A stretch of 64,000 nt of DNA. It comes from Flavobacteriales bacterium. Lineage in GTDB: Bacteria > Bacteroidota > Bacteroidia > Palsa-965. The stretch spans positions 8,334 to 72,333 of the forward strand of contig NSIF01000003.1 of NCBI GenBank assembly GCA_002737665.1, read 5' to 3'. The notes beneath the pieces are model-generated. The model saw nothing but the letters and a program-made list of their open reading frames with translations. It searched no databases and had not been told where the DNA came from. Positions 1 through 64,000 of the stretch are shown in pieces (the stretch's first letter is position 1; the number at the start of each line of letters is the position of its first letter). The position numbers and the translations under genes are program-made.

Positions 1-1327
1 TATGTCCTGCTGTATTGCTCCACCAGCCATCATTTGTCAAAATGAAAATAAAATCAGCACCGTTTTGGATATATTCACTCACGTATTGCCCATAAATTGA
101 TTCGTAACAAATTACGGAGGCGATTTTAGATGTGCTATTAGGAGAAACAAAAACTGTTCGTTCCTCTTGCATTCCTAAGCTCCCTGTTGTTCCGCCTAAG
201 TCGAGTGCAAATTGTTCAAGAAATTTCAGGTGTTTTATGAAAGGCATTTTTTCTGTACCGGGTACTAATTTTGATTTATGGTATACTTGAATTGTTTTGG
301 TAGAATCAATTTGTAGTGCTGTATTGTAAGAATCGTAATAGCTATCCTCTTGTAAAAATTTGCGGGTTGTTGCTGAATGCTTTTCGCCTTTACTGAATTC
401 ATATGCTGTATTTGCACCCGAAACAATTTTTAGTTTAGGATATTTTTTTAAAAATTTCTGCAGTCGGTGAATTGTCCAACTGTTATTAATATTATTTTCC
501 CATATACTTTCTACAAGTGCTGTTTCTGGAAATACAAGATAGTCGGTAGTGGAATCTATTTTTGTTTCTGCAAGAACGAGCATCTGCTCTGTCATTTCTT
601 GAAAATCAGAATTAAATTTTTTGTAGGGGTCAATGTTAGGTTGAAGAATTGTTACGTTAATTGGGGTTACATTATTTTCTTGAATTTTGTAGTTGTGGAA
701 AATGAGGAATGAAATAATTATTGGAATAAAAATTATTACGGATAGGGAAAGTATCAACAATCGTTTCCTAGCCAATGTTGTAGCTAAAGTTTTTTTATAA
801 AGTAAAATTTCAACTAGCAAAACATTGACAGTTAATACCCAGAAACTTCCTCCAAATACGCCTGTGAATTCGTACCATTGAATCCAACTTAGTTGGTTTG
901 CAAATCCGTTTCCAAGTGTCATCCATGGCCAAGATAATTCACCATGGTGGTGAAGAAATTCAAAGGTAATCCATGCTGGGATTAAGAAAAATCGTCCAAT
1001 ACGATCAGGGAGTACTGATTTTACTTTATGAAAAATTAAAAACGTAAAACTCATGAGGATGGTATTGACCATTGTTGCCATTACTGCGCCAAACTCTGAA
1101 GCATACCAAATCCACCAAGTTGTTAATGCATTCCAAACAAAAAATGTTAGAAAGCCATAAAGAAAAATGTGTTTTCCTTTTAGCTTATCATCTGTACTAA
1201 TGATTTCTTGGATGTAGAGTAATGGAAGGAAGGCGATAAAAAGGAGTGGAGCATAACCCCAAGGTGGCCATGCGGCAGCAAGGAGGCCCGCTGAGAGAAA
1301 GCTAAGTAAAAAAAGCTTGCCACGCAT
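1..1327 (-). CDS. lnt: apolipoprotein N-acyltransferase, C-terminus cut by window edge
   Basis: Absent from the ORF track because no stop lies inside the window. Hand translation of the reverse strand from the ATG at 1327 stays open to base 1: MRGKLFLLSFLSAGLLAAAWPPWGYAPLLFIAFLPLLY... The N-terminal half is multi-TM. The second half is CN-hydrolase-like, with LVFPETAL, YHKSKLVPGTEKMPF and VICYESIYG (Glu/Lys/Cys context), ending ...LTNDGWWSNTAGH. Confidence 0.8.
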   Translation of the reverse strand, partial: MRGKLFLLSFLSAGLLAAAWPPWGYAPLLFIAFLPLLYIQEIISTDDKLKGKHIFLYGFLTFFVWNALTTWWIWYASEFGAVMATMVNTILMSFTFLIFHKVKSVLPDRIGRFFLIPAWITFEFLHHHGELSWPWMTLGNGFANQLSWIQWYEFTGVFGGSFWVLTVNVLLVEILLYKKTLATTLARKRLLILSLSVIIFIPIIISFLIFHNYKIQENNVTPINVTILQPNIDPYKKFNSDFQEMTEQMLVLAETKIDSTTDYLVFPETALVESIWENNINNSWTIHRLQKFLKKYPKLKIVSGANTAYEFSKGEKHSATTRKFLQEDSYYDSYNTALQIDSTKTIQVYHKSKLVPGTEKMPFIKHLKFLEQFALDLGGTTGSLGMQEERTVFVSPNSTSKIASVICYESIYGQYVSEYIQNGADFIFILTNDGWWSNTAGH

Positions 1328-1432
1328 GTGTACAAAGATACACAATTCATCAGGTGCAGAGAATTTTTTAAAAATACAGTTAAGGAAATGGCCCTAATAA
1401 AGTTTAGGAATTAACAATAATTTACAGAATTT

Positions 1433-2524
1433 TTATTTCTGAATTTTTCTATTCAAGTCCAACTTAAAAGAAAAAATATTTGAATAAAGGGCAATAGATT
1501 GATCTCCAACATCGGTCAAAGCGTAATCGATAGAAATTGATTTTATTTTAATTCCTATACCAAGGTTGGGTTGTACGGTGGTTATACTGTTTCCAAAAAC
1601 ATCATTTTCCCTTTGGATATTTCCCAATCCAGCACGTAGGAAAACAATTCCTTTGTACCCTGTTTCTAATCCTAAAACGGGTTCCATACTCCAAACTCCA
1701 GTTCGTATTGGCGTATTTCTTTTTCCGTCAAATGTGTTTATTAAATTTATTTCGCCTTCTAGAGAAAATTTTTCTTTTTTATCCAGTGAGATTTTTTTTG
1801 CAGCACCTAAAATACATCGTGGTAATGTTAGTTCGAGTGAATTAGAAGGAATTTCATTTCCTGTTTCAATAAAAACATCTTTCATTTCCGGAGTCAAATT
1901 AAAACTCCAGGCATTAAAGGTTGAGGTCACATCTTTTACAACCACTCCAAATTGATATCCTTTCCAATTATATTGTGCGGCTGCATCAATCCCAAATCCC
2001 CAGGCGTTGGCGAAGTCGCCAATTGTTCGTCGAATTATTTTTGCATTAGCTCCAAAATTCAAACCAGGGATTGGGCTTTTTCTAGCATAAGAAAAAACAA
2101 ATGCATAATCTTGAGCTGAAAAAGTGGTGATTCGGTCGTAGTCAATATTTCCGCCAGCATCAATTAGTTGTGTTGTATTTGGAATATCGTCAACTGCAAA
2201 GCGCAGAATTGAAACTCCAAAGGAGGAAACGCTATCAATTCTTCCAGCTACGGCTGCATAGTCATATTTTGCAATTGAAGCAAAGTATTCGGCGTGCATG
2301 AGCCCACCTTGTATATTATTTTTTATTCCAAGAAGGCCAGCCGGATTCCAATAGCCTGCAGTGACATCGTTGACACCTGCAACACATGCATTCGCCATCG
2401 ATAAGCTGCGCGCACCAACTCCAATAGCTAAAAACTCGTTACTATACTTTGGGGCCTGAGCCTGAGCCAAAGAAGTTGAAAAAAGTGTTGTAAATACTGC
2501 AAAAAAGCGGAAATTATTCTTCAT
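1433..2524 (-). CDS. PorV/PorQ-family (FadL-like) outer-membrane beta-barrel protein
   Basis: 363 aa. Signal peptide ends ...STSLAQAQA. N-terminal motif EFLAIGVGARSLSMANACVAGVNDVTAGYWNPAGL is typical of the PorV/PorQ family. Alternating beta-strand pattern to the C-terminus. I cannot tell PorV from PorQ by eye. Confidence 0.55.
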   Translation of the reverse strand: MKNNFRFFAVFTTLFSTSLAQAQAPKYSNEFLAIGVGARSLSMANACVAGVNDVTAGYWNPAGLLGIKNNIQGGLMHAEYFASIAKYDYAAVAGRIDSVSSFGVSILRFAVDDIPNTTQLIDAGGNIDYDRITTFSAQDYAFVFSYARKSPIPGLNFGANAKIIRRTIGDFANAWGFGIDAAAQYNWKGYQFGVVVKDVTSTFNAWSFNLTPEMKDVFIETGNEIPSNSLELTLPRCILGAAKKISLDKKEKFSLEGEINLINTFDGKRNTPIRTGVWSMEPVLGLETGYKGIVFLRAGLGNIQRENDVFGNSITTVQPNLGIGIKIKSISIDYALTDVGDQSIALYSNIFSFKLDLNRKIQK

Positions 2525-2695
2525 AAAGATGCCATAAAGTTAGGAGAATTTTTTTACCCATCCAACAACGAAATGTGTGTAGTTTTATTGTTGAAAATGG
2601 ACTATTTCTATTTCGTTGTATTTTTTTTCTGCTGTTTAGCATTGAATAATTTTTGAATGCTTTGAAGGCAAGGGGTTTTACATTCCGAAGAAGAG

Positions 2696-2703
2696 TATAT
2701 TTG
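2696..2703 (+). promoter_or_regulatory. Bacteroidota-type -7 box TATATTTG upstream of pssA
   Basis: Exact match to TAnnTTTG, ending 5 nt before the ATG at 2709. This implies a leaderless or very short-leader mRNA. Confidence 0.4.
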
Positions 2704-2708
2704 TAATT

Positions 2709-3458
2709 ATGAAAATGTTTACGATTCCCAATTTATTTACACTCGGAAATTTATTTTGTGGTTGTTTGGCGATTGTATGTTGCATGGATGGCAATTTAGT
2801 TTGCAGTGCCTATTTGGTTGCAATTGCCGCCTTGTTTGATTTTTTGGATGGATTTTTAGCTCGCTTATTAAAACAACATTCTGAAATTGGTAAACAGCTG
2901 GATTCTTTGGCTGACATTGTTACGTTTGGAGTTGTTCCTGGAGTAATAATTTTTGTTCTATTGAGAACTTGGTGTGAATCTGAAAAAGGCTTGTCCACAT
3001 TTGAACAAAACCCATATTTTCCTTACATCGCATTTATAATCCCATTGTTTTCTGCATTAAGATTAGCAAAATTTAATGTTGATGTTCGTCAGTCTGATTC
3101 TTTTATAGGTCTACCAACGCCAGTAAATGCAATTCTAATCTCCTCAATTCCCTTAATGATTCACTTTAAAAAAGGAATGTGGATTACCGATATTGAACCC
3201 AGCTACCTCAGTTGTTTTGTTCAGCCTTATATGCTTATTGGATTAACAGTTATCATGTCATTGCTCCTGATATCCGAAATTCCCTTTTTTGCACTGAAAT
3301 TTAAAAGTTTTGGATGGAAAGAGAATGCAATTACTTATATTTTTCTTGCTGTATGCTTGGCATTGATTTTTTTCTTGAAATTCGTTGGAATTCCGTTTGC
3401 TATTGCCCTTTATATTCTGCTTTCGCTTGGCCTTTATCTTGTTAAGAAAAAATCCTAA
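2709..3458 (+). CDS. pssA: CDP-diacylglycerol--serine O-phosphatidyltransferase
   Basis: 249 aa, multi-TM. CDP-alcohol phosphatidyltransferase motif DFLDGFLARLLKQHSEIGKQLDSLADIVTFG. Confidence 0.8.
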   Translation: MKMFTIPNLFTLGNLFCGCLAIVCCMDGNLVCSAYLVAIAALFDFLDGFLARLLKQHSEIGKQLDSLADIVTFGVVPGVIIFVLLRTWCESEKGLSTFEQNPYFPYIAFIIPLFSALRLAKFNVDVRQSDSFIGLPTPVNAILISSIPLMIHFKKGMWITDIEPSYLSCFVQPYMLIGLTVIMSLLLISEIPFFALKFKSFGWKENAITYIFLAVCLALIFFLKFVGIPFAIALYILLSLGLYLVKKKS

Positions 3459-3610
3459 TACTACGACCCTTATTGTTCTACGCTGATTTTTTCGAAAATG
3501 AGGCTTTGTTTTTTAACATCGATTTGTGCCTGTTCGTATTTTAGGTGTAAAAATGTTGATAAATTCGAAAATACCTTTCCCTTCTAGCAAGCATCTACAG
3601 TACTAATTAT

Positions 3611-3618
3611 TAAATTTG
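3611..3618 (+). promoter_or_regulatory. -7 box TAAATTTG upstream of purS
   Basis: Exact TAnnTTTG match, ending 4 nt before the ATG at 3623. Confidence 0.45.
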
Positions 3619-3622
3619 TGGC

Positions 3623-3880
3623 ATGAAGTTCAAAGCAGAAATAGACGTAATGCCGCTAAAAGCGCTCCTTGACCCACAAGGGAAAGCGGTAACTGGAAGT
3701 ATGAAAAACTTGGGTTTAGAAGCAATTCAAAATGTAAGGATTGGTAAACATATTACCTTAGAAATTGATGCCCCAACAAAAGAGGAAGCGTCTGTTATGG
3801 TAAATGAAGCTTGTAAGAAATTACTGGCTAATCAGATTATGGAATTTTATGAATTTACACTTGAAGGTGTTGGGCAGTAG
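3623..3880 (+). CDS. purS: phosphoribosylformylglycinamidine synthase subunit PurS
   Basis: 85 aa. MKFKAEIDVMPLKALLDPQGKAVTGSMKNLGL...VRIGKHITLEIDA is the PurS fold signature. purQ/purL are not adjacent. Confidence 0.85.
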   Translation: MKFKAEIDVMPLKALLDPQGKAVTGSMKNLGLEAIQNVRIGKHITLEIDAPTKEEASVMVNEACKKLLANQIMEFYEFTLEGVGQ

Positions 3881-3966
3881 GATTTTTGGGATTGCAATTT
3901 TTAAATAATGTTTTTTTTCTACCGTTTTTCTTTTTACAATCTTTTGATTAATATTTTTATTTTCCT

Positions 3967-4587
3967 ATGTCTTTCTATCGCTACCCACTTGCACTAATAG
4001 CTTATTCACTGCTTGCAATTTTTGCTTTAGCATACGGTTGGAATTGGTTGGGGGGAGCTGCTTTAGAAACGTATTGGTATTATTTTCCAGCAGGTGCCGG
4101 AATTTATTTGATTATTTCTTTTTGTCTTTCAAAATTGAATCTTAAGTGGGAGTGGGATGTGGCAATTCAGGTTGGATTTGTTTTAGCTCCTGTTTTATTT
4201 TATGTAAACATTAAGGAGTCCGTTAAATATCCAACCTATATTTTTATTGTGAATTCGGGCTACACTGGAAAATTAGATGTGATTTTTAATTTAGATAAAA
4301 ATGCCCCCACTAATGCTCGAAGCACTGCCGATACGTTGTATTTTAATTTTGATAGTGAGGGGGAAATTTTATTAAATGAAGATGTCGACTTCATTAAATT
4401 AGCAATGAAAAACCAATTGTACTTTTTGAATCCAGATGCTTCTAAACATAAAATTGAATCAGTTGAAAAAAATGCCTTGCCTTTGGATACAACGAAAATA
4501 GTTTTACTAAAGGATGCTGATGAATCTGAAAATGGCAGAATGAAAAAAATGCATTATCGCCTTAACTACCCTCCAAAACTAAAATAA
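3967..4587 (+). CDS. hypothetical membrane protein
   Basis: 206 aa. About three N-terminal TM helices followed by a soluble domain. No motif recognised. Confidence 0.5.
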   Translation: MSFYRYPLALIAYSLLAIFALAYGWNWLGGAALETYWYYFPAGAGIYLIISFCLSKLNLKWEWDVAIQVGFVLAPVLFYVNIKESVKYPTYIFIVNSGYTGKLDVIFNLDKNAPTNARSTADTLYFNFDSEGEILLNEDVDFIKLAMKNQLYFLNPDASKHKIESVEKNALPLDTTKIVLLKDADESENGRMKKMHYRLNYPPKLK

Positions 4588-4790
4588 AAAAGGTTTACGC
4601 TTTCATTCATATAATTCTGGATTTATTCTTATCGTTTTTAGCTTAAATTTTCAAATCTTATTAAAATTATTTTTTTAAGAATTTGGATTCTTCAGAAAAT
4701 AACACCTCCTTTGCGCCCTTAAATTATTTTTCACGTTCGTTTTATATCGTTTTAATTTTTTTGCTTTTTTAATTTTCTGGAGGATTTCTA

Positions 4791-6332
4791 ATGTCGTTAG
4801 TAAAAACTTATGGTTGCGCCGTATATGGTATTAGCGCTACAACAGTAACTGTTGAAGTCAATATCGATACCGGAATTAATTTTCATATTGTAGGGCTTCC
4901 TGATAGCGCTGTGAAAGAAAGCCAGCAACGAATTGATGCCGCTTTAAAAAACAACGGGTATAAAATTCCAGGTAAAAAAATTACTGTGAACCTAGCACCA
5001 GCAGATATTCGCAAGGAAGGGTCTTCATACGATTTGCCTATTGCGATGGGAATTTTATGTGCTTCTTCGCAGTTGGTTACCATCGAAATTTCGAATTATG
5101 TAATCATGGGAGAACTTTCTTTAGATGGTATTTTGCGTCCAGTACGCGGTGCTTTACCAATGGCCTTGCATGCTAAGTCTTGCGGTTTCAAAGGTGTAAT
5201 TTTGCCTGTTGAAAATGCAAAGGAAGCGGCCGTAGTAGAAGGGATTGATGTGTATGGAATAGCTACACTACTTGAAGTAATTAAATTTTTTGAAGGCCAT
5301 TCAACAATTCTTCCAATTAAAATTGACCTGGAAGCAGAATTTTCTCGACCACTAAATAATTTTGATGTTGATTTTTCTGATGTGAAAGGTCAGGAAAATA
5401 TTAAAAGAGCATTAGAAATTGCTGCTTCGGGTGGGCATAATATTCTTATGGTAGGACCGCCTGGCGCTGGAAAAACAATGTTGGCAAAAAGATTATCTGG
5501 AATTCTTCCACCTATGACGCTAGATGAAGCATTAGAAACCACAAAGATTCATTCTGTTGCTGGTAAAACAGTGAAGCATTTTGGATTGGTAACTTCTAGA
5601 CCATTTCGTGCACCACACCATACCATTTCTGATGTTGCTTTGGTTGGAGGTGGCTCTCATCCGCAACCTGGTGAAATATCTCTTGCTCATAACGGTGTTT
5701 TATTTCTTGATGAGCTACCCGAATATAAACGAACAGTTTTGGAAGTCATGCGGCAGCCCTTGGAAGACCGAGTAGTTACCATTTCACGAGCCAAATTTAC
5801 TGTGGTTTATCCAGCTGGTTTTATGTTGGTTGCTTCCATGAATCCATGCCCTTGTGGTTACTATAATCATCCTGAAAAAGCATGCGTTTGTCCGCCTGGT
5901 GGTGTACAGAAATATTTGAATCGCTTATCTGGCCCATTGTTAGATCGCATTGACATTCACATTGAAGTTACTCCTGTTAGCTTTAATGAATTGACTGATC
6001 GACGACCAGCAGAATCAAGTGCAGCAGTTCGAGCGCGTGTAGTAAACGCTAGATTAGTTCAACTCAAACGATTCGAGGGAATGGAAGGGATTTATTCGAA
6101 TGCACAAATGAATGCTAGTTTATTGCGGTCCGTTTGTAGAATTGATGAAGCAGGACAACAATTATTAAAAACAGCAATGGAACGATTAGGTTTATCGGCA
6201 CGTGCCTACGATCGTATTTTGAAAGTAGCTCGAACAGTAGCTGATCTTGAAGGTAGTAAAGCTATTGAAACGCAGCATTTAGCTGAAGCAATACAATATC
6301 GAAGTTTGGATCGCGAAAATTGGGCTGGCTAA
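4791..6332 (+). CDS. comM: YifB/ComM family Mg-chelatase-like AAA ATPase
   Basis: 513 aa. Lon-protease-like N-domain, Walker A GPPGAGKT, Walker [10 protein letters not shown], and ChlI-like C-terminal domain ...[18 protein letters not shown]. Confidence 0.9.
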
Positions 6333-6417
6333 TATTTAATGTTCTTGAAAAATAATTTTCTTCGTAAAGACCATTCAGCGACAAAAAAACTTAAACTTGT
6401 ATTCACAATTTATCAAA

Positions 6418-7275
6418 ATGTCAAGACTGCTTTTTGTTGTTTTATTTTTTAATTCATTTTCTATTTGTGCTCAGCGTGATTCTATTCTTTACGGCATTAG
6501 GTGTTACATGGTTTCGGAAAGCAAGGATACTGGAACTGTTTGGATTCAGCAAAACATTAAAACAAAGCACGGCTTTATATTTAACGGGCATTATTTTGAG
6601 CTATTTGCTAATGGCAAATTAAAAATTAATGGAAATTATAAGAAAGGAGCGAGGACAGGTAAATGGATTGGTTATTATGAGACTGGGCAGAAATCCTTTG
6701 TAGGTTATTACGAACATGGATTAAAATCAGATTTGTGGATGAAATATTTTCCACATGGACAGCTTGCATGGAAGGGTAGTTTTTTTAAAGATATGCATGC
6801 CGGATTCTGGCGTTATTATTACGAAAATGGGTTATTAAAAGCAATGACAAGGTATTTAATTAAAAGTAGGGCAGTGACTGGTAAAAAAATAGCAAAGTTC
6901 AACCAATTTTCATTCTTCCCTAATTTGACTTATAATTATATTATTTCTCCAGCCGATTCACTTGTGGAATATTATCCAGATGGGAAGTTGAAAATTAGAT
7001 TTTTGTATGGACAGAGTGGGGGGTTAAATGGTATTTGCAACTCCTACTATTCTAATGGGAAAGAGAATTTTTCAGGCGCATATACAAATGGTCAAAAGTC
7101 AGGGCTTTGGAATTATTATTGTAGTGATGGAATTATTTACCAAAAAATTCAATTCAATACTAAGATACTTCCTCTAATTTCTAATACAGATTCTAATGCT
7201 GAATTACGCTGTTTGTATCTTGAAATTTTACCTGAAATAAAATGGGAGAAAGAATTTTATCCTTCAACAAATTAA
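6418..7275 (+). CDS. MORN-variant / YwqK-type repeat protein, secreted
   Basis: The ORF track starts at TTG 6397. ATG 6418 gives the signal peptide MSRLLFVVLFFNSFSICAQ. Repeated G-x-W-x-x-Y-Y-E-x-G-x-x-K units (GKWIGYYETGQK, GFWRYYYENGLLK, GLWNYYCSDGII). Confidence 0.6.
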   Translation: MSRLLFVVLFFNSFSICAQRDSILYGIRCYMVSESKDTGTVWIQQNIKTKHGFIFNGHYFELFANGKLKINGNYKKGARTGKWIGYYETGQKSFVGYYEHGLKSDLWMKYFPHGQLAWKGSFFKDMHAGFWRYYYENGLLKAMTRYLIKSRAVTGKKIAKFNQFSFFPNLTYNYIISPADSLVEYYPDGKLKIRFLYGQSGGLNGICNSYYSNGKENFSGAYTNGQKSGLWNYYCSDGIIYQKIQFNTKILPLISNTDSNAELRCLYLEILPEIKWEKEFYPSTN

Positions 7276-7300
7276 TCAATTATAAATTTATATTATAAGT

Positions 7301-7975
7301 ATGAAAAAGATATTTAGTTATTCAGTTGTAACGGTCCTGCTCTTTTGCATGCTATTGTTTATGGGTTCTTATATGGCAGTTGTTTCTTTGGTTGGTACCA
7401 TTATACCTTTGAAAACTAATTTTTTGTATGTAGGTGTGGATAACCCGATTCGATTAACAACAAATGAGTTGAATCCGAAAAGTTTAATTTTAAAAAGTTC
7501 AGGTACTTCCTCTGTTATGAAAGATACACTTGGTGTTGATCTTTATAAAGTTCGAATTAACGAGGTTGGTACTACTACTATTTCTGTTGGTATTCGTTCA
7601 GATAAGGTTTTTAAAACATTGTTCACACAAGACTTTAATGTTATTGCACTTCCTGACCCTGTTGTTTATTTTGGAGCGAACAAAGGTGATGCCATAATTG
7701 CTAGCGAAGAACTTATAAGTACTTCAGCTTTGATTTGTAGAATTGATAATATTGATTTTGAATGTTTGTTCGACATACAATCTTTTACTCTTTCTGTTAA
7801 CAGAGAAGGAAATTGGTACGACTATGAAGGGCAAGGAAAATACTTATCAGCACAAATGAAAGAAGAATTGCTACGCGCTGTTTCCGGCTCTAGAATATTT
7901 ATCCATGATGTGCATGTTAAAGGTTGCGATGGTCAACAGCGAATATTACCTGGCTTGAGTTTGAAGGTTAGGTAA
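7301..7975 (+). CDS. GldM C-terminal-domain-like protein (stand-alone, TM-anchored)
   Basis: 224 aa. N-terminal TM helix, then LYVGVDNPIRL..., ...FNVIALPDPVVYFGANKGDAI..., IDNIDFECLFDIQSFTLSV and RIFIHDVHVKGCDGQQRILPGLSLKV. By recall this follows the pattern of the last two Ig-like domains of GldM/PorM. Confidence 0.5.
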   Translation: MKKIFSYSVVTVLLFCMLLFMGSYMAVVSLVGTIIPLKTNFLYVGVDNPIRLTTNELNPKSLILKSSGTSSVMKDTLGVDLYKVRINEVGTTTISVGIRSDKVFKTLFTQDFNVIALPDPVVYFGANKGDAIIASEELISTSALICRIDNIDFECLFDIQSFTLSVNREGNWYDYEGQGKYLSAQMKEELLRAVSGSRIFIHDVHVKGCDGQQRILPGLSLKVR

Positions 7976-8004
7976 TGCTGCATTTTTAAGAAAGCATCAC
8001 GATT

Positions 8005-9405
8005 TTATTTTTCTACAAGTAATCCAGGTGCTACTTGTTCTCCAGTTGGTAAATGGCCATAAATTTCATCGTAGGAGAAACGACAAAATTCCGAATTTGG
8101 ATACTCATTAGCATTTCCTTTTACAAATTCAATAAACCGATTAAAGTTTCTTTCTTTTTTTAAGTCATCAATAAAATCAGAATATTTTTTATAATCAGTA
8201 AAAAAGTCGCCTGCAAGTAGGTAATGAAACACTTCATAGGCATTTTGAAATTTTGTATAACCGTCGTTGGCACTTCCAAAATGAGAAAAATTTAATAGTT
8301 CCGGTTCGTAAAATAAGCGTACAAATTTTTCAATGAGAGCATATGCTCCATTGATATCCACAAAATGTTTTTCAAATGCAGCTTGTCCCGCGTCATTGCC
8401 CTCACGAAATTTTATATCAATGGCTTTAGCTACTCGTTCTGCTGTTTCCATTGCAACAAATATTCCACTAGAGAAAATTGGATCGAGAAACGCACCAGCG
8501 TCTCCTACCATTGCAAAGTTTGCTCCAAACTTATTTTCTACAGAATAGGAGTAATCTCCAATTGTTTGTACAGCATGTTCTGTTTTGGCATTTTTTAAAA
8601 TAGGTTGCAGGTTTAACGCTTCCTTAATTTCATTTTTGTAAAATTCTTCTTTCCAATCGGTTCCATTATATTTTAGCTTTTGTGATTTTACATAGGAGTT
8701 ATTTAACGTCACGCCAATACTTAAGTGATTTCTTCCTACTGGAATAACCCATAGCCAACCTTGTTTTTCGCCACCGAGATAAATTATTTTAATTAATCCT
8801 CCTTCAAGGGCTTTGTCGTATTCTGTATTTACCCAGTGGCTAAAAAAGGCAACTCGATTTAAGCCATCGTATGGTTTTTTATCATTTAATTTTCGTGCAA
8901 GAAATGAGCCTTGGCCACTTGCATCGATTAAAAATTTGGCTTTAAAATTTATTTCTTCTCCCAATTCATTTGCAACTCGTAGTAAGACGATTTCTGAATT
9001 GGATAGTTCTACTTCTTTTACTTGGTGCTGTTCATAAATTACTGCGCCACATTTTTTTGAATTATCTAATAAGACTTTATCAAAGGGAGCTCTTAAGGCG
9101 TGCAGTGACATTTTAGCACCATCTTCAATCACTTTATCGAAGCACCAAATAGCTTGGCGTTTTGAATCGCGGTCTATGAATTGAACGCCTGGCTTTTTGG
9201 TTGAAACTTTTGCAACATCTTCCAAAACTCCAAGGTCTTTCATTTTGTAATAGCAAAATGGAATAAGTGATTCCCCAACATGGTCTCTAGGGAATTTCTC
9301 TTTTTCAAACAGCACAACTTCATATCCAAGTTTTGATAAATAGGTTGCTGCTGACGATCCTCCTGGTCCTCCTCCAATGATTGCAACGTCGAAATTTGTT
9401 TTCAT
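8005..9405 (-). CDS. FAD-dependent oxidoreductase with flavin-dependent-halogenase-type motifs
   Basis: 466 aa. Dinucleotide fold VAIIGGGPGGSSAA, WxWxIP-type motif GWLWVIPVG (about 8739-8765), and FxxPxxSxG-type motif FLDPIFSSGIF (about 8464-8500). Confidence 0.6.
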   Translation of the reverse strand: MKTNFDVAIIGGGPGGSSAATYLSKLGYEVVLFEKEKFPRDHVGESLIPFCYYKMKDLGVLEDVAKVSTKKPGVQFIDRDSKRQAIWCFDKVIEDGAKMSLHALRAPFDKVLLDNSKKCGAVIYEQHQVKEVELSNSEIVLLRVANELGEEINFKAKFLIDASGQGSFLARKLNDKKPYDGLNRVAFFSHWVNTEYDKALEGGLIKIIYLGGEKQGWLWVIPVGRNHLSIGVTLNNSYVKSQKLKYNGTDWKEEFYKNEIKEALNLQPILKNAKTEHAVQTIGDYSYSVENKFGANFAMVGDAGAFLDPIFSSGIFVAMETAERVAKAIDIKFREGNDAGQAAFEKHFVDINGAYALIEKFVRLFYEPELLNFSHFGSANDGYTKFQNAYEVFHYLLAGDFFTDYKKYSDFIDDLKKERNFNRFIEFVKGNANEYPNSEFCRFSYDEIYGHLPTGEQVAPGLLVEK

Positions 9406-9505
9406 TTTTTATTTTGAGGTATAAAAATACCGTTTTTTATTGATATGAAAATAGCGAATTTTATTTAAGTTGGATAATTAGATCTGTTTTTTGGAATTAG
9501 ATCAT

Positions 9506-9539
9506 AAAAAAACCTCTTCTGAAAGGAAGAGGTTTTTAA
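9506..9539 (-). terminator. intrinsic terminator of atpDC
   Basis: 9-bp stem aacctcttc / gaagaggtt with a 6-nt loop, followed on the minus strand by a run of 7 U (plus-strand A-run 9506-9512). Lies 21 nt after the atpC stop. Confidence 0.75.
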
Positions 9540-9559
9540 ACGTTTTTGTTTTTTAAATA

Positions 9560-9796
9560 TTATTCAGCTAGAACGATAATTTTATTTTTATGAACTTCTG
9601 CAACTCCGCCGTTGATATCAAAATACAATGTTTCTTGTTTTTCATCAATAATTTTAATTTTCCCTTTTTTAAGAGATGAAATCATTGAAGCATGCTTGTT
9701 TAATACGCCGAAAGTACCGGAAGTGCCAGGTAGCAAGACCGATTTAACGTCGCCGCTGAACAATTTTTTATCTGGTGTAATAATTTCTAAAAACAT
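9560..9796 (-). CDS. atpC: F0F1 ATP synthase subunit epsilon (short form)
   Basis: 78 aa. MFLEIITPDKKLFSGDVKSVLLPGTSGTFGVLNKHASMISSLKKGKIKI is the beta-sandwich domain. Lies immediately downstream of atpD. Confidence 0.85.
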   Translation of the reverse strand: MFLEIITPDKKLFSGDVKSVLLPGTSGTFGVLNKHASMISSLKKGKIKIIDEKQETLYFDINGGVAEVHKNKIIVLAE

Positions 9797-9835
9797 AGTC
9801 TTTCATTTCGCCCTTCAAACAGCAGAGGCATTTAT

Positions 9836-11407
<1,572 letters not shown>

Positions 11408-11491
11408 TTATAAAAAAATCTCCACAAAAAGACAATTTAATGGCTTATGAATTGATATTGATAGACTTTGTTTGTATGAATGCTGATTTCT

Positions 11492-11499
11492 TAGATTTG
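11492..11499 (+). promoter_or_regulatory. -7 box TAGATTTG upstream of ribF
   Basis: Exact TAnnTTTG match in the atpD/ribF divergent intergenic region. Confidence 0.4.
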
Positions 11500-11542
11500 A
11501 AATACTTTGTCGGTTACACTTTGTCAATTACCTTTACTAACT

Positions 11543-12469
11543 GTGAAAATTTACAAGCATCTGGAGGATTTTATAAGCGCTAGAAATGCCGTTGTTACAA
11601 CCGGAACCTTTGATGGCGTTCACCTTGGTCACCAGCAACTAATTACACGATTGAAAGAAACAGCCAATCGAACAAACGGAGAGACGGTTTTGCTTTCTTT
11701 TTTTCCTCATCCTAGGATGGTTTTGAATCCCGATAATAAAATTTCATTATTGAACACAGAGGAAGAAAAAATAAGTTTGCTTGAAAAAGCGGGTATTGAT
11801 CATTTGATTGTTCATCCTTTCAATCGTGAATTTTCAATGCTAAGTTCTGAGGAGTTTATTAAATCTATTTTAGTTAGCAAGCTTTGCACAAAAAAATTGA
11901 TAATTGGCTATGATCATCATTTTGGACGTGACCGTTTGGGAAGCTTTAACCATTTAAAGGAGTTTGGTCCGGTTTATGGATTTGACATCGAAGAAATACC
12001 AGCACAAGAAGTGAAAAATATAGGTGTAAGCTCAACAAAAATTAGAACCGCTTTGCAAAGTGGGAATCTTGAAATTGTTGAATCTTTTTTAGGGTATAAA
12101 TATGAATTAACAGGAATAGTAGTGAAGGGAAGGCAATTAGGTCGATCTATTGATTTTCCCACTGCAAACTTGCTCATCAGTGATGCACTTAAAATGATTC
12201 CTGCAGATGGTGTTTATGCTGTTTGGGTAAAGCGACGCGATTCAGTATTAAAAGGAATGCTTAATATAGGTATGCGTCCTACGTTAGACGGAAAAGAACG
12301 TACTTTAGAAGTTAATATTTTAGATTTTGAAGGTGATTTGTACGGAGAAACGCTTACTTTATATTTTGTCAATCGACTTCGCAGTGAAATAAAATTTGAT
12401 GGGTTGGATGCCTTGAAAGTTCAGCTTGGGAAAGATCGTGAAGCAACAAGAAATATACTCTTAGATTAG
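11543..12469 (+). CDS. ribF: bifunctional riboflavin kinase / FAD synthetase
   Basis: The ORF track starts at TTG 11507. GTG 11543 (VKIYKHLEDF) fits the usual RibF N-terminus better, but the start is uncertain. Motifs: TTGTFDGVHLGHQ and ...GRQLGRSIDFPTANL...LNIGMRPT. Confidence 0.9.
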   Translation: MKIYKHLEDFISARNAVVTTGTFDGVHLGHQQLITRLKETANRTNGETVLLSFFPHPRMVLNPDNKISLLNTEEEKISLLEKAGIDHLIVHPFNREFSMLSSEEFIKSILVSKLCTKKLIIGYDHHFGRDRLGSFNHLKEFGPVYGFDIEEIPAQEVKNIGVSSTKIRTALQSGNLEIVESFLGYKYELTGIVVKGRQLGRSIDFPTANLLISDALKMIPADGVYAVWVKRRDSVLKGMLNIGMRPTLDGKERTLEVNILDFEGDLYGETLTLYFVNRLRSEIKFDGLDALKVQLGKDREATRNILLD

Positions 12470-12479
12470 CACATCAACT

Positions 12480-13118
12480 ATGAAAGTGAACTTCACATTT
12501 TTAATTTTTTTACACTTTTTTTTATTGCCATTTGGGTTGCTACAAGCACAGGAGGGAATTCAAAATAAACTTTATCCATTATTTGATTCGCTTACGCTCG
12601 ACACAATGACCGCATACACCGATTTGTTTTCGGCAATGAAAGCACCAGAAAAAGTAGTGAAGCTTGTTTTACGAAAATTGAAATACAAGGAATTTCCAAA
12701 AGAAATATGGAATTTCCCCAATTTACAATACCTCGATTTAAGTAAAAATCAACTAACTGAATTCCCCGATTCCTTGGGCAAATTACAAAGTCTTCAGGTA
12801 CTTCATATTTCTAAAAACCACATTGAGACGCTCCCACGTGAGTTTGGAGATTTGCAGCATCTTGTTATTCTCAATATTAGTCAGAATGATTTGATAATGT
12901 TGCCCCCCCAAATTGGCAAACTAAAAAAATTAAAATACCTTGATCTTTGGGAAAATAGCATTGGAACATTTCCCGATGAGTTGAAAGATATTTCCGGTAA
13001 TTTAAAAATAATTGATTTAAGAGTAATTCTAATCAACAAGGAAGGACAGGAACGTATTCGAAAATTACTTCCTAGCACAAAAATTTATTTCGACCCGCCT
13101 TGTCATTGTAATCAATAA
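12480..13118 (+). CDS. secreted leucine-rich-repeat protein
   Basis: 212 aa. Signal peptide ...LLQAQ. About six LxxLxLxxNxL repeats (LQYLDLSKNQLTEFP, LQVLHISKNHIETLP, LVILNISQNDLIMLP, LKYLDLWENSIGTFP). Confidence 0.75.
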   Translation: MKVNFTFLIFLHFFLLPFGLLQAQEGIQNKLYPLFDSLTLDTMTAYTDLFSAMKAPEKVVKLVLRKLKYKEFPKEIWNFPNLQYLDLSKNQLTEFPDSLGKLQSLQVLHISKNHIETLPREFGDLQHLVILNISQNDLIMLPPQIGKLKKLKYLDLWENSIGTFPDELKDISGNLKIIDLRVILINKEGQERIRKLLPSTKIYFDPPCHCNQ

Positions 13119-13153
13119 TTTTTTTCTAAACTACCATTGATTTGAATTTTAAA

Positions 13154-15550
13154 TTATTGAAATTTCAAATTAATCATTCCTAAAAAGTTAATTCCTGCCT
13201 GCGGAAAATAATAATTGTAGCGTTGTTCTCCGCCGTAGATAAATCCATAAGAGTACCCGTTAGAGGAATATTCGGTGTTGAATAAATTATTGGCAAGAAC
13301 TGAAAAAGTTATCTCTTTGAAATATTTTGGTTTGAAAGAATAACTTAGTCGCAAACTTGAAACCGCATAAGCATCAATTGCTCTCAGCTCACTGTATGTG
13401 TTATCGAGGAATTGTTTGCCAACATATTTTTCTGTTAACGTCGCGCTGAATCCTTTGTTCCATTTATAAGTAAGCGAGCCAGCTGAAATGATTGATGGAG
13501 AAAATGCGATGTCTGTATTAGCGTAAATATTGACTACTTGTCCGCCATTATCATAATCATCTAAATACTCGAGATAATTTTTGATTTTATTTTGACTGTA
13601 AGTTGCGTTTGCGGAAAAGGAAAGCGATTTACAGATTTTATATCCCACTTCCAATTCAACTCCCGCGCGATAACTTTCCGGAACATTGACGCGTGTATAA
13701 GCTCCTACATCGTTCACTTTTCCTGTTAATACCAATTGATTTACATAATTCATGTAATACAAATTCGTAGCAGCCGAAAATTTATTACTTGCAAATTTCC
13801 AGCCCAATTCATTGTCATAAAGAGTTTCCGCTAACGGTCGGCTAGCACTTGTTGAATTCTTGTAATCATTGCGGTTTGGTTCTTTTTGCGCTGTGCTGAA
13901 GGAATAGTAAAACAAATGTTTTTCATTCAGGCGAAATGTAGCTCCGGCTTTAGGATTGAAAAAATTCAGTTTAGCATTCGCAAGAATTTCAGTTCCGGTA
14001 GTGTCTAAACCTGAAAAGCCGTAATTCACCGTTCGGAATTGTAAATCAACAAACATATTTAATTTTTTTGTTGCCTGATAATTCATTCGTGCAAAAATGT
14101 TTGCATCGAGTTTGTGCGCATAATTATAGTCATAACGATAAACGCTAGCAGTTCCAATTGGTAAATATTGCGCCCATATAATTTCATTGTAATGTTGGCC
14201 TTCATAATTATTTGTTGCACCACCGATAATTAATTGCGTTTTTTTATGACTATCATAATGTGCACCATAAGTAATTCCATAAAACCAATTATCCAACCAC
14301 AAACGTCTGACTAAATCGGTTGAGGTGCTTCCGGTATCCAATCCATAATTAGAAAGTAAATCTCCCTGGCGATATTCTTCGTAGTAACCTTTCCCTTTTG
14401 TAGCGTGAAGTGCGGCGTTGAAATTCCAATTATCATTTCCGCGTATTAAAAAATGTAATTGATAATAATCCTGTTGGTAATTGTCTGTTTGATTATCGTA
14501 ATAATTAATTTCTCCATTCGATTCATAAAATAAGCCTGCAGCATTAGCAGTTCGGTTTCCGACCTTCATAGAATCTTCTGAAACACCATACCAACATTGG
14601 TATGTTTTTTCTATTCCTGAAAACGCGATTGCTTTAACAGAAACATTTTTTCCGTACCATCCACCCGATAAATACCAGGAACGCAAATCAGATGAACCAC
14701 GATCAATAAATCCGTCAGAATTAATTCGTGCTAGTCGTGCATCAAATGCCCATCCGCTTTCCATTAATCCAGTTCCTGCTTTCATAGTTGTACGAAAAGT
14801 ATTGAACGATCCGCCTGAACTCAGAATTTCTCCATATGGTTTTTCCTGCACGCCATCCGTTTGCAAATTAATTGATCCGCCGAATGCTCCCGCGCCATTT
14901 GTTGAAGTTCCCGCGCCGCGTTGTATTTGTATATTATCAATTGAAGAAACAACATCCGGAAGATCCACCCAATAAGTTGATTGTGATTCCGCGTCGTTTA
15001 CGGGAATTCCATTGATGGTCACATTCACTCTCGTATTATCTGATCCGCGAATGCGAATTCCTGTATATCCGATTCCTGTTCCCGCATCTGAACTGGTTAC
15101 AACAGAAGGAGTCAGTTCTAATAAATACGGAAGATCCTGTCCGAAATTAATTGTAGCTAACTCTTTTTTTGAAAGAGTCGTGTAAGCAGTTGCTGAATTT
15201 GCGTTGGCACGCGTTCCAAAAACAACAGCTTCCTCTAAAAGATTTTTTGCCCGTTTCATTTTTGCATCAACAGTTTTGGAAACTGTCAGATCTGCGCAAA
15301 CGGTATCATTTAAATATCCCAGATAAGTGAAAATGAAACAACAATTATTTTGTTGAATGCCGTGTAAGGAATATACACCATCCATGTCAGACATCGTCTG
15401 CTTAAACGTGCCATCAATGTGAATACTTGTAAATGGAATTTCTTTACCTGTTTCTTCATCTGTAATTTTTCCACTTACGTCATTTTGTGCAACAAGCATT
15501 GCAGGCAAAACCAAAAAGGCAGCCAACAGTTTTAAAACATTTTTTTTCAT
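13154..15550 (-). CDS. TonB-dependent receptor (thiamine-regulated; likely thiamine or precursor uptake)
   Basis: The ORF track starts at TTG 15562. ATG 15550 gives MKKNVLKLLAAFLVLPAMLVAQ. Carboxypeptidase-regulatory-like domain (VSGKITDEETGKEIPFTSIHI...DGVYSL), plug (GIRIRGSDNTRVNVTINGIPVND...IQIQRGAGTSTNGAGAFGGSINLQT), and barrel ending ...NLKFQ. A TPP riboswitch sits in the 5' leader. Confidence 0.85.
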   Translation of the reverse strand: MKKNVLKLLAAFLVLPAMLVAQNDVSGKITDEETGKEIPFTSIHIDGTFKQTMSDMDGVYSLHGIQQNNCCFIFTYLGYLNDTVCADLTVSKTVDAKMKRAKNLLEEAVVFGTRANANSATAYTTLSKKELATINFGQDLPYLLELTPSVVTSSDAGTGIGYTGIRIRGSDNTRVNVTINGIPVNDAESQSTYWVDLPDVVSSIDNIQIQRGAGTSTNGAGAFGGSINLQTDGVQEKPYGEILSSGGSFNTFRTTMKAGTGLMESGWAFDARLARINSDGFIDRGSSDLRSWYLSGGWYGKNVSVKAIAFSGIEKTYQCWYGVSEDSMKVGNRTANAAGLFYESNGEINYYDNQTDNYQQDYYQLHFLIRGNDNWNFNAALHATKGKGYYEEYRQGDLLSNYGLDTGSTSTDLVRRLWLDNWFYGITYGAHYDSHKKTQLIIGGATNNYEGQHYNEIIWAQYLPIGTASVYRYDYNYAHKLDANIFARMNYQATKKLNMFVDLQFRTVNYGFSGLDTTGTEILANAKLNFFNPKAGATFRLNEKHLFYYSFSTAQKEPNRNDYKNSTSASRPLAETLYDNELGWKFASNKFSAATNLYYMNYVNQLVLTGKVNDVGAYTRVNVPESYRAGVELEVGYKICKSLSFSANATYSQNKIKNYLEYLDDYDNGGQVVNIYANTDIAFSPSIISAGSLTYKWNKGFSATLTEKYVGKQFLDNTYSELRAIDAYAVSSLRLSYSFKPKYFKEITFSVLANNLFNTEYSSNGYSYGFIYGGEQRYNYYFPQAGINFLGMINLKFQ

Positions 15551-15565
15551 TTTTATTTCCAATGC

Positions 15566-15715
15566 GATTCATGATGCTGAGGTATTCCTCTTTTATCATG
15601 AATCCGTTTCCCTACGCAAGAATTACCTTGATCAGGTGCGCGGTTAACAGCAATTTAAATGCTGCTTCCGCTGGGTATTTTCTCAGTCCCGACAAAATCG
15701 GAACACCCCTTTAGA
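15566..15715 (-). promoter_or_regulatory. TPP (THI-box) riboswitch with downstream hairpin
   Basis: The minus strand reads ...AAAGGGGUGUUCCGAUUUUGUCGGGACUGAGAAAAUACCCAGCGG...CGCGCACCUGAUCAAGGUAAUUCUUGCGUAGGGAAACG. All THI-box core blocks are present and in order: GGGGUG (15704-15709), CUGAGA (15681-15686), ACCUGAUC (15630-15637) and GCGUAGGGAA (15608-15617). This is followed by a 10-bp stem GAUUCAUGAU/AUCAUGAAUC (15566-15604) containing an inner GAGG/CCUC stem. Confidence 0.85.
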
Positions 15716-15722
15716 ACTGCGA

Positions 15723-15730
15723 CAAAATTA
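15723..15730 (-). promoter_or_regulatory. -7 box TAATTTTG driving the TPP riboswitch / receptor transcript
   Basis: The plus strand reads caaaatta. It sits in the 43-nt gap between the kinase stop (15759) and the aptamer, about 14 nt upstream of the GGGGUG block. Confidence 0.5.
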
Positions 15731-15758
15731 CTGATTTTTTTGGTTTTCTAACATCTGG

Positions 15759-16301
15759 TTATACTATTTTCTTAAAATATTTTCGAATCGCATTTATTCC
15801 ATTTGTCAATCTATCTTCTTCGTTCCCAGTTATAATTTCATAATTCAATTTATTAAGTTCTAATAAATTTTTATACTGTGTAAAAAAATAATCTCGACGT
15901 TCAGGGTTTACTCTAACAGGATCAGCTATCCATGGAAGGTTGTTGTCGGTCAATAAATATAAATCGTAACGATGCTCAGAAATTTGATTGTTAATCCAAG
16001 TAGGACAAAAACCAAAAACATCTTCGGACCAGACTTTAGCTATAATAAACTCCGTATCGATAAAAATAAATTCAGTTGCTTTGCTGCAGGATTCCTCTTC
16101 TTTTTGTAATTGTTTTTTTGCAATTTCAATTATTGTATTTGCAGAATAATTTGTTTTGTTTTGTTGCATGTAATTCCTTGCATATTCCTCCACCCAAACT
16201 GTGTTGAAATGTGAAGCAAGCAAACGTGCTAGCGTTGTTTTACCAGTACTCTCTGCACCAAGTATTGCTACGCGACGAATTTGTTGAGATTTTTTTTCCA
16301 T
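15759..16301 (-). CDS. NadR-C-terminal-like P-loop kinase (ribosylnicotinamide-kinase-like ATPase)
   Basis: The ORF track extends to 16421 inside pnuC. ATG 16301 gives MEKKSQQIRRVAILGAESTGKTTLARLLASHFNTVWVEEYAR, the usual N-terminus and Walker A of this family. Overlaps the pnuC stop by 34 nt. Confidence 0.6.
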   Translation of the reverse strand: MEKKSQQIRRVAILGAESTGKTTLARLLASHFNTVWVEEYARNYMQQNKTNYSANTIIEIAKKQLQKEEESCSKATEFIFIDTEFIIAKVWSEDVFGFCPTWINNQISEHRYDLYLLTDNNLPWIADPVRVNPERRDYFFTQYKNLLELNKLNYEIITGNEEDRLTNGINAIRKYFKKIV

Positions 16302-16876
16302 TTTAAATATCCGTAAATAGCAATCAAGGTATAGATCATAAATAGTATTGCGGTTGCTGGAAGCGCTCGAAGTAAATAAATAGTTACATAACCCAGGTTG
16401 ATGAACACCCAGAAAATCCAATTTTCAAGTATTTTTTGTGAGGTAAGAAATGTTGCTACCAAACTAAAAGACGCTAAGGCACCATCAAAGTAGGGGAGTG
16501 GGGAATCGGAGTATTGCTTGCATAGTGTTCCTAAAATAAAAGTAGCTGTGCAACCTATTCCCACTGCCATTATGAATTGTTTGAAATTTAGTTTAGTTAA
16601 AATTACAATTCCATTTTCTTTTTTCTTCCAAGAATACCAACCGTAAAATCCAATTAGTACGTAATATAAACACAGCCATGCCTCGAGGTAAAGTTTTGCA
16701 TCGAAATTAATTTTTATGTAAATTATGGAACTTACTATTCCGAATATCCAGCACCAATAATTTTCTCTTGTGGCAAGTACAACGTAAAAAATGGCAGTTG
16801 CAATGGCAACACCTTCACGAATGGATGTGTGCTGCAGGGAATTGGTAATTTCATCTAATAAATCACCTATACTCAT
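16268..16876 (-). CDS. pnuC: PnuC-family transporter (nicotinamide riboside or thiamine type)
   Basis: 202 aa, about 7 TM helices. PnuC-like blocks ENYWCWIFGIVSSIIY and LIGFYGWYSWKK. Paired with a NadR-like kinase. Confidence 0.7.
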   Translation of the reverse strand: MSIGDLLDEITNSLQHTSIREGVAIATAIFYVVLATRENYWCWIFGIVSSIIYIKINFDAKLYLEAWLCLYYVLIGFYGWYSWKKKENGIVILTKLNFKQFIMAVGIGCTATFILGTLCKQYSDSPLPYFDGALASFSLVATFLTSQKILENWIFWVFINLGYVTIYLLRALPATAILFMIYTLIAIYGYLKWKKNLNKFVA

Positions 16877-17502
16877 TTAATAATTGATGAAAAGCAACTG
16901 TTTTTTTCTAAAATCTGCTGGAGTGTTGTTAATGGATTTTCTGTTTTCCAAACGCCACTATAAAATACCATTCCTGAAAATCCGAGTTCATGACAGATTT
17001 GCATATTTTCAAGAGAAGTGCCACCTCTTGCTATGATGGGTACATTTGCTTTTCCCAAAGCTGCTGTTAGGGAAAGTTTGTTATACCCAGCATAAAAATT
17101 TCCACTTGTTATGTCGAAAATTGTTCCAAGTAGTGCATATTTATAGCTTACTTGATTTTTGTAAATACCAGCAAGATTTCGAAAGGAAGTACTAATTGTT
17201 AGATGTGGTCTTCTTATTTTTAGAAGCCGCAGGCGTATGGAAGTGTAGAATTTGCGCTTGAGATGTTTACGTGTTAAATGAATTCCTTTTAAATTAAATT
17301 TTTTCGTAAGGTTATGGTGACTATGAATAACAATACGATTGTGAAAATGAGCAGGAATTTTTTCTAGGTATTCCGCCATTTCCTTGGTTGACATAAATGG
17401 TTTTCTTAAATGAAAAAGTTCAAGTCCATTTTCAAAAAATGCAGTTACCACTTGGGCTTCATTAGCAATTGTTTTCGATGGAGAAATTACAATTATTTTC
17501 AT
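16873..17502 (-). CDS. thiamine-phosphate-synthase-like (ThiE/TenI fold) protein
   Basis: 209 aa. TIM-barrel phosphate-binding pattern: LFHLRKP, LKGIHLT, and PIIARGGTSLENMQICHELGFSGMVFYSGVW. Several canonical ThiE positions look diverged. Confidence 0.5.
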   Translation of the reverse strand: MKIIVISPSKTIANEAQVVTAFFENGLELFHLRKPFMSTKEMAEYLEKIPAHFHNRIVIHSHHNLTKKFNLKGIHLTRKHLKRKFYTSIRLRLLKIRRPHLTISTSFRNLAGIYKNQVSYKYALLGTIFDITSGNFYAGYNKLSLTAALGKANVPIIARGGTSLENMQICHELGFSGMVFYSGVWKTENPLTTLQQILEKNSCFSSIIK

Positions 17503-18240
17503 TTAATTGATTGCATTTATGGTCATTGAAAATTCTTGAAGCATATTTGGATGATGTTCTAAAATATTTCCAACAACAATTACATCCGCTCCTGCATTAC
17601 ATCGTTCTATTACCTCTTCTGTTGTTTTAATTCCACCTCCTACAAAAATAGGGATAGTAATTGTATTTTGTACAGCTTCGATTACTGCAATGGGTACTGT
17701 TAATTGCGCCCCACTTCCAGCCTCGAGATAGATTACTTTTAATCCTAATTGTTCACCTGCTAAAGCAGTCATTGCGGCAATCATACTGTTGGTTCTTGGA
17801 ATGGGTTGCGTATTGCTGATGTAACTCACAGCTGTTGCTTGTCCACTTTCAATTAATATATATCCTGTTGAAATAATTTCTAAACCACTTGCTTGTACTA
17901 ATCCCGCTGCTGCAACTTGCTTTCCAATGAGTAGGTCAGCATTTCTACCAGAAATTACAGAAAGTAATAAGAGCGCATCTGCATTTGAATTTACTTGCAT
18001 TTCGTTTCCAGGAAAAATAACGATGGGTACATTTGTTGCATTTCGTATAAGGTCAATGCATTTTTCAATCGTATTTTTAGCTAATAGACTTCCTCCAATA
18101 AAAAAAAAATGAGGTGGGGTAAGTTTAGCTGTTGCTAATAACTCAGCTAGTTTTTCGATTTTGTCGGGGTCAATTAACACGGCAAGACTTTTTTTTCCTT
18201 GCGTTTTTCGTTGAAGAATTAAATCATATATAGATTTCAT
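17503..18240 (-). CDS. geranylgeranylglyceryl phosphate synthase family protein (PcrB/GGGPS)
   Basis: The ORF track extends to 18273. ATG 18240 (MKSIYDLIL) overlaps the PPTase stop as ATGA. Motifs: AVLIDPDK, FFFIGGS, VIFPGN, LLLSVISGRN, IYLEAGSGA, and PIFVGGGIKT...GADVIVVGN. Confidence 0.75.
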   Translation of the reverse strand: MKSIYDLILQRKTQGKKSLAVLIDPDKIEKLAELLATAKLTPPHFFFIGGSLLAKNTIEKCIDLIRNATNVPIVIFPGNEMQVNSNADALLLLSVISGRNADLLIGKQVAAAGLVQASGLEIISTGYILIESGQATAVSYISNTQPIPRTNSMIAAMTALAGEQLGLKVIYLEAGSGAQLTVPIAVIEAVQNTITIPIFVGGGIKTTEEVIERCNAGADVIVVGNILEHHPNMLQEFSMTINAIN

Positions 18241-18872
18241 CACGATGGTTGTTCTGTCCATGCAAGGATACAATCTTTAAACCGCTCGTAGTGCACCATT
18301 CGACTTATTTTTTCCCCCTCATGTATTAATGTTGCTTTTACTTTACCCTTTTCTGTATTGCTAATTATTTCAACAAATATATCTGTTTTGAAGGAAATGT
18401 TTTTGAAGCCGTAAATTTTGTACATGGCTTCTTTTACAGCCCAATATGCATGCAAACGCTCTACTATAGGATCTTTTTTACATTCAAGAAGTTCAACTTC
18501 GGACAGATATTTATGTGCTATTCTTTCAATTCTTGGATGGATGGATTCTATGTCTATACCGCAGCAATCCTTATCAATAAGTATGGCAATTAATTTGCCT
18601 GTATGAGATATGGACAAATTAATATTTTCTAAATCAGTTATTGGTTTGCCATTTTGATCATACTTAATTTTTGCATCGGGAACTAAGGTCTGGAATAATA
18701 ACCTAGTTGCTAGAAATTGTAGACGTCGAAAGGAATGTGTGAATGAACTTATAGTAGCTTGTTCTTCTTTGTTAGGAACATAAAATTTCTGAAGTTCAAT
18801 TTCAGTTTCAGTAACTTCCCAGATACCAAGTGTGGCTGAAAAACCTAATTTTTTTATATGAATCAATGGCAT
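18240..18872 (-). CDS. 4'-phosphopantetheinyl transferase (Sfp type)
   Basis: The ORF track starts at TTG 18890. ATG 18872 gives MPLIHIKK. Motifs: CGIDIESI and HAYWAVKEAMYKIYG. Confidence 0.8.
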   Translation of the reverse strand: MPLIHIKKLGFSATLGIWEVTETEIELQKFYVPNKEEQATISSFTHSFRRLQFLATRLLFQTLVPDAKIKYDQNGKPITDLENINLSISHTGKLIAILIDKDCCGIDIESIHPRIERIAHKYLSEVELLECKKDPIVERLHAYWAVKEAMYKIYGFKNISFKTDIFVEIISNTEKGKVKATLIHEGEKISRMVHYERFKDCILAWTEQPS

Positions 18873-18887
18873 TTCTTCGATTTGTTG

Positions 18888-18895
18888 CAAAAATA
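18888..18895 (-). promoter_or_regulatory. -7 box TATTTTTG upstream of the PPTase-GGGPS-thiE-like-pnuC-kinase operon
   Basis: The plus strand reads caaaaata. It lies 15 nt upstream of ATG 18872. Confidence 0.4.
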
Positions 18896-18961
18896 CACGC
18901 TAAATTCATAAAGAATCTTATTTTTATTTGATTGTAATGGGCTTGCCTCGTCTCTTTTTAT

Positions 18962-18969
18962 TAATTTTG
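18962..18969 (+). promoter_or_regulatory. -7 box TAATTTTG upstream of ahcY
   Basis: Exact TAnnTTTG match, 22 nt upstream of ATG 18992. Confidence 0.45.
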
Positions 18970-18991
18970 CAGTCCATTAAAAATTGTAACA

Positions 18992-20311
18992 ATGAGCAAC
19001 GTAATAACTGAGAAACAAATGAAATACAAAGTGAAAGATATCTCCCTCGCAGAGTGGGGTAGAAAAGAAATAAAATTGGCAGAAGTAGAGATGCCTGGAT
19101 TAATGTCGTTACGTGAGGAGTATGGTGCTTCTAAGCCATTGGCTGGGGCACGTATTGCAGGATGTTTGCACATGACCATTCAAACAGCTGTTTTAATTGA
19201 GACACTTGTTGAATTAGGTGCAGAGGTTACTTGGTCTTCTTGTAATATTTTTTCTACGCAAGACCATGCTGCTGCTGCAATTGCGGCTACAGGAATTTCG
19301 GTTTTTGCTTGGAAAGGTATGAATGCAGAAGAATTTGACTGGTGTATTGAGCAGACGCTTTGGTTTGGAGATGATCGTAAACCGTTAAATATGATTTTAG
19401 ACGATGGTGGTGATTTGACAAATTTAGTTTTTGACAAATTCCCTGAGCTAGCGGCTGGTATTAAAGGGCTTTCTGAAGAAACAACAACAGGAGTGCACCG
19501 TTTGCATGAGCGTATGAAAAACGGAACACTGTTAGTTCCTGCAATAAATATTAATGATTCCGTTACCAAATCAAAATTTGATAATAAATATGGTTGCAGA
19601 GAATCTTTAGTTGATGCAATACGCCGTGCTACCGATTTAATGCTAGCTGGAAAAGTAGCGGTGGTAGCAGGTTATGGTGATGTTGGAAAAGGTTCGGCAC
19701 AATCCTTAAGTTCACAAAATGTTCGTGTTATTGTGACGGAAATAGATCCTATTTGTGCGCTTCAAGCTGCCATGGATGGCTACCAAGTTATTAAAATGGA
19801 TAATGCAGTAAAAATTGCTGATATTATTGTTACTACAACAGGTAATAAAAATATTATTGTTGATCGCCATTTTAAAGTAATGAAGCATAATGCAATTGTT
19901 TGTAACATAGGTCACTTTGATACTGAAATTGATATGGCTTGGTTGAATTCTAACTATGGTCACACCAAAGACATTATTAAGCCACAAGTTGATAAATACA
20001 CAATTGATGGGAAAGACATTATTGTGCTTGCTGAAGGCCGTTTAGTTAACTTAGGTTGCGCAACGGGCCATCCTTCTTTTGTAATGAGCAACTCATTTAC
20101 AAATCAAACACTTGCTCAATTAGAGTTGTGGGTACATACAGCGAAATACGACAAGAAAGTTTATACTTTACCAAAAATTTTGGATGAAAAAGTTGCTCGT
20201 TTACACCTTGGAAAAATAGGAGTAGAGTTAGATGTTTTGAATAAAGATCAAGCAGACTACATTGGTGTACAAGTGCAAGGCCCTTACAAAGCTGAGGAGT
20301 ACAGGTATTAG
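18992..20311 (+). CDS. ahcY: adenosylhomocysteinase
   Basis: 439 aa. [27 protein letters not shown]..., NAD fold [10 protein letters not shown], and ...GHFDTEID...[18 protein letters not shown]. Confidence 0.97.
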
Positions 20312-20330
20312 GATTTAATAATTCTATTTT

Positions 20331-20366
20331 AAAAAAGAGGAGAAATTAAATTTCTCCTCTTTTTTT
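20331..20366. terminator. bidirectional intrinsic terminator between convergent genes
   Basis: 10-bp stem gaggagaaat / atttctcctc with a 3-nt loop, flanked by an A-run (20331-20336) and a T-run (20360-20366). Confidence 0.75.
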
Positions 20367-20409
20367 GTATTCACATTTATGAAATTTCGTGGAATGCTTA
20401 TTAATTAAA

Positions 20410-20832
20410 CTAGTTTGTTACTCTTAAAACAGTTCCGTCAAAAATGCAACGAAATTGTCGAAGTGGAATGACCGCTAATCCAGAAATTGGACTTCCGTCA
20501 CTCAATAAAAATTGTGAGTTACAACTCAGGTCCTTTAGAATAATATTATTTGTTGTGTCAACAGCTACAATAGCACTAGGCTCCTCGGGTAAATAAGGGC
20601 ATGTTCTTTCGTATGCAGCGAATTCATTGAATCCCTTTCGGTAAACAATAACGCCACGATTCCCGCCCGCAAAATATTTCCAACCACCAACACTAACAAG
20701 GTTTATGTTTTGTGGTTCATTCACATAAATTATAAGATCCACATAAACATTGGGTACATACTGTCGATTTTTTTTACAATTTGTGAAAAGTAATAAAATG
20801 AAAACAATTATCAGATAGTTACTTTTGTACAT
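20410..20832 (-). CDS. lipoprotein with degenerate Rieske-like domain
   Basis: 140 aa. Lipobox-like LLLFTNC. CPY...x23...CNSQF stands where a Rieske domain has CxH...CxxH. The tail GLAVIPLRQFRCIFDGTVLRVTN resembles the Rieske C-terminal strands. Confidence 0.4.
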   Translation of the reverse strand: MYKSNYLIIVFILLLFTNCKKNRQYVPNVYVDLIIYVNEPQNINLVSVGGWKYFAGGNRGVIVYRKGFNEFAAYERTCPYLPEEPSAIVAVDTTNNIILKDLSCNSQFLLSDGSPISGLAVIPLRQFRCIFDGTVLRVTN

Positions 20833-20836
20833 GAAA

Positions 20837-20844
20837 CAAAGTTA
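20837..20844 (-). promoter_or_regulatory. -7 box TAACTTTG upstream of 20410-20832
   Basis: The plus strand reads caaagtta. It ends 4 nt before the ATG at 20832. Confidence 0.4.
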
Positions 20845-20882
20845 GCGAAGTTTTTCTTCGTCATCAACCTTGTTTAAAATTG

Positions 20883-20890
20883 TAAGTTTG
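20883..20890 (+). promoter_or_regulatory. -7 box TAAGTTTG upstream of 20909-21247
   Basis: Exact TAnnTTTG match, 18 nt upstream of ATG 20909. Confidence 0.4.
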
Positions 20891-20908
20891 TCAAGCAAAT
20901 ATAAGCGC

Positions 20909-21247
20909 ATGAAAACAAGAATTTTATTAATTGGCATTGCTATTCAGTTTCTACCACTTTTTTTAGCTGCACAAACAGATGCTGGTGGAGCTTCAAATAA
21001 AACTGAAAAGTCGGAGGAAGCCAAATCGCCGGACACAAAGTTGGAACGTCAAAAAGCTAAACGTCAGTGGAAGAAAAACAGAAAACAAGAAATGGGTGCT
21101 GCGAAAGCAAAAAAAGAATACAGTAAAAAATATAATACAAAGATGACTCGCAAGAGAATGAAGCGTTCCCAGAAGAAAGCGCTCCAGAACAATGCTCATA
21201 AGCGAGACTTTTTTCTCGTACGGTGGTGGAATAAAATATTCCATTAA
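20909..21247 (+). CDS. small secreted lysine-rich protein, unknown function
   Basis: ATG 20909 gives the signal peptide MKTRILLIGIAIQFLPLFLAAQ. The mature part is highly basic (KAKRQWKKNRKQ..., KKYNTKMTRKRMKRSQKK). Confidence 0.45.
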   Translation: MKTRILLIGIAIQFLPLFLAAQTDAGGASNKTEKSEEAKSPDTKLERQKAKRQWKKNRKQEMGAAKAKKEYSKKYNTKMTRKRMKRSQKKALQNNAHKRDFFLVRWWNKIFH

Positions 21248-21418
21248 TTAGTTTCGATGATGAATTATTGTCTTTTGTAAACCGTTGTTGGTTTTCCGTA
21301 ACATACGTTTTAAGCCATTGTGAATTTTAAGTTAAAAATATTTTGTAATTTGTGTTAAAATCTTTTATATTTACGCATTGAATTGCACTATTTATACATC
21401 ATACGAAATAGAATTATT

Positions 21419-24400
21419 ATGCTTCGAAAAATCTACCTAGTTATTACTATTTTAATGGTAAGCCTGACTCTTGCAACTGCTCAAAGTGGTGGTGCAATTA
21501 AAGGAAAAGTGATTGATAAAGCGACTCGTGAAGGCGTGCCTTTTGCAATCGTCACAGTCTCTATGAATGGTGTAAATGCTGGCGGGGCGCAAACCGACTT
21601 AGATGGCAATTACCAAATCAAACCTCTTAATGCAGGGGTTTATAGTGTTAAGATTCAATATACAGGTTATAAACCCGTTGAGATTGTTGGAGTAATAGTT
21701 TCAGATTTAAAAACAAGTTATCTTACCGGTACAGAAATATCTGCATCAAGTATTACAAATGCTGTTTTTGAGGTTGTAGAATATAAAGAACCACTTATTG
21801 ATCCAGATACAAAGTCAGGCAGTACAATTACTCGTGATGAGTTTATTGCAATGCCATCTAAAAATATTAACTCAGTTGCAGCAACCACAGCAGGTGTTTA
21901 CCAAGCTGATGAAGGTGGCGGACTTAATATGCGTGGTCAGCGTTCTGAAGGTACTGCTTATTTTATTGATGGCCAGAGAGTAATTGGCTCGGCGAATCTT
22001 CCACAGCAATCCATAGAACAAGTAAGTGTTATTACGGGTGGTGTTCCAGCTCAATTTGGAGATGCTACCGGTGGCGTAATTAACATTACAACTCGTGGAC
22101 CACAAAGCGAATATTTTGGTGGTGTAGAGTTAATCAGCTCTGAAATTTTAGATGATTACGGATATAATTTTGTTGGCTTTAGTGCCGGTGGACCAATTTT
22201 GATGAAGCGAGATGCCGTTAAAGGTAATCGTCCTATTCTTGGTTTTATTATTTCTGGAGAGGGCAGCACTGAAAAGGATCCTGACCCGTCAGCAATCGGA
22301 ACATATAAATTAAAAGATGAGAAATTAGCAGAGCTTGAGGTTAGTCCACTTCGCCCTTCCCCAACCGGTACAGGTTTTGTTCGTAATTCTGAATTTGTTC
22401 ATGCAAGCGATTTTGAAAAAATTAAAGCACGACAAAATGTGGCCTCTCGTACATTACGTTTGAATGCGAAAATTGACTTTAAACCAACAGAAAATTTAAA
22501 CATCACCTTTGGCGGATCTGTTGATTATAACTCTCGACACAATTATATTTATGATTATGCGCTATTCAATCCTTCAAACAACCCGCTTAACAATTCTAAT
22601 ACTTGGAGGGTTTATGCTCGCTTAACACAACGTTTTGGTTCGCAGGGAGCAGCAGCTGAAAAGTCTGCCTCAAACTTAAAAAATGCGTTTTATACAATTC
22701 AGGTTGGCTATACAAAAGTGATGTCAACAACACAGGATGATACACATAAAAATAAGTATTTCGATTACGGTCACATAGGAACTTTTAACCAATATAAAAC
22801 ACGGTCATTTATTCCTGGTAGCGTTGTGGTAGCTGGTGACACTTTATTCGGATATGTTCAATCTGCATTTTCAGATTCTGCACTTACGTATACTCCTTCT
22901 TATATAGATATGGATGGCAACACTGTTATTTCTCCAAATCCGCTTGAATCTAACTATACGGATTATGTGTATGCTAATTATAATGGGCAAATTGTGAATG
23001 GTAATGACATCCAATCAAGTTTAGGTCTTCTGAATGGTGACCGTCCATCTAACGTTTATTCTCTTTGGCTAAACACAGGTCGTCAATACCCTTCTTATTT
23101 TATTGATGATAAAACACAATTTCGTGTTTTTACAAGTTTCTCTGCTGATATAAAAGAGCACGCCATTCAGGTAGGATTTGAATTTGAACAACGCTCGGAG
23201 AGGGCATATTCATTGGGAGCAGCTGGACTTTGGACTCGAATGCGTCAACTTGCCAATAATCATTTAACACAATTGGATTTGGAAAATCCGACACAAGTGG
23301 ATTATGGTACTTACGATGCATTTACTTATGAACGTTTCTATGATGCAAGTCAGCAGAAATATTTTGATGCCCAACTTCGTGAGGCTTTAGGTATGCCAGT
23401 TACAAGTACTGATTGGATTGATATTGATGCTTTAGGTCCAGATTTTTACAATTTAGATATGTTTAGTGCTGATGATATGTTGTTGGATGGAAATAATATT
23501 GTTAGTTATAACGGTTACGATCACACAGGAAAGCGCCAAAATGGTGGAGCTTCATTTGACGATTTTTTTACCAAGAAAGATAAAGATGGAAATTTCACAA
23601 GAACTATTCCTGCATTCCAGCCAATTTATATGGCAGGTTACATCCAAGATAAATTTGATTTTAAAGATTTGAAATTTAATGTTGGTCTTCGTATCGATCG
23701 CTTTGATGCGAATCAAAAGGTGTTAAAAGATAAATATCTTTTTTATGAAGCAAAGACTGTAAAGGAAGTAGACAACTTTGTCCACCCTGAAAATATGGGC
23801 GATGACTATGTAGTCTATGTTGATGCGAATCCAAATCCAAATACTATTTTGGGTTATCAGTTTGAAGGAAATTGGTTTGATGCACAAGGAAATGAAATAG
23901 GAGATCCTTCTGTAATTGCACAAGCTTCGGGAACAGGTCAAATCACTCCTTACTTATTAAATCCTTCACAGACAACCATTAGTTCAAAAGCTTTTAAGGA
24001 TTACGAGCCACAGCTAAATTTTATGCCAAGGATAGCTTTCGCTTTTCCTATTTCAGATGAAGCTAATTTTTTCGCACATTATGACGTATTAACACAACGT
24101 CCAACTGATGGTTACCGATTAGATCCTTTACAGTATTATTACATTGCTAACCGTGTTGGATCATTCAATAATAATCCTGCATTGAAACCACAGCGCACAA
24201 CGGATTATGAGCTTGGATTTACACAAACATTAAGTGCTCGTAAGAATGCTGCTATAACAATTTCATCTTTCTACCGTGAGTTCCGCGATATGATTCAAGT
24301 TGTGGCAGTCAATTATGCATACCCAGTTAATTACCTTACTTACGATAACATTGACTTTGGTACTGCAAAAGGCTTTACTGTTGCCTATGACCTTAGACGT

Positions 24401-25102
24401 ACGAATGGTGTTCAATTAACTGCGAGTTACACACTTCAGTTTGCCGATGGCACTGGATCTGGATCTAGCGAAGCTGCTACACTTATTTCTTCAGGTCAAC
24501 CAAATCTTCGTACTACATTGCCTTTGGATTTTGATCAAAGACACGCAATTGTATGTAATGTTGATTACAGATTTGGATCTGGCGCAAATTACCATGGACC
24601 AGTGGTTGGAAATGGATCAACAAAACTTTTTGATAATGTTGGAGCTAATATGGTATTTCGTGCTGGTTCAGGTACACCATATACCCAACAATCCAATGCT
24701 ACGCCTGATGCACAGTTTGGAGTTGCAAGTCGTCCAAATTTAGAGGGATCTGTTAATGGTTCTCGTTTTCCTTGGCAGGTTCGAATGGATTTGAGAATTG
24801 ATAAAGACATTGACCTTCATTGGGGTGGCGATCAAGCAAAAGGTGAAAGTGCAAAGGAAGCAAGCTTGAATATTTACCTTCAGGTTTTAAATGTGTTGAA
24901 CACAAAGAATATTCAAAATGTATATCGTTATACAGGCAATGCCGCTGACGATGGCTATTTGAATGCTTCATCAACTCAAGCATTAATTAATGCACAAAAT
25001 GACCCAAATTCATTTAGAGATTTGTATGCTATAAAAGTAAATAACCCATCAAACTATAGTATTCCGCGAAGAATTCGTCTTGGTGTAATGCTCGACTTTT
25101 AA
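21419..25102 (+). CDS. Oar-like TonB-dependent outer-membrane barrel (carboxypeptidase-regulatory domain + plug + large barrel)
   Basis: ATG 21419 gives the signal peptide MLRKIYLVITILMVSLTLATAQ. IKGKVIDKATREGVPFAIVTV...DGNYQIKPLNAGVYSVKIQYTGYKP; plug-like LNMRGQRSEGTAYFIDGQRV...VITGGVPAQFGDATGGVINITTRGP; C-terminal ...RRIRLGVMLDF. No SusD-like gene is adjacent. Confidence 0.75.
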   Translation: MLRKIYLVITILMVSLTLATAQSGGAIKGKVIDKATREGVPFAIVTVSMNGVNAGGAQTDLDGNYQIKPLNAGVYSVKIQYTGYKPVEIVGVIVSDLKTSYLTGTEISASSITNAVFEVVEYKEPLIDPDTKSGSTITRDEFIAMPSKNINSVAATTAGVYQADEGGGLNMRGQRSEGTAYFIDGQRVIGSANLPQQSIEQVSVITGGVPAQFGDATGGVINITTRGPQSEYFGGVELISSEILDDYGYNFVGFSAGGPILMKRDAVKGNRPILGFIISGEGSTEKDPDPSAIGTYKLKDEKLAELEVSPLRPSPTGTGFVRNSEFVHASDFEKIKARQNVASRTLRLNAKIDFKPTENLNITFGGSVDYNSRHNYIYDYALFNPSNNPLNNSNTWRVYARLTQRFGSQGAAAEKSASNLKNAFYTIQVGYTKVMSTTQDDTHKNKYFDYGHIGTFNQYKTRSFIPGSVVVAGDTLFGYVQSAFSDSALTYTPSYIDMDGNTVISPNPLESNYTDYVYANYNGQIVNGNDIQSSLGLLNGDRPSNVYSLWLNTGRQYPSYFIDDKTQFRVFTSFSADIKEHAIQVGFEFEQRSERAYSLGAAGLWTRMRQLANNHLTQLDLENPTQVDYGTYDAFTYERFYDASQQKYFDAQLREALGMPVTSTDWIDIDALGPDFYNLDMFSADDMLLDGNNIVSYNGYDHTGKRQNGGASFDDFFTKKDKDGNFTRTIPAFQPIYMAGYIQDKFDFKDLKFNVGLRIDRFDANQKVLKDKYLFYEAKTVKEVDNFVHPENMGDDYVVYVDANPNPNTILGYQFEGNWFDAQGNEIGDPSVIAQASGTGQITPYLLNPSQTTISSKAFKDYEPQLNFMPRIAFAFPISDEANFFAHYDVLTQRPTDGYRLDPLQYYYIANRVGSFNNNPALKPQRTTDYELGFTQTLSARKNAAITISSFYREFRDMIQVVAVNYAYPVNYLTYDNIDFGTAKGFTVAYDLRRTNGVQLTASYTLQFADGTGSGSSEAATLISSGQPNLRTTLPLDFDQRHAIVCNVDYRFGSGANYHGPVVGNGSTKLFDNVGANMVFRAGSGTPYTQQSNATPDAQFGVASRPNLEGSVNGSRFPWQVRMDLRIDKDIDLHWGGDQAKGESAKEASLNIYLQVLNVLNTKNIQNVYRYTGNAADDGYLNASSTQALINAQNDPNSFRDLYAIKVNNPSNYSIPRRIRLGVMLDF

Positions 25103-25156
25103 GCTAAAAAAATTATTGCTCCAATACAGACAAGAAAAAAATTAAATTGAATTAAA

Positions 25157-28100
25157 ATGAAAATAAATCGCCAAATCAGGTCCCTATCAATTGCAGTTTT
25201 TATCTGCTTTGCTACCACAGCAATCGGAAGAGAAAACGGTGCCACAGGCCAGCGTCAATCAAATACAAGTTCTAGTAGATGGAATGGACAGGATCAATTA
25301 GCAGCCTCTTGTACGCCAGCATCAGCTAAAACTGACTTAGATATTAATAATGTACGTACCACGATAATGACTGGTGGCGATATGTGGTGGAATTTAAGCA
25401 CTGCTAAATATGAAATTCCAAAAGATGGTGGAGCGCATTCCATTTTTGCTGGGGCACTTTGGATTGGTGGTCTTGATGCTGGTGGACAATTGAAAGTAGC
25501 TGGAATGACATATCGCCAAACAGGAAATGACTTTTGGCCAGGCCCCTTAGATACCACTACAGTTTCTATTGATGGAACAACTTGTGCTGCATTTGATAAA
25601 CATTGGAAAATTACCAGAAAACAAGTTGAAGATTTTGGACTTTATTTAGCTGGCACACCACCAGCAGGGTATTCTGTTCCATTAGTAATTCAAAATTGGC
25701 CAGGAAATGGTGATGCAAGCTTAGGACAAGGTCATTATTTAGCTCCTTTTGTTGATGCTGATGGTGACGGATTTTATTCCTGGACTTCAGGTGATTATCC
25801 AGCGTATGATATTACTGGTTCATTAGGATGTTCAAAATTTCAATTATTTGGTGACCAATGTTTATGGTGGGTTTTTAACGATAAAGGGAATATCCATTCT
25901 GAAACTGGTGCTGCTGCAATTGGTTTAGAAATTCATGCTCAGGCATTTGCTTTTTCTACCAATGATGAAATAAATAATATGTCATTTTATCAGTATAAAA
26001 TTATTAACCGCTCTACTGTATCAATGACCAACACCTATTTTGGACAATGGACAGATGCTGATCTTGGCTCTTATGACGATGATTATGTTGGATGTGATGT
26101 TGCTCGTGGACTTGGATATACTTTTAATGGAGATGCAAATGACGGAGCAAGCGCATTGCCAACTGTAGGTACTTATGGTGCAAATCCTCCTGCAGTAGGA
26201 TTAGATTTCTTTGAAGGGCCTTTAGCTGACGCAGGCGATGCAATAGATAATGATCACGACGGCACCACAGATGAAATTGGTGAACAAATTATCATGTCTA
26301 AATTTGTTTATTATAACAACGATTTTAGTGTATTGGGTAATCCAGAGAACGCGACTCATTTCTATAATTATCTTTCTGGGTTTTGGAAAGATGGTTCACC
26401 TTTTACTTATGGAGGAAATGCATACGGAGGAACGACATTATGTGATTATATGTTCCCTGGCGATACAGATCCATTTGGTATTGGTTGTAACAATGTGCCA
26501 CAAGCAGACTGGAGTGAAGAGCTTGAAGGAAACACTCCGTTTGACCGTCGTATGATGCAGTCTGCAGGGCCTTTTACTTTACAGCCCGGTGCTGTAAATT
26601 ACGTTACAGTCGGTGCTGTTTGGGCACGTGCTGCAAATGGTGGACCTAGTGCATCAGTAGCGCTTATGCGTATAACTGATGATAAAGCACAAAATTTATT
26701 TGACAATTGCTTCAGAACTTTGGATGGTCCTGACGCGCCAGACATTACCATTCAAGAATTGGATAAAGAATTATTGCTTTACCTTACAAATAAACCAAAT
26801 TCGAATAATTATTTGGAGCGCTACAATGCTGGCGACCCTTCCATTACTTATTCTTCACTCTCTCCTTTATTAGCAGGTATTGATACAACTTATAGTTTTG
26901 AAGGTTATCAAATTTTCCAATTAAAAGATGAAACGGTTACCACTTCGGATCTATATAATTTGGATAAAGCTCGTTTGGTTGAACAATGTGATATAAGAAA
27001 CGGTATTGGAAGTTTAGTTAACCGCGATTTCGATCAAGTACTAAATGCAGATGTACCCAAAGACATGACCATTACTGCAAATGATGATGGCATTTCTCAC
27101 TCTTTCAGTATTAAAGATGATTTATTTGCAGCAGGTGATCGTCGCTTAATCAATCATAAAACATATTACTTTTTAGCTTTATCTTATTCGCATAATAGTT
27201 ATTTGTCGTATGCTGATGTTTCTTTTGATCTCCTTAATCCTATTGCTCCTTCTAATATTGGACAGAAAAAACCCTATTTAGCAGGTCGTCGTAATGTGAA
27301 ATCATATTCTGGAATACCCCATATTACATCCCCTGAGGCCGGTGGTACAAATCAAGCATCTTCTTATGGAAATGGTCCTAAATTGACACGTCTTGAAGGT
27401 TCTGGAAATGGTACAAATGTTCTGGATTTGACAGATGCTTCTATAAATGCCATTCTTAATGCGCCTCCAGTTGTGTTTACAAATAATGGTTCTGCTCAGA
27501 GCACTGGTGATTGGAATGGAACAGCTCGCGTAAATAACATTGAATATCAGAATGGAAAAGGTCCTGTTAATATTAAAGTGATTGACCCATTAAATGTTGT
27601 GGATGGAACTTATACAATTGAAATTACAAATAACACAACTAATACTTCAATTATTCCAAGTACAGCGAAGTGGACTTTGCATCAATTAACTCCTACTGCT
27701 CAATCTTGGAGTTCGGATACCACAATAACCATTTTTAGTAATTTTTCTAACGAACAAATTATTCCTGAACTTGGTTTATCAGTAACTTTTGCATCAGTTC
27801 AAAATGTTGGTACCAATAATAATCCAGACAAAAACAGTTATTTGGAATCTTCTATGGTATTTACAGAACCGACTAAAGATTGGTTGACGGGTGTTGTAGA
27901 TGATGACAGTCAATCTGAATCAAATTGGATTCGTTCTGGTACAACAACTGGAACCGGAGGATGCGCACCTTCTTTCAATGATCGATTTACTGGTGCAACA
28001 CCTCTTGATGCGGAAGCTGATTATGAGAAAGTTGTAAATGGAATTTGGGGCCCATACCGTCTTTGTGCCGACAATCTAAATCCTGCATTAACTACAATTT

Positions 28101-29311
28101 GTTATAGTGCTGGCCCTGCTTATTACCAAACCACCACAATGGTTCAAAACAAAATGGATAATATTTCCAACATTGATGTGGTGTTTACGAATGACAAGTC
28201 GAAATGGACTCGTGTACCTGTAATTGAAGTTGGATCAAACAGTTCACAAACTCAAAACGGTACAGGAACATTCTTACTTAGAAGTGGTGCATCGGTTGAT
28301 AAAAATGGATCATCCACAAATCTTGGTGGTGGCATTACTAATTCTGATTTCATTAGTGCAACAGGCATGAGTTGGTTTCCTGGTTATGCGATCAACGTTA
28401 CTACTGGTGAGCGATTAAATATGGCTTTTGCTGAGAATTCATCGCTTGTTGCCGACCGCGGTCGCGATATGCTTTGGAATCCTACATCAAATGAGCGTTC
28501 AACATTCGGAGATCCATTGTTTGGTGGCCAACATTATATTTATATTTTCGGTCACAATGGAAATGCTCGCTATATACCAAATTATGCAATTCCGTATTTA
28601 CAGAACGAATTGAAGGATGTTCCAGCTTACGATTATGGACGAATGATTATGAAGATCATGAAGCCAGCCAGTACTTATACATCAGCAAATGTGCAAACGG
28701 AACGCACTGAGATGTGGCGAGATGCAATGTGGGTAAGTATTCCAAAACTTGCCGATGATTACTCAACATGGAATTTCAATTACAGCGGCAATCCCTTGCC
28801 AACAGATGTAAAAGTTAGGTTACGTGTTGCTAAGCCATACAAAAGGGCGCTCACAGAAATTCTTGGAAATGCTACTTACCCATGGATTCCTACTGATACT
28901 GTTTTCGCTGCACAGAATGGAAATAATCCAATGTATTCTTTTAACACAGCTGATTTAAAAGTTGGTATTAACGATAACTTATTCGCAAAAAGTGCACTTG
29001 ATTTAATTAATGTCGTTCCAAATCCGTATTACGCTTATTCCAGTTATGAAAAAAATCAGTTAGATAATAGAGTTAAATTCACTAATCTTCCTGAAAAGTG
29101 TACAATTCGTATTTACACAGTAAGTGGACTTTTGATTAGAAAAATTACCAAAGATTCACCCATAACTTCAGTGGATTGGGATTTGAAAAACCAAGCTGGT
29201 ATTCCTATCGCAAGTGGACTTTATATTGTACACGTTGACGTACCAGATGTCGGTGAAAAAATTCTTAAGTTTTTTGGTATTCTTCGACCTGTTGACTTAG
29301 ATGCGTATTAA
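25157..29311 (+). CDS. 1384-aa secreted protein of unknown function with atypical CTD-like C-terminal beta-sandwich
   Basis: Long uninterrupted ORF, 54 nt after the barrel gene. Signal peptide MKINRQIRSLSIAVFICFATTAIG. Asp-rich DNDHDGTTDE. No catalytic motif recognised. Confidence 0.9.
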   Translation: MKINRQIRSLSIAVFICFATTAIGRENGATGQRQSNTSSSRWNGQDQLAASCTPASAKTDLDINNVRTTIMTGGDMWWNLSTAKYEIPKDGGAHSIFAGALWIGGLDAGGQLKVAGMTYRQTGNDFWPGPLDTTTVSIDGTTCAAFDKHWKITRKQVEDFGLYLAGTPPAGYSVPLVIQNWPGNGDASLGQGHYLAPFVDADGDGFYSWTSGDYPAYDITGSLGCSKFQLFGDQCLWWVFNDKGNIHSETGAAAIGLEIHAQAFAFSTNDEINNMSFYQYKIINRSTVSMTNTYFGQWTDADLGSYDDDYVGCDVARGLGYTFNGDANDGASALPTVGTYGANPPAVGLDFFEGPLADAGDAIDNDHDGTTDEIGEQIIMSKFVYYNNDFSVLGNPENATHFYNYLSGFWKDGSPFTYGGNAYGGTTLCDYMFPGDTDPFGIGCNNVPQADWSEELEGNTPFDRRMMQSAGPFTLQPGAVNYVTVGAVWARAANGGPSASVALMRITDDKAQNLFDNCFRTLDGPDAPDITIQELDKELLLYLTNKPNSNNYLERYNAGDPSITYSSLSPLLAGIDTTYSFEGYQIFQLKDETVTTSDLYNLDKARLVEQCDIRNGIGSLVNRDFDQVLNADVPKDMTITANDDGISHSFSIKDDLFAAGDRRLINHKTYYFLALSYSHNSYLSYADVSFDLLNPIAPSNIGQKKPYLAGRRNVKSYSGIPHITSPEAGGTNQASSYGNGPKLTRLEGSGNGTNVLDLTDASINAILNAPPVVFTNNGSAQSTGDWNGTARVNNIEYQNGKGPVNIKVIDPLNVVDGTYTIEITNNTTNTSIIPSTAKWTLHQLTPTAQSWSSDTTITIFSNFSNEQIIPELGLSVTFASVQNVGTNNNPDKNSYLESSMVFTEPTKDWLTGVVDDDSQSESNWIRSGTTTGTGGCAPSFNDRFTGATPLDAEADYEKVVNGIWGPYRLCADNLNPALTTICYSAGPAYYQTTTMVQNKMDNISNIDVVFTNDKSKWTRVPVIEVGSNSSQTQNGTGTFLLRSGASVDKNGSSTNLGGGITNSDFISATGMSWFPGYAINVTTGERLNMAFAENSSLVADRGRDMLWNPTSNERSTFGDPLFGGQHYIYIFGHNGNARYIPNYAIPYLQNELKDVPAYDYGRMIMKIMKPASTYTSANVQTERTEMWRDAMWVSIPKLADDYSTWNFNYSGNPLPTDVKVRLRVAKPYKRALTEILGNATYPWIPTDTVFAAQNGNNPMYSFNTADLKVGINDNLFAKSALDLINVVPNPYYAYSSYEKNQLDNRVKFTNLPEKCTIRIYTVSGLLIRKITKDSPITSVDWDLKNQAGIPIASGLYIVHVDVPDVGEKILKFFGILRPVDLDAY
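29003..29308 (+). other. CTD-like / FlgD-Ig-like terminal domain of the 1384-aa protein
   Basis: LINVVPNPYYAYSSYEKNQLDNRVKFTNLPEKCTIRIYTVSGLLIRKI...VDWDLKNQAGIPIASGLYIVHVDV...KILKFFGILRPVDLDAY. It resembles a T9SS sorting domain, but it has an insertion after PNP and an extra C-terminal tail. Confidence 0.45.
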
Positions 29312-29359
29312 ACTTTATTAATTGTTGTGAAATTTTCTAATTGATTTGAAAGAAAAATT

Positions 29360-30433
29360 ATGAAAGCAAAAAATAAAATAAAAATAACAATGCTCAGCGC
29401 AGGAATACTTCTTGTGATTGCATTGCCTTGTATTGCTGGAAATAAAGATCGTGCTGGACAAGCAGGAGCAACGGAGTTATTAATAAATCCGTTTGCAAGA
29501 AGTTCTGGCTGGGGTAGTGCAAATACAGCAGGAGTGCATGGCCTTGAGGCAATGTATTTAAATGTTGGTGGTATGGCATTTACCAAAAACACAGAATTAT
29601 TATTTTGCCATACAAATTGGCTCGGTGGAGCAGGCATTGGTATTAATTCATTTGGGTTTACACAGCGTGTAGGTGCTACTGGCGCTATTGGACTTGGCAT
29701 TATGTCAATGGATTTTGGTGATATTGATATTACCACCACAGATCTTCCAGAAGGCGGAATTGGAACTTTTCACCCTACTTATAGCAACATAGCACTTTCA
29801 TTTGCGAAAGGATTTTCACAATCAATTTATGGTGGATTGGTAGTTAAAGGAATTTCCGAATCAATTGCTGATGTATCAGCTCGCGGTGTAGCATTGGATG
29901 CAGGAATTCAATATGTGACAGGTAAATTCGAGCATATTAAGTTTGGAATTTCTCTTCGAAACGTTGGACCGCGAATGAGGTATACTGGTGATGGACTTGG
30001 ATTTAAAGGTGTAGCTCCTTCTGGAGTTTATGCAATGACTGTTAACCAACGTTCGGCTGATTTTGATTTGCCAACATTAATTAATATTGGAGGAACGTAT
30101 GATTTTTATTTCTCAAAAGATTCTTTGTCAATGAAAACCAATCGCATTACAGCCGCAGGAAATTTCACTTCTAACTCTTTTTCTAAGGATGAATTCCGCG
30201 CAGGATTAGAATATGCATGGAAATCGATGTTCATGGTTCGTGCTGGATTTATTTATGAGGATGGAATAACCAATGAGGAAGAGCGTACAACTGCATTTAC
30301 TGGTCCAAGTTGCGGTGCTTCAATTGAACTTCCTTTTGGAAAGCGTGGATCAACCTTTGCGATTGATTATTCGTATCGTGCCACAAACCCATTTAATGGT
30401 GTTCATAGTTTCGGAGCCCGAATTAATCTTTAG
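29360..30433 (+). CDS. PorV/PorQ-family (FadL-like) outer-membrane beta-barrel protein
   Basis: 357 aa. Signal peptide ...ALPCIAG. N-terminal family motif AGATELLINPFARSSGWGSANTAGVHGLEAMYLNVGGMAF. Ends ...HSFGARINL. Lies 48 nt after the 1384-aa gene. Confidence 0.55.
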   Translation: MKAKNKIKITMLSAGILLVIALPCIAGNKDRAGQAGATELLINPFARSSGWGSANTAGVHGLEAMYLNVGGMAFTKNTELLFCHTNWLGGAGIGINSFGFTQRVGATGAIGLGIMSMDFGDIDITTTDLPEGGIGTFHPTYSNIALSFAKGFSQSIYGGLVVKGISESIADVSARGVALDAGIQYVTGKFEHIKFGISLRNVGPRMRYTGDGLGFKGVAPSGVYAMTVNQRSADFDLPTLINIGGTYDFYFSKDSLSMKTNRITAAGNFTSNSFSKDEFRAGLEYAWKSMFMVRAGFIYEDGITNEEERTTAFTGPSCGASIELPFGKRGSTFAIDYSYRATNPFNGVHSFGARINL

Positions 30434-30473
30434 TCCTGTTCTTAAAAACCGCTAAATTTAGTATCTTTGGTTT

Positions 30474-30516
30474 AAGGAGAATCCCGCTTCAGTTTTACTG
30501 ATGCGGGATTCTCCTT
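30474..30516 (+). terminator. strong hairpin closing the three-gene operon (no U-tract)
   Basis: Perfect 14-bp stem aaggagaatcccgc / gcgggattctcctt with a 15-nt loop, 40 nt after the stop. It is followed by cuauuucuauuc rather than a U-run. Confidence 0.5.
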
Positions 30517-30556
30517 CTATTTCTATTCAATTACAATCTCATTAAAGACGAGCTAT

Positions 30557-31030
30557 ATGTCAGAAATAATTTATTTTACCGAGTCAGGTCTTATCAAAAT
30601 AAAGGAGGAACTACATTTCTTAAAAACGAAAGAAAGAACTAGTATATCTCGCCAAATTGCAGAAGCAAGGGATAAAGGAGATCTATCAGAGAATGCCGAG
30701 TACGATGCCGCTAAGGAAGCGCAGGGCCTATTAGAAGCAAAGATTTCGAAGATTCAAGGTATGGTGAATAATGCTCGAATTGTTGATGAAACGAATCTTG
30801 ATATTGATAAGGTTTTAATCCTTTGCAAGGTCACAATTAAAAATTTGAAATCAGGACAGCAAATGACCTATACGCTTGTTCCTGAAACGGAGGCAGACCT
30901 TAAGACGTTTAAACTTTCTGTAAATTCTCCTATTTCAAAAGGTCTTTTGGGTAAAAAAGTAGGGGATATTGCTAATGTTACTGTTCCTGCTGGTGCTTTA
31001 CAGTTCGAGATTATTGAAATTTCAAGATAA
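30557..31030 (+). CDS. greA: transcription elongation factor GreA
   Basis: 157 aa. ...LKTKERTSISRQIAEARDKGDLSENAEYDAAKEAQ..., with a C-terminal FKBP-like domain. Confidence 0.95.
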   Translation: MSEIIYFTESGLIKIKEELHFLKTKERTSISRQIAEARDKGDLSENAEYDAAKEAQGLLEAKISKIQGMVNNARIVDETNLDIDKVLILCKVTIKNLKSGQQMTYTLVPETEADLKTFKLSVNSPISKGLLGKKVGDIANVTVPAGALQFEIIEISR

Positions 31031-31434
31031 TGGCAAGTATTTTTTCTAAAATTATCAATGGTGAAATTCCCTGTTATAAAATTGCTGAGACAGAAAAATG
31101 CATTGCTTTTTTAGACGTTTTTCCATTAGTCGAAGGCCATGTTTTGGTTGTTCCTAAAAAAGAAGTTGATTATATATTTGATTTAGAAGAATCAGATTTT
31201 ACGGAGTTACAGCTTTTTTCTAAAAAAGTTGCGCGGGCAATTAAGCACGTAATTAGCTGTAAACGAATTGGAGTTGCTGTCATTGGATTAGAAGTTCCAC
31301 ATGCACACATTCATCTTGTTCCAATGAACAATACAGATGACTTGAATTTTACAAAGTCCAAATTAAAACCTAGTAAAGAGCAATTGGAGGAAGTGGCGAG
31401 GAAAATTTCAGAAGCTTTTTTAATTAATAATTAA
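31030..31434 (+). CDS. HIT-family (histidine triad) protein
   Basis: 134 aa. IFSKIINGEIPCYKI..., with the triad VPHAHIHLVP. Its start overlaps the greA stop (TAATG). Confidence 0.9.
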   Translation: MASIFSKIINGEIPCYKIAETEKCIAFLDVFPLVEGHVLVVPKKEVDYIFDLEESDFTELQLFSKKVARAIKHVISCKRIGVAVIGLEVPHAHIHLVPMNNTDDLNFTKSKLKPSKEQLEEVARKISEAFLINN

Positions 31435-31483
31435 TAATAGGATATTCGTTTTTTTTAACTTATTTCCTTTTGAAAATTATTAA

Positions 31484-32068
31484 TTATTTTTTCTGTCGAT
31501 CTGGATTTTCGCTTAGGAAAGTGTTCCAGCTACCATATTTTTTACCCGAACTTTTTGTACCATTATCTTGAAAATGATGGCATACTGCGGCGGCAAGTGC
31601 GTCGGTTGCATCTAAATATTTTGGTAAATTTTTTATTGCTAGTAATTGCTGCAACATCGCAGCAACTTGTTCTTTTGATGCGTTGCCGTTTCCTGTTACC
31701 GACATTTTAATTTTTTTAGGACTGTATTCGAAAATAGGTACATTTTTATTTAATGCAGCAGCTATTGCTACGCCTTGAGCTCTTCCAAGTTTTAGCATAG
31801 ACTGTACATTTTTTCCAAAAAATGGAGCTTCAATTGCAAATTCATCTGGGAGGTATTGGGTTACCAACTCAGACGTTTTATCAAAAATTGTTTTTAGTTT
31901 TAATGCCGGATCTTTTATTTTTTCCATTCGAATTACACCAAGTTCCAGTAATTTCATTTTCTGATTTGAAATTTGAATTATACCAAAGCCCATGATTGTG
32001 GTGCCTGGGTCAATTCCAAGTATGACCTTATTTTTATTTTTACGCGAATCGGGAGGAGAAAGCTGCAC
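31484..32068 (-). CDS. ruvC: crossover junction endodeoxyribonuclease RuvC
   Basis: 194 aa. ILGIDPGTTIMGFGII, ...FAIEAPFFGKNVQSMLKLGRAQG, and ...ATDALAAAVCH. Confidence 0.9.
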   Translation of the reverse strand: MQLSPPDSRKNKNKVILGIDPGTTIMGFGIIQISNQKMKLLELGVIRMEKIKDPALKLKTIFDKTSELVTQYLPDEFAIEAPFFGKNVQSMLKLGRAQGVAIAAALNKNVPIFEYSPKKIKMSVTGNGNASKEQVAAMLQQLLAIKNLPKYLDATDALAAAVCHHFQDNGTKSSGKKYGSWNTFLSENPDRQKK

Positions 32069-32094
32069 GGCGTTTTGTTACATTTACCAACATT

Positions 32095-33018
32095 ATGTTA
32101 ATTAAACTGCCATCTAAAATTGGCCTGATTATAAAGGTAGCAATTGTTTTTATCGCGCTGCTATATATTCTGTCGCGCTTTATTTTAATGGATGGTGGAA
32201 ATTTATCTTTCCAGACTTTTTTAATTGCCTTACGAGTTCATCCTTTCCTTTTTTATGGTACAATTTTGTTAATGCCATTGAATTGGTTTTTGGAATCATT
32301 GAAGTGGAAAAATGCTGCTGGAAGAGCAATTGATATTTCCTTGTCGAATGCGGTAATGGGTGTGCTTGCAGGAGTTACAATTGGATTAGCAACTCCGAAC
32401 AGAATTGGTGAATTTGTAGGACGAGTTTTCATGGTAAAGGGTGGCGATCGTATTCAACTGTTATTGCTTTCTTCGGTTCCAAGTTTTGCTCAAGTTTTAG
32501 TTACAATCATGCTTGGATTAATTGGGTTTGTGTTACATCCTGAATTTGCGGGATTGGCTACTATCGATTTAATTTTATTATTTGCGGGAGTGTTTTTGGT
32601 TTTTAGTTTACCTTTTATTTTTAGATTCATTCCATATAAGTGGTTGAAGAACATCGCTGTATTAAGATTATTTCCACGTAGGTTGTTTGTTCGAATTTTA
32701 TTGCTTTCTTTTTTACGATACGCTGTTTATGTATTTCAGTTTTGTATAATTCTTTCGTTCTATGGAATTGTTTTTAATTTCGAATTAGTCTTAGTGTGTA
32801 TTGTCATTTCTTATTTTATTGTAACAATTATTCCAACATTTTCATTTACCGAGGTCTTTATTCGTGGTGGAATTGCAGGTATTGTATTCTCAAATGCAGG
32901 TGTTTCATTTAATCTTGCTTTTGCCGCTGCCGTGACGCTTTGGATTATTAATGTGGCTATCCCAGCTTTGATTGGATCTATTTTTGTTTTTAAATTAAAA
33001 TTTTACGCAAACGAGTAA
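32095..33018 (+). CDS. flippase-like / lysylphosphatidylglycerol-synthase-TM-region-like membrane protein (UPF0104 type)
   Basis: 307 aa, about 8 TM helices. ...LKWKNAAGRAI... and GLATPNRIGEFVGRVF pattern. Confidence 0.55.
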   Translation: MLIKLPSKIGLIIKVAIVFIALLYILSRFILMDGGNLSFQTFLIALRVHPFLFYGTILLMPLNWFLESLKWKNAAGRAIDISLSNAVMGVLAGVTIGLATPNRIGEFVGRVFMVKGGDRIQLLLLSSVPSFAQVLVTIMLGLIGFVLHPEFAGLATIDLILLFAGVFLVFSLPFIFRFIPYKWLKNIAVLRLFPRRLFVRILLLSFLRYAVYVFQFCIILSFYGIVFNFELVLVCIVISYFIVTIIPTFSFTEVFIRGGIAGIVFSNAGVSFNLAFAAAVTLWIINVAIPALIGSIFVFKLKFYANE

Positions 33019-34145
33019 TGAGTCATCTTTTATATTTTATTGTTTTTGGTATTATTGTGTTGTACGGAATTTCATTAATTGTACCAACTTTTTATTTTAT
33101 TTTTAAGCGTAAAATTAAAAACAAAGATTTTGTTCCCTCCACTTTTGTTTCTGTTTTATTGCCTGTTAGAAATGAAGAAACACAACTTGTTGAATGTTTA
33201 GAGAGTTTATTGAAATTGAATTATCCAGATAATAAATATGAACTCCTATTAATTAATGACCACTCTACTGACCAAACACGAAAATTAGCGGAGCGATATT
33301 TAGGCCGTTTCCCATTCTTTAAAATAATTGACAATCCTGTAAATGTTTTTGGAAAAAAAAGTGCACTTACGCTAGGAGTTCAGGCAGCGCAAGGTGAACT
33401 TATTGTCACAACTGATGGCGACTGTATTTTGCCTTCTTCATGGTTGTTAAATATTGTGGAGACTTACGAGACTGAAAATCCTGTTTTTATTTCTGGGCCT
33501 GTTGCTTATAAAAAGCAAGGAGGGCTTTTGCGTAATTTACTTGCAATGGAGCAAATTGCTTTACAAATAATTGCATCAGGTTCAATGCAAATGGGTTTGC
33601 CAATTCTTTGTAGTGGAGCTAATTTGGCTTATAAAAAGGATTTTTTTATTGAATCTGGTGGTTATCAAAATGACGTATTGGCGTCTGGCGACGATGTATT
33701 TCTAATGCTCAAAGCACATCGAAAATATCCTGGAAGACTTAGATTTATGTCAGACAGTAGTTCTATTGTTTTGACTTCGCCAGCTGAGAATTTGCGTTTT
33801 GCTATTCAGCAACGAAGCCGCTGGTTATCTAAAATATCAGCATATGGAAATTCATGGATTTCCGGTCTAGGAATACTGGTTTTTTTGTGTAATTGTATAC
33901 CCTTGTTTTTTGCTTTACTTTCATTTTATAACAGTGAATATTTGACGCTATTTTTTTTGACATTTGCGGGCAAGATGTTGATTGATGTTTTGTTGTTATC
34001 TTTGGCAGTCCCTTTTTATAGGGAACCTCGTTTGCTTTTGTTTGCATTTTTTGGAGAAATAGTTTATCCCTTTCTCTCCATTATTTCAGTAGTTGCTGTT
34101 TTTTTTGGCACTTTTAATTGGAAAGGGAGAACTTATAAAGTTTGA
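33018..34145 (+). CDS. family 2 glycosyltransferase, processive type
   Basis: 375 aa. VSVLLPVRNEE, LLLINDHSTD, TDGDC, GANLAYKK, and the Q-x-x-R-W motif QQRSRW, followed by C-terminal TM helices. Its start overlaps the upstream stop (TAATG). Confidence 0.8.
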   Translation: MSHLLYFIVFGIIVLYGISLIVPTFYFIFKRKIKNKDFVPSTFVSVLLPVRNEETQLVECLESLLKLNYPDNKYELLLINDHSTDQTRKLAERYLGRFPFFKIIDNPVNVFGKKSALTLGVQAAQGELIVTTDGDCILPSSWLLNIVETYETENPVFISGPVAYKKQGGLLRNLLAMEQIALQIIASGSMQMGLPILCSGANLAYKKDFFIESGGYQNDVLASGDDVFLMLKAHRKYPGRLRFMSDSSSIVLTSPAENLRFAIQQRSRWLSKISAYGNSWISGLGILVFLCNCIPLFFALLSFYNSEYLTLFFLTFAGKMLIDVLLLSLAVPFYREPRLLLFAFFGEIVYPFLSIISVVAVFFGTFNWKGRTYKV

Positions 34146-34157
34146 AATAATTTTTGA

Positions 34158-35399
34158 ATGAAGGAGGAAAATCAACAGCGTACTTATTCACTTGCTAGTT
34201 TTGCTTTGCAAAGACTACGTCGTGACAAATTAGCGATAACAGGCGTTTGTATTATTTTAGTTTCAATTCTTATTTCAATTTTGGGATATTTGATTACTCC
34301 CGATTCAAGTCCTGATGCTGATACACATATTGACGAAATTGGAATTCAGAAACCTGGATTTAAATGCAAATTAATTTCTTTAAGAAAAAATACCGAAATT
34401 GAAAGTGACAATATTCTTGCACGCATGTTTGTTGGTCGTGCTAACGATTGTGAATATCACGCCTATCAATCGACTTGGTTTTCAGGAAATGATATTGTTT
34501 GGCAAGAGTTTGCCGAAGGTGCTGCAAATGGTGAAATTACTCGCTTTAATTTAGCAGATGCGATATATCCGATCAATCCGGCTTTCCCATTTGTAAGCGA
34601 TACCGTAAATGGATTTGTTGATTTTTACGTTTATGGTGAGGGAGGAAGAATTCATAAAACCACCAAAGAGTTACAACTTGAAATTCAGGCAAATCTTCTT
34701 GAAAATAGAAATATTTTAGGGACAGACCATTTCGGTCGCGATTTATTAAGTCGATTAATGATTGGGACTCGAATTTCACTTTTTGTTGGATTAATTTCTG
34801 TTATTATCTCCTTGCTGATTGGTATTTTGATGGGTTCGATTGCAGGCTTTTTCCGTGGCTGGGTTGATGATGTTATCATGTGGTTTATAAATGTTGTTTG
34901 GTCCATACCAACCTTATTGTTGGTCATTGCAATTACACTTGTACTTGGGAAAGGGATTTTCCCAATTTTTATTGCTGTTGGCTTGACTATGTGGGTGGAA
35001 ACAGCCAGAGTAGTACGAGGACAAATACTGAGTGTTAGAGAGGAGGAATTCATAGAAGCGGGTAGGGCACTAGGGTTCTCTAATATTCGAATTGTTCTTC
35101 GACATTTATTACCAAATGTTATGGGCCCAGTAATTGTTATTTCTGCAAATAATTTTGCTTCCGCTATTCTTATTGAGGCAGGATTAAGTTATTTGGGGAT
35201 TGGTGTTCGACGACCAACTCCATCTTGGGGAATGATGATAAGTGAGTATAAAGGGTATATTCTCACTGGTGATGCATACCTTGCCATTTTACCTGGCGTT
35301 GCCATTATGTTTGTGGTACTTGCTTTTATTTTGTTGGGTAATGGCTTACGGGATGCAATTGATACGAAGTTGGTAGGTGAGGATCAGATTATGACATAA
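34158..35399 (+). CDS. ABC transporter permease (DppC/OppC-like) with long N-terminal extension
   Basis: 413 aa. Permease core ...WSIPTLLLVIAITLVLG...EEFIEAGRALGFSNIRIVLRHLLPNVMGPVIV. No ATPase or binding-protein gene is adjacent. Confidence 0.8.
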   Translation: MKEENQQRTYSLASFALQRLRRDKLAITGVCIILVSILISILGYLITPDSSPDADTHIDEIGIQKPGFKCKLISLRKNTEIESDNILARMFVGRANDCEYHAYQSTWFSGNDIVWQEFAEGAANGEITRFNLADAIYPINPAFPFVSDTVNGFVDFYVYGEGGRIHKTTKELQLEIQANLLENRNILGTDHFGRDLLSRLMIGTRISLFVGLISVIISLLIGILMGSIAGFFRGWVDDVIMWFINVVWSIPTLLLVIAITLVLGKGIFPIFIAVGLTMWVETARVVRGQILSVREEEFIEAGRALGFSNIRIVLRHLLPNVMGPVIVISANNFASAILIEAGLSYLGIGVRRPTPSWGMMISEYKGYILTGDAYLAILPGVAIMFVVLAFILLGNGLRDAIDTKLVGEDQIMT

Positions 35400-35537
35400 T
35401 AATTTGGTAGTCTATAATTGCCTCTATTTCAAGTATTAAATTTTAGAATAATAAATAGATTGTTTTCACAAAGTAAATTATTAATTTAGCACCTCTCACA
35501 CAAAGCTTCGGCTTCTCATTAATAACACATACATTAT

Positions 35538-36155
35538 ATGCATATTGCAATCGCTGGAAATATCGGATCAGGAAAAACTACTCTTACCACTTTGCTTTCG
35601 AAACATTATGGGTGGCAAGCACATTATGAAGATGCAGATGAAAACCCTTATCTCGCCGATTTTTACGAAGACATGCAACGCTGGTCATTCAATCTTCAGA
35701 TATATTTTTTAAATAGTCGGTTTGCGCAGGTAACTGATATTCGTACTTCTGGTCGTGATGTAATTCAAGATCGAACTATCTATGAGGATGCACATATTTT
35801 CGCGCCCAATTTGCATGCGATGGGATTGATGACTACACGTGATTTTGAAAATTATTTTTCACTGTTCAAATTGATGGAATCATTGGTAGCACCACCTGAC
35901 CTAATTATTTATTTGCGTGCTTCTGTACCAACTTTGGTTGCACAAATTCAAAAACGTGGACGTGATTATGAAAATCAAATTCGAATAGATTACCTCAAAC
36001 GTTTGAACGAACGTTATGAAGCATTTATTTCTACTTACGATTCAGGTAAAGTTTTGATTATTGATGTGGATGAAAATAAATTTTCAGAGCATCCTGAACA
36101 CCTTGGTGAAATAATTAATAAAATAGATGCTGAAATTAATGGACTGTTCAAATAG
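35538..36155 (+). CDS. deoxynucleoside kinase
   Basis: 205 aa. IAIAGNIGSGKTTL, ...QDRTIYEDAHIF, and ...IYLRASVPTLVAQIQKRGRDYE. Confidence 0.85.
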   Translation: MHIAIAGNIGSGKTTLTTLLSKHYGWQAHYEDADENPYLADFYEDMQRWSFNLQIYFLNSRFAQVTDIRTSGRDVIQDRTIYEDAHIFAPNLHAMGLMTTRDFENYFSLFKLMESLVAPPDLIIYLRASVPTLVAQIQKRGRDYENQIRIDYLKRLNERYEAFISTYDSGKVLIIDVDENKFSEHPEHLGEIINKIDAEINGLFK

Positions 36156-36200
36156 GACTTCGATACATCCGCCGCGGCGGACACTCAGCTTGACAAAATA

Positions 36201-36236
36201 AAAAAGCGCTCTGAAATTTCAGGGCGCTTTTTTTTT
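36201..36236. terminator. bidirectional intrinsic terminator between convergent genes
   Basis: 12-bp stem agcgctctgaaa / tttcagggcgct with one G-U pair, flanked by A5 and T9 runs. Confidence 0.75.
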
Positions 36237-36245
36237 GCAATTTTC

Positions 36246-37481
36246 TTAAAGACAACTCGCTTCCATCAACCGCACATCCAATTCCAATTGATTGAAATTG
36301 ATCAGCACCAATTCAAATGGAACACGACAGAATTTAGCGTTTTCCCAAGAAAATTTACCTTCCTTTGGGTTTCCGTAACGATCAATATCACTTATGTTTA
36401 GTAGTAAAAGATTTTCCTTGTGAAATTTTTCTTTCAATAGGATATTTAGAATTTTAACATCACTTTTTAGTGCTGTCATTATTGGTTTTGGCTGATCATT
36501 ATTGGTAAATAAAAAACTCATGGGAAGGTTAAAGTTGCCAGCGTTCTCTGACAATAACATTTCCAAATTAGGTTTTGGATTCTGACCAAATGAAGCAAAA
36601 TCAATAATTTGTTTTTTCGCTGCTTCTATTTTCGAGCACAAGGAATTACAACTGTTTTTAAGTTCTGATAGATCTGCTTGCGATTTTGTTGAATCAGTTG
36701 ATAAACTCGCATATTTCAGCTCGTTTTGTTTTGATGCGAATGCATACGCTTTGTCGATGCCTTGAATTGAAGAGGCATATAAATAATGAATTTGCTGACT
36801 TGGTCTGAGACTGGTTAACAAGAACAGCAATCCACCTGCGAACAGAATCAAAAGGGAAGAAACAATGGTATTCATTTTAGTTTCCGAATTTTTTATTCCA
36901 CCGAAAAAATATATTGGAAGAAAAATAAAAATTAAAATTCCTAATGAAATCAACCACATAATTGTCGCTCCAGGCCAATGCATCACTTTAAATAATGAGG
37001 AAATGCTTACAAGAATTCCGAATAGCGTAGCAATTCCCAAAGTGATTTTTTCTCGCTTTTCTTTTACTTCTTTCGCCTTGATTAAAAATAAAATAGGTAG
37101 GAAAATAAAACTGAGAATAAAAACAGCAAGTAAAAATATTGCCGAGGCTCCCGGCCAATGCATTACTTTAAAAAATGATCCAATGATAATTCCAATGGCA
37201 GCGAATGTTCCGCTTAAAAGCATTACTTTTTTCATGGTGTAATAGTGTTTAAAGGTTAATACTAATTCTGTTTCTTCCTGAATTTCCCGTAATTCTCGTT
37301 TATAAAAACGAGTAATCACAATTCTGTAAAATTCATCAAAGTCTTGTTCTGGTGACATTTCATTTTCAATAACGCAACAGATATGATCCAGGAGATTGAG
37401 CTGCAGCTCCTCCAACTCAATGCCATTACGTCTAATGTCATCGAGAATAAATGATACCTGTTGTTCACTTAAAACAAACAT
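36246..37481 (-). CDS. PadR-coupled membrane protein with duplicated GldL-like TM hairpins and GldM-N-like C-terminal domain
   Basis: 411 aa. Cytoplasmic helical N-domain. Two 60-aa TM-hairpin units each carrying FKVMHWPGA...FIFLPI (motifs at 37143-37172 and 36963-36992). The C-terminal 170 aa ends ...FSWENAKFCRVPFELVLINFNQLELDVRLMEA. Its start lies 1 nt after the padR stop. Confidence 0.6.
   Translation of the reverse strand: MFVLSEQQVSFILDDIRRNGIELEELQLNLLDHICCVIENEMSPEQDFDEFYRIVITRFYKRELREIQEETELVLTFKHYYTMKKVMLLSGTFAAIGIIIGSFFKVMHWPGASAIFLLAVFILSFIFLPILFLIKAKEVKEKREKITLGIATLFGILVSISSLFKVMHWPGATIMWLISLGILIFIFLPIYFFGGIKNSETKMNTIVSSLLILFAGGLLFLLTSLRPSQQIHYLYASSIQGIDKAYAFASKQNELKYASLSTDSTKSQADLSELKNSCNSLCSKIEAAKKQIIDFASFGQNPKPNLEMLLSENAGNFNLPMSFLFTNNDQPKPIMTALKSDVKILNILLKEKFHKENLLLLNISDIDRYGNPKEGKFSWENAKFCRVPFELVLINFNQLELDVRLMEASCL
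36867..37226 (-). repeat. tandem in-frame duplication of a 60-aa (180-nt) TM-hairpin unit
   Basis: Residues 86-145 versus 146-205 of the 411-aa protein. FKVMHWPGA and FIFLPI sit at identical offsets. About 24 of 60 residues are identical by hand alignment. Confidence 0.6.
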
Positions 37482-37482
37482 G

Positions 37483-37821
37483 CTAACCGATGTTTAGTTT
37501 CAGATCAAGTAAAAAGACCATCGTGTTCATGAATTCCCTGAACTCGCTTACTTTTTCTTTAGCCATTTTTTTACCCGTTTTGGTAATGGTGTAATACTTA
37601 CGAATCCGGTTTCCTACATTAACCGTTTTCGTCGTCAAAATTCCATCTGCTTCCAGCGCATGCAGTGTAGGATACAATGCGCCTTCCGTCAATTGAATTT
37701 TTCCGTCAGTAAGCTCCTTTACCTTTTGGGTAATTTCATAGCCGTACATTTTGTCGTTCTCCGACAACAACTTTAAAATGATTGTTTTTAAAGTTCCTTT
37801 TATGAGTTCTGATGAATACAT
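37483..37821 (-). CDS. PadR-family transcriptional regulator
   Basis: The ORF track starts at 37836. ATG 37821 gives MYSSELIKGTLKTIILKLLSENDKMYGYEITQKV...LTEGALYPTLHALEADGIL...RKYYTITKTGKK, a canonical winged-helix PadR. Confidence 0.85.
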   Translation of the reverse strand: MYSSELIKGTLKTIILKLLSENDKMYGYEITQKVKELTDGKIQLTEGALYPTLHALEADGILTTKTVNVGNRIRKYYTITKTGKKMAKEKVSEFREFMNTMVFLLDLKLNIG

Positions 37822-37825
37822 AGTA

Positions 37826-37833
37826 CAAATATA
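37826..37833 (-). promoter_or_regulatory. -7 box TATATTTG upstream of padR
   Basis: The plus strand reads caaatata. It ends 4 nt before ATG 37821, so the mRNA is leaderless or near-leaderless. Confidence 0.45.
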
Positions 37834-37846
37834 CACTTTATTTTAG

Positions 37847-37871
37847 ATATACATATAAGTCTTATGTATAT
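37847..37871. promoter_or_regulatory. perfect 9-bp inverted repeat, candidate PadR operator
   Basis: ATATACATA-taagtct-TATGTATAT. It contains ACAT/ATGT half-sites and sits between the padR -7 box and the adhesin -7 box. Confidence 0.4.
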
Positions 37872-37935
37872 TTTTAAAACGCATGCATTTATTGGAATAT
37901 TGTGTGGGAGCGGTTTTTTATATGTATTCAGAGAT

Positions 37936-37943
37936 TATATTTG
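37936..37943 (+). promoter_or_regulatory. -7 box TATATTTG upstream of the giant adhesin gene
   Basis: Exact TAnnTTTG match, 17 nt upstream of ATG 37961. Confidence 0.45.
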
Positions 37944-37960
37944 TATTAAATATAAATTTT

Positions 37961-40900
37961 ATGATAAAATTTAATGCTACTTTCCTTTACCTATTCTTTT
38001 CTTCAACTATAGCGCTAGCTCAATTACCAGTGATACGCAGCACGTTTACTGGGCCTTATACTCCTATTAATATGCCAGCAGCAACCTTATCTACTGCATC
38101 GGGTGATGATGATGTGCAAAGTGCAATTCCATTAGGATTTACATTTAATTATTTAGGAATAAATTATACAACTATTGGCGTAAGTACAAATGGCGTTGCT
38201 TCTTTTAGCGCTGCAATGTCTACCTCAGGAACGAATAATAATTTATATGTTGGAGCAGCACCAAATTTAAGTCTCGCTCCTTGGTGGGATAATATTTGGT
38301 CTGATACTATATTATACCAATTGCAGGGCCCACCTGCCAATCGGACTTTTACTATTCAGTGGACGAATTCACTTTCTTATAATAATACAGCAACACAGCT
38401 GTTGAATTTTCAGATTATTTTGCACGAAACATCTGATGTAATTGAGTTTAGTTATGGTAATATGGTACCAGGAATCGCAGCAGCAAATGAGTCTGCTTCT
38501 ATTGGCATTGAAAGCTTAGTTGGTGGTGCCGGTGATTATCTTGATGCTATTACAGGGTCTCCATTTACGAGTAACGGAATGCTAAATTCGTCAACGCAAT
38601 GGCCTTCGCATAATTTCAGATTTACGCCAGGCACTGCTGCTGCTCTTGTAGGTGGAACTTATACAGTTGGCCTGACAGGAAACTATTATAGTTTGAGTGA
38701 AGCAATTGCTGACATTAACCATAGCGGAATTGCTGGGCCGATAATTCTTTCGCTCATAGATAATAATTATGATGTTTCTGCTGCAAATGGCGATAATTAT
38801 TTTCCAATGTTAATTGGACCAGTAAATGGCTCGTCTTCCTTTAATACAATTACCATTTCCTCTTTTGTAGGTACATCAATAATTACTTCTGAGGGAACCA
38901 ACAATGGTAATTGTGGAAATGCTGCTGCAAATAATATCATTAGTAATATAAATGAACCTATCCTTGCACTTGTAGGAGCTAGTTATATTAATTTACAAAA
39001 TATTGAATTAAATTGTTCTAATACCGGTATTGTCGATCGAGGTTTATTTGTAATTAATTCATCTGCAATTGTGGGTTCTCAAAATAATTTATTCACCGGT
39101 ATTACTGTTGCGCTCAATAGAGGGAATGCAACGAGTATGGGTATTGAACAACGTGCAATAACAACTCCAACAGCTATTGGTGGAGCAAATTCAACTAATG
39201 GATATTTCAATCTCGATATTTCCAATGTATACAATGGTATGTATCTCAACGGAAATGCTGCGTTTCCAGATTTGAATAGTGTCATAGGTAATACTTCAGC
39301 GACTCAATTTAATATGATTGGAGCGGCAACTATAGATGATATTGGAAATGGCAATACAACCACTTATGGTATTCGTGCCAATAATCAAAATGGTGTTTCA
39401 ATTTATAATAATGAAGTTCGAAATGTTTCACAAAATGGTAATTCAACAGCAGAGGGAATTATTTTAGATGCTGCTGTTGGTTCCAATAATGTATATACGA
39501 ATAAAGTTCATGCAATAAATTATAGAGGTTTAACGAATACGGGTAACATTACTGGCATTCGTGCTAATTTGGCTGCGGTAGGTGCAAATTCTGTAAATAT
39601 TTTCAATAATTTTATTTATGATATTGGTTCTTCCTACACTGGAGCAGCTTCAGCAATGCGTGCAACTAAGGGGATTTATGTTCAATCTATTGGTGGTGGC
39701 ACGAATGCAAGTACTATTAATGTAGATTTTAATTCGGTGAGAATGGATAATTCTAATTCCCTAACTCTTTCAGGAACATGTTTTGAAATTGGTGCAACGA
39801 ATGGTCCCGTACTTAATTTACGCAATAATATATTTTCCAATTTCACGCAAGCGCAAACTGGAATCGCGAGACACTTTGCAATGGCAAGCACATCGGCCAC
39901 TGCAGTAGGGAATACAGGGTCAATATCTGATTACAATAATTTTTATATTGATAATACTACAAATGGTTTTGTAGGTATCGGTGCTACAACCACATTCGCA
40001 TCACTTCCTAATTGGCAAACCGCTGTATCACAAGATTTCAATTCTTTAGGTGTTGATCCGTCATTCAATTCTTCTAACGACTTGCATTCCTCTGCCCTTG
40101 CATTAAACGGTACAGGTAACATGACTGGAATTACGTGGGTAACAAATGATATTGATAACCAACAGCGTTCTATTACACCAGATATTGGCGCCGATGAATT
40201 TGTACCATTGTTACTTGATGCAGGTGTAACTACTTTAGTTGCGCCATTAACTACTGGTTGTTATACAGCTTTAGAACAAGTTACGGTTACTTTGAAAAAT
40301 TTCGCAACTGTCCCACTTGATTTTACAATCGATCCTGTAACCATTGTTGTAAATGTGACCGGATCATTAACGCAAACACTTTCATTTACAATCAATACGA
40401 ATATTCTGAATGCCAATTTACCGCTATCATCAGATAGTTCCATTGTTGTACCTATAGGATTAATTAGCATGACAGTTAGCGGAATTTATACTTTCGATGC
40501 ATATAGTATTTTAGGTGGAGATGGAAATTCATTTAATAATTCAATGTCTACTGTGAATATTAATTTTTCACCTGGAACTGCGACAGCTTCACCAGTTTCT
40601 GTTTGTGCAGGAGCTTCTACTACGCTAACTTTAACTGGAGCGGGGAATGGTGGAACTATTCAATGGCAAAGTAGTACAGATGGTGGTATTACCTGGAACA
40701 ATGAAACTGGTATTGGCTCTACTACTACTTCCTATGTTGTAATTCCAACTGCTAATACATTGTATCAGGTATTATTTTGTGGTGTATTAATTTCCAATGT
40801 GGATACTGTAAATTATTATCAATTGTCGGTCCCAGCAGTAATTGGTGATACGATTTGTGGCTCTGGTGTAGCAAATTTAAATGCAACCGGCAACGGAATC

Positions 40901-43099
40901 ATTCAGTGGTATGCCTTACCTACAGGAGGTAATACGCTTGCAACAGGAGGCGTTTATTCACCTTCAATTTCTGCTACTACAACTTTTTATGTTACCAATA
41001 CTTCAGGAAATATAGTTCAAAGTGTTGGCTTATATGACAACTCTGCAGGTGGAGGAATGTCGGGATCTGCAAATAGTTTAATCTTTGATGTGTTTCAGTA
41101 TGCTACACTTAATGGTGTATATGTATATCCAGCTGCTGCTGGAAATATTGTGATTGACCTCATTGATAGTTCGAATGTTGTACTAAATACTGTTACAGTG
41201 GCAGTAGTATTAGCTGATGTTAACCAGCGTACATTTATTCCACTTAACTTTAGTTTGTCACCTGCAGTTGGAATGCGTCTTGTTCGTAATGCCACTTCAG
41301 TTAATCTTTGGAGAAACAACGTTGGAGTAAATTATCCTTATTCACTACCTGGTGTACTTTCAATCACAGCGAGCACTGCAGGAAATGGATTTTATTATTT
41401 CTTTTACGATTGGCAGATTAATTATGGTTGCGAAAGTCTACGTGTTCCCGTAAATGCTGTTGTATTAGCAGCACCTGCAATTTCAATTACTGCAGCATCT
41501 GTTTTTTTATGTGCAGGCGACAGTACAACAATAACTGTTACGAGTACAAATTCTGGGTATTCTTATTTATGGTCTCCAGCAGGAACTCTGAATACAAATT
41601 CTGGCTCATCTGTTATCGCAACACCGAATGCAGCAATTGTCTATACTGTAATTGGAAATGATTCTATTAATGGATGTCAGATTACAGATAGTATTTTGAT
41701 TTCAGTAACCAGTATACCACCAATTATTATTTCAGTAGCCGATTCCGTTATTTGCAATGGCAGTTCTGATACTTTAATTTTTAATTATCCAACGCAAAGT
41801 GTGGGACTGTATGATAATTCTGCAGGTGGTGCTCAGTCTGGTTCTGGTAATAATTTAATTTTTGATGTGTTGGGTAATTGTACTTTGGCTGGAGTTTATA
41901 TTTATCCAGGAGCCGCAGGAAATGTAATTATTGAATTGCAGGATAATACAAATGCTGTTATTAATTCAGCCACTTTTAATGCCACAACGGCGCAGATAAA
42001 CCAGCGTGTTTATGTTCCACTTAATTTTTCACTTACTCCAGGTACTGGAATGCAACTCGTTCGTAACGGAACATCTATAAATCTTTGGAGAAATAATGTC
42101 GGTGTAAATTATCCTTACACCTTACCTGGTTTAATTTCAATTACAACAAGTACTGCTGGAAATGGTTTTTATTATTTCTTTTATGATTGGCAAATAATGA
42201 CTTCAAACGCATTAACTTATGTTTGGTCATCTATTCCTACTGGTTATACTAGCACAAATGATACTGCAATTGTAACTCCAAGTATTAGTACTCAATATAT
42301 TTTAACTGTAACTGATTCCATTTCAGGTTGTACTGCTCAATTTAATAGGAACATTGATATTGCTACGCCAATTGTTGCAATTATTGGAGGGAATCAATCA
42401 ATTTGTTTAGGCGACACTGCAACGCTAATTGCTGGATTCAGTGGTGGTGATGGAAATACATATTACGTTTGGAGTAATAATCTTGGAACAAATGATTCTG
42501 TCAACGTGTTTCCATCAGTAAATACAAATTATTCTTTAATTGCAATTGATGGATGTGGATCACTTTCAAATGATACGGCTACAGTGATTGTAAATACAGT
42601 TCCACCAGTTGTTGGTTTTACATATTCTGTTACTGGCTTATTGACTTTTACTTTTTCAGACGCTTCAGTAAATGCCACATCATGGTTTTGGGATTTTGGA
42701 GATTTGACAACTTCGACATTGCAAAATCCAACACATGTTTATGCCGCGATAGGTACTTATACTGTTTTATTGATTGCGTCAAATGGTTGTGGGTCTGATA
42801 CACTCATACAAGTAATACTTGTGGATGGTATTGAAAATAATTTCCTTACTTCTGGTGTAAGTATTTTCCCTAATCCTGCGAAAAATCAATTTAATGTGTC
42901 ATTTAATAATGACAAATCTTCATTTGTAACGATTCAATTTTTCAATCTTCAGGGAAAGTTGATTCAGGAAAAACAAATCAGTAATGTTAAAGCCGGTACA
43001 ACTGTTCCAATGAATGTCGAAGGATATCCAAATGGTATGTATTTGCTGAAACTTATTGGTGAAAACGAGTCTGCTTTTTTTAAAATTATAGTTCAGTAA
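37961..43099 (+). CDS. giant T9SS-secreted adhesin-like protein (beta-helix repeats, Ig-like domains, duplicated 134-aa module, PKD domain, CTD)
   Basis: The ORF track starts at 37883. ATG 37961 gives the signal peptide MIKFNATFLYLFFSSTIALAQ. Parallel-beta-helix-like N/G-rich repeats (NNEVRNVSQNGN..., NIFNNFIYDIG...). Ig-like domains with C..G.S..L...IQWQSSTDGGITW. PKD domain WFWDFGDLTTSTLQNPTHVYAAIGTYTVLLIASNGCG. T9SS CTD at the end. Confidence 0.9.
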   Translation: MIKFNATFLYLFFSSTIALAQLPVIRSTFTGPYTPINMPAATLSTASGDDDVQSAIPLGFTFNYLGINYTTIGVSTNGVASFSAAMSTSGTNNNLYVGAAPNLSLAPWWDNIWSDTILYQLQGPPANRTFTIQWTNSLSYNNTATQLLNFQIILHETSDVIEFSYGNMVPGIAAANESASIGIESLVGGAGDYLDAITGSPFTSNGMLNSSTQWPSHNFRFTPGTAAALVGGTYTVGLTGNYYSLSEAIADINHSGIAGPIILSLIDNNYDVSAANGDNYFPMLIGPVNGSSSFNTITISSFVGTSIITSEGTNNGNCGNAAANNIISNINEPILALVGASYINLQNIELNCSNTGIVDRGLFVINSSAIVGSQNNLFTGITVALNRGNATSMGIEQRAITTPTAIGGANSTNGYFNLDISNVYNGMYLNGNAAFPDLNSVIGNTSATQFNMIGAATIDDIGNGNTTTYGIRANNQNGVSIYNNEVRNVSQNGNSTAEGIILDAAVGSNNVYTNKVHAINYRGLTNTGNITGIRANLAAVGANSVNIFNNFIYDIGSSYTGAASAMRATKGIYVQSIGGGTNASTINVDFNSVRMDNSNSLTLSGTCFEIGATNGPVLNLRNNIFSNFTQAQTGIARHFAMASTSATAVGNTGSISDYNNFYIDNTTNGFVGIGATTTFASLPNWQTAVSQDFNSLGVDPSFNSSNDLHSSALALNGTGNMTGITWVTNDIDNQQRSITPDIGADEFVPLLLDAGVTTLVAPLTTGCYTALEQVTVTLKNFATVPLDFTIDPVTIVVNVTGSLTQTLSFTINTNILNANLPLSSDSSIVVPIGLISMTVSGIYTFDAYSILGGDGNSFNNSMSTVNINFSPGTATASPVSVCAGASTTLTLTGAGNGGTIQWQSSTDGGITWNNETGIGSTTTSYVVIPTANTLYQVLFCGVLISNVDTVNYYQLSVPAVIGDTICGSGVANLNATGNGIIQWYALPTGGNTLATGGVYSPSISATTTFYVTNTSGNIVQSVGLYDNSAGGGMSGSANSLIFDVFQYATLNGVYVYPAAAGNIVIDLIDSSNVVLNTVTVAVVLADVNQRTFIPLNFSLSPAVGMRLVRNATSVNLWRNNVGVNYPYSLPGVLSITASTAGNGFYYFFYDWQINYGCESLRVPVNAVVLAAPAISITAASVFLCAGDSTTITVTSTNSGYSYLWSPAGTLNTNSGSSVIATPNAAIVYTVIGNDSINGCQITDSILISVTSIPPIIISVADSVICNGSSDTLIFNYPTQSVGLYDNSAGGAQSGSGNNLIFDVLGNCTLAGVYIYPGAAGNVIIELQDNTNAVINSATFNATTAQINQRVYVPLNFSLTPGTGMQLVRNGTSINLWRNNVGVNYPYTLPGLISITTSTAGNGFYYFFYDWQIMTSNALTYVWSSIPTGYTSTNDTAIVTPSISTQYILTVTDSISGCTAQFNRNIDIATPIVAIIGGNQSICLGDTATLIAGFSGGDGNTYYVWSNNLGTNDSVNVFPSVNTNYSLIAIDGCGSLSNDTATVIVNTVPPVVGFTYSVTGLLTFTFSDASVNATSWFWDFGDLTTSTLQNPTHVYAAIGTYTVLLIASNGCGSDTLIQVILVDGIENNFLTSGVSIFPNPAKNQFNVSFNNDKSSFVTIQFFNLQGKLIQEKQISNVKAGTTVPMNVEGYPNGMYLLKLIGENESAFFKIIVQ
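41018..41419 (+). repeat. 134-aa module copy 1 inside the adhesin
   Basis: QSVGLYDNSAGGGMSGSANSLIFDV...NLWRNNVGVNYPYSLPGVLSITASTAGNGFYYFFYDWQI. Confidence 0.85.
41795..42196 (+). repeat. 134-aa module copy 2 inside the adhesin
   Basis: QSVGLYDNSAGGAQSGSGNNLIFDV...NLWRNNVGVNYPYTLPGLISITTSTAGNGFYYFFYDWQI. Same length as copy 1 with no gaps. 93 of 134 residues are identical by hand alignment. Confidence 0.85.
42860..43096 (+). other. T9SS C-terminal sorting domain
   Basis: SIFPNPAKNQFNVSF...VTIQFFNLQGKLIQEKQI...PNGMYLLKLIGENESAFFKIIVQ. Confidence 0.85.
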
Positions 43100-43128
43100 A
43101 CTAAATTTATTTTTTGGAGTTTGATTAA

Positions 43129-43821
43129 ATGACGCACGAGGAAAAGCATTTTAAAGGATCAGTTGTCATTCGTGATATTGTAATTGGTATGGCTGATGGC
43201 TTGACGGTTCCTTTTGCATTGACTGCAGGTTTGAGTGGTGCTTTTCATGACAATACAATTATAATAACGGCAGGAATTGCTGAAATTGCTGCTGGATCGA
43301 TAGCAATGGGCTTAGGTGGGTATCTTGCAGGGAGAACCGAGCACGATCATTACCAGGCGGAATTAAAAAGAGAGTACGATGAAGTGGAAAATTTGCCCGA
43401 GAAAGAAAAGGCAGAGATTGAGGAAATTCTTGCTGATTATGGGATTTCAAATAGAGTAAAAAAAGAATTTGTTGACGAACTTTCACTCGATAAAGATAAA
43501 TGGGTGGAATTCATGATGAAATTTGAGTTAGGTTTAGAAAGACCTGAATTAAATCGAGCAAGAAATTCAGCATTGACAATAGCTGCTTCCTATATTGCTG
43601 GTGGTTTTATTCCAATGGCTTCTTATTTCTTTACAACTTCACCTACAACAGGATTGTATTATTCAGCACTTGTAACGATTGTTGCACTCGCTTTGTTTGG
43701 TTTTTTTAAGAACAAAGCAATAGGACAAAATCCATGGAATGGTGCATTAAAGGTTACAATCATAGGAGTTATTGCTGCAGGCTCAGCTTTTATTATCGCT
43801 AAAATTATTTCCGGCCACTAG
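43129..43821 (+). CDS. VIT1/CCC1-family iron/manganese transporter
   Basis: 230 aa. VIRDIVIGMADGLTVPFALTAGLSGA, an acidic cytoplasmic loop (EVENLPEKEKAEIEE), and C-terminal TM helices. Confidence 0.85.
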   Translation: MTHEEKHFKGSVVIRDIVIGMADGLTVPFALTAGLSGAFHDNTIIITAGIAEIAAGSIAMGLGGYLAGRTEHDHYQAELKREYDEVENLPEKEKAEIEEILADYGISNRVKKEFVDELSLDKDKWVEFMMKFELGLERPELNRARNSALTIAASYIAGGFIPMASYFFTTSPTTGLYYSALVTIVALALFGFFKNKAIGQNPWNGALKVTIIGVIAAGSAFIIAKIISGH

Positions 43822-43852
43822 TAGAATGATAATAGGTTAGTTCATTATTAAA

Positions 43853-44335
43853 ATGAAATCGGCTACCGTTCATGAATTAAAAAAGGAATTAACAGCTCTT
43901 GATCCGAAAGAGCTGGCTGAACTTTGTTTGCGTTTGGCCAAATTCAAAAAAGAGAATAAGGAATTATTGACATTTTTGATTTATGAAGCCCATGACTTAT
44001 CATCGTTTATTTTGGAATTGAAAAAAGAAATAGAAGCTCAGTTTGCTGAAATGAATAGAGCTAATTTATACCTCACAAAAAAAAGTTTAAGAAAGATACT
44101 TCGTATTACTAATAAATATATCCGTTACATAGGGAATAAAGAATCGGCAGCAGAATTATTAATATATTTTATTGCAAATATTAAAAAATCTAATATCCCA
44201 ATTTATGCTAGTGTTGTATTGAGTAATTTGTACAGCAATCAACTTAAAAAAATTAATCTTATTATTGATTCTCTTGAGGAGGATTTGCAATATGATTATA
44301 GAAAGGAATTGGAATCATGCGTAATACTTAAATAA
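43853..44335 (+). CDS. hypothetical protein
   Basis: 160 aa, helical and soluble. No motif recognised. Confidence 0.5.
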   Translation: MKSATVHELKKELTALDPKELAELCLRLAKFKKENKELLTFLIYEAHDLSSFILELKKEIEAQFAEMNRANLYLTKKSLRKILRITNKYIRYIGNKESAAELLIYFIANIKKSNIPIYASVVLSNLYSNQLKKINLIIDSLEEDLQYDYRKELESCVILK

Positions 44336-44355
44336 GGCGAATAATATAAAATTAT

Positions 44356-45489
44356 TTAATTAATTTTATTAGCACGATTGCTTTTACAAGGGAATGTATA
44401 TCCTACATTCATTTCGAAAAAATCGGCAACAGCCCATTCCGTTTTTAATGTAAATCCTACAATAAAATGCTTGCTAATTTGATAGCGTAGTCCAATTCTG
44501 TGAAAAAAATATTCATTCTGCGGCTTGGAATATAGAAATACCCCCATTTCAAGTGGAAAGGATAATTGCCCAACGCAAAAGGCATAACCTATTTTAAAAC
44601 CGGCTTGTATATTTTGTAAGTCTTTGTAATTTTCAATTGACGGGTCCGCTTTTGTTTTGCTGAGGCGTGCGGTGCTGTATGCAAACTCTAAACCGGTGTT
44701 CCATTTCGTTTTGCTCCCCTTATTTCTTTCTAGGTTGATGGAAATAATTCCAGCAGGAAATTTTGTTTGATCTGTTCGCGAAATAGAACGTAAACCCAAT
44801 GCAGTATATATGACAATATGAATTTTTTGGCTGGGCAGGGAAAATGTATCGAGATGTAATTTAGCAGCACTTGCATTAAATTGGTAGCCCATTCCTAAAT
44901 TACATGAAAAAATATTTATACCTAGGTTAGGTAGTGCCATCGCACCATTGGAGAAATGTGATATGCCCAGGCCTGTTTCAATTCTTAGGTTCTTTGTTAA
45001 ATGAATTTTAGCATTCATTCTTAAATTCACAAATCCATTTAGGTAAGACCCTATTGCTAAATTTTCCGGATTATTTATTGGGTCAAATTTTTTGGTAACG
45101 ACTCCAAGAGAAGTGGCAATTTTGAAATGTAGCGAAATTTTTTTATGACGTGTTAGGTTAAAATCAATGAATGGGTAAATAGCCATTCCTTTACCCAGTT
45201 GTTCGTTATTTGCAAAATCTAAATAGATGAAACTGACTCCTATTTCAGGATAATGGAAAATGCGCTCCCATCTTTTTATTCCATTTGTAGGGTGAATGTA
45301 ATTTACCTCTATCCCAGTAGGATTTCCTTTGTCTAGCGAACGATTGCTTTTTGGGATTAATAAAGAACCTAAATATGCATTGGATGAACTAATAAAATTA
45401 GGACTTGTTGATTGTGAAAAACAATTGTATGATAATAGTATAACGCAAATTGAAATTAAAATTAATTTAATTCTTAAAATTGATTTCAT
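44356..45489 (-). CDS. acyloxyacyl hydrolase / PagL-like outer-membrane lipid A deacylase family protein
   Basis: 377 aa. Signal peptide ...SYNCFSQ. Beta-barrel pattern. GLGISHFSNGAM, the HxSNG block typical of this family by recall. Confidence 0.5.
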   Translation of the reverse strand: MKSILRIKLILISICVILLSYNCFSQSTSPNFISSSNAYLGSLLIPKSNRSLDKGNPTGIEVNYIHPTNGIKRWERIFHYPEIGVSFIYLDFANNEQLGKGMAIYPFIDFNLTRHKKISLHFKIATSLGVVTKKFDPINNPENLAIGSYLNGFVNLRMNAKIHLTKNLRIETGLGISHFSNGAMALPNLGINIFSCNLGMGYQFNASAAKLHLDTFSLPSQKIHIVIYTALGLRSISRTDQTKFPAGIISINLERNKGSKTKWNTGLEFAYSTARLSKTKADPSIENYKDLQNIQAGFKIGYAFCVGQLSFPLEMGVFLYSKPQNEYFFHRIGLRYQISKHFIVGFTLKTEWAVADFFEMNVGYTFPCKSNRANKIN

Positions 45490-45514
45490 TTTGATAAATA
45501 CTTGATTTTATTAA

Positions 45515-46417
45515 TTAAAAAATTGCAGGATTGAGAAATATATTATAATAGATTTTTGATTTTCTAATTTCTTGCCCATTTTCATAAAGATATTGGTTTT
45601 GATTTTTATCGAGCATCGGAATAGTTGAATTTTTAGATTTAAATACATTATGTATAACCTTGTTTTGCATAGCATTTCTAATTTGTTCTGCATCCAACCC
45701 CAAATTTCCTTGAATATATTGTTGGTATGGAAGTATGTATTTCATTTGCATACTCAATAGGCCGTTTGAACAATTGGCGTAAACTGAGTTGGTTGTATCA
45801 ACATAGCCATTAGGGAACTTATTGCTTGGATGATTGCGAACAACGTTGCCCATTTTTCCTGTCCAAAGGGTTGAATTTAATGCAAATTGAAATTCCTTGT
45901 ATTGATATTGTAGTAAAAATGCGCCTGTTCTAAATCTATCGAAGTTAGGCCTTGCAAACAGGTCGTTTTCAATAATTAAACTTACATTTTGGAATTGGAA
46001 TGCTATTATTCCTGTTTGCTGTGTTGTTTGTATGTTATTTAAATAATAGCTGTACACATAGGAAAAGCTATTGCTATAACGTGTTTGATTACTTGTTTTT
46101 GAAATAAATAAATTCGTAGGCGTATCTGATTTCCCAAATCCAACTAGTAGACCTAGCGAGGTTACAAGTTCAAAATGTTTTTTTTTCGGACCTAGATTTT
46201 TAAAATTATAATTTGTCCGCAATTCAGTGTTGATTTGAAACGAATTATTAAAATAGTAAGCGTTGGCACACAAACCAATTTGGTCGAATCGGTTTCCCAA
46301 ACTAAGTACAATTCCAAATCTTACAGCTATATTATTTTCTTTAAGCAGTTGCGCATTTCCTTCTTTGGCTAGTAATACGAGATAAAAAGGTATAATTAAT
46401 ATCGTTTTATTGCTCAT
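45515..46417 (-). CDS. hypothetical secreted/outer-membrane protein
   Basis: 300 aa. Signal peptide ...LAKEGNAQ. Aromatic-rich beta pattern. No family assigned. Confidence 0.5.
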   Translation of the reverse strand: MSNKTILIIPFYLVLLAKEGNAQLLKENNIAVRFGIVLSLGNRFDQIGLCANAYYFNNSFQINTELRTNYNFKNLGPKKKHFELVTSLGLLVGFGKSDTPTNLFISKTSNQTRYSNSFSYVYSYYLNNIQTTQQTGIIAFQFQNVSLIIENDLFARPNFDRFRTGAFLLQYQYKEFQFALNSTLWTGKMGNVVRNHPSNKFPNGYVDTTNSVYANCSNGLLSMQMKYILPYQQYIQGNLGLDAEQIRNAMQNKVIHNVFKSKNSTIPMLDKNQNQYLYENGQEIRKSKIYYNIFLNPAIF

Positions 46418-46478
46418 TTCAATAGTCCAAATATAGAATGCTGTATTTTAAATATTTTATTTGACAGGATTGCAAGAT

Positions 46479-47843
46479 TTATTTTGGAAGTTCAATGCCC
46501 TTCAATTTTCTAAATAAAGTTAAAGCATAGGAGTCGGTCATGCCTGCAACAAATTCACAAACTCTTAAAATTCTAGAATATAAATCACTTTTTTCATATT
46601 GTAAAAACTGAGCAGGTAACAAACTGATTATCTTTTCGGAGTAAGGGCGTTTTTTGCGTAAATCTTTTCCGTGAATGTGAAAATCATTTACTGCTGTGAT
46701 AAATAAGTCGAGTAATTCTGCTACTATGGTAAAACCGGCAGCTTCAATTTCTAAAACCTGTTTGCTCTGGTATATATTTTTTCGAGATATAGTATGAAGT
46801 TCGTTTAGGGGCTCTCCAATTTCTTTTGCAAGTATATCAATGAGCGATTGGTCAAATTTTCCATTACAAATATCTTCTTCTTTTTCAAGAAACAATTTTG
46901 TACAGGCGTTGATTAATGTGTTGATGGCTTTTGCGCGTAGGTAGGATATTTTTTCTCTATTATCTGTTACCAAGTTATAGCGTGTGACATCAAAATCTTT
47001 TCCAACTACTGCTTTTAATAATTCTTCGCCTGTTCTGAAGTCAATCAGACCAATTCGAATGCCATCTTCAAAATCGATGATGCGGTAACAGATATCATCG
47101 GCAGCTTCTACCAAATAGGCGAGGGGATGACGATTGAAAGAATAATCTGTTAAACGATCGATTTCTAAATGAGTAAAAAGTTGCTTAAAAATTTCTGCTT
47201 CCGACTGAAAGTATCCGTATTTTTTTTGAGATACCTTTCCTTTATGGATTGCAGCATGTTCTGCAAGCTTATTGGAACGAGTTGGGTATTTTGTAAAAGC
47301 GGCAAGTGTTGTATACGTCAAATTAATATTTCCGCCCGATGCTTCATTGAAATTGGTTAGAATTTTAAATCCATTCGCATTTCCTTCAAAGTTGGTAAGG
47401 TCAGCCCATTTATTTTCATCTGCAATGGAGTCACGAAATTGCATTCCCTTTCCATTTGAAAAATAATCACTTATGGAGGATTCTCCCGAGTGACCAAATG
47501 GTGGATTTCCAATATCGTGAGCTAAGGCCGCTGTTGCGCAAACAGCACCGAAATCAGATGCGTGTAAATCTGAAAGATTATATTTTGAAATAATTTCTTT
47601 TCCTACAATTTTCCCAAGTGAACGTGCCACACAAGAAACTTCTAATGAATGTGTCAATCGTGAATGTACAAAATCACTTTCAGGTAAAGGAATTACCTGT
47701 GTTTTATCCTGTAATCGACGAAAAGCAGAAGAAAATACAACACGATCAAAATCTCTTTCAAAATTTGTTCTGTCAGGGGTGGAAACGCGTACAGGGTTTA
47801 AGTCCCCGATGCGTGCTTCAGAAAAAAGTGTATTCCAGTTCAA
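46479..47843 (-). CDS. dgt: dGTP triphosphohydrolase-like HD-domain protein
   Basis: 454 aa. RTNFERDFDRVVFSSAFRRLQDKTQV, SRLTHSLEV, and AALAHDIGNPPFGHSGE. Confidence 0.9.
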   Translation of the reverse strand: MNWNTLFSEARIGDLNPVRVSTPDRTNFERDFDRVVFSSAFRRLQDKTQVIPLPESDFVHSRLTHSLEVSCVARSLGKIVGKEIISKYNLSDLHASDFGAVCATAALAHDIGNPPFGHSGESSISDYFSNGKGMQFRDSIADENKWADLTNFEGNANGFKILTNFNEASGGNINLTYTTLAAFTKYPTRSNKLAEHAAIHKGKVSQKKYGYFQSEAEIFKQLFTHLEIDRLTDYSFNRHPLAYLVEAADDICYRIIDFEDGIRIGLIDFRTGEELLKAVVGKDFDVTRYNLVTDNREKISYLRAKAINTLINACTKLFLEKEEDICNGKFDQSLIDILAKEIGEPLNELHTISRKNIYQSKQVLEIEAAGFTIVAELLDLFITAVNDFHIHGKDLRKKRPYSEKIISLLPAQFLQYEKSDLYSRILRVCEFVAGMTDSYALTLFRKLKGIELPK

Positions 47844-47881
47844 TTTTTGCTAATGTTATTGAGATTTATTTTGAATGCTAC

Positions 47882-48250
47882 TTAATTGAAATCATTTTGT
47901 TTTTTTTGGACCCTATTTCCGTTTCCAAATAGACTGTTGATAAGGGATAAAATAAAGCTAAAAATTAATGCTGCCCAAAAACCTTTTACCCAAAATCCGT
48001 CAATGAAATAATCGGCCAATAAGATTATTCCAGCATTAATTACTAACAAGAATAATCCTAACGTAACTACTGTTACGGGTATGGTTAAAATTATTAAAAT
48101 AGGTTTTACAACAGTATTTAAAAAAGCAAGTACAACTGCAATTAGAATAGCCGTTGTCAAATTTTCAACATGCACCATATCTTTTGGTAGCAAGTAGGCA
48201 GTAAGGATGACTGCAGCTGTAGAAATAATAATACTAATGATAAATTTCAT
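47882..48250 (-). CDS. small 4-TM membrane protein (phage-holin-4_2-like family)
   Basis: 122 aa. ...LAFLNTVVKPILIILTIPVTVVTLGLFLLVINAGIILLADYF... Confidence 0.55.
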   Translation of the reverse strand: MKFIISIIISTAAVILTAYLLPKDMVHVENLTTAILIAVVLAFLNTVVKPILIILTIPVTVVTLGLFLLVINAGIILLADYFIDGFWVKGFWAALIFSFILSLINSLFGNGNRVQKKQNDFN

Positions 48251-48312
48251 TTTTGAAAAGCTTTGTTAAATAGTCATCGAAGCCATTCTGTTTTTGAATC
48301 AAACCTGTCTAA

Positions 48313-51300
48313 TTATTTATTGATAATAATTTTTTGAGTTTTTTTAAGTTCATTTAGTTCTAAACTTACTATGTAAATTCCATTTGATAGGGAAGTTGTA
48401 TTTAGCATAATTACATTCTTACCATTTTTGATAGTTTGTTTAGAACTGATTAATTGTTTGCCAAGCAAATCGTAAATGGTTATGATGCTGTTGCCATTTG
48501 TTCCTGACGAAATGAGGTCGAGGAATAAAATATTTTCTGCTGGATTTGGATAAACATTTAATTCAATAGTTGTTGTCGCTTGTAAATCAGGAACACTAAT
48601 ATTCGGTATTGTTAAGGCATTTAGGGAAAATTGACCCAACGAAGTAATGTTATTATTTGTACTGAACAACAGATTTGAATTATTCCCATTTAGCGTATAG
48701 GTATCAGCTGTGTCTTGAGGTGTTGCCCAAGTGTTGCCATCATTATTTGCTTGACGTTTATACAAGTAGTAATTATTGGGATTAGTAATTGGTAATGCTG
48801 GCAAACCACTAAAGGAAATACTACTAAGTGCACTGAATGTGCTATCAGTTCCGTAATTATTTACGACCCAGTATTTATTTACCATCGGAAATGGATTTGC
48901 ATTTTGATCGGGATTGTAATTTAATTTTGAAACCCAAACATCACCATTTGGATAAGTTGATCCAGGTGTTGTTGGGAAAATCATTTCTAAATCAGTTCCA
49001 ACAAAATTATTTATTCCTCCTCCAGTTATAGTTAATTTACTGCTGCTGCCTCCCGCAAATGGGCCTGTAGAAACTACTCTTGTACTACCTGAAGAAAGGG
49101 AAGCGTGTCGTACACCAACTTTATCCAAAACAATTCCATTTGGCTCATTAAATTGATAGTAGGCAATTAAGTTGCTGTCGGTTGCTGGGGTTTTAGTAAG
49201 GTGGCGTGTGGACCGTATCTCATCTTCAGTTAATGTTTTATTCCAAATAGATACCTCATCTATGAGTCCTTTGTAATAGCGCCCACCCCAACCATGGTAA
49301 TTTCCTAAACGACTTGTTGATAAATTGAAATCTAAAGTAGGTACCGCAAAGCTGAAGGCAGCGCTTTTTCCATTCAGGTACAGTCGAATTTCTGTGGGTG
49401 AAACTACCATGGCAACATGCGCCCATTCACCGGATGGGACAGTTAAGCCACTGTCCCACCACCAAGGACCACTTGGCCAATGAAATCCTAAATGGTTAGA
49501 GCCCGGTATAAAATTAAATCCAGCCGCTTGACCATCATACATAAAAATTGGCGAATAATCTGGTTGTATGCTATCCGCTTTTATCCATGCTGAAATTGTT
49601 AGCGTATTCGTATTCATTCCAAGTGGTGGAATGGAGATATAATCATTAAATCCATTTCCCTTCAATTTAGCTGCAAAACCAGGAATGGAATCAGCTACAC
49701 AGTCGTTTGTTAAAATACTAACCTGAATTGTATCCGTGCTTGTGTTTGCTCCTTGTGTTATAGTTAAAATAGCACTGTAGTTTCCCAAAGCGGGGTACAT
49801 AACTTTTGGATTTCTGATGTTGGTTGTACTTACATAGCTTGCGTTCGGAAAATTCCATTGCCATGTTGCTGATGTGTGGTTGAGCGCTGAAAAATCATCA
49901 AAATAAAAGGTGTCTCTTATACAATTTGATACTAATTTATCAACGGTTGCCTGTGCAATTGGTAATCCAACTTCATAAAAATCTATTTCCCAAATTCCTC
50001 TATTGCCTGCTGATCGTAATTTACTTTTTTTGTAATAAGGTTTTGTTGTTAGTGGTTTATATTCTAAGGGTAAATTTGAATCATACTCAATCCAATCACT
50101 CATCGTATTGTTGATGTAAAAAACTTTTGCAAAGTCTTCTGATGTAATATAAACACCTCCATCCGTACCTGCTTGGTGATTGATGACTAAATATTTATAA
50201 CCGTTGATGGTGGCAGTGGTCATGTTAGTCCATGTTACACCTCCGTCGGTACTTTTAAAAACTTTATTATTTGATGTATTACTTCTCGATGTGATCCATA
50301 AAATATCAGCATTAATAAAACTGACCGAAATGGATAATTTAGTAAGGGAAGTACCCGATGGCAAAGTCAGAATTACCCAAGAGTTACCACCATCTATTGT
50401 TTTATATAATTTAAGATTGGTAGCTAGGTACATTACAAGTGAATTACTCCTACATATTTCAAATTTTTTGACACGCTGGTGAAAATTATAAACTTGAGTA
50501 TAAGAAATTCCACCGTCTATAGATTTCCACAAACTGCTGTCTTTACCCATGTATAGATGATTAAAACAGGAAGGATAAATTTCCATTTCACTTGCATCCC
50601 AACCATATCCATCTTCATTCGGATATAAACTAAAAGTAAAATTACTTTTGCTACCATTGAATGTTTTGGGTAGAATGCTGGCCCCAATATCGGAATGTGC
50701 TACGTACATATCTCTTCCTACAAATCCAAATCCTGTTGCCGCTTCTCCACCACCAAGACGAAGTGAGTTTCCGATAGGATAGCCATCATACATTGCCGTG
50801 TTTCCATTATGATACCTTCCTCCAGTTAAAAGATCTTCATTCCAACCTTGTCCATAGCCCCAAAAATCCGCAGCGTAAATTCCTTTATTTCTTGCGGAAT
50901 GATTTGTTGTTGCAGTAAAAAAATCAGTTGAATAATTTAATCCTCCATCGGTAGATATCCAGGCATCGTTTCCAATCATTTTCATCTCTTGTATATCTGG
51001 ATGAATACCGAAACTTCCCAAGTAACCGCCAAGTGGAGTAAAAGTATTTCCACTATCCATCGATTTGTATGCTGTGGTTGATCCAACAATTACTGCTGTT
51101 GGATTGATGGAAGAAACCATAATACTCAAATCGTAATATCCTTGCCCGTTACTCATTCCCAATGGACTGCTGCTATTTCCAGTTAAACTATTTTGAATGC
51201 CAGTGCAAGTATGTGTCCAACTTGCGCCTGCGTTTGTGCTACGCATAATAACGGGAGCCCCAATTGTACTTCCCATTAAAAGTACGGCATAAATATAATT

Positions 51301-52287
51301 GGTGTCAGCTGCAGTTACAGTCATTCTACCTGCTGCAGAGGCGCCAACAATCCAACCATTATTCACCACTGAAAAATTTGAACCACCATCATAAGATTGA
51401 TAAAATCGAACTAGCGAATCGCCAACTGGTTTTCGTAAAACAAATACAGAGTTATCTCTTAATGGATTTGTTTCGATATCATATATTGTTCCTGAAAATG
51501 ATGGAATGATGTTGAATGTAAGTCCAGCGTCTATTGATTTAAACACACCATTTCCACCTGCTAAAAGAATAATATTTGGACTAGAAGGAAAAATTGCAAT
51601 ATCATTACAATTTAATCCTGTAATTGAAAAAGTGGTTGTCCAAGTAATTCCGCCATCTACTGTTTTGTAAAGATTATTTCCTGCAGATGCGTATACAATA
51701 GTTGCATTTGTAGGGTCAACAGCAATAGCGCCCATAGTTCCTAGACGATATCCATCTGATACCGAAACCCAGTTTAATCCTTTATCAATTGATTTGAAAA
51801 TACCACCAGTTTCAGGTGCTGCATATAAAATATCTGGATTTGTTGCTGCTATATCAAAGGCATATAGATTTATTTGCCATGGCATTGCGGGTTGTGCTGG
51901 ATTGTCCCATGTAGGTGCAAATGTTTCCACTGGACCTATGAGTGACCAACTTCCAATTGAGCTGGTTGAATTAGAATTTCGATTTGACGATTGTATATTC
52001 GATTCACCTAATTTAATAATGCTTCCGTCGTCTTGTTGGTTTCGCTGGTTTTCTATTACCCACCTCTTATAATATTGGGTATATGTATTTTTTTTAAATT
52101 GATTGGTTTTATAATATAGATTGTATGCTTCTTCGATTTGGTTGATGTCCGTTACGCCAGTATAAAATAAATTCATCCATTGTGGCGCATCAATTGAGGG
52201 TTCTGGTAAATATTGTGGAGTTGTTTTTTGGGACAACAAAACGGAACAACTAAATACCAAAAATAGAAGTGTAAATTTTATTTTCAT
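48313..52287 (-). CDS. T9SS-secreted BNR/Asp-box beta-propeller protein with PKD, LamG-like and CTD domains
   Basis: 1324 aa. Signal peptide. Ten SxDxGxTW-type boxes (SIDKGLNW, TVDGGITW, SIDAGLTF, SYDGGSNF, STNAGASW, SMDSGNTF, STDGGLNY, SIDGGISY, TIDGGNSW, STDGGVTW). PKD-like WQWNFPNASY...GNYSAILTI. LamG-like ...LTISAWIKADS...IRLYLNGKS...GLIDEVSIWNKTLTEDEI. Confidence 0.85.
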   Translation of the reverse strand: MKIKFTLLFLVFSCSVLLSQKTTPQYLPEPSIDAPQWMNLFYTGVTDINQIEEAYNLYYKTNQFKKNTYTQYYKRWVIENQRNQQDDGSIIKLGESNIQSSNRNSNSTSSIGSWSLIGPVETFAPTWDNPAQPAMPWQINLYAFDIAATNPDILYAAPETGGIFKSIDKGLNWVSVSDGYRLGTMGAIAVDPTNATIVYASAGNNLYKTVDGGITWTTTFSITGLNCNDIAIFPSSPNIILLAGGNGVFKSIDAGLTFNIIPSFSGTIYDIETNPLRDNSVFVLRKPVGDSLVRFYQSYDGGSNFSVVNNGWIVGASAAGRMTVTAADTNYIYAVLLMGSTIGAPVIMRSTNAGASWTHTCTGIQNSLTGNSSSPLGMSNGQGYYDLSIMVSSINPTAVIVGSTTAYKSMDSGNTFTPLGGYLGSFGIHPDIQEMKMIGNDAWISTDGGLNYSTDFFTATTNHSARNKGIYAADFWGYGQGWNEDLLTGGRYHNGNTAMYDGYPIGNSLRLGGGEAATGFGFVGRDMYVAHSDIGASILPKTFNGSKSNFTFSLYPNEDGYGWDASEMEIYPSCFNHLYMGKDSSLWKSIDGGISYTQVYNFHQRVKKFEICRSNSLVMYLATNLKLYKTIDGGNSWVILTLPSGTSLTKLSISVSFINADILWITSRSNTSNNKVFKSTDGGVTWTNMTTATINGYKYLVINHQAGTDGGVYITSEDFAKVFYINNTMSDWIEYDSNLPLEYKPLTTKPYYKKSKLRSAGNRGIWEIDFYEVGLPIAQATVDKLVSNCIRDTFYFDDFSALNHTSATWQWNFPNASYVSTTNIRNPKVMYPALGNYSAILTITQGANTSTDTIQVSILTNDCVADSIPGFAAKLKGNGFNDYISIPPLGMNTNTLTISAWIKADSIQPDYSPIFMYDGQAAGFNFIPGSNHLGFHWPSGPWWWDSGLTVPSGEWAHVAMVVSPTEIRLYLNGKSAAFSFAVPTLDFNLSTSRLGNYHGWGGRYYKGLIDEVSIWNKTLTEDEIRSTRHLTKTPATDSNLIAYYQFNEPNGIVLDKVGVRHASLSSGSTRVVSTGPFAGGSSSKLTITGGGINNFVGTDLEMIFPTTPGSTYPNGDVWVSKLNYNPDQNANPFPMVNKYWVVNNYGTDSTFSALSSISFSGLPALPITNPNNYYLYKRQANNDGNTWATPQDTADTYTLNGNNSNLLFSTNNNITSLGQFSLNALTIPNISVPDLQATTTIELNVYPNPAENILFLDLISSGTNGNSIITIYDLLGKQLISSKQTIKNGKNVIMLNTTSLSNGIYIVSLELNELKKTQKIIINK
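48316..48561 (-). other. T9SS C-terminal sorting domain
   Basis: LNVYPNPAENILFLDL...IITIYDLLGKQLISSKQ...LSNGIYIVSLELNELKKTQKIIINK. Confidence 0.85.
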
Positions 52288-52361
52288 TTGTTTAATGATT
52301 TAAATATTAATGGAATAAAATTATTTTCAAAGTTAGGGATAAACTAATTACAATTAGGTTT

Positions 52362-53936
52362 TTACTGTATGTTCTTAATTGCTTCGGCGCATCGTTGTCC
52401 GTCCATTGCAGCAGAAACAATTCCCCCCGCATAGCCAGCGCCCTCACCACAAGGAAATAAATTAACGATTTGTGGATGATGTAATTTTTCTTTGTCGCGC
52501 GGAATTCTTACAGGAGAGGATGTTCGAGATTCAATTCCTACAATCAAGGCTTCGTTGGAGAGATAACCTTTCATCTTTTTCCCAAAGGCCACAAATCCAT
52601 CGCTTAATCTTTTACCAATTGCAGCTGGAAGTAGTTCATGCAGCGGTGCTGAAATTACGCCAGGTTGATAGGAACAATCGGGTAGTTTGTTCGATAGTTT
52701 TCCGTTTACAAAATCTTGAAGTGCTTGCGCGGGTGCTACTTGAGTTTTGCCACCAGCAGTCCAAGCCATTTTTTCTAAATCTTGTTGAAATCGTAATCCT
52801 GCTAATGTCCCGAATTTTTTAAATTCGTTTAATTCCTGTGGATCAACTGCAACAACAATTCCGGAGTTTGCATACGGATTATTTCTTTTTGAAGGAGACC
52901 ATCCGTTGGTCACCACTTGCTCTGGCCCTGTTGCACAGGGGGCAATAATTCCACCTGGACACATGCAGAAAGAATAAACTCCTTTTCCATCTGATTGGTG
53001 TACTAAACTGTAAGGTGCAGCAGGTAGAAATGTTCTTTTTGCAGCAAGTTCGTCTAAACTACAGTGATATTGTAAGGAATCGATTAGGGCTTGAGGGTGT
53101 TCCACGCGAACACCAACTGCAAATGACTTAGCCTCAATTAAAATTTCTTTTCGTTCAAGCAATTCAAAAATATCACTTGCCGAATGACCTGTTGCCAATA
53201 AAATAGTAGATGCATTAAAATATTTTGATTGTCCTTCTTGTTCAGTTAGTACGGTTTTGATTTTTCCGTTTGTAATTTCAAAGTCAAGTACTTTCGTATT
53301 AAAATGAATTTCCCCTCCAGAAGCAAGAATATTTTCTCGCATTTTTATAATAATCTGTGGTAATTTATTTGTTCCTATATGTGGATGTGCATCTACTAAA
53401 ATTGTTTCGTCAGCTCCATGTGCAACAAATAATTCTAGTATGCGATTGATGTCTCCTCGTTTGCCTGATCTCGTAAATAATTTCCCATCTGAATAAGTAC
53501 CTGCACCACCTTCTCCAAAGCAATAGTTAGAATTTGGGTTTACGACATGTGATTTATGAATTGCAGCAATGTCTCGTCTGCGGTTTCGAACATCTTTCCC
53601 TCGTTCTAAAATAATTGGTTTTAATCCAAGTTCAATTAGTCGTAATGCAGCAAAAATGCCAGCAGGACCACAACCAATAATTAGAACTGAGTTTTTCTTG
53701 CTTACATCTTGAGTTTCCCATTTGTAATTTGTGGATGGCATGGGTTCATCTACAAAAACTTCTAGCTGAACGTGAATTTTAATATTTCTTCCTCTTGCAT
53801 CAATTGAGCGTTTACTTATTTTAAATCCACACAATTGTTCTTCGTAAATATTTAATTCTTCACATAATCGCATTCGCATTACTGGTACGTCAAACGCCTG
53901 TTCAGGTGTAAGCGATAGATTTAGCGTGTGTATCAT
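52362..53936 (-). CDS. NAD(P)/FAD-dependent oxidoreductase (uncharacterised FAD dehydrogenase family)
   Basis: 524 aa. VLIIGCGPAGIFAALRL, ...FGEGGAGTYSDGKL..., and C-terminal FPCGEGAGYAGGIVSAAMDG. Confidence 0.7.
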   Translation of the reverse strand: MIHTLNLSLTPEQAFDVPVMRMRLCEELNIYEEQLCGFKISKRSIDARGRNIKIHVQLEVFVDEPMPSTNYKWETQDVSKKNSVLIIGCGPAGIFAALRLIELGLKPIILERGKDVRNRRRDIAAIHKSHVVNPNSNYCFGEGGAGTYSDGKLFTRSGKRGDINRILELFVAHGADETILVDAHPHIGTNKLPQIIIKMRENILASGGEIHFNTKVLDFEITNGKIKTVLTEQEGQSKYFNASTILLATGHSASDIFELLERKEILIEAKSFAVGVRVEHPQALIDSLQYHCSLDELAAKRTFLPAAPYSLVHQSDGKGVYSFCMCPGGIIAPCATGPEQVVTNGWSPSKRNNPYANSGIVVAVDPQELNEFKKFGTLAGLRFQQDLEKMAWTAGGKTQVAPAQALQDFVNGKLSNKLPDCSYQPGVISAPLHELLPAAIGKRLSDGFVAFGKKMKGYLSNEALIVGIESRTSSPVRIPRDKEKLHHPQIVNLFPCGEGAGYAGGIVSAAMDGQRCAEAIKNIQ

Positions 53937-53942
53937 TTTGTA

Positions 53943-54677
53943 TTAGCCCTCGAAAGTGAAGGAAATTAAAAATACTTTGGAACGCAAATTATCAATAGTA
54001 GATGACAAAACACTTGGATTAGGGTCGCGAATTAGCATATTTTTTATACCCATAGATGTCTTTAGTTCAATTCCAAATTTAAAATAGGGTAGAAAAAAGT
54101 CAACACCGGCACCTGCTTCAATTGCCCAATCGTTTTTTGCTAATTTTACTACCTGAAGTGCTAGCGGAATACCTCCATTATTTACGTCTTTTTGTGAAGC
54201 TAAATCAAGTGTATACTTCCCCCCACCAAGCATATACGCAGCAAAATTTCCAAATCGTTTTGAACGTACTTTAAAATTTAGAGGGAAGTTCAAAAATGTA
54301 GATTCGACTTTTTTGATAATATCAAATGTATCAACGCCTGCAAAGTGATATTCTAAATTTCGTTGTCCGAAAGCTATGTCAGGTAGAAAACGAAGTGTAG
54401 CATATTGGTGCAAGCGCATTTCGGATACAATACCAAGATTAAATCCGGTGGAAGGCGATGAAAGAATAGTTTTGAGAGAATCACCAGCAATAGCTGACCA
54501 ATTGTTTACCGTAGTAATTGAAAAATTAGTTTTATTGATACCTAGAAAAAAACCGAAATTTAATTTATGACCATAATAATCTTCGCGGTTTTGGGATTTG
54601 TTACTACTGCTCTGTCCTGCTAGGCAGCATGTAAAAAGAGACAATAGTAGTACGAGATTAAATTTTTTAATTGACAT
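53943..54677 (-). CDS. PorT-like small outer-membrane beta-barrel protein
   Basis: ATG 54677 gives the signal peptide MSIKKFNLVLLLSLFTCCLAGQ. About 220-aa barrel ending ...VFLISFTFEG. It lies directly downstream of ubiE, a neighbourhood I recall as common for porT/sprT. The assignment is tentative. Confidence 0.45.
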   Translation of the reverse strand: MSIKKFNLVLLLSLFTCCLAGQSSSNKSQNREDYYGHKLNFGFFLGINKTNFSITTVNNWSAIAGDSLKTILSSPSTGFNLGIVSEMRLHQYATLRFLPDIAFGQRNLEYHFAGVDTFDIIKKVESTFLNFPLNFKVRSKRFGNFAAYMLGGGKYTLDLASQKDVNNGGIPLALQVVKLAKNDWAIEAGAGVDFFLPYFKFGIELKTSMGIKNMLIRDPNPSVLSSTIDNLRSKVFLISFTFEG

Positions 54678-54707
54678 TAGTCTATTGTTAACGATTGGCA
54701 TAAAAAT

Positions 54708-55454
54708 TTATTTCGATTGTAGCTCCTGTTTCTTCCCTGTGTATATTGAGGCGATGCCAAAGCTTAAAGGTTGCCAGGAGGTTTGTGAAAAACCGGTTTT
54801 TTTTAAAATTTCAACGAAGCGCTCCCCATCAGGAAATGCCATAACAGATTCAGGTAAATAGGAGTAAGCACGACTATCCTTTGAAAAAACACGTCCAATG
54901 GCTGGCGTTATATTTTTAAAATAAAAATTATAAAACTGTTTGATGGGGAATTTTTTGGGATGAGAGAATTCAAGTACTACTAATGTTCCTCCAGGCTTTA
55001 AAACGCGAAACATTCCAGCCATTCCTTTCTCTAGCGTTTCGAAATTCCGTACCCCAAATCCGACTGTAATTGCATCAAACGTATTGTCAACAAAAGAAAG
55101 ATTTTCTGAGTCTCCAGTTTTTAATTCTATGATTTGATCAAGCCCTGTTTTTTTTATTTTTTCTCGACCAATTGCCAGCATCCCTTCAGAAATATCAACA
55201 CCAATAATTTTCGTTGGACATAAAATTCTATTTGCTTCAATCGCAAAATCGCCTGTACCAGTTGCGACATCCAAAATTATTTTTGGGTTAGATGGGATTA
55301 GCAGCTGTACTGATTTTCGTCTCCATCTTTTATGAATACCTAGGGAAAGTAACTGGTTGAGAAAGTCATACTTTGGCGCAATTTTGTCGAACATTTCTGC
55401 AACTTGTTCTTTTTTGCCAATTGAGTTGGGGTAAGGTTTGACGGTGGTTGCCAT
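54708..55454 (-). CDS. ubiE: demethylmenaquinone / ubiquinone-family C-methyltransferase
   Basis: 248 aa. FDKIAPKYDFLNQLLSLGIHKRWRR, SAM motif ILDVATGTGD, and ...LKPGGTLVVLEFS. Confidence 0.9.
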   Translation of the reverse strand: MATTVKPYPNSIGKKEQVAEMFDKIAPKYDFLNQLLSLGIHKRWRRKSVQLLIPSNPKIILDVATGTGDFAIEANRILCPTKIIGVDISEGMLAIGREKIKKTGLDQIIELKTGDSENLSFVDNTFDAITVGFGVRNFETLEKGMAGMFRVLKPGGTLVVLEFSHPKKFPIKQFYNFYFKNITPAIGRVFSKDSRAYSYLPESVMAFPDGERFVEILKKTGFSQTSWQPLSFGIASIYTGKKQELQSK

Positions 55455-55559
55455 TTCTGCAAAGGTAAAAATGATTTACTGCTTTAGGCGAAATTTGTAT
55501 AAACAAATAGGATGCCTATAATCAGTTGAATAACAAAAGCATATTGACAGAAGGAGCTG

Positions 55560-57086
55560 TTATTTTATAACAGAAATCTTTACGCTTTGTGAAAAAGTAT
55601 AACCCTGCATAATGCAAATATAATTTCCAACTGCAAGGTTCAACGCTGAAGCATTTATTTCTAAAATATGCTTCCCAGCTTCTTGATTTCCATCAACAAG
55701 AATTGCAACTTCTTTTCCAAAAAGATCATATAAAACAATTTTTACAGCTGAATTTTGTTTCATGTTGTAGGAAAGTGTTGTGCTTATGTTAAATGGATTT
55801 GGAACATTTTGTTGCAGTGTAAAGTAAGGATTGTCAAGTTCTAAATTTCCTAAATTTTGTGGACAAATTCGGTAAATTAATCCTGCAGTAGTATAACCAC
55901 CTTTCATTGCGTAAACACATCCTTCGGCGCCTTGTTTTAGTGTGGTAAGTCCTCCAGCAAGATCCTGCCATGGTACGCGAGTAAGCATCGTATCATAGGC
56001 GGGTGCGTTGCCTAAAGTTAGATCATAAATTCTTCCGTAGTCATTATCTGCTACCAAAAGATGGTTGTCAAATTCGGGCATAACTTGGCTGCTGTAATAA
56101 AGTATACCTGTTAGCGATGGTAATGGTGATCCCCAAACTTCAAGTGGTAATACATCATTTTGAAGATTGCAAGGAACTGTTGTGGAACCGTTCATAAATC
56201 GTCCTTCACAGTTGGCCCAGCCATAATTAGCCCCTTTATGTATTACGTCCACCTCATCCCAAGCATTCAATCCGTTTTCTGCGACGTACATGGTGTCACT
56301 TACAGGGCTAAAACAGAAGTCGAATGGATTGCGAAGCCCATAACTCCAAATAATATCAGAGTTGCCTGTCAACGGATTTCCATCATCATAATAAGGATTA
56401 TCGGTAGGTATATTGGCTCCAATAGTCCCAACTGCATGTACATTGTAGTTTGGGTTACCAATACTTATTGGATCCTTACCAATACGAAGTACTTTACCAA
56501 ATGTTCTATTGAGTTTGTTTGCGTAATTAAGTGTTGGATTTGTTTGTTGGTAGGCAATATCCCCGATGGTGAAATAAATAAGAGCGGGCTCAGACGGGCG
56601 AAAATGCAGGTTTCCACCTACGTGATTCCCAGGAATGTTGAAAGAAGTAATATCAAAGTCAAAAATTATTTGGGGATTTGTTCCAACGTTATTCACCTCG
56701 GTAAATCGAGCAATTCTTATACGCTCACTACCATTTAGAAAATGGTTATAATAAACGTATACAAAATGATTGTTTACGAAATCGGGATCACATGTAATTC
56801 CCAGCAGCCCTCGTTCAAAATCTGAATTCACAGAGTCGGATAAATCGTAAAAATTGGAAATAAAAACCCCTGCAACAGTGAACACTTTTATTCTAGCAGA
56901 GCCTGTTGTTGCTGGAGTGGAACCATTTCCTTTTTGTGTGATAAAAATACGCCCCTCACCAGAAAAATCAAATGCAACCGGGTATTGAAGCCCTGTACAT
57001 ATATTAGTTGTTGTATAGACCTGTGCATTTATGGTTGCAGTTGTCAGCAACAATATTGTTGTTAATACAAAACGTGTGATTTTCAT
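55560..57086 (-). CDS. PQQ-dependent sugar dehydrogenase-like beta-propeller with T9SS CTD
   Basis: ATG 57086 gives the signal peptide MKITRFVLTTILLLTTATINAQ. ERGLLGITCDPDF, HVGGNLHF, IWSYGLRNPFDFCFSP, and YVAENGLNAWDEVDVIHKGANYGW. Confidence 0.75.
   Translation of the reverse strand: MKITRFVLTTILLLTTATINAQVYTTTNICTGLQYPVAFDFSGEGRIFITQKGNGSTPATTGSARIKVFTVAGVFISNFYDLSDSVNSDFERGLLGITCDPDFVNNHFVYVYYNHFLNGSERIRIARFTEVNNVGTNPQIIFDFDITSFNIPGNHVGGNLHFRPSEPALIYFTIGDIAYQQTNPTLNYANKLNRTFGKVLRIGKDPISIGNPNYNVHAVGTIGANIPTDNPYYDDGNPLTGNSDIIWSYGLRNPFDFCFSPVSDTMYVAENGLNAWDEVDVIHKGANYGWANCEGRFMNGSTTVPCNLQNDVLPLEVWGSPLPSLTGILYYSSQVMPEFDNHLLVADNDYGRIYDLTLGNAPAYDTMLTRVPWQDLAGGLTTLKQGAEGCVYAMKGGYTTAGLIYRICPQNLGNLELDNPYFTLQQNVPNPFNISTTLSYNMKQNSAVKIVLYDLFGKEVAILVDGNQEAGKHILEINASALNLAVGNYICIMQGYTFSQSVKISVIK
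55563..55823 (-). other. T9SS C-terminal sorting domain
   Basis: LQQNVPNPFNISTTLSYNM...VKIVLYDLFGKEVAILVDG...VGNYICIMQGYTFSQSVKISVIK. Confidence 0.8.
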
Positions 57087-57193
57087 ATCTATAATTTTAA
57101 TTTTAGACGAAGATAAATAAATAGTTTTGCACAACCTCTGTTTTCCTTTTGCATTTTACATAATTTAAACATTCCTTTATTTAAATTCGCAGT

Positions 57194-57706
57194 ATGAATC
57201 GTAGTAGTTCAGTGGTTTTTCTCTCTTTAGGAACAAATATTGGAATTAAATCCAATAATTTAGAGCAGGCAATTGAACAACTAAAAAAAATACCCCAAAC
57301 AATCGTTTTGCAAGTTTCAAAATTTTATAAAACTGCCGCTTGGGGTAAAACAGACCAACCCGATTTTTTGAATGCTGTTCTTTCAATTCAAACTTTTTTA
57401 GACCCTGAAGTTTTGTTAACTAAGTTTGTTGCCATAGAATTAAATATGGGTCGAGTTAGATCAGTTCATTGGGGACCGCGACTAATTGATATAGATATTT
57501 TGTTTTATGGGAATCTTATTTTCAAAAGTGAGTTACTTACTATTCCTCATCCAGAATTGCAAAATCGCAAGTTTGTACTTGTACCTTTGAATGAAATTGC
57601 CCCCCAGCTTATGCATCCTGTTTTGAAAAAAACCATTGCTCAATTAATTAATAGTTGTTCCGATCAATTAGAAATAGTAGATCAAAATAAATTGATACAA
57701 GAATGA
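57194..57706 (+). CDS. folK: 2-amino-4-hydroxy-6-hydroxymethyldihydropteridine diphosphokinase
   Basis: 170 aa. VFLSLGTNIG, FLNAVLSIQT, WGPRLIDIDILFYG, and LTIPHPELQNRKFVLVPLNEIAP. Confidence 0.9.
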   Translation: MNRSSSVVFLSLGTNIGIKSNNLEQAIEQLKKIPQTIVLQVSKFYKTAAWGKTDQPDFLNAVLSIQTFLDPEVLLTKFVAIELNMGRVRSVHWGPRLIDIDILFYGNLIFKSELLTIPHPELQNRKFVLVPLNEIAPQLMHPVLKKTIAQLINSCSDQLEIVDQNKLIQE

Positions 57707-58314
57707 ATGTTAACTACCGACATATTGCAATTGAAGGAAATATTGGTGCTGGAAAAACGACATTGGCAAAAAAGTTGTCTGAAAGATTAAACGCAAGATT
57801 TGTGCCCGAGCATTTTGAAGACAATTCTTTTCTTTCACCCTTCTATAAAGATCCGATACGGTATGGTTTTATACTTGAACTTTCCTTTTTAGAGGACCGC
57901 TTTAGACAAATGAAAGAGGCTTATAGCAAGGACGAGATTTTTGTATCTGATTATCTTTGGGAGAAATCTCTTGTGTTTGCTAAGGTTAACCTCAAAGGGG
58001 AAGAATTAAGACTCTTTGAACGAATTTATAATGTCATGGCTGAAGCTATGCCAGTTCCTGATCTTGTTATTTATTTGCATCGGGGACCAGATCGATTATT
58101 AGGACAAATAAGTCGTCGTGGTCGTGATTTTGAAAGTAAGATTCCAGCCGACTACCTAACAAAAGTCAGTGCAGGATATCGTGATCTTTTTGCTTCTGAA
58201 AATAGGATGCCTGTGCTTTGGATGAGTAATGATTATGGACCAGATGCATTGGCTTCTGAGGTTTTTAATTTATTAGATAAAAGGTACTCAATGGGCCTAC
58301 AACTTATTCCATAA
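57703..58314 (+). CDS. deoxynucleoside kinase (second paralog)
   Basis: 203 aa. IAIEGNIGAGKTTLAKKL, ...IYLHRGPDRLLGQISRRGRDFE. Its start overlaps the folK stop (ATGA). Confidence 0.85.
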   Translation: MNVNYRHIAIEGNIGAGKTTLAKKLSERLNARFVPEHFEDNSFLSPFYKDPIRYGFILELSFLEDRFRQMKEAYSKDEIFVSDYLWEKSLVFAKVNLKGEELRLFERIYNVMAEAMPVPDLVIYLHRGPDRLLGQISRRGRDFESKIPADYLTKVSAGYRDLFASENRMPVLWMSNDYGPDALASEVFNLLDKRYSMGLQLIP

Positions 58315-58431
58315 ACATAGTTTTGTGCCATTGAATTGAGAAAAATGCATTGAAATTAAGATTTTTCTTTTTTTTTTTGATAAATTGTTTACTTTTACAT
58401 CCGTACCATATATACGAAAATCCTAAACAAA

Positions 58432-60159
58432 ATGATGAAACATTTAAAAAATAGTGGACTTGGAATAGTTATTATAATAACTATTGGTTTTTATTCATGT
58501 ACTGGACTTGGTAAAATGCTTAAAAAAGAAGCTACTGTTAAATATTCTGTAGCCCCAAACCCACTTGAAGCTCATAATGATAGTGTTTCAGTTTCTATTA
58601 CTGTCAACTATCCTGAAAAATATTTTGGGAAAAAAGTACTTTTAACTGTTACCCCACAGTGTGGTACTCATCAATTTAAACCTGTTACTCTACTTGGAGA
58701 AAAGGCAATAGGTACTGGTTCAAAAATCTACAAAAAAACAGGTGGATCTTATACATATACTGATAAAGTAGCATACACAAAAGATATGTTGGATGCTGAA
58801 CTTAAATTAAATGCAGTAGGCGTTGTTAAAAAGAAGACTAAGGAGATGCCAGCACGTATGATTGGTAATGGAACAGTCATAACACCTTATCTTGTAAAAT
58901 ATGATGACAAAGCAATTTTTGGAAAAGATGCTTTTGTAAAGATTGTTGAAAAAAAGATTGAAGGTCAGACGCATTTCGTAATTAGTAGTACTACCTATAG
59001 CCCTAAAAAAGATGTTAAGGGTGATGATATGAAAGCGGCAATGGATTTTATGAAAGCTCACCACGCTAATCCAAATATGGAGTTGAAAGGAATGTCTGTT
59101 TCAGCTTATGCTTCTCCAGATGGCGAGTCGGAAGGAAATACAAAATTAGCTGCTGACCGTTTTACCAAAACACAGAAAGATATTCAGGCTATGTGTAAGG
59201 ATAAAAAAACTGGATATGAAGCAGCAACTAAAGATGAATTCTATCAAAAGGAAACAATTGCTGAAGATTGGGACGGGTTTCAATCTGCTGTTTCAAAATC
59301 CTCAATTAAGGACAAGGATTTAATTCTACGTGTTTTGTCAACTTACCCTGATGGCGCTAAACGTGAGCAAGAAATAAAAAATATGTCAGCAACTTATGAA
59401 GAGCTTGCAAAAGATATTTTACCACAACTTCGTCGTGCTGTTGTAACAGTAAATGCAATTCAACACAATCGTACAGATGCTCGAATTCTTGAGTTAGCAC
59501 GTTCAACAGCTGATAGTCTTTCCTTAGAAGAAATTCTTTATGCTGGTACCCTAACAAGTGACATCAATGAGAAATTAAACTTCTACAAGGCGTCTGAAAA
59601 AATGTATGCTTCTGATTGGAGAACATCGAACAATGTTGGAGGTATTTATTTGATGCAAAATAAACTTCAAGATGCTAAAGCGGCATTCAATAGAGCAGGT
59701 GGTGCTTCTGCTAACAATCCTATTATTATGAATAACCAAGCAATTGTAATGCGTTGGGAAGGTGATAGAAAATCTGCAAAAGCACAATTAGATATGTCAA
59801 AATCTGCAGGCCCTGAAGTAATGTACAACCTTGGAATAATTGCAATTCAAGATGGTGTTTATGCTGATGCAGTTTCAAACTTTGGTGGTAGCGCTTCTTT
59901 CAATGCAGCATTAGCAAAGGTTCTCTCTGGTGATCTTGACGGAGCTGTATCAACAATTGATAAAAGTTCTGAAAAAGAAGACGCACTTTCTTACTATCTG
60001 AAAGCTGTTATTGCTGCACGTAAAGGGAATAAAGAAGGTGTCGTAAGTAATTTAAAAACAGCTATCGGTAAAGACCCATCCTTAAAGCAACAAGCTAAAA
60101 CAGATGTTGAATTCTTGAAATCTCGTGAGGAAATCGATTTTAAGTCAACAGTTAATTAA
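58432..60159 (+). CDS. lipoprotein with OmpA-like segment and TPR-like C-terminal repeats
   Basis: 575 aa. Lipobox ...GFYSCTG. SAYASPDGESEGNTKLAADRF. C-terminal helical repeats (YNLGIIAIQDGVYADAVSNF..., YYLKAVIAARKGNKEG...). Confidence 0.6.
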   Translation: MMKHLKNSGLGIVIIITIGFYSCTGLGKMLKKEATVKYSVAPNPLEAHNDSVSVSITVNYPEKYFGKKVLLTVTPQCGTHQFKPVTLLGEKAIGTGSKIYKKTGGSYTYTDKVAYTKDMLDAELKLNAVGVVKKKTKEMPARMIGNGTVITPYLVKYDDKAIFGKDAFVKIVEKKIEGQTHFVISSTTYSPKKDVKGDDMKAAMDFMKAHHANPNMELKGMSVSAYASPDGESEGNTKLAADRFTKTQKDIQAMCKDKKTGYEAATKDEFYQKETIAEDWDGFQSAVSKSSIKDKDLILRVLSTYPDGAKREQEIKNMSATYEELAKDILPQLRRAVVTVNAIQHNRTDARILELARSTADSLSLEEILYAGTLTSDINEKLNFYKASEKMYASDWRTSNNVGGIYLMQNKLQDAKAAFNRAGGASANNPIIMNNQAIVMRWEGDRKSAKAQLDMSKSAGPEVMYNLGIIAIQDGVYADAVSNFGGSASFNAALAKVLSGDLDGAVSTIDKSSEKEDALSYYLKAVIAARKGNKEGVVSNLKTAIGKDPSLKQQAKTDVEFLKSREEIDFKSTVN

Positions 60160-60175
60160 TAAGATATATTAAATT

Positions 60176-60210
60176 AAAAAAAGCCCTTCGTTTTACGAGG
60201 GGCTTTTTTT
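60176..60210. terminator. bidirectional intrinsic terminator between convergent genes
   Basis: 9-bp stem agcccttcg / cgaggggct with one G-U pair and a 5-nt loop, flanked by A7 and T7 runs. Confidence 0.75.
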
Positions 60211-60250
60211 ATGTCTTTTAATGAATTTATGGTTCGAAAATTAATGTAAT

Positions 60251-60784
60251 TTATTTCGGTTGCATTTTATTCAGAATATCCCATGTAACAAGGCCCATAC
60301 TCACTGCAATATTTAGTGAATGTTTCATTCCATATTGTGGTATTTCAATTACGTCATTGCATTGTTGAATTACTTCCTCCCGAACGCCTTCCACTTCATT
60401 TCCAAAAATTAAAACTATTTTTTCATTTTTAGATGGAATGAAATCTACTAGAGAAATACTTTTGTCTGCTTGTTCGAGCGCATAAATTTTCCAGTTTTCT
60501 TTTCTTAATTCAATGATTGCCTCCAACGTTGATTCAAAATGTTTCCATCGTACAGTTTCAGTAGCACCTAATGCTGTCTTCTGAATTTCACGATGTGGTG
60601 GGATAGGGCTGAAGCCACATAAATAAATTGCTTCCAACAGAAATGCATCAGCGGTTCTAAAAATGGAACCTACATTATTCATGCTCCTAACATCATCCAA
60701 TAAAATAATAATTGGCGTTTTGATTGCCTTTTGAAATTCATCAACCGATTTACGATCCAATTCCTCATTCCTAAGCTTGCGCAT
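60251..60784 (-). CDS. TrmH/SpoU-family RNA 2'-O-methyltransferase
   Basis: 177 aa. NVGSIFRTADAF, LIFGNEVEGV, and IPQYGMKHSLNIAVSMGLV. Confidence 0.85.
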   Translation of the reverse strand: MRKLRNEELDRKSVDEFQKAIKTPIIILLDDVRSMNNVGSIFRTADAFLLEAIYLCGFSPIPPHREIQKTALGATETVRWKHFESTLEAIIELRKENWKIYALEQADKSISLVDFIPSKNEKIVLIFGNEVEGVREEVIQQCNDVIEIPQYGMKHSLNIAVSMGLVTWDILNKMQPK

Positions 60785-60951
60785 GGTACTCTGTGTTATT
60801 AGGTGAATCGATTCTGCTGTTTTAATTAATAGTTCAGCTAAGTAAATTTCAGTTAAAAACCCATAAAACAGGAATGGGGCTGTCCTTCAAAAGTATTGAA
60901 ATTTCTACTATTTCTATTAAAAAAATAAATGACATAACTAAATTTAAGGAG

Positions 60952-60959
60952 TATTTTTG
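60952..60959 (+). promoter_or_regulatory. -7 box TATTTTTG upstream of mutS
   Basis: Exact TAnnTTTG match, ending 6 nt before ATG 60966. Confidence 0.45.
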
Positions 60960-60965
60960 TTTCTT

Positions 60966-63602
60966 ATGGCAAAGGTTAAAGTTGTTGTGAATGGCGTTGT
61001 AGAAACGCCACTCATGAAACAATTCAATTCAATAAAAGCGAGATATCCTGATGCGATGTTGTTGTTTCGTGTGGGTGATTTTTATGAGACATTTGGAACG
61101 GATGCCATTAAAGCCTCTGCTGTATTAGGAATTGTTTTGACAAAACGGGCTAACGGAGCAGCGGCTTATATTGAACTTGCTGGTTTTCCTCATCATTCCC
61201 TGGATACTTATTTACCGAAATTGGTTCGTGCTGGGATGCGAGTTGCAATTTGTGATCAAATGGAAGATCCAAAGTTGACAAAAACGATTGTAAAACGAGA
61301 TGTGACAGAATTGGTAACACCTGGTGTTTCTTTTAGTGATAAAGTTTTAGACCATCGCTCCAATAATTTTCTTGCAGCTGTATTTATCAACGGTAGAAGT
61401 TGTGGTGTTTCTTTTCTTGATGTTTCAACGGGAGAATTCTTAGCTGCACAAGGAGATATTGTTTACGTAGAAAAATTATTGCAAAATTTCAGACCAAGTG
61501 AAGTTTTATTTCAAAAATCAAGAAAAAAAGAATTTCTTGAAAATTTTGGTGATAAATTTTATATTTTCGGATTAGATGATTGGATTTTTACAGAAGAATT
61601 TTCAACTGAAAAACTAATAAAACATTTCAACACAAATTCATTGAAAGGATTTGGCGTGGATGGATTAGCAGAAGGTACTATTGCAGCTGGAGCTGTTTTG
61701 CATTATTTGTCGGAAACGAACCATGAACGTGTGCAGCATATTTCTGCGCTTTCAAGAATAGAAGAGGATAAATATGTTTGGTTAGACCGGTTTACAATTC
61801 GAAATTTAGAATTATTCGGTTCTGCAAATGAAAATGCACGAACACTAACCGATGTCATTGATCGCACCGTTTCACCGATGGGTGCGCGACTTTTAAAACG
61901 TTGGTTGGCATTGCCATTAAAAGATATTGCTCCGATCAATGAACGGCTGGATGGTGTGCAAGCTTTACTAGATAGAAGTGAATTGCGAGACGCACTTATT
62001 GAACTTATTAAACCTATTGGTGATTTAGAACGCTTGGTTGCAAAAGCTGCAGCCGGACGAATTAATCCTCGCGAGTTGATGGTACTGCGTCGCGCTCTTG
62101 ATGCAATTGGGCCTATTCAAACTTTGTGCCTCTCATCAGGAAACATTCAACTTGAAAAAATTGCAGCTGTTTTAGATTCTTGTTCAATTATTCGTGATCG
62201 AATTGCAAAGGATCTTCATCCTGAGCCACCAATGTTGGTTCATAAAGGAAGTGTGATTGCTGACGGCGTTGACCTTGACTTAGATGAGTTGCGCCATTTA
62301 GCATTTTCGGGTAAAGATTATTTGCTAAAGTTGCAACATAGAGAAAGTGAAAGCACTAAAATACCTTCCTTGAAAGTTGCATTCAATAATGTTTTCGGAT
62401 ATTATTTGGAAGTTTCAAATGCGCATAAGGATAAAGTCCCATTGGAATGGATTCGCAAACAAACCTTGGTTAACGCAGAACGATACATTACGCCAGAATT
62501 AAAAACCTACGAAGAAAAAATACTTGGAGCAGAAGAAAAAATTCTGGCAATTGAGCAGAGACTTTTTGCCGAGCTTGTACTTTCATTAGGAGAATGGATT
62601 GTTCCCATACAACGAAATGCTGCAATACTTGGAAAATTAGATTGCCTGATTGGTTTTGCGAAACTTGCTGAACAACAAAATTATGTTCGTCCGCATATCA
62701 ACGACTCTTATATTCTTGATATAAAAAATGGACGTCATCCGGTAATTGAACAAATGTTGCCAGCTGGTGAAACTTACATCGCCAATGACATTTATTTGGA
62801 TCCCGATGCACAACAACTATTGATGATTACTGGTCCGAACATGGCAGGGAAATCGGCATTGCTTCGACAGACGGCATTAATCGTTTTACTTGCTCAAATG
62901 GGTTCTTTCGTTCCAGCAACACATGCACAAATAGGATTGGTTGATAAAATTTTTACACGCGTTGGTGCATCTGATAACATCTCTTCGGGCGAATCTACTT
63001 TTATGGTAGAGATGAATGAAACAGCTAGTATTTTAAATAATTTATCGAAACGGAGTTTGGTTTTGTTAGATGAAATTGGGCGAGGTACCAGCACCTATGA
63101 TGGAATATCTATTGCTTGGTCTATAGCAGAGTTTATTCATGAGCAGCAGGATGCTCGTGCTAAAACTTTATTTGCAACGCACTATCATGAGTTAAATGAC
63201 ATGGCAGATCGTTTTCCGAGGATTAGAAATTTTAATGTGAGTGTAAAAGAAGTAGGAAATAAAGTTATTTTTTTACGTAAATTAATTGCTGGTGGTAGTG
63301 AACACAGTTTCGGCATCCATGTTGCAAAAATGGCTGGTATGCCCAGAAAAGTTTTAGAGCGCGCAAAAGAAGTATTAATTCAACTTGAAAAATCGCACAG
63401 TGGCTCTGAATTAATGAATGATGCCGGTAAGCGAACGGTAATTAAAAAAGAAGAAGATTTACAATTGAGTTTTTTCCAGTTAGATGACCCCGTTTTAGAA
63501 AATATTAGGGAGGAATTGATAAAAGTGGATATTAACACCTTAACACCTGTTGAGGCCTTGATGAAGTTGAATGAAATTAAGAAGATGATCGGTGGAAAGT
63601 GA
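60966..63602 (+). CDS. mutS: DNA mismatch repair protein MutS
   Basis: The ORF track starts at TTG 60957. ATG 60966 gives MAKVKVVV... Motifs: [30 protein letters not shown], Walker A GPNMAGKS, and [11 protein letters not shown]...[14 protein letters not shown]. Confidence 0.97.
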
Positions 63603-63818
63603 AAATAGTTTAGCCAATTGAGTCGTTGAGTTTTTCATTTTATTAAAAAAAGAGTATAAAGTGCTGTTAAACAGTGGTTTTTGGTAATTTACAGGCACTA
63701 AATTTATTTCAAATGAAATTTTGCAGATTGCGATTGGAAAACTACTTTTGTAACCCTTAAAGAATAGGTCTATTTTTTGGCATATTAGGTAATTGTTCTT
63801 TGTATTGAATAGAAATAA

Positions 63819-63891
63819 GCGAAAGTAGCTCAGTTGGTAGAGCGTAACCTTGCCAAGGTTAAGGTCGCCGGTTCGAGACCGGTCTTTCGCT
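63819..63891 (+). tRNA. tRNA-Gly (anticodon GCC)
   Basis: GCGAAAG-TA-GCTC-AGTTGGTA-GAGC-G-TAACC-TTGCCAA-GGTTA-AGGTC-GCCGG-TTCGAGA-CCGGT-CTTTCGC-T. Full cloverleaf of 73 nt. CCA is not encoded. Confidence 0.9.
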
Positions 63892-63895
63892 CAAA

Positions 63896-63921
63896 AGCCT
63901 CTCTTTAAGAGGCTTTTTTTT
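63896..63921 (+). terminator. intrinsic terminator after tRNA-Gly
   Basis: 7-bp stem agcctct / agaggct with a short loop, followed by a run of 8 T. Confidence 0.7.
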
Positions 63922-63961
63922 GTTCTGTGAATGTTTTTGTTTGCTCTGTTGGGCAGACTAT

Positions 63962-64000
63962 GCTTGGGTGGTGGAACTGGTAGACACGCCGGACTTAAAA
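63962..64000 (+). tRNA. tRNA-Leu (anticodon UAA), 3' part beyond window
   Basis: GCTTGGG-TG-GTGGAACTGGTAGACAC-GCCGGA-CTTAAAA... Class II D-arm typical of tRNA-Leu, and an anticodon loop CUUAAAA. Truncated at base 64000. Confidence 0.75.

Follow-up and report, generated by a model that had tools for sequence, protein, structure and literature searches.

A trio of adjacent genes encoding a predicted TonB-dependent transporter (gene 1), a giant, predicted secreted protein bearing a putative T9SS C-terminal domain (CTD; gene 2) and a predicted PorV/PorQ-family barrel (gene 3) is widely conserved in Bacteroidota and probably forms an undescribed outer-membrane machine. In the reading that we favor, with a probability of roughly 0.5, the three products would constitute one T9SS-assisted outer-membrane module in which gene 2 is exported, docked on gene 3 and working with gene 1. 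Literature searches gave no published account of these three genes as a system, in line with an earlier reading made from the sequence only, which knew of no characterised system of such composition.

Organization and conservation of the locus

Gene 1 (21419..25102, with an alternative start at 21383), gene 2 (25157..29311, 1384 aa) and gene 3 (29360..30433, 357 aa) are open reading frames of the plus strand of the window, that is, the whole 64-kb stretch of DNA analysed; all features of the locus given below lie on this strand. The ORF coordinates agree with the same-strand arrangement originally proposed, with gaps of 54 nt between genes 1 and 2 and of 48 nt between genes 2 and 3, and 123 nt separate gene 3 from greA. 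The leader or promoter region located 5′ of gene 1 (21248..21418), claimed to be a non-coding stretch of 170 nt, measures 171 nt and is ORF-free between 21247 and 21419. The perfect 14-bp hairpin described at the end of the trio is present as well (30474..30516) and contains an inner 5-bp stem; this terminator-like structure has a dG of −32.4 kcal/mol (z = −7.8 vs shuffles), and none of the shuffled sequences folded equally well. The 171-nt leader matched no riboswitch or other Rfam element, and its sigma-70-like matches were not commoner than in shuffled sequence. The failure to find a nutrient-hinting regulatory element at the leader counts against the favored reading.

Synteny was determined in the 80 closest loci of species-representative genomes, all of them Bacteroidia MAGs, which include Flavobacteriales, Bacteroidales and Chitinophaga. 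The order gene 1-gene 2-gene 3 was kept in approximately 72 of these loci, more than expected by chance, which upholds the view of the trio as a conserved unit. The check on the neighborhood of gene 2 homologues showed the barrels adjoining gene 2 in most of the loci, with gene 1 directly 5′ in approximately 73 and gene 3 directly 3′ in approximately 70, and the median gap between aligned ends of adjacent genes was about 52 nt. The trio is located amid housekeeping genes; greA and a HIT gene come after it in 67/80 loci, and ahcY belongs to the conserved neighborhood in 32/80. Since synteny reaches greA and HIT, part of the kept order may correspond to an inherited neighborhood instead of operon logic. 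Median identity values were 43–54% for the trio vs 58–63% for greA and HIT.

Evolutionary-rate co-variation, computed on 100-column subsamples, reached r = 0.68 between gene 1 and the gene 2 body (0.72–0.73 in within-protein controls), 0.56–0.59 between gene 3 and either gene 1 or gene 2, and 0.39–0.47 between any trio gene and greA or HIT. Rates are thus more closely coupled within the trio than between its proteins and those of the flanking greA and HIT genes, a result that could come from a common rate regime of envelope proteins instead of physical contact.

These data bear on an alternative that we regard as unlikely, in which the three products do not act together: gene 2 would be an enzyme or adhesin secreted by the T9SS in the ordinary way, with a cleaved CTD, and the barrels would be mere neighbors in an ancient conserved block. 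The synteny of unrelated genes (greA, HIT and ahcY) is consistent with this alternative, as are the existence of gene 2 paralogues without barrels and the NCBI names of homologues, which are simply 'T9SS C-terminal target domain-containing protein'. On the contrary, the tight spacing of the trio, the hairpin that sets it apart from greA, and a co-variation of genes 1 and 2 nearly as one protein, which greA and HIT do not share, argue against it. Two further points against it, the atypical CTD of gene 2 and the nature of gene 3, are presented below.

The CTD of gene 2 resembles those of PorZ and PorU

The C-terminus of gene 2 had been likened to a T9SS-CTD or FlgD-Ig domain, and Foldseek supports a type A CTD fold; profile and Foldseek matches place a domain of the PorZ/PorU (retained) kind at 28979..29308. 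The best structural match of the CTD model (pLDDT 87) was PorZ (5m11; E 2.2e-6, rmsd 3.2 Å, 28% identity), followed by the CTDs of RemZ and NucA; substrate CTDs bound in SprA-PorV complexes gave TMt 0.70–0.73, and PorU was also matched. In a PDB profile search with the same domain, PorZ ranked first and PorU second. All 24 family CTDs matched the CTD segment of NF052228, the model for PorZ (best E 1.9e-11), that of the PorU model, and TIGR04183 (best E 1.6e-8), and the type B model TIGR04131 was absent from the matches of gene 2 and of these 24 CTDs. The gene 2 CTD scored 32.9 bits on the PorZ model vs 21 bits on TIGR04183, the latter value being under the cutoff of that model. As a control, three canonical CTDs reached 38–51 bits on TIGR04183 and gave no PorZ-model match. 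By these comparisons, the gene 2 CTD appears closer to the uncleaved CTDs of PorZ and PorU than to an ordinary sorting signal, and this resemblance points to stable docking on a cognate barrel, not merely to a variant export signal.

The insertion after PNP and the extra tail by which this domain had been said to depart from canonical CTDs were both confirmed. The inserted VVPNPYYAYSxYE segment (29012..29068) is invariant in 24 sequences; being invariant yet of low confidence in the CTD model (pLDDT 60), it is a candidate partner-binding loop. The tail FFGILRPVDLDAY (29270..29308) extends beyond the conserved CTD lysine K1371; in the alignment of 24 sequences, its K, R and P never vary and it always ends in an aromatic residue; across the 80 loci, the tail motif was confined to ORFs of the gene 2 family. 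The canonical type A cargo genes of the window (37883-43099 and 48313-52287) differ in that their CTDs lack the insertion, the tail and the PorZ match, with 4 residues after the conserved Lys in a canonical CTD vs 13 in gene 2. A Lys near the C-terminus is reported to be nearly universal among CTDs of type A (PMC10994853), and it is invariant in those of the gene 2 family. A sub-cutoff score on TIGR04183, the likeness to PorZ and the invariant insertion and tail thus argue against the processing of gene 2 as ordinary cargo.

Gene 3 is predicted to be a distinct PorV/PorQ-family barrel

The assignment of gene 3 as a PorV/PorQ-type barrel is backed by a score of 134.6 bits on NF033709 (PorV/PorQ family, cutoff 90). 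Its grouping with PorV rather than with FadL channels is borne out by profile matches to F. johnsoniae PorV (6h3i_F; E 1.8e-15) vs FadL/TodX channels (E 0.24). Scores were far under the equivalog cutoffs for PorQ (60.7 vs 220 bits), PorV (52 vs 250) and PorV2 (46.5 vs 325), and identity with the PorV2 of the window (NF052325; 1433-2524), another PorV/PorQ-family barrel, was 27% over 169 aa. These profile data indicate that gene 3 encodes a predicted outer-membrane barrel of the 14-strand type, belonging to the PorV/PorQ family and distinct from PorV, PorQ and PorV2. The location of such a barrel gene beside that of a CTD protein parallels the known cognate pairs SprB/SprF and PG1035/PorP (PMC9143113), which is a further argument against unconnected neighbors.

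Gene 1 is predicted to be a canonical TonB-dependent transporter

The gene 1 product (1227 aa) shows the signal peptide, carboxypeptidase-regulatory-like domain, plug, barrel and ...LGVMLDF end first described for it, as judged from the ORF (C-terminal end ...RLGVMLDF) and from Pfam (CarboxypepD_reg at aa 27–100, Plug at aa 133–220 and a weak TonB barrel match). In profile searches of the PDB, its plug matched those of the receptors for colicin I and enterobactin, and its N-terminal extension matched that of the SusC homologue 9hfj. The segment FEVVEY...PLID (21767..21802; family consensus VEVVxYxVPLID) may be read as a TonB box from its position, after the N-terminal extension and ahead of the plug. 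Plug motifs and this conserved segment were found across 22 gene 1 orthologues, with P125 and L126 invariant in 22/22. Matches were to generic models only (CarboxypepD_reg, Plug and TonB barrel); among NCBIfam models, neither the SusC/RagA signature nor the T9SS-component models matched gene 1. The absence of a SusD-like partner held, as Pfam and NCBIfam scans gave no SusD family match in either gene 1 neighbor tested. Altogether, the motifs are those expected of a canonical TonB-dependent transporter with a carboxypeptidase-regulatory-like N-terminal extension.

The features of the three products also allow us to weigh a reading that we consider quite improbable, in which the trio is an accessory module for T9SS or surface biogenesis and not a nutrient importer. 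Genes 2 and 3 would then be a PorZ/PorQ-like pair delivering or processing a surface glycolipid or another envelope component, and gene 1 a TonB-receptor-like structural barrel such as PorF (PG0534) of Porphyromonas gingivalis. The gene 2 CTD is indeed closest to PorZ, and gene 3 is about equally near PorQ and PorV (60.7 vs 52 bits), but gene 3 lies far under the PorQ equivalog cutoff, and the gene 2 body has no PorZ similarity, since the model is matched at the CTD only (positions 671–748 of 757). A precedent is provided by PG0534, a TonB-dependent-receptor-like barrel listed as an essential T9SS component whose role is unknown (PMC5445135). However, gene 1 had no NCBIfam T9SS-component match, and its canonical plug motifs and TonB-box-like segment are typical of active importers. 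The housekeeping neighbors of the trio, and a degree of conservation approaching that of greA and HIT, are in keeping with this alternative.

The gene 2 body represents a large family with no recognisable fold

Gene 2 was described as a 1384-aa protein with a signal peptide and no recognisable catalytic motif. Its length and signal peptide were confirmed, and no Pfam domain was found on the body in 16 members scanned. It belongs to an uncharacterised family, and neither sequence nor profile searches gave a PDB relative. The family comprises 7562 representatives of 50%-identity clusters, and at least 7554 homologues are all named 'hypothetical' or 'T9SS CTD-containing'. The Sec-type signal peptide (25157..25228) is followed by a low-complexity linker and an invariant Cys52; signal peptide, linker of 20–30 aa, invariant Cys and a DLDINNVR motif were present in 80/80 homologues, none of which has a lipobox. 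The Asp-rich DNDHDGTTDE stretch first described as Ca-binding-like (aa 364–373, 26246..26275) is a DxDxDG calcium-binding-like motif by motif scan, and a second one, DADGDG, lies at aa 200–205 (25754..25771) and has a conserved DxDGDG consensus. Around the DNDHDGTTDE stretch, D364, N365, D372 and E376 show no variation within A1.

The AF2 model of aa 48–1247 (pLDDT 89.8, pTM 0.77) depicts the body as one compact, mostly beta, calcium-motif unit, not like a fibrous adhesin. The only fold matches were weak ones with glycosidases and phosphorylases of the beta-supersandwich type (TM ≤0.23, rmsd 10–15 Å), and the fold search of the model gave no recognisable binding or catalytic fold, a result that weighs against the favored reading. 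In addition, mean column identity was 60% in a 16-sequence alignment. Proteins that capture ligands at the surface usually vary, whereas gene 2 is unusually conserved, and this also counts against that reading.

Several gene 2 family paralogues occur per genome. The distant ones (35–41% identity) have the CTD and tail, lack adjacent barrels and are solitary or in tandem pairs; therefore, adjacency to genes 1 and 3 is not obligatory for the family. The idea that gene 2 has its own barrels holds for the closest loci (~72/80) but not strictly for the family as a whole.

Comparison with known systems and proposed mechanism

The trio resembles the PorZ-PorQ and PorU-PorV pairs of Porphyromonas gingivalis in that a surface protein exported by Sec and T9SS, a route that is predicted for gene 2, is paired with a PorV/PorQ-family barrel, and the gene 2 CTD is nearest to the PorZ CTD in sequence and fold, the PorU CTD being next. 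On the other hand, the 1250-aa gene 2 body is unrelated to PorZ, a surface beta-propeller protein (PMC5445135), gene 3 is not orthologous to PorQ or PorV, the gene 2 CTD has in addition its invariant insertion and extended tail, a TonB-dependent transporter is co-encoded, and there are several gene 2 paralogues per genome. [quoted passage not shown] The trio differs from them in the type A fold of its CTD, in a barrel of the PorV/PorQ and not the PorP/SprF family, and in having a transporter gene and no PorE-like gene.

As in SusC/SusD and BtuB/BtuG, the trio combines a large TonB-dependent barrel, extended at its N-terminus by a carboxypeptidase-regulatory-like domain, and a large, predicted extracellular partner encoded beside it. 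Genes 1 and 2 co-vary strongly in rate, and the gene 1 extension resembles that of a SusC homologue. Unlike SusD and BtuG, gene 2 is not a lipoprotein, matched neither family in Pfam and NCBIfam scans, and would reach the surface via T9SS to be held by a separate barrel; gene 1 lacks the SusC/RagA signature. The likeness to Myxococcus xanthus Oar extends to domain order only (carboxypeptidase-regulatory-like domain, plug and oversized barrel), and gene 1 differs in having a neighbor with a T9SS signal, a system that is not known from myxobacteria. Oar is reportedly necessary for PopC export, and this precedent, together with the domain order of gene 1 and the joint conservation of the three genes, is what would favor a self-contained, T9SS-independent secretion or display of gene 2 through gene 1 as exporter or gene 3 as private translocator, a very remote prospect given that the gene 2 CTD has a T9SS type A fold superposing on CTDs bound inside SprA-PorV, that PorT and further T9SS cargo are encoded in the window, that a 14-strand FadL/PorV-type barrel is too small for passage of a folded 150-kDa protein such as gene 2, and that gene 1 matched no family-specific Pfam or NCBIfam model tying it to Oar.

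Export by the resident T9SS is the likelier route, in view of the core gene PorT/SprT, PorV2 and the canonical CTD cargo encoded in the window. As a whole, the sequence-only reading is supported in part: the conserved unit, the CTD fold and the PorV grouping survive, and the Oar-like label, the T9SS-independent route and the family-wide ownership of barrels lose ground.

For the favored T9SS-assisted module, the steps of export, retention of the CTD, docking, partnership with gene 1 and direction of transport are inferred as follows. Sec would carry gene 2 over the inner membrane, and the T9SS translocon would recognise its type A-fold CTD and move it across the outer membrane. The PorU sortase removes the CTD of ordinary cargo, and that of gene 2, being of the PorZ/PorU kind, is probably retained. 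The CTDs of PorU and PorZ are reported to escape removal and to anchor these proteins on PorV and PorQ, respectively (PMC10202324), and it has been proposed that a cognate barrel of the PorV type shields the CTD from cleavage (PMC10202324, PMC12365241). By analogy with PorZ on PorQ and PorU on PorV, gene 2 would be held non-covalently on its cognate barrel gene 3 by the CTD, probably helped by the invariant loop PNPYYAYSxYE and by the tail RPxDLxx[F/Y]. All contacts among the three proteins are putative. The compact 150-kDa body would lie at the cell surface beside gene 1, capturing or processing a ligand that gene 1 would then import. If this is true, the trio would represent a SusD-independent and lipoprotein-independent counterpart of the SusC/SusD or BtuB/BtuG pair.

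Organization of the three-gene locus

The three open reading frames of the trio are located as proposed in the sequence-only reading, and all of them lie on the + strand: gene 1 at 21419-25102 (ATG start, with an in-frame TTG upstream at 21383), gene 2 at 25157-29311, and gene 3 at 29360-30433. Intergenic gaps are 54 nt between genes 1 and 2 and 48 nt between genes 2 and 3. That reading was also right about the domains, about the Asp-rich stretch, and about gene 2 having an atypical C-terminus. Non-coding DNA extends for 171 nt 5' of gene 1 and for 123 nt between gene 3 and greA. A hairpin located 3' of gene 3 (30474-30516) combines a perfect 14-bp stem with a 5-bp inner stem, and its folding energy (-32.4 kcal/mol, z = -7.8) was reached by none of 200 shuffled sequences. 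No riboswitch or other Rfam element was found 5' of gene 1, and the promoter/terminator scan was uninformative, as Bacteroidota promoters are outside its coverage.

Several reading frames flank the trio or overlap it. Downstream, greA and a HIT-family gene (30557-31434, + strand) follow gene 3, with the strong hairpin between them and the trio. Upstream, a 140-aa ORF on the - strand (20410-20832) has an N-terminus that resembles a lipoprotein signal when read by eye, and searches of Pfam and NCBIfam assigned the ORF to no family; it is kept near the trio in 41 of the 80 best-scoring gene 2 loci, and it lies on the strand opposite to gene 1 and upstream of it both in the window and in locus L081. 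Just 5' of gene 1 lies a Lys/Arg-rich ORF of 125 aa with a signal-peptide-like start (20870-21247, + strand). This possible gene is conserved in 4 loci only, and its position is occupied in L081 by an ORF of 115 aa. Finally, a 143-aa antisense ORF (29308-29739, - strand) covers the start of gene 3. Its "homologues" in 20 loci most likely reflect the opposite-strand shadow of a conserved gene 3 and not a gene.

Distribution and synteny of gene 2 homologues

With an E threshold of 1e-3, a word-indexed search with gene 2 returned 7554 homologues or more, which have either no name or are called "hypothetical" or "T9SS C-terminal target domain-containing protein". The family amounts to 7562 representatives of 50%-identity clusters, 2634 of them with E ≤ 1e-30, and scanning of one genome per species located at least 598 gene 2 loci. 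According to record titles, the best 80 of these loci belong to Bacteroidia MAGs, apart from one "Omnitrophica" bin; the titles correspond to Flavobacteriales (Cryomorphaceae, Salibacteraceae, Parvicellaceae, and Weeksellaceae), Bacteroidales (Lentimicrobiaceae), and Chitinophaga. The exceptional locus, L052 (JBLMZZ010000017.1, labelled "Omnitrophica WOR_2"), carries all three genes, its gene 3 being 61% identical to that of the window, and is probably a mis-binned Bacteroidota contig.

Searches by tblastn with the three window proteins revealed that about 72 of the 80 best loci keep genes 1, 2, and 3 adjacent and in conserved order. Next come greA and the HIT gene, with the strand unchanged, in 67 of the 80 loci. 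The upstream order (small lipoprotein ORF, ahcY) is kept less often than this downstream greA/HIT neighbourhood, which is unusually stable among MAGs titled Flavobacteriales, Bacteroidales, and Chitinophaga. In six of the best 80 loci (L003, L006, L007, L015, L020, and L077) gene 2 stands alone among unrelated neighbours; the copy in L007 is a paralogue, since L004 and L007 share one MAG. Locus L037 has a second gene 2 copy after greA. Its arrangement (121-14122) consists of gene 1, gene 2 as two ORFs of 316 and 1096 aa, gene 3, greA, and the intact gene 2 copy, the split being possibly due to a frameshift or an assembly error.

The remoter relatives of gene 2, with 35-41% identity to the window protein, were found to form tandem pairs that have no barrel genes in their vicinity. 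The paralogues in L082 (8001-16403) and L083 (3668-12137) are 69% and 55% identical within the pair, respectively; they show the same CTD insertion and tail as gene 2, and neither a transporter nor a PorV-like gene adjoins them. Non-synteny of gene 2 with the barrels, raised beforehand as an outcome that would speak against a joint module, holds for these remoter paralogues and fails for the subfamily present in the window.

Rate co-variation within the trio

Pairwise distance matrices were compared for the 59 loci holding all five genes (the trio, greA, and HIT), using random 100-column subsamples because raw mirror-tree correlations are confounded by protein length. The correlation between gene 1 and the gene 2 body (r = 0.68) was close to that of the self-controls of gene 1 and gene 2 (r = 0.72-0.73). 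Values for gene 3 against gene 1 or gene 2 were r = 0.56-0.59, and the gene 2 CTD gave r = 0.53 with gene 3. Any trio gene compared with greA or HIT reached r = 0.39-0.47, and greA compared with HIT r = 0.43. The trio genes have a rate history in common, in which the housekeeping genes next to them take no part.

Two outer-membrane barrels

Gene 3 scored 134.6 bits on the PorV/PorQ family model NF033709 (cutoff 90) and missed all the equivalog cutoffs, with 60.7 bits vs 220 for PorQ, 52 vs 250 for PorV, and 46.5 vs 325 for PorV2. A profile search with gene 3 matched PorV of F. johnsoniae (6h3i_F) with E 1.8e-15 vs E 0.24 for TodX, a result that upholds the PorV-like assignment over grouping with FadL-type channels. 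A second barrel of this family, identified in the window at 1433-2524 (- strand), matches the PorV2 equivalog NF052325 with 484.7 bits (cutoff 325) and is 27% identical to gene 3 over 169 residues. By these scores, gene 3 belongs to a branch of its own within the PorV/PorQ family. Identity with BamG was discarded, as the gene 3 profile matched PorV and none of the BAM-complex chains.

In gene 1, Pfam models recognized a carboxypeptidase-regulatory-like N-terminal extension, a Plug domain and, weakly, the TonB barrel. All 22 orthologues examined have the CarboxypepD_reg extension and the Plug, and 12 of them match the barrel model. The profile built from the 22 sequences matched the plug domains of CirA, PirA, and PfeA in PDB, together with the N-terminal extension of a SusC homologue, and the consensus contains the classical plug motifs plus a TonB-box-like segment, VEVVxYxVPLID, that may function as a TonB box. 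With its plug, barrel, and TonB-box-like segment, gene 1 is assigned to the TonB-dependent transporters. The SusC/RagA model was absent among its NCBIfam matches at E ≤ 0.1, and no other specific NCBIfam family was matched; as to specificity, matches were confined to the generic CarboxypepD_reg, Plug, and TonB-barrel models. The "Oar-like" label previously applied to gene 1 refers to domain order alone. The lack of a SusD-like partner was confirmed with Pfam and NCBIfam, in which neither neighbour of gene 1 matched a SusD family (gene 2 on one side, and on the other a small ORF with no family).

The C-terminal domain of gene 2

The last ~110 residues of gene 2 are conserved with 59% mean identity among 24 orthologues. 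All 24 CTDs matched the CTD portions of both the PorZ model NF052228 (best E 1.9e-11) and the PorU model and, at E ≤ 0.1, the general type A CTD model TIGR04183 (best E 1.6e-8), on which the window protein scored 17.9-21 bits against a cutoff of 23. Pfam PF18962 matched 1 of 16 members. The bit scores of the gene 2 CTD (28979-29308) were 32.9 for PorZ, 21.1 for PorU, and 21 for TIGR04183. On the other hand, three canonical control CTDs, two from the window and one from L020, obtained 38-51 bits on TIGR04183 and no match on the PorZ model.

A PDB profile search with the CTD retrieved PorZ first and PorU second. The AlphaFold2 model of residues 1240-1384 (pLDDT 87) is predominantly beta-stranded, and its best Foldseek match was PorZ 5m11 (E 2.2e-6, 100 columns, rmsd 3.2 A, 28% identity), followed by FlgD, the RemZ and NucA CTDs of SprA-PorV translocon structures (TMt 0.70-0.73), and PorU. 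The domain is thus modelled as an Ig-like beta-sandwich with the type A CTD fold, and profile scores and predicted structure place it nearer to the CTDs of PorZ and PorU than to those of generic cargo. Gene 2 is not PorZ itself, since only the CTD segment matches (model positions 671-748 of 757), with 32.9 bits vs a cutoff of 260.

The near-C-terminal Lys is almost invariant in type A CTDs (PMC10994853). In gene 2 it corresponds to K1371, invariant in 24 sequences and followed by 13 residues vs 4 in a canonical CTD of the window. Family-specific features of the domain are a PNPYYAYSxYE insertion and a ...RPxDLxx[F/Y] tail, which are invariant, yet are the segments where model confidence is lowest, as might be expected if they took on an ordered structure only when bound to a partner.

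The signal peptide and body of gene 2

A Sec-type signal peptide, hydrophobic and with an end of the A-x-E/A-R-E type, was read from the sequences of all 80 homologues. It is followed by a low-complexity linker of 20-30 residues, an invariant Cys, and the motif DLDINNVR. A lipobox was found in none of the 80. The conserved "LAASC" had made gene 2 a lipoprotein candidate, an assignment rejected because the Cys lies ~25 residues past a normal signal peptide in all homologues.

The 1250-aa body matched no Pfam domain in 16 members, no NCBIfam model beyond the CTD, and no PDB sequence when either the single sequence or a 16-sequence profile was used. An AlphaFold2 model of residues 48-1247, based on a 101-sequence alignment (pLDDT 89.8, pTM 0.77), is mostly beta with few helices and predicts a compact multi-domain protein and not a fibre. 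Foldseek comparison of this model with PDB returned GH116, GH94, and GH15-type enzymes, which have a beta-supersandwich domain in common; these matches are weak (E ~1e-5, but TM ≤0.23 and rmsd 10-15 A), and a glycosidase assignment was rejected because the model has too few helices for an (alpha/alpha)6 catalytic domain. Comparison with the BFVD viral structures gave nothing meaningful. In the motif scan DxDxDG occurred twice, and neither HExxH nor GxSxG was present; invariant Asp residues are numerous.

Type IX secretion genes in the window

The window encodes PorT/SprT, a core T9SS and gliding component, at 53943-54701 (- strand; NF052311, 195 bits vs cutoff 125), adjoining a menaquinone methyltransferase gene (54708-55454). 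Two giant proteins have canonical type A CTDs: one of 1738 aa (37883-43099, + strand) and one of 1324 aa (48313-52287, - strand) that also contains F510_1955-like glycosylhydrolase repeats. The genes gldKLMN and sprA are absent from the 64-kb window.

Discussion

PorU and PorZ are T9SS substrates whose CTDs are not removed and which are anchored on PorV and PorQ, respectively; cognate PorV-like barrels have been suggested to shield such CTDs from cleavage (PMC10202324; PMC12365241). A comparable case is that of type B CTD proteins, for which adjacent PorP/SprF-like barrels serve as the anchor (PMC9143113). We propose that gene 2 would be a T9SS substrate that keeps its PorZ-type CTD and docks through it on gene 3 as cognate barrel, and that its compact body would then act at the surface with the gene 1 transporter. 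The most economical role would be to capture or process a ligand for TonB-dependent import, as SusD does for SusC and BtuG for BtuB, with the difference that gene 2 is no lipoprotein. We give this four-step reading as a whole a probability of roughly 0.5. Within it, export of gene 2 by the T9SS and its pairing with gene 3 are probable, and the import role of the trio is a tentative proposal that we place somewhat short of even odds.

The shared rate history of the trio is compatible with a complex, and could instead be the result of a common regime for envelope proteins. That the three proteins form no joint machine at all is unlikely; gene 2 occurs apart from the barrels in a few of the best loci and in the tandem pairs, and the order of the three genes is kept in most of the best 80. 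We regard as rather improbable that the trio assists secretion or surface biogenesis as a PorZ/PorQ/PorF-like accessory: gene 2 shares with PorZ its type of CTD, but the PorZ equivalog spans beta-propeller passenger domains plus the CTD, and gene 2 matches the CTD part only. A private exporter independent of the T9SS is very improbable in an organism that, as PorT/SprT and the canonical CTD giants indicate, has at least this core T9SS gene and uses canonical CTD cargo.

In its most specific form, the export, docking, and import reading would describe a Bacteroidota uptake machine with a T9SS-delivered 150-kDa lid or capture subunit that, unlike a SusD-like lipoprotein, is held non-covalently by an uncleaved PorZ-type CTD on a dedicated PorV-family barrel. 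This version is possible but doubtful; if true, it would constitute a three-protein, two-barrel complex joining type IX secretion directly to TonB-dependent import. It would not be a categorically new system, because each part falls in a known superfamily. Literature searches covering the trio, PorV-like or PorQ-like barrels, PorZ homologues, and T9SS-plus-transporter complexes turned up no account of it; in the papers searched, neither the combination of the three genes, nor the CTD subtype, nor the passenger family of 1250 aa is described.

The T9SS literature treats the feature that distinguishes retained from cleaved type A CTDs as an open question (PMC10202324). If the proposed docking holds, gene 2 would provide another case of anchoring on a cognate barrel through an uncleaved CTD, beside PorZ-PorQ/PorU-PorV and type B CTD/PorP, and the PNPYYAYSxYE insertion and RPxDLxx[F/Y] tail would be a signature telling the two classes apart. 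Independently of the model, a strongly conserved family with ~7,500 clusters at 50% identity and at least 598 species-representative hits, which has no Pfam domain, solved relative, or literature, constitutes a considerable gap in knowledge of the Bacteroidota envelope. If the model is true, TonB-dependent transporters in these bacteria would accept surface partners delivered by type IX secretion, and not lipoproteins alone. Cryomorphaceae, Lentimicrobiaceae, and the other uncultured Bacteroidia concerned were sampled in environmental metagenomes, marine and freshwater ones among them, and the ligand could therefore matter ecologically.

Follow-up and report, generated by a model that had tools for sequence, protein, structure and literature searches.

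A padR gene paired with a gene for a membrane protein built of GldL- and GldM-type parts

The padR and membrane-partner gene pair

The window (the whole stretch of 64,000 nt that was analysed) carries on its minus strand a padR gene followed by a gene for a membrane protein, termed here the membrane partner (Table 1). The padR open reading frame would cover positions 37483–37836 if begun at GTG, but translation almost certainly starts with the ATG at 37821. Plus-strand positions 37479–37485 read c-a-t-g-c-t-a, which gives TAG-C-ATG on the coding strand, i.e. the padR stop codon and the partner start codon with 1 nt between them, exactly as a prior sequence-only reading of this DNA had described. 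The partner protein has the C-terminus ...FSWENAKFCRVPFELVLINFNQLELDVRLMEASCL. All members of its family are annotated as hypothetical.

Table 1. Features of the padR/membrane-partner locus (window positions; strand in parentheses).
Feature	Position	Strand	Description
padR	37483..37821	(-)	short PadR-family winged-helix repressor, 112 aa, begins MYSSELIKG
Membrane-partner gene	36246-37481	(-)	411-aa open reading frame
Partner N-terminal cytoplasmic domain, residues 1-85	37227..37481	(-)	three short helices and start of long TM1 helix
GldL-type TM hairpin 1, residues 86-141	37059..37226	(-)	turn FKVMHWPGA; Pfam GldL_N
GldL-type TM hairpin 2, residues 148-196	36894..37040	(-)	turn FKVMHWPGA; 58% identical to hairpin 1
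Fifth TM helix, residues 202-225	36807..36878	(-)	sits at position of the GldM TM helix
Periplasmic helical domain, residues 226-411	36249..36806	(-)	GldM/PorM D1 homologue; most variable part
Predicted PadR operator	37849..37869	(-)	21-bp palindrome ATACATAA-GACTT-ATATGTAT
Bacteroidota-type -7 promoter box, TAtaTTTG	37826..37833	(-)	4 nt ahead of padR ATG
Bidirectional intrinsic terminator	36199..36237	(.)	starts 9 nt past partner stop; ends two-gene operon

The regulator displays a PadR domain (Pfam PF03551, E = 1.1e-21, 77 bits vs a cutoff of 27) and matches 40 solved PadR-family structures at E < 1e-5. The nearest of the solved structures are short regulators of the PadR/LmrR type.

Of the 185,579 species genomes scanned, at least 309 encode relatives. 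A survey of how often padR precedes the partner architecture shows padR immediately 5′ of the partner gene in all 78 testable loci, i.e. the pairing is obligate, and it is also found in all six distant relatives with three hairpins that were examined. The distance from the padR stop to the partner start is −4 to +3 nt in 68 of the 78 related loci and exactly 1 nt in 31; coupling this tight across the 78 loci is more than chance would give. The PadR sequences show 62%–96% identity (median 76%), compared with a median of 46% for the partner. Besides padR, no conserved neighbour was found in 80 loci, the best other candidate occurring in 17. The gene 5′ of padR is divergently oriented in only about half of the loci. 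The padR gene and its partner are a self-contained two-gene module.

Operator, promoter and terminator

The family consensus of the operator is ATAC[AC]TA[AG]-N5-[CT]TA[TG]GTAT. Of 76 related loci, 67 have a palindrome of this type 5′ of padR, with a constant 5-nt spacer and typically 28 nt ahead of the start codon. The palindrome ahead of padR is the sole site with one mismatch or less in the 64-kb window, where 0.43 matches with up to two mismatches are expected by chance. PadR presumably binds this palindrome. One weak site with two mismatches (positions 56223–56243) was considered as a second operator that might hint at a regulon; it is within the chance expectation for the window and was rejected.

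The plus-strand sequence caaatata corresponds to TATATTTG on the coding strand. The pattern TAnnTTTG, the Bacteroidetes promoter consensus, is found 40 nt or less from the start codon in 58 of 74 loci, 43 of which have it exactly 4 nt ahead of the ATG, and the block is conserved at the DNA level. Its location directly ahead of the padR ATG implies a near-leaderless transcript.

The terminator RNA, folded for the minus strand, has a dG of −19.6 kcal/mol (z = −4.8), a stability that no shuffled sequence out of 200 reached, and the stem is followed by a U-run. The terminator is common to the operon and a convergent deoxynucleoside kinase gene.

Neighbouring adhesin gene and the T9SS

The operator sits in a short divergent region before a gene for a 1738-aa adhesin with a T9SS CTD (Por_Secre_tail, E = 3.4e-14). 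The sequence-only reading had suggested that the membrane protein could sense envelope or T9SS state and control the divergent giant adhesin. A similar explanation is that the partner docks onto, or competes with, genuine GldLM/T9SS subunits, reports secretion or gliding state and controls cargo such as this adhesin. The position of the operator would suit such a role, and the GldL and GldM homology described below would permit mixed assemblies. However, in relatives at 69%–72% identity the downstream genes are shared and there is no adhesin upstream, no T9SS gene was found as a conserved neighbour in the 80 loci, and the 64-kb window has no second operator. In view of the neighbours of the loci, a conserved link of the module to the adhesin or a T9SS gene was rejected. 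The adhesin part of the interpretation fails, since the giant adhesin is not conserved next to the module; the reporting of T9SS state fares no better, padR being the only conserved neighbour. The docking explanation is therefore considered very unlikely.

GldL-type hairpins

The partner sequence has FKVMHWPGA at residues 104–112 and again at residues 164–172, and FIFLPI is also present twice. The two hairpin units display 58% identity over 43 residues (E = 2e-14), a repeat that exceeds chance. Pfam GldL_N (PF22827) matches two stretches with 37.2 bits, over the cutoff of 24, the best being residues 92–139. A profile made from 42 family hairpins matches solved GldL (7sau_C, E = 3.9e-5) and PorL (7sat_C, E = 0.0022), which bears out the presence of two tandem GldL-type hairpins. 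The NCBIfam GldL model TIGR03513, a full-length model with the cytoplasmic C-terminal domain, gives 23.9 bits vs a cutoff of 68.3 and aligns at model positions 3–45 of 247 only. The turns of solved GldL and PorL read FKILHWTGA, FKLLHLPMG and FKILHLKGG. No other open reading frame with a GldL-type hairpin was found in the window.

The equivalents of GldL residues K27 and H30 are kept in both hairpins. Among 252 relatives, K is found in 249 and H in 228 at hairpin 1, and in 223 and 232, respectively, at hairpin 2. By the HMM alignment, Glu49 corresponds to L123 (hairpin 1) and L183 (hairpin 2); in the 252 relatives these columns hold F/L/I/M/V/A and L/S/F/M. At the Tyr13 position hairpin 1 has Gly (251 of 252) and hairpin 2 has Gly or Ala. 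The absence of acidic residues from the second helices, noted earlier from the sequence, holds for the window protein, and in the family D or E is found in TM2 of 1 and in TM4 of 12 of the 252 sequences, in no case at a conserved position.

Fifth helix and GldM D1-type domain

The C-terminal part of the window protein scores 22 bits with Pfam GldM_1st (PF12081), which is under the cutoff of 25, and covers profile positions 20–187 of 194; relatives score 51–64 bits. The family profile matches GldM (7sau_A) with E = 4.5e-9 and PorM with E = 1.3e-6. In Foldseek the best 15 matches are all GldM or PorM, with a probability of 1.00 and, to 7saz_B, a TM-score of 0.76 and an rmsd of 2.9 Å. The pLDDT of the domain is about 81–95. 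These results uphold the likeness to the GldM N-terminal domain that the sequence-only reading had suggested. The D1 domain of solved GldM and PorM closes with W-E...F...P...LQ.(D/N)VR..E; both this motif and the GldL turn motif, as given in the sequence-only reading, were checked against the solved GldL/PorL and GldM/PorM structures and found correct. The open reading frame extends no further than the D1 match, which reaches profile position 187 of 194; both end at residue 411, and D2–D4 are absent.

A conserved cytoplasmic loop, G-I-R-N-P-E-T-K-x-N-T, precedes the fifth transmembrane helix. The Foldseek alignments, of about 220 columns, span whole GldM′ chains (transmembrane helix and D1), and the GldM HMM alignment reaches the end of the fifth helix, where profile position 221 equals GldM residue 22. 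In relatives the helix ends with ...LLAMNVSK or ...LALNVS, as does that of GldM. Residues 196–255, searched by sequence alone against the PDB, matched no GldM. The fifth helix is assigned as a GldM-type transmembrane helix from where it lies, from the Foldseek alignments and from the NVS-type ends that it has in relatives.

Because this helix alone does not align by sequence, the register for GldM residues Arg9 and Tyr17 is an ungapped extension of the GldM HMM alignment through the helix. In this register their equivalents are S208 and G216; the family columns hold S/T/N and G/C/T, with no Arg or Tyr. The relatives with three hairpins keep an aromatic residue near the Tyr17 position and have no Arg.

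Motor parts without motor function

The roles of GldL Glu49 and Tyr13 and of GldM Arg9 and Tyr17 in the motor have been described (10.1101/2020.05.11.089193). The equivalents of all four are missing across about 250 relatives, in agreement with the earlier remark that the protein is probably not a proton-driven motor. The profile and Foldseek matches, together with padR in 78 of 78 loci, support the view that GldL and GldM parts are fused in one polypeptide that partners PadR.

In related operons, one gene encodes a GldM-D1 protein with three hairpins and another gene one with two, which makes five hairpins and two GldM-like helices in total. This equals the motor stoichiometry and, together with the homology to both stator subunits and the retention of the periplasmic-interface residues K27 and H30, would fit a working miniature ion-driven GldLM-like machine, or an ion channel, that reports proton-motive force to PadR. 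Yet the invariant Glu49 of GldL and Tyr17 of GldM and the conserved Tyr13 and Arg9 are all gone, the transmembrane helices are essentially without acidic residues, and the hairpins are covalently tethered to the central helix, which makes continuous rotation impossible. A working ion-driven machine is considered most unlikely. Given the loss of the proton-coupling residues, the covalent tethers and the absence of domains linking to cytoplasmic and outer-membrane partners, the membrane partner cannot function as a rotary motor.

Candidate proteins of the 2-hairpin type without an N-terminal domain, found near the subfamily of the window protein, proved to be contig-edge truncations (L085 and L086) or a split open reading frame (L087). 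In sister proteins, the same hairpins are fused to a SpoIIE/PP2C signalling phosphatase.

Cytoplasmic N-terminal domain

The AF2 model of the N-terminal domain has helices at residues 6–18, 24–41, 48–59 and 62–84, with a pLDDT of 84–92 over the first 60 residues. The domain displays the motif D32-H33-x-C35-C36-x-x-E39. All 251 aligned relatives have D32, H33, C35 and E39, and 250 of them have C36. The most conserved parts of the module are the cytoplasmic N-terminal domain and PadR, and the most variable is the periplasmic domain, a pattern that fits a transducer. The N-terminal domain is proposed to be the PadR-contact or output domain and the D1-type periplasmic domain the input domain.

The domain was compared with HAAS, the helical domain of known PadR partners. 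It has no GxP motif. No Pfam family matched it, and DUF1700, DUF1129 and DUF1048 gave no match at E values up to 10 in 18 N-terminal domains. A profile search of the PDB gave no match, and Foldseek with the AF2 model found no PDB fold at E < 1. A profile search for the domain in other architectures found nothing beyond short pieces of family members at the ends of contigs. As these searches gave no meaningful match, the domain is not classed as HAAS, and in the absence of a HAAS, DUF1700 or DUF1048 match they give no sign that the partner belongs to this already named PadR-associated sensor family.

Proposed function

The sequence-only reading thus stands as to domain composition, the pairing with PadR and the absence of motor function, and falls as to control of the adhesin and sensing of T9SS state. 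By analogy with dyads of the HAAS–PadR and LftR/LftS type, the partner most likely acts as a transmembrane sensor or anti-repressor for PadR. The whole is probably an autoregulated padR/membrane-partner signalling module, in which a disabled, motor-derived sensor switches PadR. In the proposed mechanism, PadR dimers would bind ATACATAA-N5-TTATGTAT, which overlaps the −33 region of the promoter of the operon, and because of this overlap PadR is proposed to keep the operon low. A periplasmic or membrane cue would affect the variable D1 domain and the way it touches the conserved FKxxH turns, and the transmembrane bundle would repack. This may in turn alter the cytoplasmic N-terminal domain, so that PadR would be captured or released and transcription would change.

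A different explanation takes the membrane protein as a regulated effector and not a sensor. PadR itself would sense a small molecule, in the way known for PadR and LmrR, and derepress the operon for an envelope-protective or structural protein. The closest solved relatives of the regulator are short PadR proteins related to LmrR-type ligand binders, Listeria has PadR repressors that control trans-membrane protein production (PMC6624303), and the operator and promoter layout fits simple autorepression; a PadR-repressed operon whose second gene is a mere regulated product predicts the same genomic picture. On the other hand, the invariant N-terminal domain, the most conserved part, is without an obvious effector role, and the periplasmic domain varies in the manner of input domains. 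The overlap or near-abutment of the genes in 68 of 78 loci suggests co-production at a fixed ratio, and the fusion of sister hairpins to SpoIIE/PP2C phosphatase argues that the hairpin module serves signalling. The effector explanation is considered unlikely, and the signalling module is preferred.

A more far-reaching form of the signalling explanation, offered as a tentative possibility, is that the family represents the complete 5:2 GldLM stator in a copy that has been covalently fused, disabled and turned into a signalling switch. Protein A (N-terminal domain, three hairpins and GldM helix-D1) and protein B (two hairpins and GldM helix-D1) would together supply a ring of five hairpins around two central helices. 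The operons with both proteins would appear to be ancestral, and the single-gene version in the window would form a 4:2 homodimer. The trigger would be at D1. If the central GldM-like pair turned to a limited extent relative to the hairpin ring, this would be passed on to the DHxCC N-terminal domain, which would switch PadR and in which a bound metal or a redox-active pair of cysteines is conceivable. If true, this would be the first rotary-motor architecture converted to a transmembrane switch for a transcription factor.

A literature search on GldL together with PadR, on proteins like GldL, GldM, PorL or PorM and on the GldL_N family found nothing relevant. The fusion of motor-derived GldL and GldM parts as a PadR partner is new, as are the related operons with 3 + 2 hairpins. 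The module suggests that subunits of the Bacteroidota-specific GldLM/PorLM motor have found a use beyond motility and secretion, namely as the membrane component of a PadR signalling pair. The natural GldL-GldM fusions, including the 3 + 2 operons, could serve as probes for the contacts of the hairpin ring with the central helices and D1. They separate residues for assembly, in the K27/H30-type turn and in the closing helix of D1, from those for proton coupling (Glu49, Arg9 and the two tyrosines), which are lost here. It should be noted for annotation that matches to GldL_N or GldM_1st are not to be taken as T9SS motor genes.

Comparison with known systems

It has been proposed that HAAS–PadR-like wHTH dyads act as an alternative to two-component systems (Ravi et al., mSystems 2024, PMC11237479), and the Listeria lftRS operon is a related case (PMC4517056). 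The module resembles both in having a short padR gene in a tight operon with its partner, and in a small cytoplasmic helical N-terminus followed by multi-TM or sensory modules. The HAAS domain has three helices with a GxP kink (DUF1700/DUF1129/DUF1048, PDB 2O3L); the partner N-terminal domain, with three short helices, lacks GxP and has its own DHxCCxxE motif. A module of GldL hairpins and GldM D1 is not among the HAAS fusions listed in the available part of PMC11237479. The module thus widens the concept of PadR partners, which now takes in a domain missed by current profiles.

With GldL/PorL (PDB 6YS8, 7SAT, 7SAU, 7SAX, 7SAZ), the stator ring of the T9SS/gliding motor, the partner shares the two-helix transmembrane hairpin and the periplasmic turn FK(I/V/L)xH(W/L), with K27/H30 equivalents in both copies. 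It differs in having two tandem copies of the hairpin within a larger protein, with Leu/Phe in place of the invariant Glu49 and Gly/Ala in place of Tyr13, and in lacking the GldL cytoplasmic C-terminal domain.

With GldM/PorM (PDB 6EY4, 6EY0, 7CMG, 7SB2), the rotor or axle, the partner has in common a transmembrane helix directly followed by a helical D1, and the closing motif W-E..F..P...LQ.DVR..E. Unlike GldM/PorM, a separate subunit with D2–D4 and Arg9/Tyr17, the GldM-type part here is fused 3′ of the GldL-type hairpins and has none of these. As it ends after D1, the GldK/GldN ring is out of its reach. The gldKLMN/porKLMN cluster of the motor operon does not surround the partner gene in the 80 loci.

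The 3 + 2 hairpins of the related operons and their two central transmembrane helices with D1 equal the GldL5:GldM2 count of the 5:2 stators (MotAB, ExbBD, TolQR, GldLM), whereas a homodimer of the window version would have a 4:2 count. Fusion has joined the subunits of the module into one or two polypeptides, which lack the ion-coupling charged residues. The 5:2 stators do mechanical work; the output of the present module is proposed to be a transcription factor.

Gene pair and its distribution

padR is followed directly by an open reading frame of 411 aa, here termed the membrane partner, and both lie on the minus strand of the window. Plus-strand positions 37479–37485 read catgcta, i.e. the coding strand displays TAG, a single C and ATG, which is the 1 nt spacing between padR stop and partner start described in the sequence-only reading. 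A mechanical ORF list begins padR at GTG 37836; the start is placed here at ATG 37821 (112 aa) because the bases ahead of this ATG are conserved at the DNA level as a promoter.

padR is directly upstream of the partner, on the same strand, in 78/78 related loci having upstream DNA, with a gap of −4 to +3 nt in 68/78. The pairing is obligate. PadR is much better conserved than the partner (median identity across related loci 76% versus 46%). No conserved neighbour family other than padR was found, the best being present in 17/80 loci, and the gene upstream of padR points away from it in 35 loci and runs in the same direction in 34.

A scan of 1.84 billion representatives yielded 1616 relatives of the partner at E ≤ 1e-3, where some of the weaker matches are other hairpin architectures, and 310 at E ≤ 1e-30. 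A relative is encoded in 309 of 185,579 species genomes scanned; the best 80 of the 309 are nearly all labelled Bacteroidota MAGs, including Crocinitomicaceae, Flavobacteriales and Bacteroidia. All partner relatives are annotated as “hypothetical protein”. Several MAG names look wrong, thus the host range is not readable from taxon labels. Record titles appear mislabelled or mis-binned at loci L080, L015, L017, L022, L027, L032, L037, L043, L051 and L061; doubtful names are Azovibrio restrictus (a betaproteobacterium) and, for freshwater MAGs, Chryseobacterium gleum and Chitinophaga pinensis. At one locus (L087) the partner is divided between two ORFs with 12 nt between them, one for the N-domain (77 aa) and one for the hairpin/D1 part (328 aa); this is either a frameshift/pseudogene or a naturally split protein.

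Positions of features in the window and in related loci (L numbers)
Feature	Position	Strand	Remarks
padR	37483–37821	−	
Membrane partner	36246–37481	−	
Predicted PadR operator	37849–37869		21-bp palindrome; sole strong match in 64-kb window
CCGCTCCCACACAATATT block	~37891–37916		plus-strand coordinates; sequence of padR strand
Divergent ORF (adhesin)	37883–43099		
Later Met, probable adhesin start	~37961		ahead of signal peptide (MIKFNATFLYLFFSSTIALAQ)
D-H-x-C-C-x-x-E	37380–37388		residues 32–39
Syntenic segment	31484–36155; L088:7339–12170		deoxynucleoside kinase to RuvC
Two-ORF partner	L087:178–1410		
padR-A-B operons	L081:117–2878; L084:1186–3936; L090:3663–6438		three genes
Divergent gene, tandem hairpins and C-terminal SpoIIE/PP2C	L036:4168–5586; L050:2496–3908; L067:4136–5548	−	~470 aa
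Divergent shorter ORF, hairpins alone	L044:4740–5486; L062:4747–5481	−	244–248 aa

Composition of the membrane partner

The partner displays FKVMHWPGA and FIFLPI twice each and a C-terminal FSWENAKF...QLELDVRLMEASCL. Its two ~60-aa hairpin units are true repeats (43 residues, 58% identity, E = 2e-14). Pfam GldL_N matches in two stretches (37.2 bits, gathering score 24); GldM_1st is slightly below threshold (22 bits versus 25), covering 168 of 194 profile positions. A profile of 42 family hairpins finds, among solved structures, GldL (7sau_C, E = 3.9e-5) and PorL (7sat_C, E = 0.0022), and in the profile alignment the turn corresponds residue for residue, FKimHWPga in the family and FKILHWTGA in GldL.

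When a family alignment of 30 sequences (A1) was searched against PDB sequences, GldM/PorM ranked first (7sau_A, E = 4.5e-9; 7sat_A and 6ey0_A, E = 1.3e-6), with an alignment to GldM that starts where the TM helix ends and extends to the final D1 helix. The AlphaFold2 model has a mean pLDDT of 80.9 (~81–95 in the periplasmic domain); its top 15 Foldseek matches in the PDB are all GldM/PorM chains, each at probability 1.00, the best being 7saz_B (target TM-score 0.76, 2.9 Å rmsd, 220 columns). Distant relatives (476–497 aa) with the same N-domain reach 51–64 bits for GldM_1st, and in them the TM helix ahead of this domain finishes with ...LLAMNVSK or ...LALNVS, like that of GldM. These scores and helix ends remove doubt over the GldM-type assignment. 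The sequence-only reading had quoted the motifs, all of which are found, and had described tandem 60-aa TM hairpins within a fusion of GldL-hairpin and GldM-domain parts. The repeat and the fusion are borne out, and comparisons of the kind it proposed give significant matches, by profile to GldL/PorL and by profile and structure to GldM/PorM.

The lysine-rich loops KAKEVKEKREK and GIKNSETK are cytoplasmic, and the HWPGA turns and D1 are periplasmic. This is the orientation of GldL and GldM, thus the N-domain is cytoplasmic.

Loss of motor features

Motor function needs the invariant GldL Glu49 and GldM Tyr17, and the conserved GldL Tyr13 and GldM Arg9 (10.1101/2020.05.11.089193). In the HMM alignment Glu49 lies opposite L123 (hairpin 1) and L183 (hairpin 2), and these columns are hydrophobic across 252 family members; the Tyr13 equivalent is Gly in 251/252. 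Acidic residues occur in TM1, TM2, TM3, TM4 and TM5 of only 0, 1, 3, 12 and 4 of 252 sequences. Arg and Tyr are absent at the Arg9/Tyr17-equivalent positions of the GldM-type helix, in a register taken from the flanking alignment, as the fifth TM helix alone gave no sequence alignment with GldM. The GldL cytoplasmic domain is missing (TIGR03513, 24 bits versus 68, matched at model positions 3–45 alone). With nothing after D1, the protein is unable to cross the periplasm, and a central helix covalently joined to the hairpins cannot rotate continuously. Judged by its sequence, the partner is not a motor, as the first reading had considered probable; a residual ion-driven machine is less likely.

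Regulatory elements and the divergent adhesin

A 21-bp palindrome, ATAC[AC]TA[AG]-N5-[CT]TA[TG]GTAT, is found upstream of padR in 67/76 loci, typically 28 nt before the ATG. It is followed, 4 nt ahead of the padR ATG, by TAtaTTTG (same spacing in 43 loci), the Bacteroidota −7 box. From these positions the palindrome lies over the −33 region of a promoter whose transcript would be nearly leaderless, a layout that would be expected for autorepression by PadR. A strong bidirectional terminator follows the membrane-gene stop codon (RNA fold, dG −19.6 kcal/mol, z = −4.8). Thus operator/promoter, padR, partner and terminator form a unit.

The product of the divergent gene (1738 aa) is a T9SS substrate that carries PKD and Ig_7 domains together with a Por_Secre_tail CTD. 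The predicted operator is in the intergenic region common to this gene and padR, so co-regulation in this genome is possible. Downstream genes are kept in L001, L003, L004 and L088, with a convergent deoxynucleoside kinase in 4/4, and L088 (4.84-Mb contig, relative 71% identical) also has an OppC-like permease, GT2, LPG-synthase TM protein and RuvC. Upstream of padR there are unrelated co-directional ORFs in L001, and an acetyltransferase and H+-pyrophosphatase in L088. Since the upstream genes differ completely from L088 while the downstream ones are kept, the padR promoter side is a synteny/rearrangement breakpoint. The arrangement is not conserved, and the adhesin link was rejected as functional. 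The earlier proposal that the module controls the adhesin fails here; this link alone falls, and the structural and motor-loss inferences stand. That the partner reports T9SS state is also less likely.

It should be noted that the CCGCTCCCACACAATATT block, ~70–95 nt upstream of padR, is conserved at the DNA level in the close relatives L001, L003, L004 and L088, none with an adhesin there. It falls within the first 27 codons of the divergent ORF; with the adhesin starting at the later Met, it would have a regulatory role or belong to a small divergent ORF.

Cytoplasmic N-domain and proposed signalling

The N-domain (residues 1–85) is the most conserved region of the partner. D32, H33, C35 and E39 are present in 251/251 aligned relatives and C36 in 250. 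The AlphaFold2 model shows three short helices, then a helix running into TM1; the D-H-x-C-C-x-x-E motif is in the second cytoplasmic helix. PadR has no cysteine. Speculatively, the motif may be a metal-binding or thiol-redox site or a protein contact, e.g. with PadR.

In the best-supported reading, PadR and the partner form a signalling pair that acts across the membrane in one step. A cue would act on D1, which is variable, or on the bundle embedded in the membrane, and would be relayed through the TM helices and the conserved FKxxH turns; the invariant cytoplasmic domain would then capture or free PadR, which would otherwise repress its own operon at the palindrome. The analysis demonstrates what the partner is made of, that motor residues are lost, that pairing with padR is obligate and which regulatory elements flank the genes; contact of the N-domain with PadR, the stimulus and which way control runs are inferred. 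The main rival explanation is that PadR senses a ligand and the membrane protein is a mere regulated product. Support for the hairpin module acting in signalling comes from sister proteins that combine the same tandem hairpins with a cytoplasmic SpoIIE/PP2C phosphatase in one polypeptide and that sometimes adjoin the dyad. The gene divergent from padR has GldL_N-type F-K-x-M-H-W-P-G-A tandem hairpins in five related loci, which makes the hairpin pair look like a membrane module in general use among signalling proteins of Bacteroidota.

Comparison with known systems

Fourteen of the best 150 representatives have three hairpins, not two. padR is immediately upstream in 6/6 looked up, overlapping the three-hairpin gene (A) by 8–23 nt in the four whose junction has gene calls at sequence level. 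A second gene (B) follows A in 4/5 with enough downstream sequence and is absent in L091. B lacks the N-domain. It has two hairpins matching GldL_N, a TM helix of the GldM type whose end reads ...LLALNVS or ...LSLQVGKEVI, and GldM_1st. The three-hairpin subfamily keeps the cytoplasmic motif as DH[IV]CC. Four proteins of one subclade (P0235, P0248, P0249, P0255) display a membrane-embedded Glu in helix 1 of the third hairpin (..IIFE[AIL]STMFK..), where others have Tyr or Gly. No other acidic TM residue was seen to recur in the superfamily.

Counted from genes alone, A and B have five hairpins between them and a GldM helix-D1 unit each, matching the GldL5:GldM2 stoichiometry of the motor. This match suggests that the family may have begun as a fused copy of the whole stator complex. 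The single-gene two-hairpin form in the window may be a simplified version, with 4:2 predicted as a homodimer.

In the HAAS-PadR dyads described by Ravi et al. (PMC11237479), the HAAS domain occupies the position of the N-domain. The N-domain lacks the GxP motif of HAAS and gave no match to HAAS-related Pfam families, PDB sequences or PDB folds, so it is taken as a functional analogue, at most a putative HAAS member. The open literature on GldL with PadR, on GldL-, GldM-, PorL- and PorM-like proteins and on PF22827 yielded nothing relevant; since public tables already list the Pfam domain matches, the architecture can be seen but is undescribed. The pair is a PadR and membrane-partner dyad, itself of known type, with a putative sensor recruited from the GldLM motor. 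Unlike GldM, the partner has no Arg9/Tyr17 and nothing after D1, but it shares the TM helix-D1 layout; compared with GldL, Glu49, Tyr13 and the cytoplasmic domain are gone, whereas the turn and the K27 and H30 equivalents are retained in both hairpins.
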